64,000 nt of DNA, from positions 190,330 through 254,329 of the forward strand of contig JASGKB010000014.1 in the NCBI GenBank assembly GCA_049840675.1, in the 5' to 3' direction. The position numbers were made by a program, and so were the translations under genes. Of the stretch, positions 1 through 64,000 are shown piece by piece. The DNA is from Pirellulales bacterium (lineage in GTDB: Bacteria; Planctomycetota; Planctomycetia; Pirellulales; PNKZ01). Position 1 is the stretch's first letter. Every line of letters starts with the position of its first letter. The notes beneath the pieces were generated by a model. That model was not told where the DNA came from and did not search any database. It worked only from the letters and a program-made list of their open reading frames with translations.

Positions 1-1317
1 CTCACTTGGTCGCCCGACGCCATTTTACAATCGGCCAATAGTTGCAACGGTTGCGGCGTCTGCCGAGCGCAAAACACGGCCGTACGGATGTGCCCGATCT
101 TCCGCTTCGCCGCCGAGGAAGCCTCGCCCCGCGCGAAGGCCAATCTGATGCGGAGTCTGCTCACCGGCAAACTCGGTCCCGATATCGTCAAGACCGACGA
201 GTTCAAAGCCGTGGCCGATCTCTGCGTCAACTGTCAGCAATGCCGATTGGAATGTCCGGCGGAAGTCGATATCCCCCGATTGATGCTCGAAGCCAAAGCG
301 GCCTACGTCCAAAGCAACGGGCTTAAACTCGCAGAATGGCTGGTCACGCACTACGACATCCTCGGCGCAACCGGCTCGCTCACGGCGCCGCTCGCCAATT
401 GGCTCATCGGCAACCGGCAGTTTCGTTGGCTCTTAGAGAAGGTCATCGGCATCGCGCAGGCTCGGAAGTTGCCGAGGTTCGCGTCGCGCATGTTCATGCG
501 GCGTGCGAAGGCTCGGCAGTTGACGAAGCCGTCGCGCAACGCGGCCCGCAAAGTGTTGTACTTCGTCGACACGTACGCGAATTATCACGATCCGCTCTTG
601 GCGGAAGCCCTCGTTGCCGTGTTCGAGCATAACGGCATCTCGGTCTACGTGCCGCCGAACCAGGGGCAATCGGGCATCGCGATGATTTCGCTTGGGGCCG
701 CGGAGCTGGCTCGCAAGACGGCCCAACGCAATACGGCGCTGCTGGCCGACGCGATCCGTCAGGGATACACGATCGTCACGGCCGAACCGAGTGCGGCCCT
801 CTGTTTGAAGATCGAGTATCCTCAACTCATCGACGACGAAGATTCCCGGCTCGTCGCGGAAAACACGATGGAGGCGTGCCAATACCTTTGGGGCCTGCAC
901 ACCGCCGGCAAGCTGCAACTCGATTTCAAGCCGGTGAACGCCGTCGTCGGTTATCACCAGCCTTGCCATATGAAGGCGCTGGAAATCGGTTCACCAGGCG
1001 AGCAACTCTTGCGGCTGATTCCGGGGCTCACCGTGGCGACGGTCGAAAAAGGTTGCTCCGGTATGGCCGGCTCCTACGGCCTGAAGAAGGAAAACTTCCG
1101 CAACAGCATTCGGGCCGGCTGGGACTTGATCTCTACCGTGCGCGAGGCCGATTGGACGGCCGGCACGACGGAATGCAGCGCCTGCAAAATGCAAATGGAG
1201 CAGGGGACGAGCAAACCGACGATTCATCCGCTGAAGTTTCTCGCGCTCTCGTACGGCATCGTGCCCGAGCTGCATCACTTGCTGCAAGAGCGGAGCCGGG
1301 AGCTGACGGTGACATGA
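1..1317 (+). CDS. Fe-S oxidoreductase, GlpC/CCG-domain type (likely the C-terminal part of an FAD-linked oxidase); 5' truncated
   Basis: Frame 1 is open from base 1 (LTWSPDAILQSANSCNGCGVCR..MCP). Second ferredoxin motif CVNCQQCRLECP. CCG-like motifs HQPCH, GCSGMAG, ECSACKMQ. Confidence 0.85.
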   Translation, partial: LTWSPDAILQSANSCNGCGVCRAQNTAVRMCPIFRFAAEEASPRAKANLMRSLLTGKLGPDIVKTDEFKAVADLCVNCQQCRLECPAEVDIPRLMLEAKAAYVQSNGLKLAEWLVTHYDILGATGSLTAPLANWLIGNRQFRWLLEKVIGIAQARKLPRFASRMFMRRAKARQLTKPSRNAARKVLYFVDTYANYHDPLLAEALVAVFEHNGISVYVPPNQGQSGIAMISLGAAELARKTAQRNTALLADAIRQGYTIVTAEPSAALCLKIEYPQLIDDEDSRLVAENTMEACQYLWGLHTAGKLQLDFKPVNAVVGYHQPCHMKALEIGSPGEQLLRLIPGLTVATVEKGCSGMAGSYGLKKENFRNSIRAGWDLISTVREADWTAGTTECSACKMQMEQGTSKPTIHPLKFLALSYGIVPELHHLLQERSRELTVT

Positions 1318-1559
1318 TCGTTCGCGTCAAGCTGTTCGCCGTCGCCAAGCAGGCGGCCGGCGCCGAGTCGATTGCTCTCGATGTTCCCGACCAGGCGGTG
1401 ATCGGCGACGTTCGCCAGGCCCTTCTTGTTGCGATCCCCGCACTTGCTCCGGCCGCGAAGTTCTTGATGTTCGCCGTGAACGCGGAGTACGCTGGCGATC
1501 AAACGCCGGTCACCGTGACGACCGAGATCGCCTGCATCCCGCCGGTGAGCGGCGGATAG
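1314..1559 (+). CDS. moaD: Molybdopterin synthase sulfur carrier subunit (MoaD/ThiS family)
   Basis: MIVRVKLFA...FAVN.EY...IPPVSGG with C-terminal GG. ATGA overlap with the upstream stop. moaE and moaA lie nearby. Confidence 0.9.
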   Translation: MIVRVKLFAVAKQAAGAESIALDVPDQAVIGDVRQALLVAIPALAPAAKFLMFAVNAEYAGDQTPVTVTTEIACIPPVSGG

Positions 1560-1681
1560 GGATCGCAAGCGACCGCAACCTTTCCGGCGGCGCACCATCC
1601 CGCACCGAGCGACTTCATTATTCTTCGCCGCGCGGCAGGGCTATACTGCGCACAGCATCTCGCGCTTTCGGAGTCGTCGCC

Positions 1682-2912
1682 ATGCCTGCCGTCGCCAGAC
1701 TCTTCTTGGCATCGCTGTTCGTGTATTCGTTCCCGCAAGCTGTTCAGGCGGCCGAGAGTGTGCCGGCGAAAGCGGAAGTTCCAACGCAGTCGGCCCCGTC
1801 GACAAAGCAGCTCCTCGCCTCCGTCGAAAGAAGCTTGGCCTTCCTCGAACACGACGGTGTCCAATGGATGCGCGACAAAGCCTGCATTACCTGTCATCAA
1901 GTTCCGGCCATGCTTTGGAGCCTCCACCTCGCCAAGAACGCCGGGCTCAAGGTCGACGCCGCGAAACTCAAACTCTGGAACCAGTGGGCTCTCGACAACG
2001 GTCTCAAGCGGTCCGTGTATTACAAAGTGACCGAAGACGCGCTGGCTAAACTCAAAGCGGCAGGCTTTTCGGACGAACTCGCGGCGAAGCTGAAGCCGCT
2101 ACAAGGGGCCAACTATGTATTCGTCGGCGACTTTACGTCGGCGGCCGAGAAGGCGCTCGGCAAGAGCTTCGCGATTCACAAGAATGCGCTGCTCGAGGCC
2201 TGCGGCAAGCCCGGCCAAGGAGGCGGCGGCGCACCGCCGGCGAATCAATACATGGCGTTGCTCATTTCGGGCACGGCGGATCACGCCGACGACGCCTCGG
2301 TCATTCGGCGAACGCTCGTAACCGGATTGGTCAAGTCGCAGAAGAAAGACGGCTCTTGGGAACCGGCCGGCCAATTCCTGGCTCAGCAGCGCCCGAAACC
2401 GGAAACGTCGGAAGTCATTACGCTCTGGACGCTCCTAGCCCTGTCGACCGCCGAGGAATCGTCGCCCGAGCAGGCCGCCGCGGAGCGGAAGGCCCGCGAG
2501 TTCGCCGCCAAGGCGGGAGAGTCGAACAATACCGAGACGATCCTGCTGCGCGCCCTGTTGGCCGAACAAGACGGCGACGCCGCGCGACGCGACGCAATGT
2601 GGGCGCGACTGGCGAAATCGCAACACGCCGACGGCGGTTGGGGCTGGCTCCTCGATCGGGAGACGAGCGACCCCTTCACGACCGGCATGGTTCTCTACGG
2701 TCTCGGCGTACTTGGCCGGAATTCAAGTGACCCGAGCGTCGGCAAGGCGCAGCGTTACCTGTTGCAGCAGCAAACCCAAGAGGGCGATTGGAAACTCGTC
2801 GGCAAAACGATCAGCGCCAGACACGCGCAAGGATGCGGAGAACGGCGACTACATTTATTCCTATTGGACGACCGGTTGGGCCGTCGTCGGGTTGCTTTCG
2901 ACGGTCGAGTAG
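1682..2912 (+). CDS. Secreted prenyltransferase/squalene-cyclase-repeat protein with a CxxCH motif; probable frameshift near 2820
   Basis: Signal-peptide-like N-terminus, CITCH, QW-like repeats (SQKKDGSW, SQHADGGW, QQTQEGDW). A plausible C-terminus (YSYWTTGWAVVGLL) lies in another frame ending at 2912. Confidence 0.7.
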
Positions 2913-2984
2913 TCGCATCGACGGGCGTGTGATCGTAGCGATGAACCGCTGCCGAAGGCGTTCCGCGGCTGATACAATTGCAGT

Positions 2985-3452
2985 ATGAGCCGGCTGACGA
3001 GAAATCCGATCGATACCGCAGAGTTGCTGCGCCGCGTGACGGTACCCGCCGCCGGGGCCGTCGTGCTGTTTCTCGGCACCGTACGCGAATTCACGGCCGG
3101 CCGGCAGACCGCGGCTCTCGACTACGAGGGCTACCCGGAAATGGCCGAGCGGAAGCTGGCCGAACTCGACGCCGAGGCTCGCCGTCGTTGGCCGCTCTGC
3201 GAAGTGGCGCTGGTGCACCGGCTCGGGCACTTGGAGCTCGCCGAGGCCAGCGTTGCCGTCGCCGTGAGCTCTCCGCATCGGGCCGAGGCATTCGAAGCCG
3301 GTCGTTGGCTGATCGACACGCTCAAAGAAACCGTGCCGATTTGGAAACAAGAGCAGTGGGCCGACGGCACGACCGAATGGGTTCATCCGGGAGTGAATAC
3401 TGACGGCGGAATGCCGATTGCGGAAGCGCGAACGGAGGGGCCGCTGCCATGA
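2985..3452 (+). CDS. moaE: Molybdopterin synthase catalytic subunit
   Basis: GAVVLFLGTVR, LDYEGY, HRLGHL, SSPHRAEAFEA, LKETVPIWKQE. Confidence 0.95.
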   Translation: MSRLTRNPIDTAELLRRVTVPAAGAVVLFLGTVREFTAGRQTAALDYEGYPEMAERKLAELDAEARRRWPLCEVALVHRLGHLELAEASVAVAVSSPHRAEAFEAGRWLIDTLKETVPIWKQEQWADGTTEWVHPGVNTDGGMPIAEARTEGPLP

Positions 3453-4448
3453 CGACGCCTCTTCCGCTCGTCGATACGTTCGGCCGCGTGCATACCGATC
3501 TGCGGATCAGCGTTACGGATCGCTGCAACATTCGCTGCTTCTACTGCATGCCGAATGAGAGCATCCAGTTTAAGCCGCGAGAAGAATTGCTGACCTTCGA
3601 AGAGATCGAACGCTTCGTGCGCGCGGTCGCTCCGTTGGGAATTGCCAAGCTACGGCTGACCGGCGGCGAACCGCTGGTCCGGCGCAATCTCGATCGGCTC
3701 ATCGCGCGCTTGACGGCCGTACCCGGCATCGACGATATTGCGCTCACGACCAACGGCATCTTGCTGGCCGAACAGGCCGCAGCCCTGCGCAGCCGGCCTT
3801 CATCGCTTGAACATCAGTTTGGATGCGCTCGACGCCGAGATCTTTCGCACCATCGCCCGCCGCGAAGGTTTGGAACAGGTCCTGGCCGGTATCGAAGCGG
3901 CCCAGCGCGTCGGCTTCGACAAGATCAAGCTCAACGCCGTCGCAATTCGTGGATTGACCGAATCTCAGATCGTGCCGCTCGGGCGCTTTGCGCGCGAACG
4001 CGGCTTGGAGCTGCGGTTCATCGAGTTCATGCCTCTGGATGCGGAGAAGCACTGGAACGACGAACAAGTTCTCTCCGGGGAAACGGTGCTGCAAACATTG
4101 GCCGCGGAATTCGGCCCGTTGGAGCCGATCGTGCCGGTGCACCCCGGTCAGCCGGCGAGCGACTATCGGTTCGTCGGCGGGGGCGGCATCGTCGGCTTTA
4201 TCAATCCGGTGACGCAGCCGTTCTGCGAATCGTGCAATCGGCTTCGACTCACGGCCGAAGGGCGAGTGCGAAACTGCTTGTTTTCTATCGAAGAATGGGA
4301 TGCCCGCGCGGTGCTCCGCGGCGGCGGCACGGAAGAAGAACTGGCGACGCTCGTGCGCCATTCGATCCATGCGAAACGCGCGGGACACGGCATTCACACG
4401 GACCAATTCCAACGCCCCGAGCGGGCCATGTTTCAAATCGGCGGCTAA
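3449..4448 (+). CDS. moaA: GTP 3',8-cyclase (radical SAM); frameshift near 3790
   Basis: LRISVTDRCNIRCFYCMP, RLTGGEP, TTNG in the first frame. RLNISLD, RFIEFMP, FCESCNRLRLT..G..RNCL and MFQIGG end in the second frame. Confidence 0.95.
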
Positions 4449-4459
4449 CTCAAAACGAA

Positions 4460-5618
4460 ATGCAGCGGATCTATCTCGACAACGCCGCCACCAGTTGGCC
4501 GAAGCCTGCGGAAGTTTACGACGCCGTCGATCGTTGGCAACGCGAGAACGGCACGCCGTTCGGACGCGGCGTGTACGACTCGGCCACGGCCACGGATCGA
4601 TTGGTGCTTGATGCACGTCGGGCCGTTGCGCAATTGCTCGGCGTCGACGATCCGACGCGGATCGTCTTCACGCTCAACGGCACGGATGCTCTGCATCTCG
4701 CGATCCAAGGTCTGATCAAGCCGGGCGACCATGTGGTGACGACCGTCGTCGAGCACAATTCCGTGTTGCGGCCGCTCCGACAGTTGGAAGGCCGCGGCGT
4801 CGCGACGACGCACGTAGGTTGCGATGCCGAAGGAGTCGTGTCGGCGGGCGACGTCATCAAAGCGTTGAACTCGAAGACGAAGTTTGTCGTCGTTGCGCAT
4901 GCCTCGAACGTCACCGGCGCCTTGCAACCGGTCGCCGAGATCGGTGCGGAACTTCGCAAGCGAAACGTAACGTTCATCGTGGACGCCGCACAGACGCTCG
5001 GTGAATTGCCGTTTGCCGCCGAAGAATTGTCGTGCGATCTGCTGGCGGCGCCGGGACACAAAGGTTTGCTCGGGCCGCTGGGGACCGGCGTTCTGTATGT
5101 TCGGCCGGGCGTCGAAGAGCGGTTCATGAGCATTCGTAGCGGCGGCACCGGAAGCCAGAGCAACTCGACGTTGCAGCCCAAGACGATGCCGGACAAGTTC
5201 GAAGCGGGCAACCTCAACGTGCCCGGCGTCGTCGGCCTCGGGGCGGGCGTGCGCTGGCTGCTGAATCGCGGCGTAGGCGACGTGCGGGAACACGCACGCC
5301 GGTTATCGGAAAGGCTGCTTACCGGGCTTTCGCAGTTGAAACAAGTCCGGGTTTGGGGACCGCACAACGCAGAACGGCGGGTGGGGCTAGTGAGCCTCAC
5401 TATCGACGGATATGATCCGCAGGAAGCTGCGGCCGTGCTGGCCGCGTCGTTCGGCATTGAGGCCCGCGCCGGGCTTCATTGCAGCCCGCTGATGCACAAA
5501 GCAGCTTGGCACCGAAGCCGGCGGCGGTACGCTAAGACTCAGCTTGGGGCCGCTGAACGCCGACGCCGACATCGACGCCGTGCTGGAAGCCCTCTCGCAA
5601 CTAACCGCGACATCCTGA
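4460..5618 (+). CDS. Cysteine desulfurase family protein (aminotransferase class V); frameshift near 5500
   Basis: IYLDNAATSWPKP, EHNSV, HASNVTG, VDAAQ, PGHKGLLGP (PLP Lys), RAGLHC. C-terminus GTLRLSLG...ATS-stop in the shifted frame. Confidence 0.9.
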
Positions 5619-5637
5619 CGGAAGGACCACGACGGAC

Positions 5638-6057
5638 ATGGCCGGTAAGCCTTGGTTTGAAGAGACGGGATTACGCTTCGAATGCACGCAATGCGGCGAT
5701 TGCTGCACCGGCGCGCCCGGCTTCGTCTGGGTCAATCAGGAAGAGATCGAAGCGATCGCCAAGCGGATCAACGTCGACGTTGACGAGTTCGAAAAGAAGT
5801 ACGTCCGTAAGATCGGGATTCGCAAGAGCTTAGTTGAATTCCCCAACGGCGACTGCGTGTTCTTCGACACCGAGCAGCGCAATTGCTCGGTATATGAAGC
5901 CCGGCCTCGCCAGTGCCGCACTTGGCCGTGGTGGAATTCGAACATCAATTCCGAAAAGGCGTGGGAAGAAACCAAGGAAGCCTGCCCCGGCTGCGGCAAG
6001 GGGAAGCTCTTCACGGCCGAGCACATTCTGAATCAGGCCGCCGTGATCCGAATCTGA
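5638..6057 (+). CDS. YkgJ family cysteine-cluster protein
   Basis: FECTQCGDCC...DCVFFD...CSVYEARPRQCRTWPWW...CPG. Confidence 0.88.
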   Translation: MAGKPWFEETGLRFECTQCGDCCTGAPGFVWVNQEEIEAIAKRINVDVDEFEKKYVRKIGIRKSLVEFPNGDCVFFDTEQRNCSVYEARPRQCRTWPWWNSNINSEKAWEETKEACPGCGKGKLFTAEHILNQAAVIRI

Positions 6058-6402
6058 TTGAATTCGGAGTCTCTCGTTTCGTCATTGCCGGCATCCGCTT
6101 ATCCCGATTTTGCGAATCGTGCGGATTGAGTGGAGTTTGCCGCCGCGGCCGGCCGATGAATACCGCGCGCCGACATCCTCGGCCGATCGCTCAAAGTGCG
6201 GAACGACATCCGTCGTGATTCACAACCGACGAAACGGCAAGGGGTTACGGCACGTCGACCGCTTCAAGGGCGACGGAACTGATCGTAAGTTCTTTGACAA
6301 TTGATGCTTAGCTCCGATCGAAACCATGTGGTACCGCACGGTTTCGCTCCGGGTGAATCGCCCTAAGTCCTTATTCAAGGCCGGCCAAAACGGCCATTTA
6401 CC

Positions 6403-6431
6403 TTGACTCTAGTGCTTATGCCATTTACACT
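6403..6431 (+). promoter_or_regulatory. Probable sigma70-type promoter of the HU gene
   Basis: TTGACT (6403-6408), 17-bp spacer, TACACT (6426-6431), about 75 nt upstream of the GTG start. Confidence 0.6.
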
Positions 6432-6507
6432 TGGAGCGTGACATGGGAATTCCGGCGACGACCTACGAAGGATCACTTTCGTCGCCGAAACCTGCGGAGA
6501 GCATGTC

Positions 6508-6867
6508 GTGACGAAGAAAGAAATTGTGAAGACGATTTCGGACGCCTGCCAACTCACACAGTTGCAGACGAAAGAGATCGTTCAACGCACGTTCGATGCG
6601 ATCGTCGAAGCGCTTGTGGAAGAAAAGCGTATCGAGTTGCGAAACTTCGGCGTGTTTGAAGTGAAGAAGCGGGCCGCCCGCAAGGCGCGGAATCCGCGAA
6701 CCGGTGATAAGGTCTACGTGCCTGAGAAGTACGTCGTAACCTTCAAGCCCGGCAAGGAGATGGAAGAAAAGGTACGAGTTCTGGAAGAGCAGGCGGCGGC
6801 CAAGGCGGCCCTGGCTGCGAGCCAGAATGCCGAATCCTCGCCCCCACCGATGGGCAATGCTTCCTAA
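6508..6867 (+). CDS. HU/IHF family DNA-binding protein
   Basis: MTKKEIV...[26 protein letters not shown]...VTFKPGK. GGAGA ribosome-binding site before the GTG. Confidence 0.95.
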
Positions 6868-7205
6868 GAGCACTTTGGGTTCGAGTCCCGCGGCCTTGGC
6901 TGCAGGACGTCCAACCTTCTTAACTCCTGCCGTGAGTGCTAGTTAGCGGTAGCCGGCAATTCCGGCCCGCGGGCACGATTCCATTTCTTCTCGGCCTCAC
7001 GGCTGGTCTGGCGGCGGTTAGGGTATTTCGATACCTTACCGCCCCTTCCGGAGTCGTTTTTCCGACGCTCCCGACCATTTCCCCGACGTTTCGCTCGCAG
7101 CCAAGCATCAAACGTTCGCATCGCCCGATGCGAATGCCGATTGCAAAACGGCGCGACCGACGACCAAATCCGTCGTAGCGTCTGGGTCACGGAGGACTGG
7201 AGTTT

Positions 7206-7424
7206 ATGCGTAAGTTGTTACTCACCGTGCTGGCCGGAATGAGCCTTGCCGCTTCGACCGGCTGCCTCACGCCCATTTACTCGGGCGATCCGACGCGCCG
7301 CACGCAGCAGCTCATGAACACGTCGGAAAACCTCCGCATGCTGCTGGAAGATTGGGAACGCATCTGGTTCTTGGATCAACCGAGCCATATGTCGCCCCAC
7401 CGTACGCACGGCGGCATCATCTAG
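7206..7424 (+). CDS. Small putative lipoprotein of unknown function (72 aa)
   Basis: GGAG ribosome-binding site. Hydrophobic signal with lipobox-like STGC. Followed by hairpins and a terminator. Confidence 0.75.
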   Translation: MRKLLLTVLAGMSLAASTGCLTPIYSGDPTRRTQQLMNTSENLRMLLEDWERIWFLDQPSHMSPHRTHGGII

Positions 7425-7514
7425 TCTGACGAGCGTTTCGTGACGCCGCTTGCGACGAACTCGGGTTGAGTTCGTCGCCGGTCATGAATACGGATCGACG
7501 CGCAAAGACATTAC

Positions 7515-7541
7515 GGCGCGGCAGTGATGCCGCGCCTTTTT
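7515..7541 (+). terminator. Rho-independent terminator
   Basis: GGCGCGGCA-gtga-TGCCGCGCC followed by TTTTT. A second 11-bp perfect stem (GCGACGAACTC/GAGTTCGTCGC) lies at 7452-7478. Confidence 0.7.
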
Positions 7542-7695
7542 ATCGTCGGATCGGATTCGTGCGACCTCGTCGGCGGTTGCCGTTCGATGCCGGCAGGGAT
7601 ACATTGCTGAGCAGCCGTCGCCGTTGCGAATTTCACGCGATTCGTCGCGTTCGGCGCGAAATCCCTCGAAACCTGCACCGCCGTCGGAAGCGCTT

Positions 7696-8633
7696 GTGGA
7701 AGCCGTCGCCGTCGACCTTGAGGTCCGCCTCGGTCGCCTCCGTTTGCCGAATCCGATTCTCACCGCCTCGGGTACGTTCGGCTACGCTCGCGAGATGGTC
7801 GGCTTCGTCGAATCTGGCATCGCTGGGCGGCATCGTCCCCAAGACGATCACCAAGTTCCCGCGCCCGGCAACAAGCCTTGGCGGACGATTGAAACGACGG
7901 GCGGCATGCTCAACTCGATCGGTCTCGATAACGACGGCATCGACGCCTTCATCGACGGGCATCTGCCGTATCTGGCGTCGGTCGGCTGTCCGATCGTCGT
8001 GAGCATCGCCGGTTGCGACGAGGCCGAGTTCGCGGAGCTCGCGGGCAAGCTCAGCGGGCGACCCGAAGTCGCCGCGATCGAGCTGAACGTTTCATGCCCA
8101 AATGTCAGCGGCGGCGTGGATTTGGGGACCAATCCGGTTCGCTGCGAACGGGTCGTCGCCCAAGCCGCAACGCCTGCGATCGCCCGATCATCGCCAAGCT
8201 CACTCCCAACGTCACGAGCATGGCCGACATCGCCAAAGCCGCCGAAGCTGGCGGGGCAGACGCCATTTCGCTGATTAATACTTGCCTCGGAATGGCAATC
8301 GATTGGCGACGCCGCAAGCCGATGCTGGGCAACGTCGTCGGCGGCCTCAGCGGCCCGGCGATCAAGCCAATCGCGCTCCGCTGCGTTTACCAAGCGGCTC
8401 GGGCCGTGAAAACGCCGCTGATCGGCATCGGCGGCATTGCCACGCTCGACGACGTGATGGAATTCGTCGTCGCCGGCGCTTCCGCCGTCCAACTCGGTAC
8501 GGTGAACTTCTACGATCCGACGGTCGCGGGCCGAATTCTCGAAGCGCTTCCGGATGCTTTGCGCGAACTTAAAGCCGACCGTTGGGTCGATATCGTCAAT
8601 ACGCTCGACGCGCCGCCGCCGCAAGGCAAGTAG
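7696..8633 (+). CDS. pyrD: Dihydroorotate dehydrogenase, family 1; about three frameshifts (~7810, ~7860, ~8165)
   Basis: [60 protein letters not shown] spread over three frames. Start is approximate. Confidence 0.9.
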
Positions 8634-8697
8634 CAACTCGGCAATTGCGGCTGGTCGTATTTCTCCACTACTCACTCCGCCTTCCCCACTTCGCTTC

Positions 8698-9655
8698 ATG
8701 CGTGTTCTTTCCGGCATTCAACCGACCGGCCGTTTCCACTGGGGCAACTATTTCGGCGCCATCCGGCAGTACATTGATCTGCAGCACGGCAACGAGGCGT
8801 ACTACTTCATCGCCGACCTGCACGCACTGACCACGGTGCGCGATGCCGACGCGCTGCGGCAGAACGTGCTGGATGCGGCGCTCGATCTCTTGGCGCTCGG
8901 GCTCGATCCGGAAAAGGCCGTCCTGTTCCGTCAGTCGGATGTGCCCGAGGTGTCGGAGCTTTGTTGGCTGCTGATGACAGGCACCCCGATGGGTTTGCTC
9001 GAGCGGTGCCATGCCTATAAGGACAAGAAGGAGAAAGGGCTGCCGCGCAGACGCCGGGCTGTTCACGTATCCGGTGCTGATGTCGGCCGACATCCTCGCG
9101 TACGACGCCGACATCGTGCCGGTGGGCGCCGATCAGGTGCAGCACATCGAAGTCTGCCGCGACTTGGCCGGGGCGTTCAATCATCACTTCGGCGAAACGT
9201 TCGTACTGCCGAAGGCCAAGACGCTCGACGCTTCGGCCAAGGTGCCCGGCACCGACGGCGAGAAGATGTCGAAGAGCTATGACAACACGATCGAGCTCTT
9301 TGAAGAACCCAAGGCGATGCGCAAGAAAATCATGCGCATCACGACCGACGCCCGCCCGATGGAAGAGCCCAAAGAGCCGGAAGGGGATCACCTCTATCAG
9401 CTCTTTTCGTTGTTTGCGTCGGACGAAAAACGTGAAGAAATGGCCGCTCTCTACCGCCGGGGCGGGTTCGGCTACGGCGACATCAAGAAGGCCCTGGCCG
9501 ATGTCGCGGAGGCCTATTTTGCGGATGCTCGGGCTCGTAGGGCCGCGCTCGCCGCGGATCCGGCCCGAGTTTCGCAGATTTTGGCCGACGGAGCCGCTAA
9601 AGCCCGCAAAAAGGCCGCGGCCACGTTAAATCGCGACAGCGGAATTGCGGGTTAA
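8698..9655 (+). CDS. trpS: Tryptophanyl-tRNA synthetase; frameshift near 9045
   Basis: [17 protein letters not shown] (HIGH-like), [31 protein letters not shown]. Confidence 0.95.
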
Positions 9656-9710
9656 AATAGAGTACCCGATTCGGGGAGCCCGAACTCGTACTCTAGCCCG
9701 GCCCGCCGCC

Positions 9711-10561
9711 ATGTTGAACGGTCAGAAGATCGTCGTCGTGATGCCCGCGTACAACGCGGAGAAGACGCTCCGTCGTACGTTGAACGACATTCCGCACGAC
9801 GTCGTCGACGGGATGATCCTCGTCGATGACGCCAGTCGCGACGGCACGAGCAAGCTCGCCGCTTCGCTCGGCATTCCCACGTTCGTCCACCTGCGAAACT
9901 ACGGCTACGGCCGCAACCAGAAGACGTGCTACGCAGGCTTTGCGGATGGGGGCCGACGTCGTCGTGATGCTCCATCCTGATTACCAGTACTCGCCGAAGC
10001 TCATCACCGCGATGGCCGCGATGGCCACGAGCGGCGAGTTCGACGTGGTGCTCGGCTCGCGGATTCTCGGCGTCGGTGCGCTGGCCGGCGGCATGCCGTT
10101 TTACAAGTACGTCTTCAACCGCGGTTTGACGCTTTCGCAAAACTTGCTTTGCGGCCACAAGCTTTCGGAATATCACACGGGCTATCGGGCCTTCACACGC
10201 CGCGTGCTGTTGGAGTTGCCGCTCAACGAGAATTCCGACGACTTCGTATTCGACAATCAGATGCTCGCGCAGGCGATCTACTTCAAGTACCGCATCGGCG
10301 AAATGAGCTGCCCGACGAAGTATTTCGAAGACGCCTCCTCGATCAATTTCCGCCGGAGCTGCAAATACGGGCTGGGCGTTCTCGGGACGTCGGCCCTCTT
10401 TCGCTTGAACCGGATGGGCTTGGCGAAGACTCGCATTTACGCGGCCGACGGCCGCAAGCTCGCACGATCCGTCGGTGCCCGCCGATTACTATCGCGAAGA
10501 AGTGCACGGCGGCGAACCGGCGCTGGCCGGCGCGGGCGAGGAGCAAGCTCGTGGCGACTAG
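9711..10561 (+). CDS. Glycosyltransferase family 2 (polyprenol-phosphate sugar synthase-like); frameshifts near 9935 and 10470
   Basis: [59 protein letters not shown]. The 3' end is inferred from a shifted frame. Confidence 0.85.
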
Positions 10562-11573
10562 CACCGAGGCCGACGCCGCCGACAATTCGACCGGCGCCGC
10601 GGCCGTGAATTGCTCGTGGTGCGGTTCCGCGGACCTTGCACGAGCATGGTCGGGGCCCGAACCGCGAGATTTTCAGGTGCGGGCCTGCAAAAGCTGCGGC
10701 CATCACTTCACCGTGCCGATTCTCGGTCCGGATCAGATCGGCGCGTACTACGCCGAAGAGTATTACGGCACGCGCAACAAGCGTTTCAATCCGCTGATGG
10801 AGGCGCCTGTCGGTTGGTTTCGGCGTCGTCGAGCCAAACGGCTCGGCACGTTCGGGCCCATCGGTAAAGTGCTCGACGTCGGTTGCGGACGCGGGCTCAC
10901 GCTCAACGCCCTGCGCAAGCTCGGCTGGCAAACCAAGGGTTGTGAGTTTAGCGCCACGTCGGCCCGCTATGCTCGCGAAGTGCTAAACCTCGACGTTGCC
11001 TGCGAAGGATTTTCGCCGGCGAGCTATGGCGACGACGAGTTCGACGCCGTCATTCTTTGGCACGTGTTGGAGCATCTCTCCAACGCGCGCGAAGCATTGG
11101 AAACCTGTGCTCGCATCGTGAAGCCCGGCGGAGTGTTGGTGATCGCCGTACCGAACTTCGAATCGTATCAGGCTCAGTGGACTCGCTACGGCTGGTTCCA
11201 TTTGGATATGCCGCGGCACTACCAGCACTACTCCGCTTCGTGGCTGCGCGAGCGGTTCGATGAGCTGGGTTTCGACATTCGTTCCGAAGGGCATGCATCC
11301 GGCGAACAAAATCCGTACGGTTGGATTCAGAGCATTCTCAATTGTTGGGGGCTCGCACGAAATCTGCTTTACGACATGCTGCGGAACGAATCGGCCCGCA
11401 CGGTGAAGCACCCGTGGCGACAATTGCCGGGCCAGGCGTTGGCCAGCGCCGTCGGGCTCGTCGTGCTGTTGCCGTTTTCTTTGGCCATGCTCGCGGCCGA
11501 GTCATTCGGTCGCCGCGGTGCGACGGTCGAGTTCTACGCGGTGAAACGTTCGGCGGCGAACTCTACCCAATAA
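10551..11573 (+). CDS. Class I SAM-dependent methyltransferase with N-terminal CxxC...CxxC
   Basis: GAGGAG then GTG at 10551. CSWC...[27 protein letters not shown]. Confidence 0.85.
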
Positions 11574-11588
11574 GCCAAGCGACTTGCG

Positions 11589-13261
11589 ATGAGCACCGTC
11601 GAGACTGCGGCGCCGTCCGATCCGAGCGTCCCGCCGCGTCTCGCCTGATGCCGGTCCGTCGCCTCGGACGTCGGCGTTTCTCGCGCTGGCGATCACACTT
11701 GGTCTCTCGCTTTGGAACTTAGGCTTCTATCCGTTCTGGGGCGATGAAGCCGATACGGTCATATTTGCGCGAGGCGTCTGGGAAACCGGCGATACCAGCA
11801 CCTTCTACGGCGACAACCTCTACGCCTATCGCAACGGCACGTTGCTCGAACACCTAAAGAATCGGGCGACGCCGCCGGCTTCGTATTATTTCGTCGCTCC
11901 GATGTGGGGCCTGTCGGGCGACAACCGATTTGCGTTACGGCTGCCGTTTGCGCTGTGCGGCATGGCCGTGGTTGCAATCGTCGCAAGGTGGCTGGTCTTG
12001 GCCGGCGTGCGACGTTGGACGATCGCCTGGGTGTTGCTGGCTCTGGCCTTGAACGTCTCGTTCTTGCTCTTCGGGCGACAGTGTCGATACTTTGTGCTCG
12101 CCACGCTGCTCACTACCGCCGGCGGTTTCGCTTATTGGTATTTCGACGGCTCGCGCTTCCGGCTGATTTTGCTGACAACGTGTCTCTGCCTTTTGGCGGC
12201 GACGCACTACTTGCACTTTGCCGCGGCGGCTGCGGCGCTCGTCGTGGATTACGCGTTCTTTCGGCGGCGCGAAACGCAGCTCACCGTCGCACAATGGGGG
12301 GCGTCGTCGTTCCGACGCTGTGCGTGGTCGTGGCTTTGGCCGTGGTCTTCAATCCGCTTGGTAAGCATTCGGCCGTCGAAACGCCCGTCCCCGGCATCCG
12401 CAAGCCGGCTTCCTCGTTGAAAAGGCGAAGCTCCTGTGGTGGTCGCTGCGTGATTTGAACGCTTGCGAATTCGGCGTCGGGCTCGTGTTGGCCGTGGCCC
12501 CGCTTGTTTTTGCGTGGCGGCGAAGTTGGGGATCGCTGCGGCTGTGGATCGCTTGTGCGATCTACATCGTCGTGACGACGATTCTCTCGCCGCAGCCGAT
12601 CGCGAAAACGCTCGTTGCGGACGTGCGATATTTGGCTCCGTTGATTCCGGCACTGGTCGCGTTGACGATTCTCACGTTCGATCGTCTGGGGGGCGGTCGT
12701 GAGATCGTCGTCGTGCCGTTGGCGGCGCTCTGCGTGCTGTCGAACGTCGCTCATAAGCCGTGGGATCGCGACGCTTGGCGTTCGACCGTGGCCGAGTATG
12801 CCCGTGAATTGAATAAGCCGCGGTACGTGGGAACGGCGGCGCTCGCCGATTGGCTGAAGGCCAACTCTCGACCGGGCGAAACGGCGTGGATTACTCCCGG
12901 CGAATATACGGCTGAGCAGATCGTGGCGTCGCCGCATGTGATCTACGGTTGGCAACTCGAGAATCCGCGGCGCGAGGCCGACTATGCCGACGTGAATCCG
13001 GTGCTCTTCGCCGGCGGGGAAGGCGTCGACTACGTCATCGTGCTCGGCTTCGGCAACGTCGAAGATTTAGTGCTCGACCACGTGAAGAAGAACGTATTGC
13101 CCAAACTCGCCGAGCGCGGTTTCGTCTACGAGCAGGTCGCCTACCTGCCTCAGTACTTCGATAGCCGCACTCGTCCGGAGCTGCTTTGGCACTGGTTCCG
13201 CGACCTGCCGTATGATAAGACGAATCGCGGCATCACCATTTTCAAACTCAAGCGTTCGTAA
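11589..13261 (+). CDS. Multi-pass membrane glycosyltransferase (GT-C/ArnT/PMT-like); several frameshifts
   Basis: A TM helix followed by FWGDEADT (WxDE motif), LRLPF, RQCRYF, DVRY, many hydrophobic segments across frames. Start is approximate. Confidence 0.65.
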
Positions 13262-13264
13262 CGA

Positions 13265-13888
13265 ATGTCCGTACCCGCAGCGTCGCCGCAAAACTCCGAT
13301 ACGACTTACCCTCCGGCCGTCGCTTGGATCGCCGCCGCGGTGTTCGGCGTCGGTGCGGGAACCGTTGCGGCCGTACTTCAACGTTGGTTCGCGCCGATCG
13401 GCGTGTTTCCCTTGGCGATCGGTGCGATCGCCGGCTTTGCGATCGGCGGCGTCTGGGCCGGGCGCGGCGGCGGCATGATGCGTTCGGTCGTGGTGAGCGG
13501 ATTTCTCGGCGGCCTGCTCTGCCTGTTGACGTTACACGCGGGGAGTTATTTTCTCGCAGAACGCGAGGCCGCGGTGCGACGTGCCAAGGTTCAAGAAGAA
13601 ATGATGAAACTTGCACCCGAACCGGGGCAGGTGTTTCAACCGTTGGAAGGTCGCCGCAGCTTCCCGACTTACGTCGCCGAGCAATGGTATATCGGCCGTC
13701 CGCTGGGGCCGCGATATATCAAAGGTTGGGTGCTGATCGCATGGTGGATCGGCGATGCGGTGCTGATTCTCGTCGCGGCGACGATGGCCGCCGTGGGAGT
13801 CGGCAAGCCGCGACTTCCGCCGAACCGATCTGCGACGGACGCCGCAGATCGTGAGAATGCCTTTGCCCAATCGAGGCCCGGCGCGTGA
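13265..13888 (+). CDS. Hypothetical membrane protein (about 4 TM segments)
   Basis: 207-aa ORF with hydrophobic segments. GTGA overlap with acpS. Confidence 0.65.
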   Translation: MSVPAASPQNSDTTYPPAVAWIAAAVFGVGAGTVAAVLQRWFAPIGVFPLAIGAIAGFAIGGVWAGRGGGMMRSVVVSGFLGGLLCLLTLHAGSYFLAEREAAVRRAKVQEEMMKLAPEPGQVFQPLEGRRSFPTYVAEQWYIGRPLGPRYIKGWVLIAWWIGDAVLILVAATMAAVGVGKPRLPPNRSATDAADRENAFAQSRPGA

Positions 13889-14292
13889 ACGTCATCGGCA
13901 TCGGCAGCGAATTGGTCGAGTGCTTACGCGTGGCGCGAATGATCGAGCGGCACGGCGAGCTATTCATCAATCGCGTCTACACCGCGGCCGAAATCAAATT
14001 CTGCAACAGCCGTAAACATGCTACGCAGCACTTTGCCGGACGTTGGGCGGCGAAAGAGGCGGTGATGCGAGCGCTCGGCGTGCGGAGCCGCAAAGGCTTC
14101 GATTGGCGCGACGTCGAGATTCGTCGTGACAAGAGCGGCCGGCTGACGGCGGCGTTTCGCGGTGCGGCCCGCGATCTGATCGAGCAATGGAACGTCGGTG
14201 ATATTCACCTGACAATCGCCCATTGTCGAGCCGTAGCGACCGCTACGGCGCTCGTGCTGGCGCGGCCGGTGAAACGCGACGAAGGCGAATAG
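13885..14292 (+). CDS. acpS: Holo-[acyl-carrier-protein] synthase
   Basis: GIGSELVE, RVYT..E, FAGRWAAKEAVMRALG, HLTIAH. Confidence 0.9.
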   Translation: MNVIGIGSELVECLRVARMIERHGELFINRVYTAAEIKFCNSRKHATQHFAGRWAAKEAVMRALGVRSRKGFDWRDVEIRRDKSGRLTAAFRGAARDLIEQWNVGDIHLTIAHCRAVATATALVLARPVKRDEGE

Positions 14293-14307
14293 GGCGATCG
14301 TCGCCGA

Positions 14308-17047
14308 CTATTCTTCCGCCCCCTTTTTCTTCTTCCCCTTCTTCGCTCCGCCGGCGGCTTTTTTCGCCGGGCGTTTCTTCTTCACGCTCGGGCCTGCCGC
14401 GGCGCGGGCCGCCAAGAGAGGCAACGCCATTTCGAGCGTAGCGTCTTCGATGCCGGTGTCTTTCGGCAGCGAGGCGTTGGTCGTGCCGTCCGTGACGTAC
14501 GGTCCGTAGCGGCCTTCAAAGAGCTTTACCGGTTGTTTGGTGACCGGCGATTCGCCGAGCACTTTCAGCGGTTCGCGCACGGCGCCGAAGCCCCGTTCTT
14601 GCGCCTTGGGTTGGGCGAGCAGTTCCAGCGCTTCGCTCGAGCGTGACTTCAAGCGGCGACATCGTCGACGGCAAGCTGCGCGTGTCGTCCCCGGCTTTCA
14701 CGTAGGGGCCGAAGCGGCCGTTGTACACGGTGATCTTTTGCTCGTCGGCCTCGCGGACGCCGAGTACCCGCGGCAGCGAGAGCAGCTTGAGCGCCACTTC
14801 GAGCGTGATGTCTTCCGGCTTCATCCCCTTGAGCAGCGACGCATTCTTCTTGTCTTCGTCGTCGGCTTCGCCCAGTTGGACGTACGGGCCGAATCGCCCG
14901 ACCTTCAGATAGACCGGCTGGCTGGTTTCCGGCGAATATCCGAGCGGCTCTTCGGCAACGGAAGCTTGCGCCAGCAGATTCACGGCCGTGTCGAGCGTCA
15001 ACTCGTCCGGGGCCATCGTGTCGGGAATGCTGGCGCGTTTCGGAGTTTCGTCGCTCCCTTGTTGCACGAACGGTCCGTATCGGCCCACGCGCACGAAGAT
15101 CGGCTGATCGCTTCCTTCGGGAGTGCCCAACTGAGTGCGGCACGCTTCGCGGGCGTCGATCTCGTCGGCCTTGCCGGTCACCTTTTGCTTCAGTCCGGCG
15201 TCGCCGTTCGACTTATCGTCACCGTGGTAGAAGTCGCGGAGATAATCGATCTGCCCGCGCTCGCCGCGGCTCACGGCGTCGAGGTCTTCTTCCATTTGCG
15301 CGGTGAAGCCGTAATCGACGAGCGTCGGCAGGTGACTCGTGAGCAACTTCGCGACGGCCATCGCCGTCCAAGTGGGCACCAGCGCATTGCCCTTCTTGTA
15401 GACATAGTCGCGGGCCAGGATCGTCTCGATGATCGAGGCGTACGTGCTCGGGCGGCCGATGCCGAGTTCTTCCAGGCTCTTGGTCAGCGTGGCTTCGTTG
15501 AACCGGGCCGGCGGCTGCGTTTGGTGGACCTTCGCCAGCAGTTCCTTGACGTCGAGCGCTTCGCCGACGTTGACCGCCGGAAGTACCTTCTCGCGGTCGG
15601 CGAGTTCGGCGGCCGGATCGTCGGACCCTTCGACGTAGGCCCGCAGGTAGCCGGCGAAGTCGATCGTCTTGCCGCTCACGGTGAACACGGCCCCGTCTCC
15701 TTCGACGGTGATCGTGATCCGGCGGCCGGTGCTGTCGGCCATCTGGCTGGCGATCGTTCGCTTCCAGATCATTTCGTAGAGGCGATACTGCTCGTCGTTC
15801 AATTCGCCGCGCAGCGTCGTAGGAAGCGTAAACGGATGCCCGGCCGGACGAATGGCTTCGTGCGCTTCCTGTGCGTTCTTCACCTTGGTGGAGTACACGC
15901 GGGGCGCGTCCGGCAGGTATTCCTTGCCGTACTCGGAGAGCACCAAGTCGCGGGCCGCCTCGACCGCCACGTTGGCGAGGTTCGTCGAGTCGGTACGCAT
16001 GTAAGTGATGTAGCCGTTTTCGTACAGGCTCTGAGCAACCTGCATCGTGCGCTTGGCGGTGAAGCCGAGCTTACGGTTGGCTTCTTGTTGCAAAGTGCTG
16101 GTCGTAAAAGGCGCGTACGGCCGCGACGTGTACGGCTTGTCGTCGAGCGCGGTGACCTTGAAAGTCGCCTTTTCGAGCCGCTCGCGCATGCGCGCCGCAG
16201 CAGCTTCGTCCATCTGCAGGAAGCGTTCGTCTTTGAGCTTGCCCGTGGAGGCATCGAAGTCTTTGGCCGCCGGAATTCGGCGACCGTCAATGCTCACCAA
16301 CTCGGCTTCAAACGGCTGATTCCGGCTCGCTTCGCGGGCTGCGAACGTGCCGGTGAGGTCCCAATACACGGCCGAGCGGAACCGCATCCGCTCGTTTTCG
16401 CGATCGACGATCATCCGCACGGCCACGCTTTGCACGCGTCCGGCCGATAGCCGGGGCCGAACCTTCTTCCACAGCAGCGGCGACACTTCATAGCCGTAAA
16501 GTCGGTCGATGATCCGTCGCGCTTCCTGGGCCTTCACCAAGTTTTCGTCGATGTCTCGCGGGTGTTCCAGCGCTGCGTGAATCGCCTCTTCCGTGATCTC
16601 GTGAAACACAAGCCGCTTCACGGGAATCTTCGGCTGCAAAATCTCCTGCAGGTGCCAACTGATGGCTTCCCCTTCGCGGTCTTCGTCCGTCGCCAGATAG
16701 AGTTCGTCGGCCGTCTTTACTAAACCCTTCAGCTTGCGAACATGCTCCGATTTATCGGGCGGAATCACATAGATGGGTTGGAACTCGTCTTCGACGTTCA
16801 CCCCCAAGTTGGCCCACTTTTCCCCTTTGTATTGCGCAGGAATTTGCTTCGCCCCTTGGGGCAAATCGCGCACGTGGCCGATGCTCGCTTCAATGACGAA
16901 ATCGCGCCCGAGAAACTTGCCGATGGTCCGGGCTTTGGCCGGTGATTCGACGATCACCAGCGCCTTGCCGGAGGCCGAACCTGCGGATGCCGAGCCTGAG
17001 GACTTGGCCGACTTCTTCGCCGAGGCTTTCGCGGCTTTCTTCGCCAT
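14308..17047 (-). CDS. topA: DNA topoisomerase I with C-terminal Toprim_C repeats; frameshift near 14640
   Basis: LVIVESPAKA, ATDEDREGE, SAGRVQS, YITYMRTDS, QEAHEAIRP, GIGRPSTYA, repeated GRF/YGPYV, basic tail. Confidence 0.97.
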
Positions 17048-17326
17048 GTGACGTTTACTGACTTAGGGCTTGTGGGAACGAGCGGAGGAGCGTCGGGAAC
17101 CCCCTTTTGGCATTGCATTTACGACGACCAAACCTAAAATCACGGCCGTCGCGGTTTCCCGCCGTTGATGCTCACTGTTACCCTTGGGTTCCCCCCGCTG
17201 TCAAGGGTTCCTGCGCCCGTCGTGCGCCCGGCTCGACGTCTCGCGGCCCTCGCTTTTCCCGAGACGGAATTCGTTCTTCTCGCGGCAAAGGCAGCGCTCC
17301 TCAGCCGACAAAAGGATTTCGGTTCG

Positions 17327-19824
17327 ATGGCCAATCCGTTTTCGATTTTCCGCAAGTACCAGAAGGTCATGATGGCCACGGTGACGTTGCTGGCCATTCT
17401 GGCGTTCGTGTTTTTCGACAACGTGTCGCCGCAGGGCTATCGCGGTAACAGCGCCGATCCGGTGGTCGTCGAGTCGGACTATTTCAAGCTGAAGGAATCG
17501 GACCTCGGCCGCGCCATTCGGCAGCGTTTGTTGGTTCATCAGGTGCTGACCCGTGCCGCTTCCACGATGCGCATGGCTCAAGAACTGCAACGCATTCAGC
17601 AGCAATTTCAAGGAATTGATCCGAGCTTTCTGGAAGAACAGAAGGGGATGATCGAAGCGCGGATCGCCCAGCAAACGCACGCCGACGTCGTGAACTTCAT
17701 CGGTTCGGCCGACGAGCGTTCCGTGGTTCGCACGATGGCCTTGGCGGAAACGGCCAAGCGGATGGGCGTGCAAGTCTCGAACGAGCGCGTCGAAGGGTTT
17801 ATCTTCGGCCTCGTGCCCGGGCTGTCGAAGCAGCAGTTCGTGCAGATTCTTCAAGGCATTTCGCAGCTTTCGCTGAACGACCTGTACGACGCTTTCCGCC
17901 GCGAATTGTTGGCGGAATCCCTGCGTTACGTTCTCGCCTCAAATTCGGCCTCGGCCTCGACTCCGGTCGATCGCTGGAACTACTTCCAACGTAAGAATCT
18001 GCGAGCTTCCGTCGAAGTGTTGCCGGTTCGTACGGCCGACATCATCAAGGCCGGCAAGGTCGCCGAGCCGACCGATGGCGAGTTGAAGGCGTACTACGCG
18101 TTGTACGAGTTTCTTGAGCCGGTGCCGGGTTCGCCGACGCCGGGCTTTAAGATTCCGCAAAAGGCGGCGTTCCAATATTTCAGCGCGGACGAAGCCAAGT
18201 TCTACGCTCCGGAAAAGATCACGGCCGAGGAAATTGCGGCCCACTACGAAGCCAATAAATCGCGATATCCCTACACGGTGGAAGATTTCGCCGAGCCGGC
18301 CGCTCCGAAGCCGAATGAAGCCAAAACGGAAGCTAAGCCCGTAGAAATGCCGGCCGCCGATAAACCTGCTGCTGAGAAGCCGGAAGACAAGAAGGCTGCG
18401 GAAAGCAAGCCTGCAGAATCGAAACCGACGGTCGTGTCGCCCGATTGCGGCGAAGCCACGGACGACGGTCTGAGCGACGAGTTTTCGGCAAGCGATTGCG
18501 CCGACGAGCCGGCCAAGCCCGCCGATGGCAAGGACGAAAAGAAGGCCGAAGAGAAGAAGCCGGAAGATAAGAAGGCTGACGACAAGAAATCGGAAGAGAA
18601 AAAGCCGGAAGTGAAAGAGACGCCGAAGCCGGCCGCCTCGCCGAGCCCCACGGCCACCGCCGCCGCTCCGGCTGCAACACCCGTTGCAACTCCGACCGCA
18701 ACCGGGACCGCAGCTCCTACGGCAACCGGCACCATCGCTCCTGCCGTGACTGCGCCGGTGCTGCCGCCGCTTCCTTTGCCGAGTGAAGATATTTTGCTGC
18801 CGGAAGACGTGCGCACCGGTAAGAACCCGCAATACGATCCGCTGTGGCGCGTGGAAGACAAGATTCGCCAAGAGTTGGCCGATGCGGCGGCCCGCAAGGC
18901 GATTCAAGATGCCTTCAGCAAGCTTCGCGAAAAGATGAACGATCTGACCGTGGCCCTGGTCACGAGCGATCAGAGCGACAAATTCAGCGTTTCCAACGAG
19001 ACGTTCAGCGCCTTGGCGAAGGACTATCCGGGGATTGAAGCCAAGAGCACGGACCTTTTGGATCGGAACCAAGCGATCGCCATCGCCGACGAGCCGGGCC
19101 TATTTCATTCGACGGTCAACGGTGCGCCGTTCGTGCAAATGGAATACTCGGGCAACATGACGTATTCTCCGCGCGATGCCCAGGAAATTCCGGTAGCGCC
19201 AGGCCCGGGAGCGCCGCGTCCGCCGACAAGTCGACGGCCAAAACGGTGCACTATTTGTATTGGAAGACGAAGAACGAAGCGGCGCGTGTTCCGAAGCTTG
19301 AGGAGATCAAGAACGAAGTGAAGTTTGCGTGGCAAACCGAGAAGGCGCGCCCGCTGGCTCGTGAAGAAGCGGCCGCCCTCGTCAAGAAGGCTCGGGAAAC
19401 TCCCAAGCCGCTCTCGCAGGTGTTCCCCGACCGGGGCGTCGAACGAACTAATTCGTTTACGTTTTACGAAACGGATCTATCGGGCTCGTTCGGACGACAA
19501 ACGCCGCGCGAGCTAAGCAAAGTGGACGGCGTGCAGGATGCCGGTGCCGAATTTATGCAGGCCGTGTTCGCGCTAGATGCCGGTCAATTCGCCACCGCGA
19601 TGAACAATCCGGAGAACATCTGTTACGTGATTCACGCGGTCACGGTGGAGCCGTCTCGCGAGCAATTGATGCGCGATTTTGCCATCGACCACTTCGAGAC
19701 CTACGTCCAATTCGGAGTTGCCGACGCCCAACGCCTTTCTGACGAGGCGACTGAGGCGCTTCTGTCCGAAGCCCATATTCACTGGCTTCGCGAATGGAAA
19801 GAGCCGACGGCGTTCGAACAATAA
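17327..19824 (+). CDS. Large membrane-anchored hypothetical protein, possibly PpiD/SurA-like, with a low-complexity insert; frameshift near 19230
   Basis: N-terminal FRK..TM anchor, AKRMGVQVSNERV (SurA_N-like), and K/E/D-rich and A/P/T-rich linkers. Continues in ORF 19246..19824. Confidence 0.6.
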
Positions 19825-19954
19825 GGCGCTTCGCTGCGCCAGTCGAACGCCGCAGGCATCAACTCACCTACGTGATCGGTACGCGGGCGACTGATTAAGA
19901 CGTGGCCGCAGTCGCCGAGACTACGTCGTAGGCGAACCGAGCGCCTGAAGCCGG

Positions 19955-22170
19955 CTACTTTCGCTCCGGCTTGAACACGCACAGGGACAGCGGCGGCAGG
20001 ACCACTTCGATCGAATACGGTCGACCGTGCCAGGGGATTTGCTCCGCCTGCACGCCCATGCCGTTGCCGACGTTGGAGCCGCCGTAATATTCGCTGTCGC
20101 TGTTAAGCACTTCTTGGTAGTAGCCGAGCTTCGGCACGCCGATGCGGTGGTTCGTCCGCGGCACCGGCGTGAAGTTGCAGGCCGTGAGTAGGAACTCGTC
20201 GGGGTTCTTGCCCTTGCGCAAGAAGGCCAGCACGCTTTCTTCCCAATTGTGGCAATCGACCCACTCGAAGCCGTGGTGATCGAAGTCCTGCTCGTAGAGC
20301 GCAGGTTGGCTCGTGAGCAGTTTGTTCAAGTCCGCCACGTAACGTTGCAGGCCTTGGTGCGAGTCCCACTGCAGCAGATGCCACTGCAGGCTCGTCTCAT
20401 AGTTCCATTCGTTCCATTGCCCGAACTCGCCTCCCATGAACGTCAGCTTCTTGCCGGGATGCGTCCACATGTAGCCGAAGAGCAGCCGCATGTTGGCGAA
20501 CTTTTGCCACAGATCGCCCGGCACTTGGTCCATGAGCGAACCTTTGCCGTGAACCACTTCGTCGTGCGAGAGCGGGAGCACGAAGTTTTCCGTGAAGGCG
20601 TAAATCAGGCTGAAGGTCAGTTCGTCGTGGTGATACTTCCGATGAATCGGCTCGTGCCCCATGTACTTGCGGGTGTCGTTCATCCAGCCCATGTTCCACT
20701 TCAGGCTGAAACCGAGGCCGCCGATGTACGTGGGGCGCGAAACGTTGGGCCACGCCGTCGATTCTTCGGCCACGGTGATCGTGCCCGGGAATTGCGTGTG
20801 GGTTTGTACGTTCAATTCGCGGAGGAAGTCTAAGGCCTCGAGGTTTTCGCGCCCGCCGAAGCAGTTGGGCTCCCAATCGCCGGCTTCACGGCTGTAGTCG
20901 AGATAGATCATGGATGCCACGGCGTCGACCCGCAGGCCGTCGATGTGGTACTTGTCCATCCAGAAGAGCGCGTTCGACACGAGGAAGTTGCGCACCTCGT
21001 GACGCCCGTAGTTGAAGATGAGCGTGCCCCAGTCGCGATGCTCGCCCTTGCGCGGGTCTTCGTGTTCGTAGAGGTGCGAGCCGTCGAAGTAGGCCAGGCC
21101 GTGGCCGTCTTTCGGGAAGTGGGCCGGCACCCAATCGAGCACGACGCCGATGCCGTTCTGATGGGCATGGTCGACGAAGTACATGAAGTCTTCCGGCTTG
21201 CCGTAGCGGGCCGTCGGCGCGAAGTAGCCGACCTGCTGGTAGCCCCAGCTTCCCGTGAACGGATGCTCGCTCACCGGCATCAATTCGATGTGCGTGTAGC
21301 CCATCTCTTTGACGTAGGCCACGAGATCGTGCGCGAGTTCGCGATACGTCATCCACCGGTTGGGATCGTCGCCGGGACGTTTCCAACTGCCGAGATGCAC
21401 TTCGTAGAACGACATCGGAGCGTCGAGCGCAGTTGCGCTTCACGCGCTCGCCGAGCCAGTTGCCGTCGTTCCATTGATACTTGGAGAGATCGACGACCTT
21501 CGAGGCGGTCTTCGGCGGGCACTCGGCGCCGAATCCGTACGGGTCGCATTTCTCCGCTTGGAACGAGCCGTTCTTCACGCGGTATTTGTAATGCGTCCCT
21601 TCGGCGAGGCCCGGAATGAAAAGTTCCCAGACGCCGCTGGGAATGTGCTTCCGCATCGGGTGGCGACGGTCGTCCCACTTGTTGAAATCGCCGACGACGC
21701 TGACGCTCGTGGCGTTCGGCGCCCAAACGGCGAAGTTGACGCCCTTCACGCCGTCGACCGTGCGAAACTGCCGCGCCGAGCTTTTCATAGCTCTGCCAAT
21801 GCGTTCCTTCGCCCAGCAAATAGAGATCGTAGTCCGAGAGCAGGGGAGAAAACGCGTAGGGGTCGTGCATCGTGGTTCGCTCACCTCGTTCCGAAGCTAC
21901 TTGCAGGCGATAAGCGGGCGTTTGTCCGGCTTCATCAAGCGGACAAATCGCCTCGTACAATCCGGCCGGATGGATCCGACGCATGGCATGCGTCGTGTTT
22001 TGCGCGTCGTCCAAGACCCAGGCTCGTTGCGATTGGGGGAAAAACGCTCGGACGGCGACCGCCTTACGCCCCTCGTGTTCCACAAGGTGCGGCCCCAGCA
22101 GACGTCGGGGGTCTTCCAGGCGGCCTTCGACTAAGCGTCCAATCGTTTCCAACGAAGTTTGGGTTCGCAC
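19955..22170 (-). CDS. glgB: 1,4-alpha-glucan branching enzyme; frameshifts near 21770 and 21425
   Basis: [63 protein letters not shown]. Confidence 0.97.
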
Positions 22171-22425
22171 GCGCGTTCCTTCGGCTGCTCGTGATTGTGC
22201 TTCTGGTAACTGGGGGCGTCTAGGAGGCCGCGGGAGGTTCTAATGCCTTTTCGGGCGAATCTCCTTCCGGCCTCAGGTTTTGCCCCAGGTTTCGGGCTGT
22301 GCGGGACGTCCGGAAGTTACTTGATTTCGGCGGAAAACCGCACCTATCGACAAGCAATTTCCCGGCTGAGCGAAAAGTGATCCGTTTGCGGCGCGTTCGA
22401 GCCGCAAAGCCGACGTGTCCGCGGA

Positions 22426-22549
22426 AAATGACCAATGACCAAGCGCCAAGTTCCAAACAAACATCGAATGACCGAATCCGCACGGCGGCCGGTTTGGTCA
22501 TTTCAAGATTCGAATTTGTTTGGTCATTGGTGCGTGGTCATTGGAATTT
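22426..22549. repeat. Imperfect inverted repeat of about 120 bp built from 7-bp units (AATGACC family)
   Basis: Left arm AATGACC AATGACC AAGCGCC AAGTTCC AAACAAA. Reverse complement of the right arm AAATTCC AATGACC ACGCACC AATGACC AAACAAA. Confidence 0.8.
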
Positions 22550-22550
22550 A

Positions 22551-23138
22551 CTAGTTCACTCCCACCGGCGCTCCGATCGACGCACACGACATCGCCAGCC
22601 CGTCGGCCCGGTCGCGCAACCGACGGCGCATCCGGTGCCAGGAGTTTTTCCAGCGCTGCGTGGCCGCTGCCGTTTCCGCTTCGGCGGCTTCCGCCGTGTC
22701 GGTTGCCGCATCGGCCTTGGCCGCGTCGCTGAGCGTGTGGGCCTGATCAAAGCGAAACACGCGTCGCGTTTCTAACTTGTGAAAGGCCATGCCCCGATCA
22801 AGCCGCATCCAGAGGTCGCGGTTTTTGATCGGCACCATTTCACCGTACGACTCCCACATCCAGCCGTTGCGGCGCCATTCTTCGAGCCCTTCATCAAGGG
22901 TTCGTCGTACCGAGCGCGTGCCGGCGACGAGCGTCACCAGCGAAGGTTGATCGAGAGCTTCCAAAGCCCGTACGACCGCCAAGAGTTCGAGGCGATCGCC
23001 GTGCAGGCCGGGTTCTTCGTCGTTGGCCGTGAGTTCCGCCGATCCGTCGGCCGCATTCAGAGCGAATTTCCATTCGCCCCGGTTTCCTTCAACCCGCGCC
23101 TCGCAGCGCAAGAAGAAGTGCGGTTGGGGGGAAATCAT
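22551..23138 (-). CDS. RNase HI-fold protein with a degenerate active site
   Basis: RLELLAVVRALEALDQPS.VTL, LEEWRRNGW, PIKNRDLWMRLD match RNase HI. Canonical Asp residues are not seen. Confidence 0.75.
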   Translation of the reverse strand: MISPQPHFFLRCEARVEGNRGEWKFALNAADGSAELTANDEEPGLHGDRLELLAVVRALEALDQPSLVTLVAGTRSVRRTLDEGLEEWRRNGWMWESYGEMVPIKNRDLWMRLDRGMAFHKLETRRVFRFDQAHTLSDAAKADAATDTAEAAEAETAAATQRWKNSWHRMRRRLRDRADGLAMSCASIGAPVGVN

Positions 23139-23441
23139 GATTTGCTGATTGTTCTTTCTGTAACGTTCTGAGAGGTGGGAAAGCAGGCGGGGAGGAAACG
23201 GTCCTCGACCGACGTCGTCGATCAAGTTCCCGGCAATCGCCGCAGGCGAACCTGCGACAAACCGCGCAACGCACGACCTCGTGCCGTCGTCGCGCGGTCG
23301 CTACGACACTCAATTATTCACCACGATTAGCTATCGGCAGACTCGCCGCGAACTTCGCAAGTTTGCCGCGCTACGCGACCGGTTTTTCTTCACGCGCGGC
23401 GGCTGGTAAACTTTGCAGCGATTGTGACGTTGATACGAAAT

Positions 23442-23520
23442 ACCGGCCCCAGGTGCGTAAGCGAGAGGCGCGATCGTGTCATCGCATACGACGTCCCCTC
23501 GCTTACGCGTCGGGGCTGGT
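23442..23520. repeat. REP-like palindromic element
   Basis: ACCGGCCCCAGGTGCGTAAGCGAGAGG ... CCCCTCGCTTACGCGTCGGGGCTGGT, about 26-bp imperfect inverted arms in an intergenic region. Confidence 0.7.
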
Positions 23521-23545
23521 AAGTAACTCGAACACGAATACAAAC

Positions 23546-24133
23546 ATGCCCGCCAAACGCATACTCATGCTCGTCGGCGACTTCGTAGAAGACTACGAAG
23601 CGATGGTCCCGTTCCAGATGCTGCTCATGGTCGGGCACCAGGTCGACGCGGTCTGTCCCGGCAAGAAGGCCGGCGAAAGCGTCGCAACGGCGATTCACGA
23701 TTTCGACGGTGCGCAGACCTACAGCGAAAAGCGCGGGCACAACTTTCGTTTGACCGCCGATTTCGACGCCGTCCAAGAAACCGCCTACGACGGGCTCGTG
23801 ATCCCCGGCGGTCGAGCGCCGGAATATTTGCGGCTCAACCCGCGCGTCTTGGAAATCGTGCGGCACTTCGCCGAAACGCGGAAACCCATCGCGGCGATCT
23901 GCCACGGCCCGCAAATCTTGGCCGCCGCGGGCGTGCTGTGCGATCGTACTGCGCAGGCGTATCCGGCGTTGAGGCCGGAGCTTGGCTTGTGCGGCTGCCA
24001 GTGGGCGGAACCTGCGGCAGGTCTCGACGACGCCACGGTCGACGGCAATCTGGTCACCGCCGCCGCGTGGCCGGCTCATCCGGCTTGGATTCGCGAGTTC
24101 CTGAAGGTTCTCGGAACGCCCGTCGGAGCGTAG
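23546..24133 (+). CDS. DJ-1/PfpI family protein
   Basis: [52 protein letters not shown]. Confidence 0.92.
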
Positions 24134-24142
24134 AGGCCGGCG

Positions 24143-24687
24143 TTACGGCATCTTTACCGGCATGGAAATCAAAATTCCGGCCGAGCGATCTTCGGTGCTC
24201 TTCCGATTCGGGACGTGGCATTTGAGGCATTCGCTCGTCAGGCAAATCGCGCCGGCGTAGCGATACGTGCCGTTCTCGGCGTGGTCGTAGTTTTCCTCTC
24301 CGGCGGCGATTGCTTTGACCGCGGCTCGTTCGAAGTCGTCTTGCGGTTTGTGGTCGGCGTTCATCGCCTGCCCGTCGACGGCGAGCCAACGCAATCGCAC
24401 CCCGCGGCGATCGGCGAGTTCCCGAAACACGTCTTTCATCACCACGCCGGGAATCGGCAGCCCTTCGTCTTCCCGATAGTAATGGTGGTGCATCGCATGC
24501 AGCGCCGCCTCAAACGTCTCGTGCAGCACCAGCGCTGCGCGCGGGCTTCCGCGGGCGAAGCCACGTGCGGCGGCCCGGAGTCGGCGGCACATTTCTGATC
24601 GTGCTCCGCCGGATCGCGAGCGTTGCTCACGGCCAGCGGCACGGCCAAGCAAACGACAATCCAGGGCGCGAAGGAACTGCGCAGCAT
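24143..24687 (-). CDS. Secreted c-type heme protein (DUF3365/Tll0287-like); frameshift near 24535
   Basis: GGAG ribosome-binding site and signal peptide. RWLAV..QAMN.DHKP.DDFE, and CLKCH near the C-terminus. Confidence 0.75.
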
Positions 24688-25087
24688 CGGAAACGTCTCC
24701 CTAGAGGAAAGGGGGCGGGGCAGGAGGCGGGCGGGGGAGGGAAGGCGGCGAGTTTTAACTGGACTCGCATATCCAGTTTCGCAACCTAATGAACTCATCG
24801 ACCGCCGTCAACTCGCCACGAGCGTGCATCGCTCGGATTGACGAAGCCGCACCACGCGCGCGGACAAAGAGCGCCGTGCGCCTGATTTTGCTTTCGCGAA
24901 CGTTCTGTCGACCGGTTGCTCCGGGAGAGCGGCAAGAATCGCAGCCGGCCGAAAATCGAGTGGAATCGACTTCGTAAATGTTGAAAATACGGGGTTGGTT
25001 CTTTGACAACTCGGTGTGAATTGTCGACGCGGACAGCGAGCCGCGAGCGTGAGCGACGGGAGTCTTGCGGCGTAGCGACACTGGCGA

Positions 25088-25155
25088 CGCGGATGAGAAG
25101 GTCTGCCCCCTCATCCGCGGCTTTGCCGCACCTTCTCCCACGAGGGGAGAAGGGA
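25088..25155. repeat. BoxC/REP-like double hairpin
   Basis: CGCGGATGA..TCATCCGCG stem, then CCTTCTCCC-acgag-GGGAGAAGG stem. Confidence 0.6.
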
Positions 25156-25174
25156 TGACTCACCGTCGTCGGTA

Positions 25175-25365
25175 GATTGACGTAAGTCTGCGCAAGCGAA
25201 TCCGGACTTACGTCGATTCGCTCCTCGGGGGTGCGCCTATAAGTCAGGATATGGGCGCACAAGTGCCAAACCCACAAGGGGTGCGCCCTTAACTCGAGTT
25301 ATGGGCGCACTGCGCCCATAACACTCGACGTAAGTCGCGCAAACGAATCACGACTTACGTCGATT
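25175..25365. repeat. Composite palindrome cassette (A-B-B-half B-A); B units have a 12-6-12 dif-like layout
   Basis: A = GACGTAAGTC-N16-17-GACTTACGTC at ~25179 and ~25327. B = GTGCGCCTATAA-GTCAGG-ATATGGGCGCAC (25231-25260) and GTGCGCCCTTAA-CTCGAG-TTATGGGCGCAC (25281-25310). Half-site TGCGCCCATAA at 25311. Confidence 0.8.
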
Positions 25366-25377
25366 TTTCGGCCTCGT

Positions 25378-25408
25378 CTTCACCCCGGACGAGTTGCCCG
25401 GGGTGAAG
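25378..25408 (-). terminator. Hairpin downstream of the PuuD-like gene (possible terminator)
   Basis: CTTCACCCCGG-N9-CCGGGGTGAAG 30 nt past the stop. No clear U-tract next to it. Confidence 0.4.
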
Positions 25409-25438
25409 GGGTGAAGTCAATGCTTGGACAAATTCCAA

Positions 25439-26236
25439 CTAGGCGGCCATCGCCAGAGCCGGCTTGCGGGCCGACATCGGAATCGTGGCCGGTTCGTCCC
25501 CTTCGATCATCGGGGCTTCGCCCGTGATGCCCCAGATGAATTCTTCGACGATGCGAAGATCCAAGGCCGTGGCGCTGTCGGCTTCCGGGTGGAATTGCGT
25601 GCCGAAGGCGAACCAATCCGGGCGGATGCTTTCGATCGCTTCCACGACGCCGTCCGGGCAGCGGGCCGAAACTTGGAAGCCCGGAGCGATTTCGTCGCAG
25701 GCCATGTGGTGCATGCTGTTGACGCGAATTTCCCCTTCGCCGTAGACGCGTTCCATGATCGTGCCTTTGATCACTTCCAACGCGTGGCGGTGGTTCGGGT
25801 CGAGCGGATCCTTGTGCGGCAGGCTCTTCGGCATGTCTTCCGGGATGTGCAGGAATAGGTTGCCGCCTTGCGAGACGTTGAGCAATTGCATGCCGACGCC
25901 CACGCCGTAGAACGGCAAGCGACGATCGGCCACCATGCGAACCAGCCGGCGGTCGAACGTTTCGCGGCGGGCTTCCATCGGGCGGACGGTCGGGTGCAGC
26001 ATGAAGCCGTCGCGACGCGGATCAAGATCGGCGCCGCCGATCATCATCACGCCGTCGAGCAGGTCGAGAACGCGGTTCAGGTCTTCGTCGTTCTCGAGGA
26101 CCGGAATCACGACCGGGATGCCTCCGGCCTTCACGATCGCATCGTGGTAGCCGGCGCAGAGGTAGCTCATGGCCGGGCCGTTCTTTTGAGCGGCGCGGTA
26201 GTCCATGTTGATTCCGATCAGGGGCTTCTTCGACAT
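25439..26236 (-). CDS. Peptidase C26/PuuD-like class I glutamine amidotransferase lacking the nucleophilic Cys
   Basis: KPLIGI, AGGIPV, LDG.MMIGGADLDP, GVGVGMQLLNVSQGG, VNSMHH, DGVVEAIE, QFHPE. Confidence 0.88.
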   Translation of the reverse strand: MSKKPLIGINMDYRAAQKNGPAMSYLCAGYHDAIVKAGGIPVVIPVLENDEDLNRVLDLLDGVMMIGGADLDPRRDGFMLHPTVRPMEARRETFDRRLVRMVADRRLPFYGVGVGMQLLNVSQGGNLFLHIPEDMPKSLPHKDPLDPNHRHALEVIKGTIMERVYGEGEIRVNSMHHMACDEIAPGFQVSARCPDGVVEAIESIRPDWFAFGTQFHPEADSATALDLRIVEEFIWGITGEAPMIEGDEPATIPMSARKPALAMAA

Positions 26237-26876
26237 GCTTCTCTCTCCTTGGGCGACACATCCCTGTGTCTGGGAACGAACGGCGCTAGAGGCCGATCGC
26301 GAAATCGAATCCCTTCGTACGAGGCCATGCCGTGCCGGTGCGCAGCGGGAACCAAACGGAAGAGCCGGACCAAAGTCCGAAGCCGCAGCGGCGAACGAGA
26401 CCGGATACTGCGCTCGAGGCCGAGAGCCCGAAGATGCGCGGAGGTTGCGAGCCCGAAGGCAAGCGTCCGATGCGCAGAGCGCAAATGATTGGTCATACGC
26501 GTCGTCCCTAACGCCGTCGGTCGAATCGCAAGAGGCTCATCCCGAGCCTGACCGATTCGCCGACCTCTCCGGTGAGCTTGCCGCAGCGAGCCGCCGGAAC
26601 GATATCCCTATCGACAGACCTCGCACACGCGAGCCTCGGACGAATGTCCGCGGGGAAGCTCGCACGGGCGATGGGTGGAGTTATAGGCGCGTCCAGATCA
26701 ATTACAAGGAATTCGTGTATTTTGCGTTTTGAGCGAATGCTAGCACATTGCCTTGTGCTAGCGCCAGCATGCCGGCATTGAGGTGCCGGCTTGTGAATCG
26801 GCTCGAAAACCGCTAATTTCAGCGGTTTGAATGCTTCGTCGAGGTCGCGAGCGTGCGACCGTGGAAAGAGCCCGCC

Positions 26877-28091
26877 ATGCAGTTGCGTTACGAAAATGTT
26901 TGCCTCGAATCGCTCGGTTACGACCTGCCGACCGAGATCGTTTCGACGGAAGAACTCGAACATCGTCTGGCGCCGCTCTACGAGCGACTCCGCTTGCCGA
27001 CCGGCCGACTGGAGCTGATGACCGGCATTCGCGAGCGGCGTTTCTTTCCGGCCGATATGCCGCCGAGCGCGGCGAGCATTCGCAGCGCTCGGCGCGCGCT
27101 GGAAGCGGCGGGCCTGGAGCCGTCGCGCGTCGGTGCGTTGATTCACGGTTCGGTATGTCGCGACTTTCTCGAACCGGCGACGGCGTGCGGCGTGCATCGC
27201 GAGCTCGGCTTGCCGAACGAGTGCGTGATCTACGACGTGTCGAACGCTTGCCTCGGCATCTTGAACGGCATTCTGCAAGCCGCGGACCTGATCGAACTCG
27301 GCCGCATCGAAGCGGCGCTCGTCGTCGGGACGGAAAACGGCCGGCATTTGGTCGAGAACACGGTCGAGAGTTTGAACGCCGCGACGTCGCTGACGCGAGA
27401 AGACATCAAGCTTTCCATCGCGTCGCTCACGATCGGGGCCGCGAGCGCCGCCGTGCTGCTCACGCATCGTAGTATCAGCAAGACGCAGAATCGCTTGCTC
27501 GGCGGGGCCGTTTGGGCCGATACGGCGCACCATGAACTCTGTCGTAGCGGTCGTGATGAAGCTCGGGCCGACGGCGTGCGCCCGCTCATGTCGACCGATA
27601 GCGAGGCCTTGCTGCAAGGGGGCGTCTCCGCGGCGAGCGCGGCCTACGGACGGTTCCTCGAAACGCTCGGCTGGAATCGCGACTACTTACAAAAGACGGT
27701 CTGCCATCAGGTCGGCGTCGCTCACAAGAAATTGATCTTCCAAAGTCTCGGACTCGAACCGGCGATGGACTTCAGTACGTTCGAGTTCCTCGGCAACACC
27801 GGTTCGGCGGCGCTGCCGATCACCGCGGCCCTCGGCGCAGAGCGCGGCCATTTGCAACCGGGCGACCGTACGGCGCTGCTCGGAATCGGCTCGGGCATTA
27901 ACGTCGTAATGCTCGGCGTCCAGTGGCAGCCGACGCCGGTTCGCGGCGGCACTTCGGCGGGCGATCAAGCCGGCGAGTCGGCGGAATCGCTACAGTCGGC
28001 CGCTTCTGAAACGTCCGAGCCGCAAGCCGCTCATGTGCAACGCGTCGGGCCTCTTGTTTCTCCGAGGGCCGGTGCCAAAAATCGGGTATGA
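26877..28091 (+). CDS. oleA: OleA-type 3-oxoacyl-ACP synthase III (acyl-CoA Claisen condensation)
   Basis: LAPLYERLRLPTGRLELMTGIRERR, SVCRDFLEPATA (OleA Glu), DVSNACLG (catalytic Cys), HQVG, GNTGS, GIGSGIN. Confidence 0.8.
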   Translation: MQLRYENVCLESLGYDLPTEIVSTEELEHRLAPLYERLRLPTGRLELMTGIRERRFFPADMPPSAASIRSARRALEAAGLEPSRVGALIHGSVCRDFLEPATACGVHRELGLPNECVIYDVSNACLGILNGILQAADLIELGRIEAALVVGTENGRHLVENTVESLNAATSLTREDIKLSIASLTIGAASAAVLLTHRSISKTQNRLLGGAVWADTAHHELCRSGRDEARADGVRPLMSTDSEALLQGGVSAASAAYGRFLETLGWNRDYLQKTVCHQVGVAHKKLIFQSLGLEPAMDFSTFEFLGNTGSAALPITAALGAERGHLQPGDRTALLGIGSGINVVMLGVQWQPTPVRGGTSAGDQAGESAESLQSAASETSEPQAAHVQRVGPLVSPRAGAKNRV

Positions 28092-30096
28092 AGTTAATTC
28101 GCGTCGCCTCCGCCGTTTTGAATCAAACGCCTCTCGATTGGGAGGGGAACAAGGCGCGGATTCTCGCAGCGATTGAAGCCGCTCGAGCTGATAAGGCTTC
28201 GATCCTCTGCCTGCCGGAACTTTGCATCACCGGCTACGGTTGCGAAGACGCCTTTCATTCGCCGGCCCTGCAAGACACGGCGCTCGAAGTGTTGCACGAG
28301 ATTCTTCCCGCCACGAAGGGAATGATCGTCTCGCTCGGCCTGCCGGTGCTTTACAACCAAGGCCTCTTCAACACGGCCTGCTTGGCGTGCGACGGCAAGA
28401 TTCTCGGCTTCACGGCCAAGCAATTTCTGGCCGGCGACGGCCTGCACTACGAGCCGCGTTGGTTTAAGCCCTGGCCGAAAGGGGAACGGGGCGAACTCGA
28501 AATCAACAACGTCGACTATCCGCTCGGCGACGTGTACTTCGACGTCGGCGGCGTGAAGATCGGTTTTGAAATCTGCGAAGATGCCTGGGTCGCCGATCGT
28601 CCCGGCAGCGAACTCGCGCTGCGCGGCGTCGACATCATCCTGAACCCCAGCGCGAGCCACTTCGCGTTCGGCAAGTTCAAGGTTCGCGAGCGGTTCGTGC
28701 TCGAAGGCTCGCGAGCCTTCAACGTGAGTTACGTCTACTCGAACCTTGTGGGCAATGAAGCCGGACGATCGATATACGACGGCGGGGCGATCATCGCTTC
28801 GTCCGGGGAGATGGTCGCCGCCGGGCCCGAGGTTTACGTTCGCCGATATGCGGCTCACTTCGGCGTCGATCGACGTCGACGTCACCCGGATGAAGCAATC
28901 GCGCACGGGGAGCTTTCGGCCCGATCTGCGAGCGAGCGATTCGTGCATCGAAGTCGATTTTGCATTTCCGGAATTTCCGCCGGAGCGGAACCTCGTCGAA
29001 CAAGCGGCTTGGGAGCGAGGCCCGCACGTCAAAGAAGAGGAGTTTGCCGCGCAGTGAGCCTGGCGCTGTTCGACTACATGCGCAAGAGCCGATCGCACGG
29101 CTTCGTCTTGTCGCTCTCCGGCGGGGCCGATAGTTCGGCGATCGCCTGCTTGGTGTCGCTCTTGGTCGAGTGGGGCGTGCAGGAACTCGGGCTGCCGGCG
29201 TTCCTCGCCAAGCTCGGCTACTTCACGCGAATTCAAGACTGCAAGACCGTCGACGAGATCATGGCGCGGATGCTCGTCTGCGTTTATCAAGGCACTGAGA
29301 ATAGCGGCGAGGTTACCTTCACGGCGGCCCGCGAAGTGGCGAAGGCCGTGCATGCGGAGTTCATGAACTTTGACATTGCGCCGCTGCACGTGGGTTACAT
29401 GCAGTTGGTGGAGAAGGCGATCGGTCGGCCGCTGGATTGGAAGACCGACGACATCGCGATGCAGAACATTCAAGCGCGGGTGCGGTCGCCCGGCGTTTGG
29501 ATGCTCACGAACCTACATGGTTCGCTGCTCTGGCGACCAGCAATCGGTCTGAGGCGGCGGTGGGTTACGCCACGATGGACGGCGATACGAGCGGCGGACT
29601 GAGTCCGATTGCAGGCATCGACAAAGCGTACTTGCGTCGCTGGCTCGTTGGTTGGAAAAGTCCGGCCCGGCCGATCTGCATCCGATTCCGGCTTTGCATT
29701 ACGTGAATGCTCAAGCTCCGACGGCCGAGTTACGTCCCGCCCGGTGAGAAGCAAACCGACGAAACGGACCTGATGCCGTATGAAGTGCTCGACGCGCGTG
29801 GAGCGGTACGGCGATTCGCGACAAGCTGATCGCCGCTGGAAGTATTCTGCAGAAGCTGCGGTCGAGTTCCCGCAATACACGCTTGACGCAACTTGGGTCA
29901 CGTGGATTGATCGGTTCTTCAAGCTCTGGTGCCGCAACCAATGGAAGCGCGAGCGGTATGTCGCCGAGCTTCCATGTGGACGATGTGAATTTCGACCCGC
30001 AACACTTGGTGCCGGTTCCCGATCTTGAGCGGCGGGTACGAACGCGAGATGAAAGCGTTTCGCGAGTACGCCGAGAAGCTGAAGAAGGGGAAATGA
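28088..30096 (+). CDS. nadE: Glutamine-dependent NAD+ synthetase; several frameshifts
   Basis: Nitrilase domain (PELCITGY, YEPRWF, EICEDAW, NPSASH) plus synthetase domain (LSLSGGADS, QNIQARVR, TSNRSEAAVGYATMDGD, NQWKRER). Confidence 0.93.
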
Positions 30097-30108
30097 ACGT
30101 GATGACGG

Positions 30109-30186
30109 GTGCCACTGGTGGCTTGCCCACCAGTGCTCTGTGTCCACGTTGGTGTAAGGCACTGGTGGACGAGCCACCAGTGGCAC
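30109..30186. repeat. REP-like nested palindrome between convergent genes
   Basis: GTGCCACTGGTGGCTTGCCCACCAGTGC (30109-30136) and its inverted copy GCACTGGTGGACGAGCCACCAGTGGCAC (30159-30186). Each arm is itself a hairpin. Confidence 0.8.
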
Positions 30187-30192
30187 ACGGCG

Positions 30193-31801
30193 TTACTTGC
30201 CCGTTGCGTAAAGGGCGTAGAGCTTCGCCGTCCCGCCGGCCGGAAAATGCACTCGTAGCCCGAACTTCTTGCCGGTCGGCAGCGGCGTTTTCCAAGCGAT
30301 TTCGCGACGCAGGCCGCTTTCAGCAATTATGGCCGAGTCGTCGCCGCTGAAGCCTGCGACCGGTCGGGCCAGTTCGTCGAGTAGTTCCACACGCACAGGC
30401 TTTTCGGCCGAGACGCCGTCGAGGTTGGCGTACGCCTTCGTGCCGGTTTGGGTTGTCGTGAAGTTCGCTGTTTCGCAGAACCCCGTCAGCTCCGGTTGTC
30501 GGGCTGAGAGATAGCCGAAGCCGTCGCGGCGGAGCGTCGCTAGGCCGATCTCTTGCGAACGGAACTGGCCTTCGCAATCCCAATGCGAGTACCAAATGTA
30601 GGTTTGTTCGCCGACGTTGACGAACGCGTGCCCTTGCAGCAGCGCGACCGAGTCCCAATCGCTGCTCGCGCCGTGTTCGATCAGTTTGAAGTTCGGCACC
30701 GGCTCACGGAAGTGAACGCCGTCGTTGCTCACGGCCAGTCCCAGATCGATCTTCAGGCCCTGCAATCGTGGTTTGTCCTTCGGTCGGTCGGCGGGCACTC
30801 CTTGCCACAGACCCGGTACGCCGATGAGCACGTTGCCCCGGTTCCAAACTCCCACGCCCATGTGCATCTGCCGGCCGAACCCTTCGAGCATCTTGAACCC
30901 TTGCGGTTGCTCTTCGGTTTGCTGCTCCGGCAGCACCATCGAGAGGTGCGAGCTTGCGACCAAGAGACGAAATCGGGTGAGCGGTAGGTCGTCATCATGC
31001 GGCCGACGAGGCCGCCGTCGGCCAACCAAGACCAGGGCGAAGCCAACTGGCCGGATGAGTAGTAGAACGAGCCGAAGCGATACAAGCTGCTCACCTCGAA
31101 CCGTTCGCCGCCGGCGTTGGCCGGACGATCGCCGACGCACTTCCAACGCAGGCCGTCGGCGCTCGTGCGCGCAGACGCAGCCGACGCGGCGTTCCTTAAT
31201 GCCGACGCCGCTCATGCCGCCGCGAATGTCGTCGTACGGCATATGCGCGATGTACGAAACTTTGAATCGTCGCGACGGATCGGGATCGGCCGGATCGTAC
31301 AACACCGAAAGAAAGTCGTTGACCAAGGTCATTGACGGCACTTCGGCTTCGACGAGGCAAATGTTGTTTTGCTTATTGCCGTTGAGTTCGACCAAGCCGA
31401 GCTCGGGCTTCGTCCAAGCGATGCCGTCGGCGCTTTCGGCGTAGCACATCGGCCGCCAATATCCGGGTGCTTGGCCGGCGACGATCTCGCGCTGGATCAT
31501 GCCGAGATACCACATGCGGAACTTTTGGCCGTCGTGGATTACCGTGCCGTAGAGAATCGCGTGGCCGTGGTCCGGCGCGCCCTTTCGGACCGCAGCGTAC
31601 GACGGGATTCGCCGAGTGCTTCGTCGGCGGCACGAGCGTGAGCTTCAGGTTTTGCTGCCAGGGGATGTTCTGCTCGTCGAACGCAAAGAACACCGTGTCG
31701 GCCGTGTCGCTCAGCGTGTTGGTGGGCGGCAATTCGTCGGCGGCCCGCGCGTTTGTGAAGGCAACGAGCGACGAAAGAGCGAGGATCGCGAGAAGTCTCA
31801 T
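30193..31801 (-). CDS. Secreted hypothetical protein, probable five-bladed beta-propeller glycoside-hydrolase-like fold; several frameshifts
   Basis: Signal peptide MRLLAILALSS, KHSANPV, CYAESADGIAWTKPELG, AVSNDGVHF, IGLATLRRDGF. Asp-box-like SxDG.W repeats. Confidence 0.65.
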
Positions 31802-31894
31802 GTTGCGGCGTCCTGGCGAGAGGAAGTGAGGCGGGAGCCGAATGATATTCCGGGCCGCCGCGGGCCGCAAACTTTGCAGAATCTCAGGCTGCGA

Positions 31895-32482
31895 TTAGGT
31901 TTCGTCCTGTCGCAGCCATTTGCGGACATCGGGCGGCGTGTAGTCCGAAAGGCGGGCCAGCAGCGCTTCGGCGTCGTCGGCCACCGAGAGCATCGCCAAA
32001 TGCTCCGGCCTCAAGAATTGCTGTTCCGCGGAGTCGCCGAGAAATTCGAGCAGCCGATCGTAGAAGCCGGCCGTATTGAGCAGCCCGCACGGCTTCTTGT
32101 GAAAGCCGAGTTGTCCCCAGGTCCACACTTCGAACAGCTCCTCGAGCGTGCCGAGCCCGCCGGGTAGCGCGACGAACGCGTCGGAAAGTTCGGCCATCAT
32201 CGCCTTGCGCTCGTGCATCGATGCGACGACGTGCAGCGCCGTGCAACCTTGATGAGCCAGCTCCTTCGTGGCGAGCGCCTCGGGGATGACGCCGATCACG
32301 CGTCCCCCGGCGGCCAAGCAGGCGTCGGCCACGGCTCCCATCAGGCCGACGCGTCCGCCGCCGTAGATCAGTTCGATATCGCTCGCCGCGGCGAACTGCC
32401 CAAGTTGCGCCGCCGCACTTGCGTATTCGGGCTTGAGGCCCGACGACGATCCGCAGAAAACGCAAAGGCGACGAATGTGCAT
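31895..32482 (-). CDS. LOG family nucleotide phosphoribohydrolase (TIGR00730-type)
   Basis: CVFCGSS.G, YGGG.VGLMG, MHERKA.M, PGGLGTLEE. Confidence 0.93.
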   Translation of the reverse strand: MHIRRLCVFCGSSSGLKPEYASAAAQLGQFAAASDIELIYGGGRVGLMGAVADACLAAGGRVIGVIPEALATKELAHQGCTALHVVASMHERKAMMAELSDAFVALPGGLGTLEELFEVWTWGQLGFHKKPCGLLNTAGFYDRLLEFLGDSAEQQFLRPEHLAMLSVADDAEALLARLSDYTPPDVRKWLRQDET

Positions 32483-32571
32483 GAACGGCTCGACGGTCGC
32501 GTCGGACGATTGAAACCGCGACGGATCTGGACTAAAACGCCGTCATCATACGAAGTTTCTCCCTCGCGACT

Positions 32572-33679
32572 ATGAGCCGACTTATGAACGCATTTCGCAC
32601 CTTGGCCGTCTGCTCGGCCTTTTCGCTGCTGACGCCCTTAACTCAAGCGGCGACGATCGAAACCGTGGCTGGCAGCGGCGGCAAGACCGACAACGGAGCG
32701 GCCGGCAAAGCGCTGGAGACGAATATCAATCAGCCGTTCGGCGTAGAATTCGGACCCGACGGCGCGCTCTACATCTGCGAGCGCGGGCTGCATCGGATTC
32801 GTCGCTGGGATTCGAAGACCGGCGAAGTGACGACCTTCGCCGGCACCGGCAAGCCGGGCTTTGCGGGCGACGGCGGACCGGCGACCGAAGCGCTGCTCTT
32901 CGAACCTCACGAACTGCGCTTCGACAAGGCCGGCAATATCTATTGGACCGACATGAAGAATCATGTGATTCGCAAGGTCGATTGGAAGACGCGAATCATT
33001 TCGACTGTGGCGGGGCACGGGAGGCGAGCGACGGTTTCTGCGGGCGACGGTGGACCTGCGACCAAGGCGTTGCTCAAGCAGCCGCATAGCATTGCGTTTG
33101 ACGACGTCGAGAACATGTATATCGCCGACATCGGCAACCATCGCATTCGCAAGATCGACGCCAAGACCGGCGTGATCGAAACCATCTGCGGCACGGGCGA
33201 GAAGAAGCTGCCGCAGGACGGAGCGGTGGCGAAGACATCGCCGATTCTCGGTCCGCGCGCGTTGTACGTTGCCGGAGCTACGCTTTGGGTCGCGCTTACG
33301 TGAAGGAAGCAGCGTCTATCGGTTTGATCTGAAGGCCGGCACGTTGCACCACATCGGCGGCACGGGCAAAGGAGGCTTTTCGGTGCCGGATGGCCCGGTG
33401 AAAGAGGCCAAGTTCAATAGCCCGAAGGGCATTGCGGTCGGGCCGGAAGGATTGGTGTATGTCGTCGACAGCAGCAACCATGCGATCCGCGTGATCGATC
33501 CGGCGAAGGGGACGGTGAAGACCGTCGCCGGCTTGCCGCCGAAGGCGGGCTTCTCGGGCGACGGCGGCGATCCGACCGCGGCGGGCCTGAGCAACCCGCA
33601 CGCCATCTGCATTACGGCCGATGGTACGATGTACATCGGCGATAGCGACAACCACCGCGTGCGCGTGGTGAAGCCGTAG
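32572..33679 (+). CDS. Secreted NHL-repeat protein; frameshift near 33295
   Basis: Repeated GDGGPA..A.L..P.....D..GN.YIAD..NHRIRK.D units. Signal peptide. Confidence 0.85.
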
Positions 33680-33717
33680 CTCGCCGCTTGCTCGCATCGC
33701 CGCCCGAGGTTGCTTTC

Positions 33718-37239
<3,522 letters not shown>

Positions 37240-37266
37240 TTGCTCTCGCGACCGCGACAACGGCAG

Positions 37267-37731
37267 TCACTTGCTCGACCAGTCGGTCTCATAGAACAAG
37301 TAGCCAACGTTCTCCATACCGAGATCCTCATACACAACTTGCGCTCGCGAGTTGGCGTGGTCGACGTACAACCGTAGCCCGCAGACGCCCGGTGTTGCGC
37401 GAGCCAGACTTGTGACATGCTCATACAATCTGCGAAAGACGCCGCAGCCTCGCCAGTCAACGCGAACGAAGACGCTTTGAATCCACCAAAACTGTCCGTT
37501 GCGCCAGTCGCTCCATTCGTACGTGATCATCAATTGCCCGATGATCATCCCTTTCTTATCGTCCTCCGCCACGAAGTACCGGCCAAGTTCCGGTCGCTCC
37601 AGCACGGCTGTTACGCCCGCGGCGATCGTGGCCGGATCGAGCCGCTTGTGTTCGGTTTCCCATGCCAGCCGGCAGTTGAAATCCGCAATCGTGGCGGCGT
37701 CGGCGATTACGGCATCTCGCAGGTTCGGCAT
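37267..37731 (-). CDS. GNAT family N-acetyltransferase
   Basis: YFVAE, GQLMITYEWSDWRNG.FWWIQSVFV...RG.GVF, LRLYV...N..A...Y. Confidence 0.88.
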   Translation of the reverse strand: MPNLRDAVIADAATIADFNCRLAWETEHKRLDPATIAAGVTAVLERPELGRYFVAEDDKKGMIIGQLMITYEWSDWRNGQFWWIQSVFVRVDWRGCGVFRRLYEHVTSLARATPGVCGLRLYVDHANSRAQVVYEDLGMENVGYLFYETDWSSK

Positions 37732-37835
37732 GTCAGTCAGATTTGATACGGTTTGTGGTTTCGGTTGACGGCCGGCGGCGATTGGCCGATAGTGAAATTC
37801 CCGCCTGATTCTATCCCGCCTCGGAGCCGTTCCCA

Positions 37836-39978
37836 ATGCGCCGCTTGCTTCACTGCGCGTTGACGTTGTTCGTACCTTACTTATGCGGTTCGGCGGTCGC
37901 TTTGGCGGGCGGCGTCGGATTCCGTCAACTCACCACGGCGTTTCCTTGCGCCGTGCAGGTCGGCACAAAGGCCGAGATTCAGCTTCGTTCGAACTTCACG
38001 CTTGACGGTACGTACGCATCGTTTTTCATTCCGGCTGGCCCGGCCATGCGGCTGCTGGAAACCAAGCCGATCGAAGCCCCACTCACGCGTCGTGGCGGCG
38101 TCGGCGTACCGTTCAAGTTCGAGGTCTCGGTGCCGTCCAGCCAGATGCCCGGGCTGCATGAGTTTCGCCTCGCCACGCCGCAGGCAGTCTCGAGCGTCGC
38201 CCATCTGCTCGTCACGGAATACCCGGTCGTGCTAGAGACGACCAAGGAAAACGGTTCGCAAGATAAGGCCGAGCCGGTCGACGTGCCGGCCGCGGTGTGT
38301 GGCGTTTGCGATCCGACTGAAGACGTCGATTGCTACCGCTTTGCGGGCAAAGCGGGGGAGCAGTTGACGTTTCAGATCTATGCCCAGCGAATCACGCAAG
38401 CCGTGCATGATATGGTCGGCAAGTCGGGCTACCACATGGACCCGATTCTGACGCTCTTGAGCCCGACCGGCCAGATTCTGGCGATGAACGACAACTACTT
38501 CGGCGGCGACGCTTTGCTCACAACCAAGCTTCCGCAAGACGGTGACTACGTGCTCGCGGTGCGCGATACCCGCTACGGCGGCGACACGCGTTATTCGTAC
38601 TGCGTCGAAATCTCGCGAGGCTTGCCGGCGGTAGCGACGTTTCCGCTGGTCGTCGAGCGCGGGAAGGCGACCGACGTCGAAGTCCTCTCGGCCGGCGGCG
38701 CGCTCGTCGGTTCGGCGAAGCTCCAGCCTGCGAAAGACGCCGCGCTCGGCGCGGAGCCGTGAAAAGCTCCTGGTCAACGGCGTAGCGACGAACCCGATCG
38801 ACTACGTCGTCTCCGATCTTCAGCAAGTTCCGCACGACGTCGGCAACTCGCAGCAGCAACCTCGCGAATTGAAGCTCCCTTGCGGCGTGAGCGGCCGCTT
38901 GAAAAACGCCGGCGACGAACATTGGTTCGCCTTTGCAGCCAAGAAAGATGAATACGTGTTGCTCGAAGCCGCGGCGCGCAAATTTCGTCTGCCGCTCGAC
39001 GTCGTGCTGGAAATCTACGACGAGAAGGGGAAGAAGCTCAGCGAGGCCGACGATCAACCGCTGACGCCCGACGTCAAACAGCATTTTCGCGCTCCGGCCG
39101 ACGGGCGGTACCTCGTTCGCATTCGCGATTTGCACGGTCGCGGCGGGCCGGAGTTTATGTATCATCTCCGCGCCGAACACGGCGGTCCCGACTTCGAGCT
39201 CACCGGCAAGCTCTACTACGCAATGGTCGGGCCGGGCGCTCGTGCCCTTTGGTATGTCAACGCTTCGCGGCTCAACGGTTTCACCGGCCCAATCGAACTC
39301 CGCGTCGAGGGACTGCCGCCCGGCGTGCGACAAGTGCCGACTGCGATCCCCGCCGGCATGAACTTCGCGCCACTCATTCTCGAAGCGGATCCCCAAGCCA
39401 AGCTCGGCGCCTCGCTTGTGAAGATCGTCGGCCGGGCAGTAATCGAAGGCCCCGGCGGCACGCGGCAGATCGAGCATGAGTCGGTCGTCACCTGCGAGTT
39501 GCAATCGCAAGGGGGCTCGCAAGGCCATTGGCCGGTGCAGTCGTCGTTGGTCGGCGTCGTCGAAGGGCTCGACCTTTTGAAGGTCGAAGCTTCGCCCAAG
39601 GAACTCACGCTCAACCCCGGCGGCAAGGCCGAGATCGAAGTCTCGATCGAGCGCAATCCGCAGTACAAAGACCCCGTCGGGCTTGAGTTCACCTGGCAAT
39701 ATTTCGGGAACAAGCTCGGCGAGCAACTTCCTCCCGGCGTCACGTTGGGCAAAGGAAGCACCACACGGCTCTCCGGTAACACGCTCAAAGCCAAGCTCAT
39801 CCTCGAGGCGTCGAAAGATGCGCTCGCCGTCGAGAAATATCCGATCGCCGTGATGGCGGGCGTCTCGGTGAGTTTTTCGATCGATACGAAATACGCCTCC
39901 AGCCCGATCTTGCTGACGATTCCTGCGGCGTCGGCACAACCCGCCGCCAAGAAGCCCGGCAACGTCGCGAAAAAATAG
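37836..39978 (+). CDS. Secreted PPC (pre-peptidase C-terminal) domain protein of planctomycete type; frameshift near 38755
   Basis: Repeated DVDCYRF.GKAGE.L / DEHWFAF, DPILTL, DNYFGGD, DG.Y.L.VRD..GRGG...Y modules. Signal peptide. Confidence 0.75.
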
Positions 39979-40203
39979 AATCTGCAATTGCCCGGTTGTT
40001 TGCCAGGCTCGGTCTCGAAATGTTGCATCAAAATCGGCCGTTGGATACGATCAACGCTGGCTGCTTCGGCCGATAACAGCCGTAGCAATGCCGCACGCCC
40101 TGCCGCCGCTCGCCCGCCTACCTCCGGTCGTCGTTTCGCCGTGCTGCGAACCGCCGATCTCCCACCCCGTTTCTCTGTCGGCCCTTTTTCGAGAGTCTCC
40201 GTC

Positions 40204-41658
40204 ATGCCGTATCTCCAGCATGCCGCCGTCTCGCGCCGTGTCGCCGTTCAAGCCGGAGCCGTCGGGCTCTTGGGTTTGGGAATGAACCACCTGGCGCCGC
40301 TGCGGGCCATGGCGAAGCCCGGTACTGCGGTCGCCGCCAATCCGTCGAAGGCCCGCTCGGTCATTTACATTTTCCTCTCGGGTGGGTTGTCGCAGATCGA
40401 CAGCTTCGACATGAAGCCGGACGCCGCGGCGGAAGTGCGCGGTGAGTTCAACCCGATCGCCACCAAAACTCCCGGCCTGCACGTTTGCGAACACCTGCCG
40501 AAGCTCGCCGAGCGGAGCGACAAGTGGGCCGTGCTTCGTTCGTTCGCTCATAAGCAACCGGAGCACTCGGCCGGCCATCTGCTGATGCTCACCGGCCGCT
40601 CGATCTTGCCGGCCGGTTTCAGCAACGCCGGGCCGAAGCCGACCGACTGGCCGTCGCTCGCCGCCATTGCCAACACCGTGACCAAGCCGCGAAACAATCT
40701 GCCGCCGGCCGTCGTCCTGCCCGAGACGCTCATCCACCGCACTGGCCGCACCATCCCCGGTCAGTTTGCCGGCGAAATGGGCGCTCATCGCGACCCGATG
40801 TTCTTGGAACTGTGCGCCTTCAACTCTAAGGCCTACGGCGCGTATCCTACGCACACGTTCAATCACCAGAAGCTTGGCGAACTTCAGGAGCTGGAGAACT
40901 TCAAGTTCCAAGCGCCGAACTTGTCGCTGCCGCAGGAAATGCCGACCGATCGGTTTCAAGATCGTTTGAAGCTGATGCAATCGCTCACTCGCCAACGGGC
41001 CGAACTCGAGCAAGTTGCGGCGGATGAAGATTTCGACCGTCATCGTCAGCGGGCCGTTTCGCTGTTGAACGATCCGAGCACGCAGCAGGCGTTCGAAGTC
41101 GACCACGTCGACGCCAAGACGCAGGACCGCTACGGCCGCAACACGTTCGGCTGGTCGCTCTTGATCGCTCGCCAACTCGTGGAAGCCGGCGTGAACCTCG
41201 TGCAGGTCAACCTCGGCAACAACGAATCTTGGGACACGCACGGCAATGCGTTCCGCCACCTGAAAGACTTCCTGTTGCCGCCGACGGATCAGGCCGTCAG
41301 CGCGTTGCTCGACGATCTCGACGAGCGCGGGCTGCTCGATTCGACGCTTGTCGTCATGGCCGGCGAAATGGGACGGACGCCGCGGCTCTCAAAGCTCGGC
41401 CAGTTTTACAAAGAGCCGGGCCGCGATCACTGGGGAACGCAAAGCGTGTTCTTCGCCGGCGGCGGCGTGCAAGGAGGCCAAGCCCTTGGCACGACCGACA
41501 AGATCGGCGCTTATCCGGCGACGTTGGCTCAATCGCCGGAAAACCTCGGAGCGACGATCTACCACGCCCTCGGCCTGCCGCGCGAAACGGCCTGGCAAGA
41601 TCTGAACGGCCGGCCGCACTTCATCTATCACGGCGATGTCATCCCAGGCTTGATGTAG
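40204..41658 (+). CDS. DUF1501 domain protein
   Basis: Tat-like SRR, SVIYIFLSGGLSQIDSFDMKP, EHLPKLA, ARQLVEAGV, WDTH, GEMGRTP, GRDHW. Confidence 0.9.
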   Translation: MPYLQHAAVSRRVAVQAGAVGLLGLGMNHLAPLRAMAKPGTAVAANPSKARSVIYIFLSGGLSQIDSFDMKPDAAAEVRGEFNPIATKTPGLHVCEHLPKLAERSDKWAVLRSFAHKQPEHSAGHLLMLTGRSILPAGFSNAGPKPTDWPSLAAIANTVTKPRNNLPPAVVLPETLIHRTGRTIPGQFAGEMGAHRDPMFLELCAFNSKAYGAYPTHTFNHQKLGELQELENFKFQAPNLSLPQEMPTDRFQDRLKLMQSLTRQRAELEQVAADEDFDRHRQRAVSLLNDPSTQQAFEVDHVDAKTQDRYGRNTFGWSLLIARQLVEAGVNLVQVNLGNNESWDTHGNAFRHLKDFLLPPTDQAVSALLDDLDERGLLDSTLVVMAGEMGRTPRLSKLGQFYKEPGRDHWGTQSVFFAGGGVQGGQALGTTDKIGAYPATLAQSPENLGATIYHALGLPRETAWQDLNGRPHFIYHGDVIPGLM

Positions 41659-41813
41659 GGACCGGTTCGCAGCGAACGCACTACGCGTGTATCGGCTCGA
41701 CGTCGTGTTGCCGTGGGCGCCTACTCGACGTTGGAGGCCGATTGCCGTTGCGGCCGAACTGGAATTGGGCCGGCCTGAGCCTGCTACGAACTTCTTGAGC
41801 CGCACTCCGATGC

Positions 41814-44606
41814 CTAATTCCCCGCCGTTGTCGGCGTGCCGGTTTTTAGTTCCTTCAAGAGTCGTTCGTTGCTCGCCACGGCCGCCGGGTCGCGTAGCTT
41901 CGGGTCGGCCTTCATGATCTCAAGTTGCTTTTCCACGCATTGGATGAGCATCGCCTTTGAAGGAGTCGGCTGAGCAAGGAACAACTCGGTTGCTTGGCGG
42001 AAATCGCTCAATGCGTCGGCCTGTTTTTTGAGCTGCAGCTTGGCGTTTGCCCGCACGAAGAACGTCGTCGGTTCGCTTGAATCGGCGGCGATCGCTTTGT
42101 CGCAATCGGATGCCGCCTCGGCATATTGTTTCAGCTCATAGCGGGCCGTCGCACGATTGCGCAAGGCCGAGGCGTTGTCGTTGTCCAAACCGAGGATGTC
42201 GTCGTACTCGGTGATCGCCGTTCGCCAATCTCCTTGTCGACCGTAGCAGAAAGCCCGGCCGAGTCGTGCGTCGATGTGTGCGACCTCGAGTTCTTTCACC
42301 ACGGTGTTGAAGTCGACCAAGGCCGAACCAAGATCAGCGTCGGCGATATAGGCGTCGCCTCGCTTTACGTAAGCATCCGCCAATAGCGTTCGTAGTTTCT
42401 TTTGATCGACGTAAGTCACCGTCTGCAACTTGCGTCCTTCACTGACGACGGCGGTGATCGCGCGCGCCGTAGTCGCCTTCTCCAGCTTGGCCCGCAAGAG
42501 TGCGAGCAGGTCGACGGTGCGGAAGGTCACCGTGAACGTAGATTTCGTCGAGAGCGGCGGCGTGCCTGCATCGGTCGCTTCGACTGTCACCTTTACCGGC
42601 GCCATTTTCAAGTCGTCGGGTACCGTGGGTGCGAAGGTGAACAGCCCGGTGGCGGCGTCGAGCTTCGCTCCTTCCGGCACCGGAGCGACAAGGGCGAATT
42701 TCAGCTTTGCGCCGGCCGCGGCGTCCGGATCATTGGATTCGATCGGAAACGAAAGCGCCGGACCGGCCGTGTTCTGAAGCGGCAGGTTGATCGTGCGATC
42801 GGCGATCTGTTCGATCACCGGCGGCTTGTTGTCCGCCGTGACGTTGACGACGATCTCCGTTCGGGCCGACAGCGAAGGCTTGCCGTCGTCGCTCACGGCG
42901 ACCGTGAACTTCGTCGTCTTGCCGGTGACGTCGCTGGTTGGAGTCCACGTGAATTCGCCGGTGGAGCCGTCGAGCTTGGCTCCTTCCGGGAGGGCTGAGT
43001 CTGAAACCACGCCGTACGAAAGCTTCTGAACCGGCACGTCCGAATCGGCTCCTTCGAGCTTGAACGCTACCGGCGCACCGACCTTCGCATTGATTGCGGC
43101 CACCGACTTGATCGTCGGCGCGGCGTTCACTTCTTTCACGGCCAGTTCGAATGTTTTCTCTTGTGCCAGCGGCGACTCGGCGTCGTCTTCCAGACGGACG
43201 CGAAAATTCACGTCGCCCGGGCCTTGTTGCTCGGTCGGCGTCCAGGTCAGCATGTTCGTCTTGGTATCGAGCGTCAGGCCGGCCGGAGCGTCGAGCAACG
43301 TCAGCTTGAGTTTCTCGGGCTTCGTTTCGGCATCGCGGGCTTCGAGCTTCAGCGACCAAGCGGCCAGTTCCGGAATCTCACCTTTCAGGCCGTCAGGCTT
43401 CAGTTCCGGCGGTTGGTTCTTCGGCTTTTCGGGCGGAGGAGTCGGCGTCGGTTTGGGCTCGGGCTTCGGGGCTTCGGCCACTTCGTCCGGCGCCTGTTCG
43501 CCGCCGGGCATTGCAAACACGCCGACGACGCCTAACGCAAACAGCAATCCGACCAGCAAGGCCTTGCGATTCTTTTTCTTCTTCTCGTCCGCAGCCGATT
43601 TCGCCGCGCCAGACTTGGCGACGTTGCCCGGTTTTCCCGGGGCCGTATTGGCAGGAGACGCGCTGCCGGCCGGTCGGGCGGAGCCGGGAGCCGTTGCCGT
43701 GTCGTATTTCGACGACGGATTGAAGATTCGATCGACGTCGCTCACCAGGGCCGCTCCGGAAGCCGATCCGGTGATACCGAGTTCCGGTGCGATGATCGGA
43801 ACGAGCGGTGTTTGCGTCAGATCCTTCAAAGCGTCGGCGGCCGAAGCGTAGCGGTCCGCGACCGGCTTCTTTAGCAGTCGGTCGAGTACCATCACCAGTT
43901 CCAGCGGAGCATTTGGAGCCAGCTCGGCGACGCTCGGCAGCTTCGTTGCGTCGCCCGCGTGCCAACGCATCCACGCCGTGCGAGAAGCCTGCTCGTTGCC
44001 GTCGACGCCGGGAAACAACGCGTCAAACTTCGGACCGACCAAAAGCTCAAGAACGCTGAAGCCGAGCGAGTAGAGATCGGCCGTCGAGCCGTATTCGCCG
44101 AAGCTCGGGCTTACCGCCTCCGGGGCCACATACTTCATCTGACGCTTTTGATACGGCAGGCCGCCGGCCACCGCGCTGCCGACCGAAAAGCTGAGCTTCA
44201 CGCGGCCGGCGCGATTGAGCAATAGCGTCTGCGGGCGGATGTCGCCGTGCGTACGCTTTTGTTCTTGTAAACGCTCAAGACCTTGTAGCCCTTGACGAAG
44301 TACGCTGCGGGCCGCTTCCGCGTCGAGCGGTTTCGTCAGCAATTGGCCGCAGTGCCCGGCCATGAGTTCCATGACGATCCAGCCCTGCCCGCGATCTACG
44401 GCGTAGACCGGCACGAGCCGATCGTCGGTCAATTGCGCAACGGCCGTGATTTCGTCCCAGAAACGGGGCGAGCGTTCCGCTTCTTTGCGGAGCGCCGCGT
44501 CGAGCTGAAGAATGGCGACTTCGCGCTTCAGCGAAAACTGCACGCCGCGGAACACGGTTCCGTAGGCGTTGCTGCCAAGCGATTCCCAAGTTTCAAAGTC
44601 GGCCAT
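41814..44606 (-). CDS. Transmembrane Ser/Thr kinase-like protein (probable pseudokinase) with three Ig/cadherin-like repeats and C-terminal TPRs
   Basis: Start MADFETW. Kinase fold (YGTVF, IVMELM, HGDIRP, YVAPE, ADLYSLG, R). TM LLVGLLFALGVVGVF. Three N.PP...LD..TG..TWTPT-type repeats. TPR helices. Confidence 0.85.
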   Translation of the reverse strand: MADFETWESLGSNAYGTVFRGVQFSLKREVAILQLDAALRKEAERSPRFWDEITAVAQLTDDRLVPVYAVDRGQGWIVMELMAGHCGQLLTKPLDAEAARSVLRQGLQGLERLQEQKRTHGDIRPQTLLLNRAGRVKLSFSVGSAVAGGLPYQKRQMKYVAPEAVSPSFGEYGSTADLYSLGFSVLELLVGPKFDALFPGVDGNEQASRTAWMRWHAGDATKLPSVAELAPNAPLELVMVLDRLLKKPVADRYASAADALKDLTQTPLVPIIAPELGITGSASGAALVSDVDRIFNPSSKYDTATAPGSARPAGSASPANTAPGKPGNVAKSGAAKSAADEKKKKNRKALLVGLLFALGVVGVFAMPGGEQAPDEVAEAPKPEPKPTPTPPPEKPKNQPPELKPDGLKGEIPELAAWSLKLEARDAETKPEKLKLTLLDAPAGLTLDTKTNMLTWTPTEQQGPGDVNFRVRLEDDAESPLAQEKTFELAVKEVNAAPTIKSVAAINAKVGAPVAFKLEGADSDVPVQKLSYGVVSDSALPEGAKLDGSTGEFTWTPTSDVTGKTTKFTVAVSDDGKPSLSARTEIVVNVTADNKPPVIEQIADRTINLPLQNTAGPALSFPIESNDPDAAAGAKLKFALVAPVPEGAKLDAATGLFTFAPTVPDDLKMAPVKVTVEATDAGTPPLSTKSTFTVTFRTVDLLALLRAKLEKATTARAITAVVSEGRKLQTVTYVDQKKLRTLLADAYVKRGDAYIADADLGSALVDFNTVVKELEVAHIDARLGRAFCYGRQGDWRTAITEYDDILGLDNDNASALRNRATARYELKQYAEAASDCDKAIAADSSEPTTFFVRANAKLQLKKQADALSDFRQATELFLAQPTPSKAMLIQCVEKQLEIMKADPKLRDPAAVASNERLLKELKTGTPTTAGN

Positions 44607-44653
44607 ATTCCCGGTTTCCTTATTGCATCCGGCGTCGCGGGCCGCTTGATTCG

Positions 44654-45451
44654 TCAGAGGCCTGGCGTGATTTGTTCTCGTACGTAAGCTTCGGCCTGCA
44701 CCAGCGCCTCCGGCAACGGTTTGCCTTCCGTCAGCAGCAGGTTCTTTTCCCAAACGATGCGGTCGCGAAGCCGGCGGTATTCCGCGGCCGCCCGATCGGT
44801 GTCGCCTCGGAAAGCCTCGGCATGGGCCCGGCTGAGCATGACCCAAAGGTCTGGAGCGCAGGCCGGCTCTTTTTGCAACATCGAAACCATTTCGGGGAAT
44901 TCGGGCAGAACCGATTCGGCCGAGGTTTTGGCGTCGGAGGGGAGGAAACTGTCGGAAAATAACACAAAAACGGCCGCCGCGGCGAACAGCACGCCAACGA
45001 GGATTGCCGGAGTGTTCGACTTTTCTTTTGTCGGCTGGTCGCCCGGTTTGTCCGCATCGCTGGCGGCGGCAGATACCGCGACCGAAGCGTCTACGTCCAG
45101 CGGCACCGGCGGCACGTAGGCTTCCGCCGGGCGACGCGAAGGCGCGCCGTCGCCGGAAGTTTCCAGCTTGAGCACCAAGCCGCCGGGAAACTTGAGCGAC
45201 TTGCCCGAACGCCACGGGCCGCTCTCGCTGGGGGCGATCGTGAGTGAATCGAGCGTCAACGGCGACGAGCCGCGATTGTAGACGACGTATTTGCCGTCGC
45301 CGTAGCGGATCGTCAGCGCGTGCGGCTCGACGGCGGGATCGGCCACGATCAGTTCGCAACTCGCATCGCTGCCGAGTCGCAATACCTCGTACTCGATCCA
45401 AAGTTCTTCGCCGGCCGAAGGGCCGTCGGTGATTAAAAGTTTGGCGGGCAT
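44654..45451 (-). CDS. FHA-like domain membrane protein
   Basis: LLITDGPSAG..LRLGSDASCEL beta-rich N-terminus, linker, single TM (ILVGVLFAAAAVFVLF), helical C-terminus. Confidence 0.7.
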   Translation of the reverse strand: MPAKLLITDGPSAGEELWIEYEVLRLGSDASCELIVADPAVEPHALTIRYGDGKYVVYNRGSSPLTLDSLTIAPSESGPWRSGKSLKFPGGLVLKLETSGDGAPSRRPAEAYVPPVPLDVDASVAVSAAASDADKPGDQPTKEKSNTPAILVGVLFAAAAVFVLFSDSFLPSDAKTSAESVLPEFPEMVSMLQKEPACAPDLWVMLSRAHAEAFRGDTDRAAAEYRRLRDRIVWEKNLLLTEGKPLPEALVQAEAYVREQITPGL

Positions 45452-45514
45452 GACGGTAAGTCGCGATAAATGATTCTGTCGGGAACGTTGCGGAGGGCGA
45501 TCCCGACAGAGTTA

Positions 45515-46420
45515 TCAAATTCCTAAAGCTTGGAGGATAAACGGAGTGCCGATGATCACGAGGCACGCGATCATGATCACCATTCCCGGGAGCACGATAT
45601 TCACTTGCGCGGTACCGGCCGCTTTCTCGGCCCATTGCGAACGTTTGAGTCGCATCTGCTCGGCCTGCAGGCGGAAGGTCTGAGCCATCGGCGTGCCGAA
45701 CTCGTTGCCTTTGTTGACCATGAAAACCAATTCGGCCACATCGTCATCCGGCACGCGCTGTTGAAACCGCGCCAAACATTCGTTGAGCGGTCGGCCGAGT
45801 TGGATTTCGCTCACGATCATGCCGAGCTCGTCGCCGAGCGGATGGCCTCGCAAGTCGCGCACCAGCGTCGTGAGCCCGTCCATAAGGCCGCCGCCGGCTT
45901 CGAGCATGAGCGCCATCAGGTCGACGGCGAACGGCAACCGCCGCTTGACCTGCTGCGTTCGCGACTCGGCCTTTTGCACGATGTTCTTGATCGCATTACG
46001 TTGCAGAAAGAGCGGCAGGCCAAGCCCGAGCGCAATACCGAGTACGGGCATGCCGAGCATGATTCCCAACACGACGCCGATGACGCCCGCGATCGCCCCT
46101 TCGGCCAGCTTGACGGCGTAGTACTCTTCCGGCTTCCAGGGCAACGGCTCGGCTGCCGACGTCAATTGTCCGGCGAATTTGGTCTGTTTGTCGATCGGCA
46201 GTTTGCGATACCAAGCGGCAAGCTCGTCGACGACCGGCTCGAACCAGCGATAAGCCGAGTTGCCGCGACGGAGCGCCACCCGTCGCGACGCTTCGAATTC
46301 CCACGCTTGCGCGGACATCGCTCGCGGTCGAGTCACGAGGCCGTACACCCAAGCGCCAAGCGCGGCCGACCCGAATCCGGCGGCGGTGCTGGCGGCGAGC
46401 AGTAATTGAGTGCGTTCCAT
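45515..46420 (-). CDS. tadC: Tad inner-membrane platform protein TadC (T2SS F family)
   Basis: LPFAVDLMALMLEAG, E..LGRP, G.PMAQTFR.QAEQMR.KRSQ.AEKAAG, C-terminal TM. Confidence 0.88.
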   Translation of the reverse strand: MERTQLLLAASTAAGFGSAALGAWVYGLVTRPRAMSAQAWEFEASRRVALRRGNSAYRWFEPVVDELAAWYRKLPIDKQTKFAGQLTSAAEPLPWKPEEYYAVKLAEGAIAGVIGVVLGIMLGMPVLGIALGLGLPLFLQRNAIKNIVQKAESRTQQVKRRLPFAVDLMALMLEAGGGLMDGLTTLVRDLRGHPLGDELGMIVSEIQLGRPLNECLARFQQRVPDDDVAELVFMVNKGNEFGTPMAQTFRLQAEQMRLKRSQWAEKAAGTAQVNIVLPGMVIMIACLVIIGTPFILQALGI

Positions 46421-46441
46421 AACGACGATCGGCAGTGCGAA

Positions 46442-47296
46442 CTAGACTTCGAGTTTCAAGATACGGTTGGCCCAACGAACGGCGGCGTAAACGATGACGA
46501 TCACGAACACGAGAACGACCTGCCCGAGGATCGACGTGAAAAGCAGCGCCGTTCCTTCAGGGTTTAAAAAATAAAACAACCCGAGAAACACGGCCGGGAA
46601 CGCCGCCAGCATGACGACGACTTTACGGCCGCTTTCGGTATCCGCTTCGAGCTTTCGTTCCAGGCGTTGGTTTTCTTGCAGCGAGCGGCTGATGCGTTCC
46701 AAGGCTTCGGTAATTCGCCCGCCCCGTTCTAGGCTGACCAAGAGGGCGGATGTGAAGAGCGTGAATCCGTCGAGCTTCAGTCGATCTCGGGCCTGAATCA
46801 GCGCTTCGGCCAACGGTCGGCCGCCGCGATAATCGCGGACAATTCGGCGAAGTTCCGTCGCCAAAGGCTCCGGCGTTTCGTTCGAGACGTTTTCAATGCC
46901 TTGTGCGAGCGACAATCCGGCCCGCGTGGCGTTGGCCAGGGCGGTGACGGTCCCGACAAGTTGATCGCGGAGCAGCGTCGCACGACGGCTGATCATGTAT
47001 TGCAAATAGAGCCGTGGAGCGACGTACACCAAATACACGGCCGCGACTGCAACCGGCCACATTCCCAGACCGATCGAGAACAACACGAACACGGCGGCCA
47101 TCGAAATGCCCCACCAACGCAGCAGATCCGGCATCCGATCGCTCGTGAGGCTGAGAGAATCGAGCATCGGTCGCACGTCGGAGACGTAGCGTTCGCCGAC
47201 TTTGTCCCACAGCGGCATCAGAATCCGCACGAGATAAAACGCCGCCGCTCCGATGGCGATGCTAGAGGCGAATAACATGAGGGCGGAGCTGCTCAT
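46442..47296 (-). CDS. tadB: Tad inner-membrane platform protein TadB (T2SS F family)
   Basis: QL...LANATRAGLSLAQG, PEPLATEL, GGRITEALERI, two C-terminal TMs. Confidence 0.88.
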   Translation of the reverse strand: MSSSALMLFASSIAIGAAAFYLVRILMPLWDKVGERYVSDVRPMLDSLSLTSDRMPDLLRWWGISMAAVFVLFSIGLGMWPVAVAAVYLVYVAPRLYLQYMISRRATLLRDQLVGTVTALANATRAGLSLAQGIENVSNETPEPLATELRRIVRDYRGGRPLAEALIQARDRLKLDGFTLFTSALLVSLERGGRITEALERISRSLQENQRLERKLEADTESGRKVVVMLAAFPAVFLGLFYFLNPEGTALLFTSILGQVVLVFVIVIVYAAVRWANRILKLEV

Positions 47297-47308
47297 GGCG
47301 TGCGCCCT

Positions 47309-49196
47309 TTACAAGTAGAAGGTGTTGAGGTCGAGCAGGCCGGCGCCGATCGAGCTTCTCCATGAATGTCGGCAGGCAGCCGGTCGGCCGCAGCATCGGC
47401 TTGCCGTCGACCGTTTCGAGCATGAAGAGATCTTTGAGCCGCATCTGCTTGGTGACTTCGTCGTAATCGACGACTTCGGCGATCTGCGTGACGCGGCGGG
47501 AGCCGTCGCGGAGGCGAGCTTGTTGAACGACAAGATCGACGGCCGACGCAATTTGCCGATGAATCGATTCCACGGGCAAGTCGGCCGCCATCTGCACAAG
47601 CACTTCCAGCCGGAGGATGACGTCTTCCGCGCTGTTGGCGTGAATCGTCGTCATGGAGCCGTCGTGGCCCGTGTTCATCGCTTGCAGCATGTCGAGCGAT
47701 TCGCCTGAGCGGCATTCTCCGACCACGACGCGGTCCGGCCGCATCCGCAGGGCGTTCTTCACAAGGTCGCGAATCGTGTACTCGCCGCGGCCTTCGACGT
47801 TGGCCGTTTTGGTTTCGAGCCTCACAACGTGTTCTTTGGCCAGTTGCAGTTCGGCTGTGTCTTCGATCGTGACGATCCGTTCCTTGTCGGGAATAAAATC
47901 GCTCAGGCAGTTGAGCAGCGTGGTTTTGCCGCTCCCCGTACCGCCGGCGATGATAATGTTCGCCCGTGCAAGGACCGCCGCCTTGAGAAACGCGGCGACC
48001 GTGGGCGTCAGGCTCCCTTTGGCGATGAGGTCGTCGACCTTCAATCGCCGCGATGGGAACTTGCGGATGGTGATGCAAGGCCCGCTCACGGCCAGCGGCG
48101 GAATTACGGCGTTTACGCGGCTGCCGTCCCACAGTCGGGCATCGACAAGCGGCTGCGATTTATCGATCCGTCGGCCGACGCGAGAAACAATTCGTTCGAT
48201 GATCGCCAACGTCGTTTCATCGCTGGTGAAGCGGCGGCCGGAGTTTTCCAATACGCCCGATTTCTCGATATAGATGTGCTCGCGGTCGACGACCATGATT
48301 TCCGAAACCGTGGGCACTCGGAGCAAGTCTTCCAGCGGACCGTAGCCGAAGACGATGTCTTTGATTTGCTTCTTCAGGTAACGGAATGCCAGGTATTCGC
48401 GGAAGTCACGGTGTACGGCATCAGACGTCGCGGCGAAGGCAGGCCAAAACTTGCGTTCGACCGCTTCCAATCGCTCCGTCAGTGGTTGCGACGGCGCGAG
48501 TTCGATTTGCCGCGCCAAACGAACGTTGGTTTCTTGTAGCTCACGCTCGCGATCCGCGACGATCGAGAGCGTGCGCGTCCAGGCCGCGGCGGCGGTCAGC
48601 GCACCATCGAACCCGCCGCCCGCCGAGTTCAGAAGATCGTTCAGCATCTCGCCGCGCAGCGCATGGCCGGCCGTGTGCAGAACGAGCGATTCGTTTTCCG
48701 GCTTGAGCAGACCTCGCAGCTTGGCGATTTCCTCGATATTGTGCTCGAGGACCAGCAAATATTCGTCGGTCTGTCCGCGGTTGTCGTGGAAGTGGGTTTT
48801 GAGATCCATCCGCTGGAGCAGTTCTAGATGGACTTCGGAAACCAGTTCCGAAAGCTTGCGATCCCATTCGCGACGCTTGGCGTCTTCCGTTTGCCGGGCG
48901 GTACGAGGGAACTCCAGCAGCAGCGTGAACGGGCCAAGTGAAAGTTCCGCATCGCCGGTGAGCAGTTCCTTTTCGCCGACAAACAGCTCGCGCTCCCCAA
49001 GCTGACAAATGCCGCCGCCGCTGACGACGAGTTCCCAGCCGTCGGCCTTTTTGAGGAATTCCAAGGCCCGTTCGGCGATGAACGGGCTATTGAGCACTAT
49101 ATCGTTGTCGGCGCTCCGGCCGACGCGGAGATAGTTGCCGCGGACGTCGTAAACGCGGGGGCTGTTGTCCAGCAGGTGGTTGTAGCGAATCCGCAT
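47309..49196 (-). CDS. cpaF: CpaF/TadA pilus ATPase with an N-terminal FHA-like domain; frameshift near 47355
   Basis: RVGRSADNDIVL. GYGPLEDLL, VDARL.DGSR, GGTGSGKTT, IEDTAEL, LRMRPDR.VVGECR, MNTGHDG.MTTIHAN. C-terminus GLLDLNTFYL in another frame. Confidence 0.92.
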
Positions 49197-49198
49197 GG

Positions 49199-50062
49199 TT
49201 ACGGCCCCGTCGCCGTCGGCGAAGCTTCCGGCTTGGCAGGTTCGGACTTCTGCGCCTCTTTCTCTGCGGACTTCTCATTGATTGCGTCGCGGAGACGCTT
49301 CAATCGCCCTTCGTCTTGGTAGAGCACCATGCCGACGAAGTTCTTCCCTTCGGCGGCTCGGGCATTCTTGGCGGCGAGCAGCCGGCGAGCGGCTTCCGGG
49401 ATCGCACGAACGCCGCCCACGGTTTCGTCCGTCGGCTTCTTCATTCCGGGGTCGAGCTTGACGGCCAGCGTCACGAAGTTGGTGTTGCCACGATCGGTCG
49501 CTTCGGCGTCGGCTTCGGTCGGCGCTTCCAGCGTTCGCGAGCCGACGCTCAGGATGCGAAAGGGGCCGATTTCCTCAAACCGCATATTGAGGTCGACCGG
49601 GACGTTGGCCGGATTGCTCGGATCGACGGGCTTCGGCGCTTCGTTGGCCGGCACGATAAGGCTGACGAGGTTGCCGACTTTCAAAAGCGACGGCTCGTAA
49701 TCGACCCCTTCGAGCGACACGTGCAGCGGCATTTCATCAGGCCCGGCCAAGAAATCAGCCGAGAGGTATCGCACGTCCTGCCAAAACACAAAGTCGCCTT
49801 TGCGCATCTCGCGGCGAATCGGCAAATTCAAAATGGCGGCACGCTCTTCCCAGGGAACTAGCGTCTGCTTCATGCGCCCGAAATCGGCGCCCACGATCTT
49901 AAACGGTTCGATCTGGCTCTCGTCGAGCGGTTTATCGATCGTCACGTCTTCGTTGACGACGACGAACTCGCGACCAAGTTGGGGCTGCACGGCCAGCCAG
50001 TTGAGCACGAAGGCCAGAGCGCCGAGGCCGAGCGGAATCAGAAGCTTGCCGAGGTTTTTCAT
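49199..50062 (-). CDS. CpaB/RcpC-like protein (SAF domain)
   Basis: N-terminal TM, FVVVNEDV, IRREMRKGD, LKVGNLVSLI, FRILSVG, VTLAV. Sits directly upstream of cpaF-tadB-tadC. Confidence 0.7.
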   Translation of the reverse strand: MKNLGKLLIPLGLGALAFVLNWLAVQPQLGREFVVVNEDVTIDKPLDESQIEPFKIVGADFGRMKQTLVPWEERAAILNLPIRREMRKGDFVFWQDVRYLSADFLAGPDEMPLHVSLEGVDYEPSLLKVGNLVSLIVPANEAPKPVDPSNPANVPVDLNMRFEEIGPFRILSVGSRTLEAPTEADAEATDRGNTNFVTLAVKLDPGMKKPTDETVGGVRAIPEAARRLLAAKNARAAEGKNFVGMVLYQDEGRLKRLRDAINEKSAEKEAQKSEPAKPEASPTATGP

Positions 50063-50121
50063 AAGGTGCTGAGCGAGTTCTCGGCGAGTTTGTTACGGAT
50101 GTAGGGCCGGTCGACGGCCGA

Positions 50122-51018
50122 TTATTTAGGCCTTACCTCGGCGGCCGACGGATCGAGAGCCAAGATTGTCGTATCGCCTCGACTTCCCGGCTCCCAAAGA
50201 ATCAGCCGCAATGGTCGACCGCTGACGACGGCGATCCCTTCGCGCGTGTCGGCCACGCCGTCGTTGAGCGTAACCGGCACGCCGGCGGCTCGCCAGAGTT
50301 CAAGAAGCTGGTCAATTTTTGACGCCGCTTTGGAAAACTCGCCGACCACTGCGCCGCCCGGTCCGCGGCGAACGGCGAGCCGTTCCAAACCGGCGACTGA
50401 GGGGAGCAAGCCGGACGACGGCGTATCCGAAGTTCGTTCCTTCGCGCGAACGGCGGCGATGGTCGCCCATTGATCGGGGCCGAGGCGGAGGACGCCGTGA
50501 GCCATGACGATTCGGTAAGACTGGCCGTCGAATCGCTCCTGAGCCGTGGCAAGCATACGGTCATTAGCAACGGATCGCGTCGCCCAGCCGTTGACCTTGG
50601 TTTGCGCGGCGTGAAGGCTCTCGAAAAGCGATCCGAGCGAACGTTCGATGGAATCAATCTCCGCCGGAAGTTCTACGTTGGGATCGACGGCCGGCGCTTT
50701 GATGAGCGCCTTCTCTTTGTCCGTCGCCGTACCGACGGTGAGTGACCAGCCGGCGCCGAGGAATTCCCAACTACCGCCAAGCTGCGACAGCGCCACCGAG
50801 TTCAGTGGCGCAGGTTCGGTCGTGGTCGGGTCGGCGGAATCCGTGGGCTTTACGACGGCGACCGGCTCGCGATCGTGCAGAAGGTTCGTAAACCGGGTGA
50901 TCGTCCAATAGCCGACGGCCAGCACCCCGGCGGCCAGCGCCAGCCGTACAGCCATCTGCACGGCCCGTCGTTGCGCAGAAGGCTCAGGCAGCGACGGTAT
51001 TGGTTCGGCGGAGGTCAT
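50122..51018 (-). CDS. Hypothetical single-TM protein in the Tad locus
   Basis: Own ATG (MTSAEPIP) after the inferred stop of the upstream gene. TM LALAAGVLAVGYW. Confidence 0.65.
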   Translation of the reverse strand: MTSAEPIPSLPEPSAQRRAVQMAVRLALAAGVLAVGYWTITRFTNLLHDREPVAVVKPTDSADPTTTEPAPLNSVALSQLGGSWEFLGAGWSLTVGTATDKEKALIKAPAVDPNVELPAEIDSIERSLGSLFESLHAAQTKVNGWATRSVANDRMLATAQERFDGQSYRIVMAHGVLRLGPDQWATIAAVRAKERTSDTPSSGLLPSVAGLERLAVRRGPGGAVVGEFSKAASKIDQLLELWRAAGVPVTLNDGVADTREGIAVVSGRPLRLILWEPGSRGDTTILALDPSAAEVRPK

Positions 51019-51074
51019 ATTGGAATATCTTAGCGGAACTTCGTCGAACGATCGTGCGCCAATGCGGACGAACA

Positions 51075-51918
51075 CTAGAACTTCTCCGACTTCTTGATGA
51101 GGTCGAGCTCTTCTTGGCGTTGTTCGAGTTCCGCTTCTTTTTGCTTTCGCACCGCTTCCTTCGCCTTGATCTGCTGGTCGATCTCTTTCTTCTTGGCCTC
51201 GAGCTTCCTCCGGCTTGTCCTTCAGGTCCTTTTCGGCCTGCTCTTTATCTTTGTTGAGCTGGGTGATTTCCTGATTGATCTGAGCGATTTCCCCTTGGAG
51301 GCGTTGCACTTCTCCCTCAATCCGCTTCTTCTCGGCCTCGCGCTTGGCTCGGGCTTCCTCCTGTTTCTTACGAGCTTCATCCAAGCCCGGCGGGTCTTCT
51401 TGCGTCTTACGCGAGGCGTCGCCGAGGCGATCCATCGTGTCGCCGACGGCCGAGCCGAGCCCGCGAAGTTGATCGATCACAGAGGTCATTTTGCCGAGAC
51501 TGCCGGCCAGAACGAGTTGTCCGTAGAGTTCCAGGCGGTTCTTGTCTTTAAGCGGTAGCTCCGTGTAGCTCCACGTGTTGCGGAGTACGGAGAGCTGTGC
51601 CGAGCCGGAAATCTGGCCGCTCGGGAAAACGGTCACGGCCGTATCCGTGCGCGATGCACTGCCGGTGACAATGTCGCGCGTGTACCGGCTGCTCGTCGCC
51701 ACGTCTTCCAAGAGAAATCGATCCATGCCGCCCGCCGACTTGTGCGCCAGCGAACGATTCATGGCGTTGGTGCGGGCGTCAATCTGCGTTTGCGACGTCA
51801 GCACCATGCCGTCGGCCGTGAGCATGATCAGAGCGACCATGAGGATCAAAATGGGAAACGACAGGGCCAGTTCTAAGGTGGCCAAGCCGCGACGGTTGTA
51901 GTTCTTCATGGCTTGCAT
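51075..51918 (-). CDS. TadE-like pseudopilin with a long C-terminal coiled coil; frameshift near 51205
   Basis: RRG|LATLELALSFPIL prepilin motif (E+5). The K/E/Q-rich heptad tail continues in the shifted frame (KKKEIDQQIKAKE...SEKF) to TAG at 51075-51077. Confidence 0.75.
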
Positions 51919-51921
51919 AGA

Positions 51922-53851
51922 TCAATGAGTCCGGAAGGCACTTAGATCCAGCGGCAACTTGAGCAAAGTGTTACGCATCTTCGACGGCATGCGAATGAAG
52001 CTGATTCGAGCATCACCGTACCGCGTGACCGGCGTGAGCTTCGCTTGCCAGTTGAGCTTCACTTCCGGGTGTTCGTCGGCCCGGTTGAACAGCAGAAACG
52101 GCACGCTCGGCGGCATGATCCGCATGCCGGCTTCGTCACCCTTGAGGAACTCAAAGGCCCGTGCGGAGGCGATCGGAGCTTGCCAGTTGAGCGTATCCCA
52201 ACCGACTTCCGGTTGGTACGTTCCACCGTCGCGCCAGCCGCCGATGTTCTGTTTGTTGGCGTTGTAGACGATGGCCTGCGAATAGCAGACGATTCCGTCT
52301 TTGGGGGCCGAGCCGAAGATGGCGCCGGCGAGCGGTTCGCGAGCGTCACGCTGCACGAAGGCCATTTGCGTGAACAACGTTTCGGCCTCTTCGCCGTCTG
52401 TCGTCCAGCTTTCGCGGCCTTTGCCGCTCTTGGGCGTGTCCTGCATGACGTACATTGCCAGTTTGCGTTGTCCCTTTTGGCCGCCGTATTGGCCGCTACG
52501 AAACTGATACGTCTTGGCGGCCGTGTAACGATTGGTCCAGCGCGAATACCAAGTGCCAGCTCGCGAAACCATCAGAACGCCGGCGAACCATTCGCGGATC
52601 GGCTTGCGCCAGCCTTGAACGTAGGGATAAGTTGCCCGCGCCCACTGCGATTGCTCGACCTTCTTCCAGTCGTCGCGCGAAAGCCGTGGGAGCGAATCGC
52701 GGCTCCAGTTGTGCGCCGCGATCGTAGCCGTCGTCGCCCGGATTCGGTCGCAGCGACGCACCGGGATTTTGCACGCCGCCGTTCGTGCCGAGCACGTCGT
52801 TGGCGTCGCCTAGGAGGCTGGTCGCGGAGCCGAGGAGGTCGAGAGCCTTCGAAAGGAAGTCGGCGTCTGATGAGGCGTTGCCTCCCTGAGGCTCGCGTCC
52901 GAAGAGAATGCTCTGACTCTCGGCCGGGGGCGCCGGTTCGCGTTCGATCGGCAGCGGTAAGCGGGCCGGAAAGAGATGTAGCGTCACATTGTTGCGTTTG
53001 GCGTTTTCTTGGGCCACGCGCTCGCCGATGACGGGAAACTGTTTGAAGCAAACCTCGCCGTAATTTTCCAAAAATGGCAACATCCGACTTTCCACGATGT
53101 TCCGCTTGGCGACGGTCGAGAAGATTTTGGCGATCTTTTCGACCCCGTCGATGATGATCACTTCCTGGAGCATCTTGCCGACGAGCACCGTGAGCGGGAT
53201 GTTGATGCCCCAATAAATTGCCTCCCCGATGCCGAACGGAATGAACCGGCAGGCGATCGCCACGAGCCGACCGATGAGCACTTCGGTCATGTAGTATTTC
53301 ATCGTGCAGCGGGCGTCGAAGATCGTTGCGAAGGCTTGGTGTTTGCCTTGGCTGTCGTCGTCGCTGCCGCCGTCTTTCTTCATCTGCTTCACGGCCTGCT
53401 CGTCGAGTGCGTGAAGTTCGTAACTGCTACTCAGCGGCAAGAGGGTCGTGAGCGACTTGTTGAGAATGTTCGAGACGTTCGATTGTTTGCGTTCGTCCTT
53501 CGGGGCCAGATCGTCGAGTTCCGTGCCGCCGAGCGCTTCGTGAATGATGAGAATCGCCGACAGTTCGCCGAGCATGTGATTCGTGAGGGTCACCGCGTTC
53601 AGGCCGCGGGCCGTCATCGAGGTGCTCGTAAGAATTGCGGCGTCGGCCGCGTTTTGCACTTCGACCTTTTGCCGAACGGCTGCGCCGACGTTGAAAACCA
53701 TCGTCACGAGCAGGGCGAAGAAGAGCACCGCCACGCAGGTGACGAAGCTCAAGAAGCCGCGCTCGCAGCCGGCCAGCGATTGTGTCGCTTCGGCAGAGCG
53801 GCCGGCGTCATCGGCCAGGCAACGACCAAGGCTATTTAAGTGCCGGAACAT
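51922..53851 (-). CDS. Large TadG-like (Tad domain) pseudopilin; frameshift near 52705
   Basis: ERG|FLSFVT hydrophobic helix, then NVG.AVRQKVEVQNAADAA and ARGLN (Tad domain). Continues in ORF 51922..52761. Confidence 0.78.
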
Positions 53852-54599
53852 AACTGATTCCTAAAGGGCGCGACGCCGGATTCGGGACGTCGGTACGCGG
53901 GGCTTGGTTTTCGAGTTTGACGACCGTCGTGATCGTGGTCGTATAGAAGCCATAGGGAGTGAGCTTGCCGAAAATGCGACCGATCGCCGGCATATGAAAC
54001 GGCGCCTGATATTCAAGCGTCACCGTCACATCTTTGCGGTAGTTCGGACCGGCGTCGGTCGTGACCTTCGTCGCCCAGCCGGCGTACTGATATTTCCAAC
54101 CGAGGTATTCGAGATCGGCGGGCTTGTCGGCAAAGGCCTTGTGTGCGGCGAGATACGTCAGCCCCGAAGCGGCCGGCATGCTGAGCGGGCGATGTCGCGT
54201 GCTGCCGGACGCGAACGGCGTCATGGCTTGGCGAGCCGCGAGGTCCATCTTGTTTTGAGCGTCGCCACGCGACACGCCGGAGGGAAACCAGACGACGGAC
54301 GAGCGGGCCGCGGCGTACGCGGAGTAAACCGTGCCGATCTTGGCGACCAAAATCAAAGTCATGTCGATCGTCAGGCAGATGATCAGGGCGAGCATCGGAA
54401 TTGTGAGCATGTAGCTCAGCGAGTAAGCAGTGCCGGCGTCGCAGCCGTGGAGCGAACGGAGAGCCCGACGTTGTTGCGAATGGCGGCGGATTGCACGGAC
54501 GCAACCGCGTGTCAGAAGCACGATTGCCACGAGTCCGGCCGTCCAGACGGCCCAGACCCATTCGACCGAGCGAAAGAGTTCCGGAATGATTTCGAACAT
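53832..54599 (-). CDS. TadE-like pseudopilin with an extra N-terminal TM
   Basis: DAG|TAYSLSYMLTIP hydrophobic segment, YSAYAAARS (TadE signature), DVTVTLEY. Confidence 0.72.
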   Translation of the reverse strand: MFEIIPELFRSVEWVWAVWTAGLVAIVLLTRGCVRAIRRHSQQRRALRSLHGCDAGTAYSLSYMLTIPMLALIICLTIDMTLILVAKIGTVYSAYAAARSSVVWFPSGVSRGDAQNKMDLAARQAMTPFASGSTRHRPLSMPAASGLTYLAAHKAFADKPADLEYLGWKYQYAGWATKVTTDAGPNYRKDVTVTLEYQAPFHMPAIGRIFGKLTPYGFYTTTITTVVKLENQAPRTDVPNPASRPLGISYVPALK

Positions 54600-54644
54600 G
54601 ACGAGTTCCGCTGCGGCGAAGTGCCGCGTTCACCGAAACGACGA

Positions 54645-54821
54645 TTAGAGGAAGGGCCACACGACGAGCGACTGCACGATCTGAAACAACCGGCCGCAGG
54701 CTTCTTTGCCGATGAAGTAAAGCCCGGCGGCGAACGGAAGCATGATGCCCGTGGCCAGAGCGACTTCCATCGTCGAAAGGCCACGACGGCGGGAGCGACG
54801 AGAGTTGCGGCGAGCGTTCAT
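54645..54821 (-). CDS. Small Flp/pilin-like protein (58 aa), absent from the ORF track
   Basis: Hand translation MNARRNSRRSRRRG|LSTMEVALATGIMLPFAAGLYFIGKEACGRLFQIVQSLVVWPFL-stop. Basic leader, G-1, E+5, hydrophobic helix. Confidence 0.8.
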   Translation of the reverse strand: MNARRNSRRSRRRGLSTMEVALATGIMLPFAAGLYFIGKEACGRLFQIVQSLVVWPFL

Positions 54822-54852
54822 TGCGGCGGCCCAGTGAATTTGTAGTGTGTCG

Positions 54853-55596
54853 TTAAGCCTGGGCCACGGCGTAGAGCGCGCCGATCAGGAAGAACGGGGC
54901 CAGCGGAACCGGCAAGCTCAGCAACTTCTTCTCTTCAACGTCGGGCGGCAGGACCCAAAGCGGCACGAAGAAGTGGCCGATCTTGCGACCGAGACTTGAG
55001 AGCACGGTTTTCGGGCCGAACTTCACGATGCCGTAAGCCAAGGCGAAAGCACCGGCCGCGATATGAGCGGCCACGATGGCCGTGAGGCCGACGGTCGGGC
55101 CGAGTCCGGCACCGAGCACGGCTGCAATTTTGACGTCGCCGCCGCCGCCGCCGGCGTTCATGAAGATGAAGAACATCAGCACGAAGCAGGCTCCGAAGCC
55201 GGCCCATTGTTCGGCGATCGGCGGAGCGCCCAGGAGCAACGTCCACTTGGCCGCGCCCACCGACATGGCCGTACCGGCCGCATCGCTGATCGTGCCGAAA
55301 GCCTTGAGGCTCACTTGCAGCATCCCGAGCGAGAGCAACCAGCCCACGGCCGGGTACGTGATGTAGTTGGGAATTCGGTGACGGGCCAGATCCGTCGCGG
55401 TCGCCGCCAAGAGCGTGGCGAGGATGATGAAGCCGGTCCAGGTTTGCCACACGGTTGCCGCGGGGGCAGATTGCTGAGCGTAGAAAGCCCAGCACAATCC
55501 GGCGGCGGGCAGCAAGCTAAAAATCCGCCAGCTCGACAAACGGGAGTCATACAGCGGAGCGTCGAGCGAGGCGGAGTAAGGAAGAACGGTGGCCAT
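54853..55596 (-). CDS. Prepilin peptidase, A24 family (TadV/CpaA)
   Basis: ATDLARHRIPN (first Asp), GGGDVK (second Asp), VPLAPF, multiple TMs. Confidence 0.9.
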   Translation of the reverse strand: MATVLPYSASLDAPLYDSRLSSWRIFSLLPAAGLCWAFYAQQSAPAATVWQTWTGFIILATLLAATATDLARHRIPNYITYPAVGWLLSLGMLQVSLKAFGTISDAAGTAMSVGAAKWTLLLGAPPIAEQWAGFGACFVLMFFIFMNAGGGGGDVKIAAVLGAGLGPTVGLTAIVAAHIAAGAFALAYGIVKFGPKTVLSSLGRKIGHFFVPLWVLPPDVEEKKLLSLPVPLAPFFLIGALYAVAQA

Positions 55597-55705
55597 GGCA
55601 GTCGGCTTTCGATTCTTAGAAGTTTCGGGCGAATCCCTCGACGTGCGTCGCACCACTCCGTTTGTGTGCGGGCGTCTGATCGACGCACGTCGCCGCATTT
55701 GCAGG

Positions 55706-55882
55706 CTAGGCCTTGATGCCAAAGCCTTTGAGTTCCTTCTTCACCCAGGTCATCACCGGCTCACGAACCTTGTAGAGCAGAGCGAGTACGATGGCCGCGG
55801 CGCCGAAGATGATGACCGCTTGCATGGTTTCCATACCGGCTTCATCACGATCCAGACGACGGAGAGCATTGCGAATCGACAT
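55706..55882 (-). CDS. flp: Flp-type major pilin, copy 2 (58 aa), absent from the ORF track
   Basis: MSIRNALRRLDRDEAG|METMQAVIIFGAAAIVLALLYKVREPVMTWVKKELKGFGIKA. GAGGT ribosome-binding site. Confidence 0.85.
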   Translation of the reverse strand: MSIRNALRRLDRDEAGMETMQAVIIFGAAAIVLALLYKVREPVMTWVKKELKGFGIKA

Positions 55883-55964
55883 GTTACACCTCAGTTTGGG
55901 AATGATTGTTATTGGCGGGAAGTTTCAGGCGGGAAGTTTTGGCGGGTTGTGAAGTTGTTGAGAG

Positions 55965-56141
55965 CTAGGCCTTGATGCCGAAACCCTTGAGTTCCTTCTT
56001 GACCCACGTCATGACCGGCTCACGAACCTTGTAAAGCAGAGCGAGCACGATGGCGGCGGCACCGAAGATGATGACCGCTTGCATGGTTTCCATACCGGCT
56101 TCATCACGATCCAGACGACGGAGAGCACTGCGAATCGACAT
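55965..56141 (-). CDS. flp: Flp-type major pilin, copy 1 (58 aa)
   Basis: MSIRSALRRLDRDEAG|METMQAV... GAGGT ribosome-binding site. 57 of 58 aa identical to copy 2. Confidence 0.85.
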   Translation of the reverse strand: MSIRSALRRLDRDEAGMETMQAVIIFGAAAIVLALLYKVREPVMTWVKKELKGFGIKA

Positions 56142-56384
56142 GACACACCTCAGTTTGGGAAAGTTGTTTTGGCCGTCTCTCACCGAACTTGGTTTGACTG
56201 ACGGCTCTGCCATGCCTAAGCGTGAGGTGCGGCAAAGTGTTACGCGAAAACTTCCGGCCGGCACGAGAGTTGAAAAGAGTCGGAAAAACACCCGAGAAAT
56301 GCCGCGAAAATTGACCAATCTCCCCAAGCCTGGGAAACGGTCCGTTGACGCTGCGAGGGACCCTCTTTTGCGATCTGCCGCGTT

Positions 56385-57503
56385 CTACGCCGCTTCCGGC
56401 CGGAAAATATCGGCCGTAAGGTTCACCAGTTCACCAAAGCCCATCGCGTGAGCCTCACCGGCGAACGTCGGCACTTCTCCCGTCGGCCGCATTTCCCCCA
56501 GAATTCGCCCTCCAGCGTCGCGTCCGGAGGCGTAAAACCGGAAAATATCGCGAAAAGCGTATTGGTTCTTGTCGTCGAGGCCCAGCATTTCGCTGATGGC
56601 CTGCACGCGCCGGCTGCCGTCGCCCAGCCGGGCGATGTTCACTACCAGGTTCAAGGCCGACGCCACCTGCGTGCGGGCGACGTGGACCGGTAGGCCGACA
56701 TCGCTCATCAAGCAGAGCGTTTCGAGCCGTACGGCGGCGTCGCGCGGCGTATTCGCGTGAACGGTGCTCAATGAGCCCGCATGCCCCGAAAGCATCGATT
56801 GAATCAGGTCTAAAGCCTCGCCCCGGCGCACTTCGCCCACGACGATCCGGTCCGGCCGCATCCGTAGCGAGTCGACGAACAAGTCGCGAATCGTCACTTG
56901 CCCGCGTCCGTCAGGCCGCGGCGGCTGGGCTTCGAGGTAAACCGTATGCGGTTGGTTCAGCTGCAATTCGGAGCTGTCTTCAATGACGATGATGCGTTCG
57001 TGCTCGGGAATCGACGTCGAAAGCGCGTTCAGCATCGAGGTTTTGCCGGTGCCCGTGCCGCCGGCAATCACCATGTTTTTGTGCAAAATCACGCACAATC
57101 GCAGGAATTCGGCCGCCTGCGGGCTCATGCTCCCCTTCTGCACGAGCGAGTCGAGATTGAACGTCGACTTCTGAAACTTCCGAATCGAGATGCAGCAGCC
57201 CACTCGCGAACTGGGTGGGATGATCACATGCACGCGGCTGCCGTCCGGCAAGCGAGCGTCCATGCTGTGGTGATCCGCGTCGATCTGCCGATTGACGTAT
57301 TCCCCGATATTACGGGCCGCCGCCATTAAAGCCGCGGCGTCGGGGAATTTCAGATCCGCCCGATTGAGGCGCCCTGCCCGCTCGAAATAGATGTCGTCCG
57401 GCCCGTTGATGAGGATCTCGGAGACGGTCGGGTCGTCGAGCAGGGGCAGAACCGGCCTCAGAAAATGCCGCGTGGTCTCGCGGAAGATGTCGATCATGTG
57501 CAC
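56385..57503 (-). CDS. cpaF: Second, short CpaF/TadA ATPase (no FHA domain)
   Basis: LLDDPTVSEILING, MDARLPDGSR, GGTGTGKTS, IEDSSEL, LRMRPDRIVVGEVR, SGHAG.LSTVHAN. Confidence 0.92.
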   Translation of the reverse strand: MHMIDIFRETTRHFLRPVLPLLDDPTVSEILINGPDDIYFERAGRLNRADLKFPDAAALMAAARNIGEYVNRQIDADHHSMDARLPDGSRVHVIIPPSSRVGCCISIRKFQKSTFNLDSLVQKGSMSPQAAEFLRLCVILHKNMVIAGGTGTGKTSMLNALSTSIPEHERIIVIEDSSELQLNQPHTVYLEAQPPRPDGRGQVTIRDLFVDSLRMRPDRIVVGEVRRGEALDLIQSMLSGHAGSLSTVHANTPRDAAVRLETLCLMSDVGLPVHVARTQVASALNLVVNIARLGDGSRRVQAISEMLGLDDKNQYAFRDIFRFYASGRDAGGRILGEMRPTGEVPTFAGEAHAMGFGELVNLTADIFRPEAA

Positions 57504-57632
57504 GGGCGGACCTCGGCGGCGATAGCAAGGTGTCTTGGCGTTGGTTGTAACAAGCCCAGCGCCGCTGCGCTACGGAATGTTACAAGCCCGGTGCGATTCG
57601 TAGCCCTCGGCTTCGTTTTAGGAGAACTCAAC

Positions 57633-58028
57633 GTGACTCGCAAGTTTTTACATCGTGGTTGGAAACTGACCTTCGCGGCCGTCGTGGCCTTCGGAGTAAC
57701 CGGTGCCGGGCGTGCCGATGCCGGTCAATGCCATGCTCAAGGCGGCGGCGGATTCGGCGGCGGCAACGTCGGCGTGCCCGTCGGAGTAGGCACCCCGCAA
57801 GTTCCTCGTATTCCCGGCCTGCCTCAACTCACCGCCGGCAGCAACTTCCCGATCACCGTCGAGGCTGCGGTCGCGAAGCAAGCAACGCCCGTGAAGATCC
57901 TGGGCAACGCGCCGATTGCGAGCAAGGCGGAAGCGACGCCGATCGTAGTCGTGAAGCCTGCTCAAGAAACGCCGGCGAAGAACGTGTCGGCGCTGTCGAC
58001 CGTGGCCGATGCTCTAGCTCGCCGCTAA
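57633..58028 (+). CDS. Small secreted hypothetical protein (Gly/Pro/Ala-rich), divergent from the Tad locus
   Basis: AGGAGA ribosome-binding site before GTG 57633. Signal peptide ending ADA. Confidence 0.6.
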   Translation: MTRKFLHRGWKLTFAAVVAFGVTGAGRADAGQCHAQGGGGFGGGNVGVPVGVGTPQVPRIPGLPQLTAGSNFPITVEAAVAKQATPVKILGNAPIASKAEATPIVVVKPAQETPAKNVSALSTVADALARR

Positions 58029-58053
58029 CAAGATGGCGTCGGCAATGCCGCCG

Positions 58054-58551
58054 CTACTTTACCGTTCTCGATGCCGGTGGTGCGGCGAGCGTCGTCGGTG
58101 CGGCAGGTTTCAAGAACCTGTTGAGGGGAATGTTGTAGAGCGCGGCGCCGCCCGTTTGTCGCTTGCCGTCGACCGAGAGCGTGAGCACGCGAATCACGGC
58201 TTTGTCGAGAAACTCTTTACGGATTTGTACCTGTCCGGTGCGTTTGCCGTCGGCCGTCGTTTTCAGCGAGATCGGCGTCTTGGCGTCGTACGCGTAAGTG
58301 CCGCGAGTGATCTCGCGCAGAGCGACGACGGTAAACGAACTCACGGGCTTCAATCTTCCTTCGTCGATGAGCGTGAAGACGACGTTCACCTGATCGTTGC
58401 CGGCGTCGCTCAGCTGAACGTCGTATTTCAGCCCCCAGTCATCCTTAGAGGGGCCGAGCGGATAGTGAACCGCGCCGCAACGGCTGGTCAGCAGCAAGAC
58501 GGCCGTGAACACCGACAGACTCGTCGCCGCACGTAAAACACGATTGTTCAT
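58054..58551 (-). CDS. Secreted hypothetical protein
   Basis: 165-aa ORF, purine-rich ribosome-binding site, N-terminal hydrophobic signal, beta-rich body. Confidence 0.65.
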   Translation of the reverse strand: MNNRVLRAATSLSVFTAVLLLTSRCGAVHYPLGPSKDDWGLKYDVQLSDAGNDQVNVVFTLIDEGRLKPVSSFTVVALREITRGTYAYDAKTPISLKTTADGKRTGQVQIRKEFLDKAVIRVLTLSVDGKRQTGGAALYNIPLNRFLKPAAPTTLAAPPASRTVK

Positions 58552-59189
58552 CGGACGTTTTCCCTTTTGAAGGAAGTATGTGGAAGCGTTGAACGGCCTC
58601 TCATTGCGGCCTCATCGCGTGTGCGTTCGGGGGCATTCAAGCCGTCCTCGCGAAGCCGAGCAAGATCAATCAGGCGGCTAACTCGCCAAACCGTGACGTT
58701 GGAACGGACATTATTCCGCCTCATCTCAATGGGTAATCAAAATTTGGCCGGCGATAGCGGCGCTACGATCTCGTGGCCGAAGGCACTCCCTGGCATTCCG
58801 AGGCCTTTTTCACTCCGTGAAGATTTCGCGACCCATACGAATGCCGTCGCGAAGCACACGGTCACGATCTCCATCGCAACCCCGCGGCAAGGTTATGTCG
58901 GCGTCGAACGTCATCGACGCGCGGGCTCGGCGCTAACGCCTCTTTGCGCCGCTCGGCAACGACTCGATTGCGATCGACTTCGTGGGTAGGCATGGCGACG
59001 TGGTGACGAGCGATTTCGACATTAAGGGCCTTGATATGTTTACGGCTTCTTAATCGCCACGCCGCGCATCTTGATAAAGTTTTGATGCGCGCTTGGTGGA
59101 ATAATTTCTGACCGGCTCAACGAAGATTGACGTAGAAGATGCTTCGTCCTTACGATCGACGACGTCGTCGCAAATTCAAGAGTCGCGTC

Positions 59190-59543
59190 ATGGCTCGCTA
59201 CGTCGCACAACGCTTTCGTTTGCTCTTCGCGCTGCTCATGCTGAGCGGCATCGCGACCTGCGGACTTCATTCGACGGACGTGGCGTCGCGCTCCGGTGAT
59301 TACGTCATCTCCGACGACTCGTCCCAACCGGACGTTCCGCACCGCCGCGATCGCGATGAGGTGCGAGCCGCTTTTCGCAACTTGGAAGAACTCGCCGAGT
59401 GCGATAAGGCTTCGGCCGACGTAGCTCTCGCGTCCTCAAGCGGTTTGGTGATCTTAAACTTGATTCGTGGCGGCGATTCTTCGATTTGCGTCGCCGTTTC
59501 TTCGCCGACGCTGCAAGCCTGTCATACCCGTTTGCAGGTTTAG
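59190..59543 (+). CDS. Small hypothetical protein with N-terminal signal/TM; candidate leader peptide
   Basis: MARYVAQRFRLLFALLMLSG... ending PTLQACHTRLQV. Lies 140 nt upstream of exbB on the same strand. Start could be 59139. Confidence 0.45.
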   Translation: MARYVAQRFRLLFALLMLSGIATCGLHSTDVASRSGDYVISDDSSQPDVPHRRDRDEVRAAFRNLEELAECDKASADVALASSSGLVILNLIRGGDSSICVAVSSPTLQACHTRLQV

Positions 59544-59684
59544 TCGGGCTTCTCTTCGCACGCGTTCCTGCGCCTCGCTAGGCGCTCGTGAGGCGTGATC
59601 TCTTCCGAATTCGCGGCATTCGCACGCGCACACATATTCGTCCGTACCTGTCGTTGTCTCTGTCTTGCCTTCAGGAGCCGATTT

Positions 59685-60515
59685 ATGTCCGGCTATTCGC
59701 GGGTTGCCGTTCGTCGTTCGTCCGTCGTGGTCGTCTTCTGTCTCGCGTTCGTCCTGTTCGCCGGCTTCTTCAGTCATCTGGCCGCACAGGAGTCTTCTCC
59801 CTCGTCTGAGCCTGCCGCCGCGGTAGCGCATGCTGATTCCACAGAGAGTCCGCATCAGAAGAGCAAGTTCATGTGGTTCATTGAAAGCTCCGGTTGGATC
59901 GGTGCGGTGCTATTGCTGCTTTCGATGTACTTTATCGCTACGGTCAGTCGGCTGTTCTTCGAACTTCGGCTCGACAAGGAGATGCCTCCGGAAACCGTCA
60001 TTGACGTCAATGCGCTCGTCGATCAGCGCAATTTCCAAGGGGTCTACGACCGTCTCAAGGCCGACGACACGATGTTCGGCCGCGTCGCCGCCGCCGGGTT
60101 GGCGGAAATGAATTCCGGCTTGGAAGAGGCCCGCGGCGTCATGGAACGCGTCGGCGATTCGGAGACCGTCGATATGGAAAAGCGAATTAGCATGCTCGCC
60201 GTGCTCGGTTCGCTCGGGCCGATGATCGGTTTGCTCGGCACCCTCAAAGGCATGATCGCGAGCTTCGCCGTCATCGCACTCTCAGATACCCAACTCAAGG
60301 CCAGCGAGGTGGCCGGCGGCATTTCCGAAGCTTTGCTGCTGACGTTCGAGGGCGTGGCGCTGTCGGTGCCGGCCATCTACTTCTTCGCCGTGTTTCGCAA
60401 TCGCGTGGCTTCCATCAGCACGGCCGTCGTGCTGGAGGCCGACGACTTTCTGCGGCGCATCGTCAAGGTGACTCGTTCTGCCAAAGCCGCCGGGGCCGCG
60501 CCGGTGCGAGCTTAA
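59685..60515 (+). CDS. MotA/TolQ/ExbB proton channel family protein
   Basis: AGGAG ribosome-binding site. LGPMIGLLGTLKGMI.SF, AGGISEALLLTFEG..L.VPA. Confidence 0.92.
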   Translation: MSGYSRVAVRRSSVVVVFCLAFVLFAGFFSHLAAQESSPSSEPAAAVAHADSTESPHQKSKFMWFIESSGWIGAVLLLLSMYFIATVSRLFFELRLDKEMPPETVIDVNALVDQRNFQGVYDRLKADDTMFGRVAAAGLAEMNSGLEEARGVMERVGDSETVDMEKRISMLAVLGSLGPMIGLLGTLKGMIASFAVIALSDTQLKASEVAGGISEALLLTFEGVALSVPAIYFFAVFRNRVASISTAVVLEADDFLRRIVKVTRSAKAAGAAPVRA

Positions 60516-60569
60516 CGAGTCGTCGTCCTCATGGTCATCACCTTTCACATCTAACACACAGGACCGCCC

Positions 60570-61040
60570 ATGTCTGCCGCCAAAGACGGCGCGGAACCCG
60601 ACCTCACGCCGATTCTCGACATGGTCTTTCAGTTGATCACGTTCTTCATGCTGGTGATCAATTTCAAAAGCGCCTCGCTGGACATGTCGCTGAAGCTGCC
60701 GGTCGTCGGTTCCGCACGCCCGGTCGACAACCATGCTCAGGAAGACTTGTTGGTACTCAACATCAACTCATCCGGAAAGCTCAACGTTTACGGCGAAACC
60801 AAAGACGTCGATTCCTACATTTCGAGCGAAGCCCGCGCCGCGGCATTCGCCGCGAAGCGTGAGAATCGCGATTTCAAGTCGGGCGACGAGTTGCCGACGA
60901 TCGTCATCATTCGCGCCGACAAGACGACGCCGTTTCACTTGTTGAACCACGTCATCAAGACCTGCCAAGACAAGGGCTTTCGTCGGTTCGCGCTGAAGGC
61001 GATGAATCGTCACGAAGACAACGCAGGAGGAAAATCCTAA
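60570..61040 (+). CDS. ExbD/TolR family protein
   Basis: DLTPILDMVFQLITFFM (conserved Asp), IIRADK. Confidence 0.92.
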   Translation: MSAAKDGAEPDLTPILDMVFQLITFFMLVINFKSASLDMSLKLPVVGSARPVDNHAQEDLLVLNINSSGKLNVYGETKDVDSYISSEARAAAFAAKRENRDFKSGDELPTIVIIRADKTTPFHLLNHVIKTCQDKGFRRFALKAMNRHEDNAGGKS

Positions 61041-61555
61041 TGCGCCGCCATAAGAGACGCAGGTCGCAAGGCGACGTCGAACTCAACCTGGCCGCCATGC
61101 TCGATATGGCGTTTCAGTTGTTGACGTTCTTCATCTTCACCTTCAAGCCTTCGCCGATCGAAGGTCAGCTCAGCCTCCGTTTGCCTCCGCCCGAGCCAAT
61201 CGCGCAGGTTTCGCAAACTCAAGCTCCGGGCGACGACCCCGATGCGGCGCCCGCCGCCGGGCAATCGACGCTCGTGGTCAGCGCATTTGCCGCGCCCGAC
61301 GGACGTTTGGCCTTGATGCGGCTCGGCGAAGGTCCGGTCGGCGGCCTCGCGCAACTCGATTCCAAGTTGCACGAGGCTTTGCACGAGACCGGATCGCCGT
61401 TCGATCGCATCGTCGTGCAAGTCGCGCCGCAATTGAAATACGACGAACTCATGCAGATCGTCGACGTCTGCTCGCGACAGACATCGGCCGACGGGAAGCC
61501 TCTCAATCGGCTGAGTTTTCTCGAAATGTCCGATTCGCAAGTTCGTGCTCGATAA
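61040..61555 (+). CDS. Second ExbD/TolR family protein
   Basis: LNLAAMLDMAFQLLTFFIFTF, LKY..L.QIVDVC. TAATG overlap with the previous gene. Confidence 0.9.
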   Translation: MRRHKRRRSQGDVELNLAAMLDMAFQLLTFFIFTFKPSPIEGQLSLRLPPPEPIAQVSQTQAPGDDPDAAPAAGQSTLVVSAFAAPDGRLALMRLGEGPVGGLAQLDSKLHEALHETGSPFDRIVVQVAPQLKYDELMQIVDVCSRQTSADGKPLNRLSFLEMSDSQVRAR

Positions 61556-61573
61556 CTCCGCCGCCAAGCCCCT

Positions 61574-62563
61574 TTGTGGAAGGATGCTGATATGTTTCGC
61601 CGTCGACATGCTTTCGGCTCCGGATCTTCACGAAGCCCGCATCTGCGTTTGGCTTCAATGATTTGTCTGGCCGCCGTGCTCGGAATGATGATTGATCGAG
61701 CCCGTGATCCTTCCTTCTGGCACTGGCTTGCGCCCGACGAAGTCGCGACCGCTTCGACTTTGCCGCAAATCGAACCGTCGCAAGCGGCGTGGCAGGAGGC
61801 GGTCGTCCCCGGGCCGGACGATCGCGATGCCGAGCAACATGTGCTGGGTGAAAAGTTACTCGACGTCGTGTCCGACCGAGCCTCGATCGGCGTGGAAGAG
61901 ATGCCGGCCTATTGGCGGCTGATGAATTGGAGTCGAGCACAAACGTTTGCCGACCTCCAAGCCCGCGCGCGGCAGGACTTGCTCTTCTCGCAACTCTGGT
62001 CGCAGCCGGAGACTTATCGCGGCCAATTGCTGCAATTGCGGCTGCACGTTCGACGAGCCATCGCGCACGACGCTCCGAAGAATTCCGCCGGCGTTCCGCA
62101 AGTTTATGAACTGTGGGGTTGGACCGACGATTCGAAATCGTTTCCGTACGTCGTCTTGTGCAACGAGTTGCCGCCGGGCGTTCCGCTCGGGGCCGAAATC
62201 CGCAAGGAAGTCACGTTTGCCGGCTATTTCTTGAAGCTCATGGCGTACGAGGCCTACGACAAAGCTCGGGCCGCGCCGTTGCTGATCGGCCGTATTCAAG
62301 CTCTGCCGGACTTGCCTACGGCGTCCGTCGAACGGGGCCGCAACGGTCGCGAATTCTGGGGCTTCTTCGTTCTCGGCGGCGCAACGTTCTTAGGTGTTTG
62401 CCTTTTTTCGCGCCGCCGCAAACTGCCGACATCGCCGGAAGCAAGTCATGTTTTTGATCCGCAAGCATGGCAGCTCGCGCCGTCGTTCGCAGGTCTCGAC
62501 GATGTGAACTCGATCGATGTCGGCGAGGTTGCGTCATCAGATGCCAAGAACTCCGACGCGTAA
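61574..62563 (+). CDS. Hypothetical membrane protein (N- and C-terminal TMs, possible OB-like periplasmic domain)
   Basis: 329-aa ORF inside the operon. PETYRG..L, GYFLKLMAY, APLLIG. Start may be the ATG at 61592. Confidence 0.7.
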   Translation: MWKDADMFRRRHAFGSGSSRSPHLRLASMICLAAVLGMMIDRARDPSFWHWLAPDEVATASTLPQIEPSQAAWQEAVVPGPDDRDAEQHVLGEKLLDVVSDRASIGVEEMPAYWRLMNWSRAQTFADLQARARQDLLFSQLWSQPETYRGQLLQLRLHVRRAIAHDAPKNSAGVPQVYELWGWTDDSKSFPYVVLCNELPPGVPLGAEIRKEVTFAGYFLKLMAYEAYDKARAAPLLIGRIQALPDLPTASVERGRNGREFWGFFVLGGATFLGVCLFSRRRKLPTSPEASHVFDPQAWQLAPSFAGLDDVNSIDVGEVASSDAKNSDA

Positions 62564-62632
62564 TCGTTTCGCCCCCTATCTATGGTGCCGGCCGTCAGCC
62601 TTTGGGCACATCGAAACACGGAACCCTAGTCC

Positions 62633-64000
62633 ATGTCATCTGCTCAAGCATCTCAAAATTCTCCTCCATCCGCGGAGCCGGAAAGTGAAGAAGCCGTACC
62701 GGTCTGGTTGGAGACGGCCCGCGGCTGGTTCATCGAAGTCGGGGCGTGGTACGGCGTCAGCATGATCTTTCACATGACCGCGATCATCGTCGCCGGCTTA
62801 CTCCTGAGCGGCGCTTCGTCGACGCCGAAGAGTAAGGCTCCGACGTTCGATACGGCCCTCGATTCCGGCCCTGCGGACAACACGTCCGACTTACAAACGA
62901 TGCGTTTGGAAAAGCAGATCGTGCCGTCGCAGACGCTGGCCGTATCGTCGGGCCCGAGCGGCGGCGGGGCGGCTTCCTCAGGCGGCATTCAAGGCGGGAT
63001 TGCCACTTTGGTCGGCGGAGGCCTTGGCGGCGGAACAGGAAGCGGGAAGGGGCCGCGCCTCGGGCTGGGCCCCGGCTACGGTAATCGCGCCGGGAGCGGA
63101 ATGGGCATCGACGTCGGTGCGGTCAACGTCTTCTCGCAGGGGAGCGGAACATTGGCCGCCGCAGTGCCGACCGGAACGCTTGGCGACGGCCTTTCCACGG
63201 CGCAAGGCTACGGCGATGCGATGGATCGCATCACGCAAGAGTTACTCAACAGCTTGGCCAAGCAGAAGGTGCTCGTCGTCTGGATCATGGACCAATCGGA
63301 AAGTATGGCCGACGACCGCGGCGAGATTCGTGATCGCGTCGATCGGGTGTATCAGGAACTCGGCATCGCGTCGGCGATCGGCGGCGACGAACTTCTGACC
63401 GGCGTTGTGAGTTACGGCGCCGCTCCGCTGAATCACACGCCGCGACCGACGGCCAAGTCTGCGGAGATCATGGCCGCCATCGACGCCGTGCCGAACGATC
63501 CTTCAGGCCTGGAGATGCAATCGCAGGCAATTATGTATGCCGCACAGACGTTCGGCACGGTGGCGAAGAACGGTCGGCGAGCCATGTCGATGATTTTGGT
63601 GACGGACGAAAGCGGCGACGCCAACAGCAACATCAGCCAAACCGAAGCGGCCATTCAAATGTGCCGTAGCCTGAATTGCAAAGTTTACGTACTTGGGCGT
63701 GAGTCGGTGTTTGGTTATTCCTACGCTCATATGCGGTGGACCGATCCGCAGACTCGCACCGGACATTGGTTGCGCATTGACCGCGGCCCGGAAACGCCGC
63801 AGCCCGAGCAATTGCAAATCAACGGCTTCCATCGCCGTTGGGATGCCTTTCCGAGCGGCTTCGGGCCGTATGAACAATCGCGCATTGCTCGGCAAACCGG
63901 CGGCGTGTTCTTTATGTTGCCGAGCCCTGAAGTGCAACTCGTCGGGCGCCGAGCCGATTTGGTTTATGACGCGGATGCCATGCGCCCGTATCTGCCGGAT
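62633..64000 (+). CDS. Membrane-anchored von Willebrand factor A domain protein; 3' truncated, not in the ORF track
   Basis: Translated by hand from ATG 62633 through TM (WYGVSMIFHM), a Gly-rich linker and the MIDAS motif VWIMDQSESM. ILVTDESGD and the end (DAMRPYLPD at 64000) fall in the same frame. Confidence 0.85.
   Translation, partial: MSSAQASQNSPPSAEPESEEAVPVWLETARGWFIEVGAWYGVSMIFHMTAIIVAGLLLSGASSTPKSKAPTFDTALDSGPADNTSDLQTMRLEKQIVPSQTLAVSSGPSGGGAASSGGIQGGIATLVGGGLGGGTGSGKGPRLGLGPGYGNRAGSGMGIDVGAVNVFSQGSGTLAAAVPTGTLGDGLSTAQGYGDAMDRITQELLNSLAKQKVLVVWIMDQSESMADDRGEIRDRVDRVYQELGIASAIGGDELLTGVVSYGAAPLNHTPRPTAKSAEIMAAIDAVPNDPSGLEMQSQAIMYAAQTFGTVAKNGRRAMSMILVTDESGDANSNISQTEAAIQMCRSLNCKVYVLGRESVFGYSYAHMRWTDPQTRTGHWLRIDRGPETPQPEQLQINGFHRRWDAFPSGFGPYEQSRIARQTGGVFFMLPSPEVQLVGRRADLVYDADAMRPYLPD

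Follow-up and report, generated by a model that had tools for sequence, protein, structure and literature searches.

A conserved Tad pilus subfamily with two ATPases, FHA proteins and a membrane kinase or pseudokinase in the Planctomycetota and Myxococcota

The Tad pilus locus studied here, at positions 41814..57503 of a 64,000-nt stretch of DNA from a Pirellulales bacterium (the window; GCA_049840675.1, contig JASGKB010000014.1, 190,330-254,329), belongs to a conserved Tad subfamily that is common to the Planctomycetota and the Myxococcota. The subfamily is characterized by an FHA-fused CpaF, a short CpaF, an FHA membrane protein, a membrane Ser/Thr kinase and the lack of TadZ. The original prediction that the locus represents a distinct variant was borne out: neither ATPase groups with the ordinary TadA proteins of the same genome in the phylogenetic tree, and the genes for the kinase and the FHA proteins are retained together with it. 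The system is present in 55 of the 301 genomes of the class (Planctomycetia), and also in small-genome lineages elsewhere in the phylum. Our literature search, which covered few subscription papers, listed no description of a planctomycete Tad system with two ATPases or a linked kinase.

We give an even chance to the hypothesis that the locus encodes a two-ATPase Tad pilus in which a kinase-dead membrane protein is a phosphorylation-independent dock for the FHA motor, and the short ATPase is a second, retraction-type motor. The A24 peptidase would mature the Flp pilins and the TadE/TadG tip pilins, and FHA-CpaF, with its predicted platform contacts kept, would extend the pilus on TadB and TadC. 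The pseudokinase and the FHA-TM protein may take over the positioning of this motor from TadZ, with the periplasmic Ig/TPR part perhaps as a guide, and the short CpaF would engage the platform differently and retract the pilus in the manner of PilT. A secretin encoded elsewhere would provide the exit, either the PilQ encoded in the pilMNOQ cluster or an RcpA-type protein. Most relatives probably use this wiring as a true kinase/phospho-Thr switch, which the window lineage would have frozen into a scaffold. A docking pseudokinase combined with a second, retracting motor would be a new design among Tad pili, which are regarded as single-motor machines. More tentatively, we suggest that this may be an unstudied and widespread Tad lineage with its own PilB/PilT-like motor pair, a receptor-kinase/FHA module in place of TadZ, swaps between RcpA and PilQ secretins and an EssB/EssC-like scaffold branch, possibly giving the planctomycetes a retractile, contact-responsive and perhaps antagonistic pilus.

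The gene set and gene order originally described were recovered in full, with all genes on the minus strand (Table 1). The locus contains the components of a Tad/Flp pilus, namely Flp pilins, an A24 peptidase, TadE/G minor pilins, CpaF/TadA ATPases, TadB and TadC, and a divergent RcpC/CpaB, the orthologues of which in relatives match PF16976 and, weakly, TIGR03177. The hypothetical protein had no match in Pfam, NCBIfam or Atlas, and a promoter scan was uninformative (1 found, 3.2 expected). The gene order is not due to chance, since it is identical in the same-genus genome G548, the ATPases of which are 88-91% identical to those in the window.

Table 1. Genes of the Tad locus, listed in order of transcription; positions are those of the window.
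Feature	Position	Strand	Evidence
Short CpaF/TadA ATPase, 372 aa	56385..57503	-	PF00437 3e-56; catalytic motifs intact
Flp-like pilin copy 1, 58 aa	55965..56141	-	Translation; tandem duplicate; local FLP profile
Flp-like pilin copy 2, 58 aa	55706..55882	-	Local FLP profile; tandem duplicate
Prepilin peptidase (A24, TadV/CpaA-like), 247 aa	54853..55596	-	PF01478 2e-9
Minor Flp-like pilin, 58 aa	54645..54821	-	Prepilin-type N-terminus; 76% identity to G548 counterpart
TadE-like minor pilin, 255 aa	53832..54599	-	Orthologues in L116, L118, L186
TadG-like large minor pilin	51922..53851	-	PF13400 1e-6; 647 aa in G548
TadE-like pilin, C-terminal coiled coil	51075..51918	-	PF07811 in orthologue L116; 284 aa in G548
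Hypothetical protein, 298 aa	50122..51018	-	Homologues in 7 other loci of the same subclade, immediately upstream of cpaB
Divergent CpaB/RcpC, 287 aa, N-terminal TM	49199..50062	-	Local CpaB profile 5e-18
FHA-fused CpaF: FHA 1-95, helical region 104-269, ATPase	47309..49196	-	AlphaFold model pLDDT 85.7
TadB platform protein	46442..47296	-	PF00482 2e-20
TadC platform protein	45515..46420	-	PF00482 8e-14
FHA-TM protein, 265 aa, TM 147-165	44654..45451	-	PF16697 2e-6
Membrane pseudokinase, 930 aa; TM 349-367; three He_PIG Ig domains; TPR repeats	41814..44606	-	

The Flp pilin, A24 peptidase, TadE/G, CpaB, CpaF, TadB and TadC proteins are shared with the canonical Tad/Cpa system of C. crescentus, which is described as having one bifunctional ATPase, TadZ, RcpA and TadD (PMC6668835; PMC12019362), whereas the window locus has FHA proteins, a kinase and two ATPases that fall into separate clades. 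The long planctomycete ATPases form a clade with support 100/99, the long Myxococcota ATPases another (99/88), and the two group together (97/90). The short ATPases form their own clade (100/100), the branching of which largely matches that of the long clade. The short protein was found in 53 of the 55 class genomes with the long ATPase and in none of the 246 without it, and the two co-occur even when far apart on complete chromosomes. The short clade retains the catalytic residues (Walker A K in 55/55, Walker B E in 54/55 and the R347 equivalent in 55/55), but mostly lacks R206 and E331, which the long clade keeps in 62/67 and 66/67 sequences, respectively; these residues are platform contacts in AlphaFold3 predictions for another species (Yen 2025, PMC12019362). 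The catalytic motifs of the long ATPase are intact as well. The alignment of the short ATPase with C. crescentus CpaF starts only at residue 149, and most of the N-terminal three-helix bundle, which the same study calls the minimum architecture, is missing from the short protein. The long ATPase resembles the Class III CpaF proteins described there in having an N-terminal FHA domain. Class III proteins have a disordered linker and then a three-helix bundle after the FHA domain. In the AlphaFold model of the window protein, the FHA fold, which has a degenerate phospho-site, gives way to a stretch of some 165 residues predicted to be helical.

A short ATPase acting as a partner or brake rather than a retraction motor, for example in mixed hexamers with FHA-CpaF or in a step that loads tips or effectors, seems to us rather unlikely, although the near-strict co-occurrence of the two ATPases, the erosion of the predicted platform contacts and the loss of a bundle whose deletion in C. 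crescentus CpaF gave no protein (PMC12019362) all speak for it. Against it, helix alpha5 of the short ATPase has a conserved signature of its own (N in 52/56 sequences, compared to R in 164/177 others), the gene is often transcribed separately from that of the long ATPase, and such duplications are known to end as PilB/PilT pairs (PMC6668835). As in the PilB/PilT pair of T4aP, a duplication has given one long and one short ATPase with different platform interfaces; the pair in the window represents an independent duplication inside CpaF, and the retraction role is putative here. Tad pili serve as the model of type IV pili that run on one motor. A natural Tad system with two motors, the second of them an ATPase lacking the bundle, would allow a direct test of how one ATPase can both extend and retract a pilus.

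The locus is at least a relative of the Kil system of Myxococcus xanthus, and this ties the planctomycetes to a predatory machinery. The two systems share a Tad core, an FHA-fused CpaF and several minor pilins, and the Kil components listed include no TadZ (PMC8460266; PMC12075869); in both, a YscD/PrgH-like FHA gene comes after tadB and tadC (PMC8460266 supplement 1). However, Kil as presented in these sources has a single ATPase, a linked RcpA/BON secretin and the FHA/TPR protein KilD, with no kinase domain listed, whereas the window locus combines two ATPases with a membrane (pseudo)kinase and has no secretin linked to it. Searches for the complete Kil layout in other genomes gave a single proxy, the kilC-kilF-kilD-like locus L284; genomes G804 and G805 have stand-alone FHA-ATPases. 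In the phylogeny, L284 stood in for M. xanthus KilF and was placed outside the long clade in the best tree, though placement inside was not rejected (p-AU 0.24).

We consider it unlikely that the pilus is a Kil-like contact weapon, with large TadG/TadE tips that attack neighbour cells. This is a claim about function and is compatible with the docked two-motor pilus; it draws on the sister ATPase clade in the Myxococcota, the shared FHA-ATPase and tadB-tadC-FHA order (PMC8460266) and the TadE/G-like minor pilins described at the tips of Kil (PMC12075869). Yet, the single ATPase, linked secretin and KilD of Kil have no match at the window locus, the proxy falls outside the clade (with the reservation above), no toxin or immunity gene was seen in the locus, and the system occurs in only 55 of the 301 class genomes, with small-genome lineages elsewhere in the phylum among its carriers.

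The window kinase has lost the VAIK lysine, the DFG motif and the P+1 threonine but retains the catalytic Asp, and with Lys and DFG gone its motifs are not those of an active Hanks-type kinase. It carries the WxxWH motif of the family, which 33 of the 39 kinases of such loci have, compared to only one of the 44 kinase-like ORFs of the window genome. The designation as a pseudokinase holds for the window lineage and for three other losses, but not as a family trait, as the kinase is intact in 25 of the 40 loci. The protein was originally thought to be a surface receptor with Ig and TPR domains; the domains are present, but with one TM segment they are predicted to be periplasmic rather than surface-exposed, and this part varies between relatives. 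The window belongs to a 13-locus clade (SH-aLRT 95) in which all nine kinases seen are degenerate and all 13 ATPase FHA domains retain at most one of three phospho-site residues. Both FHA domains in the window are below the Pfam cut-offs and were confirmed by orthologues and by the AlphaFold model of the ATPase N-terminus. The phospho-Thr-binding motif of FHA domains comprises Arg, Ser and His residues of the binding loops: the ATPase FHA has kept Arg27 and lost the Ser and His (1/3), and the FHA-TM protein has none of the three by alignment column, with a His located one place earlier. Among four independent contrasts, in a tree that left out L124, loss in the kinase coincides with loss in the ATPase FHA in one and with loss in FHA-TM in one to two, which is not significant when kinship is allowed for.

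A contact between the kinase and the FHA domain of the motor, in line with the original proposal, was predicted by complex modelling with custom alignments. The model scored 0.65, exactly at the mark, which was reached by 116 of 157 solved and 2 of 215 mismatched pairs; the best control, the kinase with an unrelated protein, scored 0.45. At least 95% of the contacts recur between runs, the partner pLDDT is 86, and the FHA loops meet the kinase at its C-lobe and at the WxxWH helix. The pass may derive from a similar complex that has already been solved, PknB-GarA (6I2P). The predicted dock is analogous to the type VIIb secretion system, in which the single-pass membrane pseudokinase EssB/YukC binds the FHA domains of the ATPase EssC/YukB without a phospho-site and in which sister variants keep an active kinase or an intact FHA domain (PMC11217815; PMC12637312). 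The likeness is one of analogy only: the ATPase and machine are unrelated, and no WXG100 or ubiquitin-like gene was seen at the locus. Sister lineages with active and dead kinases offer a natural pair for the transition from phospho-switch to scaffold, in parallel to type VII secretion.

It is improbable that the system is still phospho-regulated by a kinase that acts in trans on the pseudokinase or a linker, as PknB does in the precedent with the MviN pseudokinase and FhaA (PMC12599244). The many kinase-like ORFs in the genome, the retained Arg27 and a second kinase domain in clade member L191 would fit such a scheme, but Ser and His are gone from both FHA sites, the Arg as well from FHA-TM, and the window kinase lacks the activation-segment Thr/Ser that is present in all 24 intact kinases.

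As claimed originally, a search of the locus identified no CpaC/RcpA secretin, TadZ/CpaE or TadD. CpaE/TadZ had 0 matches in planctomycete system stretches, compared to many in ordinary Tad loci, and the sole TadZ_N match of the window genome lies in another Tad locus. The further suggestion that work without a secretin, as an endopilus, is a property of the family did not hold: relatives carry a secretin in the locus, and the window genome has eight secretin matches elsewhere, with two RcpA-type genes outside the locus. That the Planctomycetia system alone works as a periplasmic endopilus is very improbable in our view. Secretins were found in only three of 65 planctomycete stretches, none of these from the Planctomycetia, where we also found no dedicated orthologue of the in-locus secretins. 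On the other hand, the secretin gene sits directly before the FHA-ATPase gene in 14/14 and 4/4 Myxococcota stretches, the single-contig genomes G171, G188 and G205 have their sole secretin in the Tad locus, all 25 carrier genomes searched have secretins, and CpaB is retained. The closest relative of the in-locus secretins is PilQ, which is also present in system-negative genomes. The C21 secretin was rejected as a dedicated partner, being the PilQ of a pilM/pilO cluster, and the orphan RcpA secretin is not specific, as RcpA-type genes occur in 5/5 system-negative genomes.

Compared to G548, where all three genes are whole, one-base insertions were observed in tadG (~52708), in the coiled-coil tadE gene (~51200), which is thereby falsely joined to the hypothetical gene, and at the end of FHA-cpaF (~47350). 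Judged from the sequences, these are assembly errors, since 41 of the 85 genes compared between the two genomes change frame in a similar way, including what we take to be chaperone genes (groEL/dnaJ/clpB-like). A dead system in decay, to which the three frameshifts and the degenerate kinase and FHA motifs might point, is extremely improbable, given the genome-wide frameshifts, the intact locus in G548 with its highly similar ATPases, and degenerate kinases that in several families still have long open frames and the WxxWH motif. Two products of ORF calling and indels were rejected as artefacts, a 1273-aa kinase and a 598-aa TadE fusion, and the start of the kinase gene was placed at 44606 rather than 45635. 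The two flp genes stem from a recent tandem duplication of 259 nt, with 93% identity over 198 nt, and G548 has a single copy.

The fifteen minus-strand genes expected for the Tad-like cluster, and their order, were borne out by the open reading frames of the window (see the table below). Pfam matches support the two ATPases (T2SSE) and the two platform proteins (T2SSF), as well as the A24 peptidase, the N-terminus of TadG and the protein with kinase, He_PIG and TPR domains. The two flp genes arose by a recent tandem duplication. Three genes in the locus contain one-base insertions relative to a genome of the same genus (G548), which has an identical gene order and in which the three genes are whole. 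Since frame changes of the same kind were seen in 41 of the 85 genes compared between the two genomes, we attribute the three to assembly errors. About half of the compared genes are affected by indel frameshifts, which makes any other "split gene" reported from this assembly suspect. The relatives that have names come from the Pirellulaceae and Planctomycetaceae, and the host is accordingly taken to belong to the Planctomycetia. An exbB-exbD-exbD set with a hypothetical gene is located upstream of the locus on the opposite strand.

Features of the Tad-like locus and of related loci
Feature	Sequence	Position	Strand	Remarks
Tad-like cluster	window	41814..57503	minus	15 genes
Kinase gene	window	44606 (start)	minus	930 aa; one TM at 349-367
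Long ATPase (FHA-fused CpaF)	window	47309..49196	minus	
Short ATPase (CpaF)	window	56385..57503	minus	372 aa
exbB-exbD-exbD and hypothetical gene	window	59595-62563	plus	
Further CpaF loci / orphan secretin	same genome	C14:471-480 kb, C4:77.8 kb, C17:857 kb, C15:20 kb, C21:648 kb		
Relative of PilQ-clan secretin	same genome	C21:672 kb		
Stand-alone FHA-fused ATPase	L256	9526-11247		
Zinc-ribbon TM protein	L118	13959-14915		

The linkage of the two motors is well supported. Profile searches recovered the FHA-bearing long ATPase from 55 of the 301 genomes of the class and the short ATPase from 53 of these 55 but from none of the other 246, using a calibrated threshold for the short ATPase and a set of genomes that includes kin and is thus not independent. 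The co-occurrence also holds on complete chromosomes where the genes are far apart, as in G330 and G670. Across the phylum, the FHA-bearing N-terminus had a match in 36 of 401 genomes, about ten of which were weak and partial. Among 65 planctomycete stretches of at most 20 kb, many ended by contig ends, cpaB was present in 57, the kinase in 41 and the FHA gene in 38, while CpaE/TadZ was found in none by a search that readily finds it in ordinary Tad loci. The FHA-TM gene after tadC is replaced in some Planctomycetia by a gene for a zinc-ribbon TM protein. The Myxococcota have the same operon of FHA-ATPase, tadB, tadC and FHA-TM genes, often with a TPR lipoprotein, and a short cpaF nearby. We consider the locus to be a real and conserved variant of the Tad pilus, which is apparently unpublished; no description of a two-ATPase, kinase-linked Tad was found in the literature searched, where subscription journals were poorly covered.

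In a tree of 70 rows, the long ATPases of planctomycetes (100/99) and Myxococcota (99/88) formed sister clades (jointly 97/90), and the short ATPases a separate clade (100/100), in which the planctomycete branching largely mirrors that of the long ATPases. As the original prediction required of a distinct system, both stand apart from the other CpaFs of the genome, which fall with ordinary Tad ATPases. Four more CpaF loci are found elsewhere in the genome, and one of these is canonical, with cpaB, cpaC and cpaE. A stand-alone FHA-fused ATPase (L256) was placed inside the short-ATPase clade.

The alignment of the short ATPase to the CpaF of C. crescentus begins only at residue 149, and it thus lacks most of the three-helix bundle described as the minimum CpaF architecture (Yen et al., 2025; PMC12019362). 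Every catalytic position is retained in the short ATPases, and helix alpha5 has a conserved signature of its own. R206 and E331, which are among the predicted platform contacts (Yen et al., 2025), are mostly gone from the short ATPases, and 28 of 55 still have D208. The long ATPases retain these residues. Judging from the alignments, the short ATPase would be an active enzyme with a different docking mode. It may act as a retraction motor; a PilB/PilT duplication is described by Denise et al. (2019; PMC6668835), who note no PilT in Tad systems.

The layout of the locus is like that of the Myxococcus xanthus killing apparatus Kil, whose Flp pilus bears tips of the TadE/G type (Herrou et al., 2025; PMC12075869). 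Kil comprises an FHA-fused KilF, only one ATPase, KilD and a secretin linked to the locus, and its tadB and tadC are followed by an FHA gene (Seef et al., 2021; PMC8460266). The comparison is with published gene lists and with a proxy locus of kilC-kilF-kilD domain order (L284), which represented KilF in the tree. The proxy ATPase was placed outside the long clade, and a grouping with the planctomycete ATPases was not rejected (p-AU 0.24). The locus resembles Kil in layout and is not assigned to it.

A secretin is present in only 3 of the 65 planctomycete stretches, and an endopilus is a possible, if less likely, reading for the window lineage. The proposed search for a distant secretin returned eight matches in the genome, which is 88.7% complete, and two of these are of RcpA type; an orphan RcpA-type secretin adjoins a TPR-like ORF. 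Secretins were found in all 25 carrier genomes searched, and in three single-contig genomes the sole secretin sits within the two-ATPase locus; the machines of this family therefore cross the outer membrane. Myxococcota stretches have an RcpA-type secretin ahead of the FHA-ATPase, in 14 of 14 and 4 of 4 cases. In one Myxococcota locus, L068, no secretin was seen and the long ATPase lacks the FHA domain. The Phycisphaerae-like loci have a linked PilQ-clan secretin with a TPR lipoprotein; in L128, L131, L183, L225, L289 and L290 the pair replaces RcpA, and the secretin is nested among T4aP-type secretins. Its nearest relative in the window genome follows pilM/pilO genes in G548 and is also present in system-negative genomes. 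The machine of the window lineage probably makes use of a secretin encoded outside the locus.

The locus kinases represent one family: 33 of 39 carry a WxxWH motif, which occurs in just 1 of the 44 kinase-like ORFs of the genome. Their C-terminal parts differ, with Ig and TPR, FGE-sulfatase-like, caspase C14, PEGA or carboxypeptidase-regulatory domains (L116, L118, L126, L192, L193, L198, L204, L218). The window kinase has lost the lysine and DFG but retains the Asp; it also lacks the activation-segment Thr/Ser found in all 24 intact kinases. Among 40 loci where both traits could be scored, 25 combine an intact kinase with an ATPase FHA domain that has at least two of three phospho-site residues, 9 are degenerate in both and 6 have a degenerate kinase and a better FHA domain. 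All nine doubly degenerate loci belong, with the window, to a single clade of 13 rows (SH-aLRT 95). Across four independent kinase losses, loss of the ATPase FHA site follows in one and of the FHA-TM site in one or two, and neither association is significant. A different membrane pseudokinase without WxxWH and HRD/DFG adjoins the short cpaF in one Myxococcota group (L167, L168, L171, L181, L185), which suggests that a dead kinase arose a second time in this family. A term search in a review on pseudokinases of bacteria did not turn up Tad, pilus or planctomycetes (PMC12599244).

In an AlphaFold model with a pLDDT of 85.7, the N-terminus of the long ATPase forms an FHA sandwich over residues 1-95, followed by helices at 104-269. 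The proposed pairing with the pseudokinase scored 0.65, against 0.45 for the best control. This puts it just at the mark that 116 of 157 solved pairs attained, as did 2 of 215 mismatched ones; the runs agreed in at least 95% of their contacts and the partner pLDDT was 86. The predicted pairing thus reaches the mark, but since it does so only just, with our own alignments, and since PknB-GarA (6I2P) is a solved look-alike, the score speaks for likeness more than for binding. The predicted interface involves residues 27 and 36-42 on the FHA side, and 147-176 and 210-217 on the kinase side. A precedent for such docking is T7SSb, where a pseudokinase binds FHA domains without a phospho-site, while other T7SS variants retain an active kinase or an intact FHA domain (PMC11217815, PMC12637312). 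It is plausible that the pseudokinase of the window locus serves as a scaffold.
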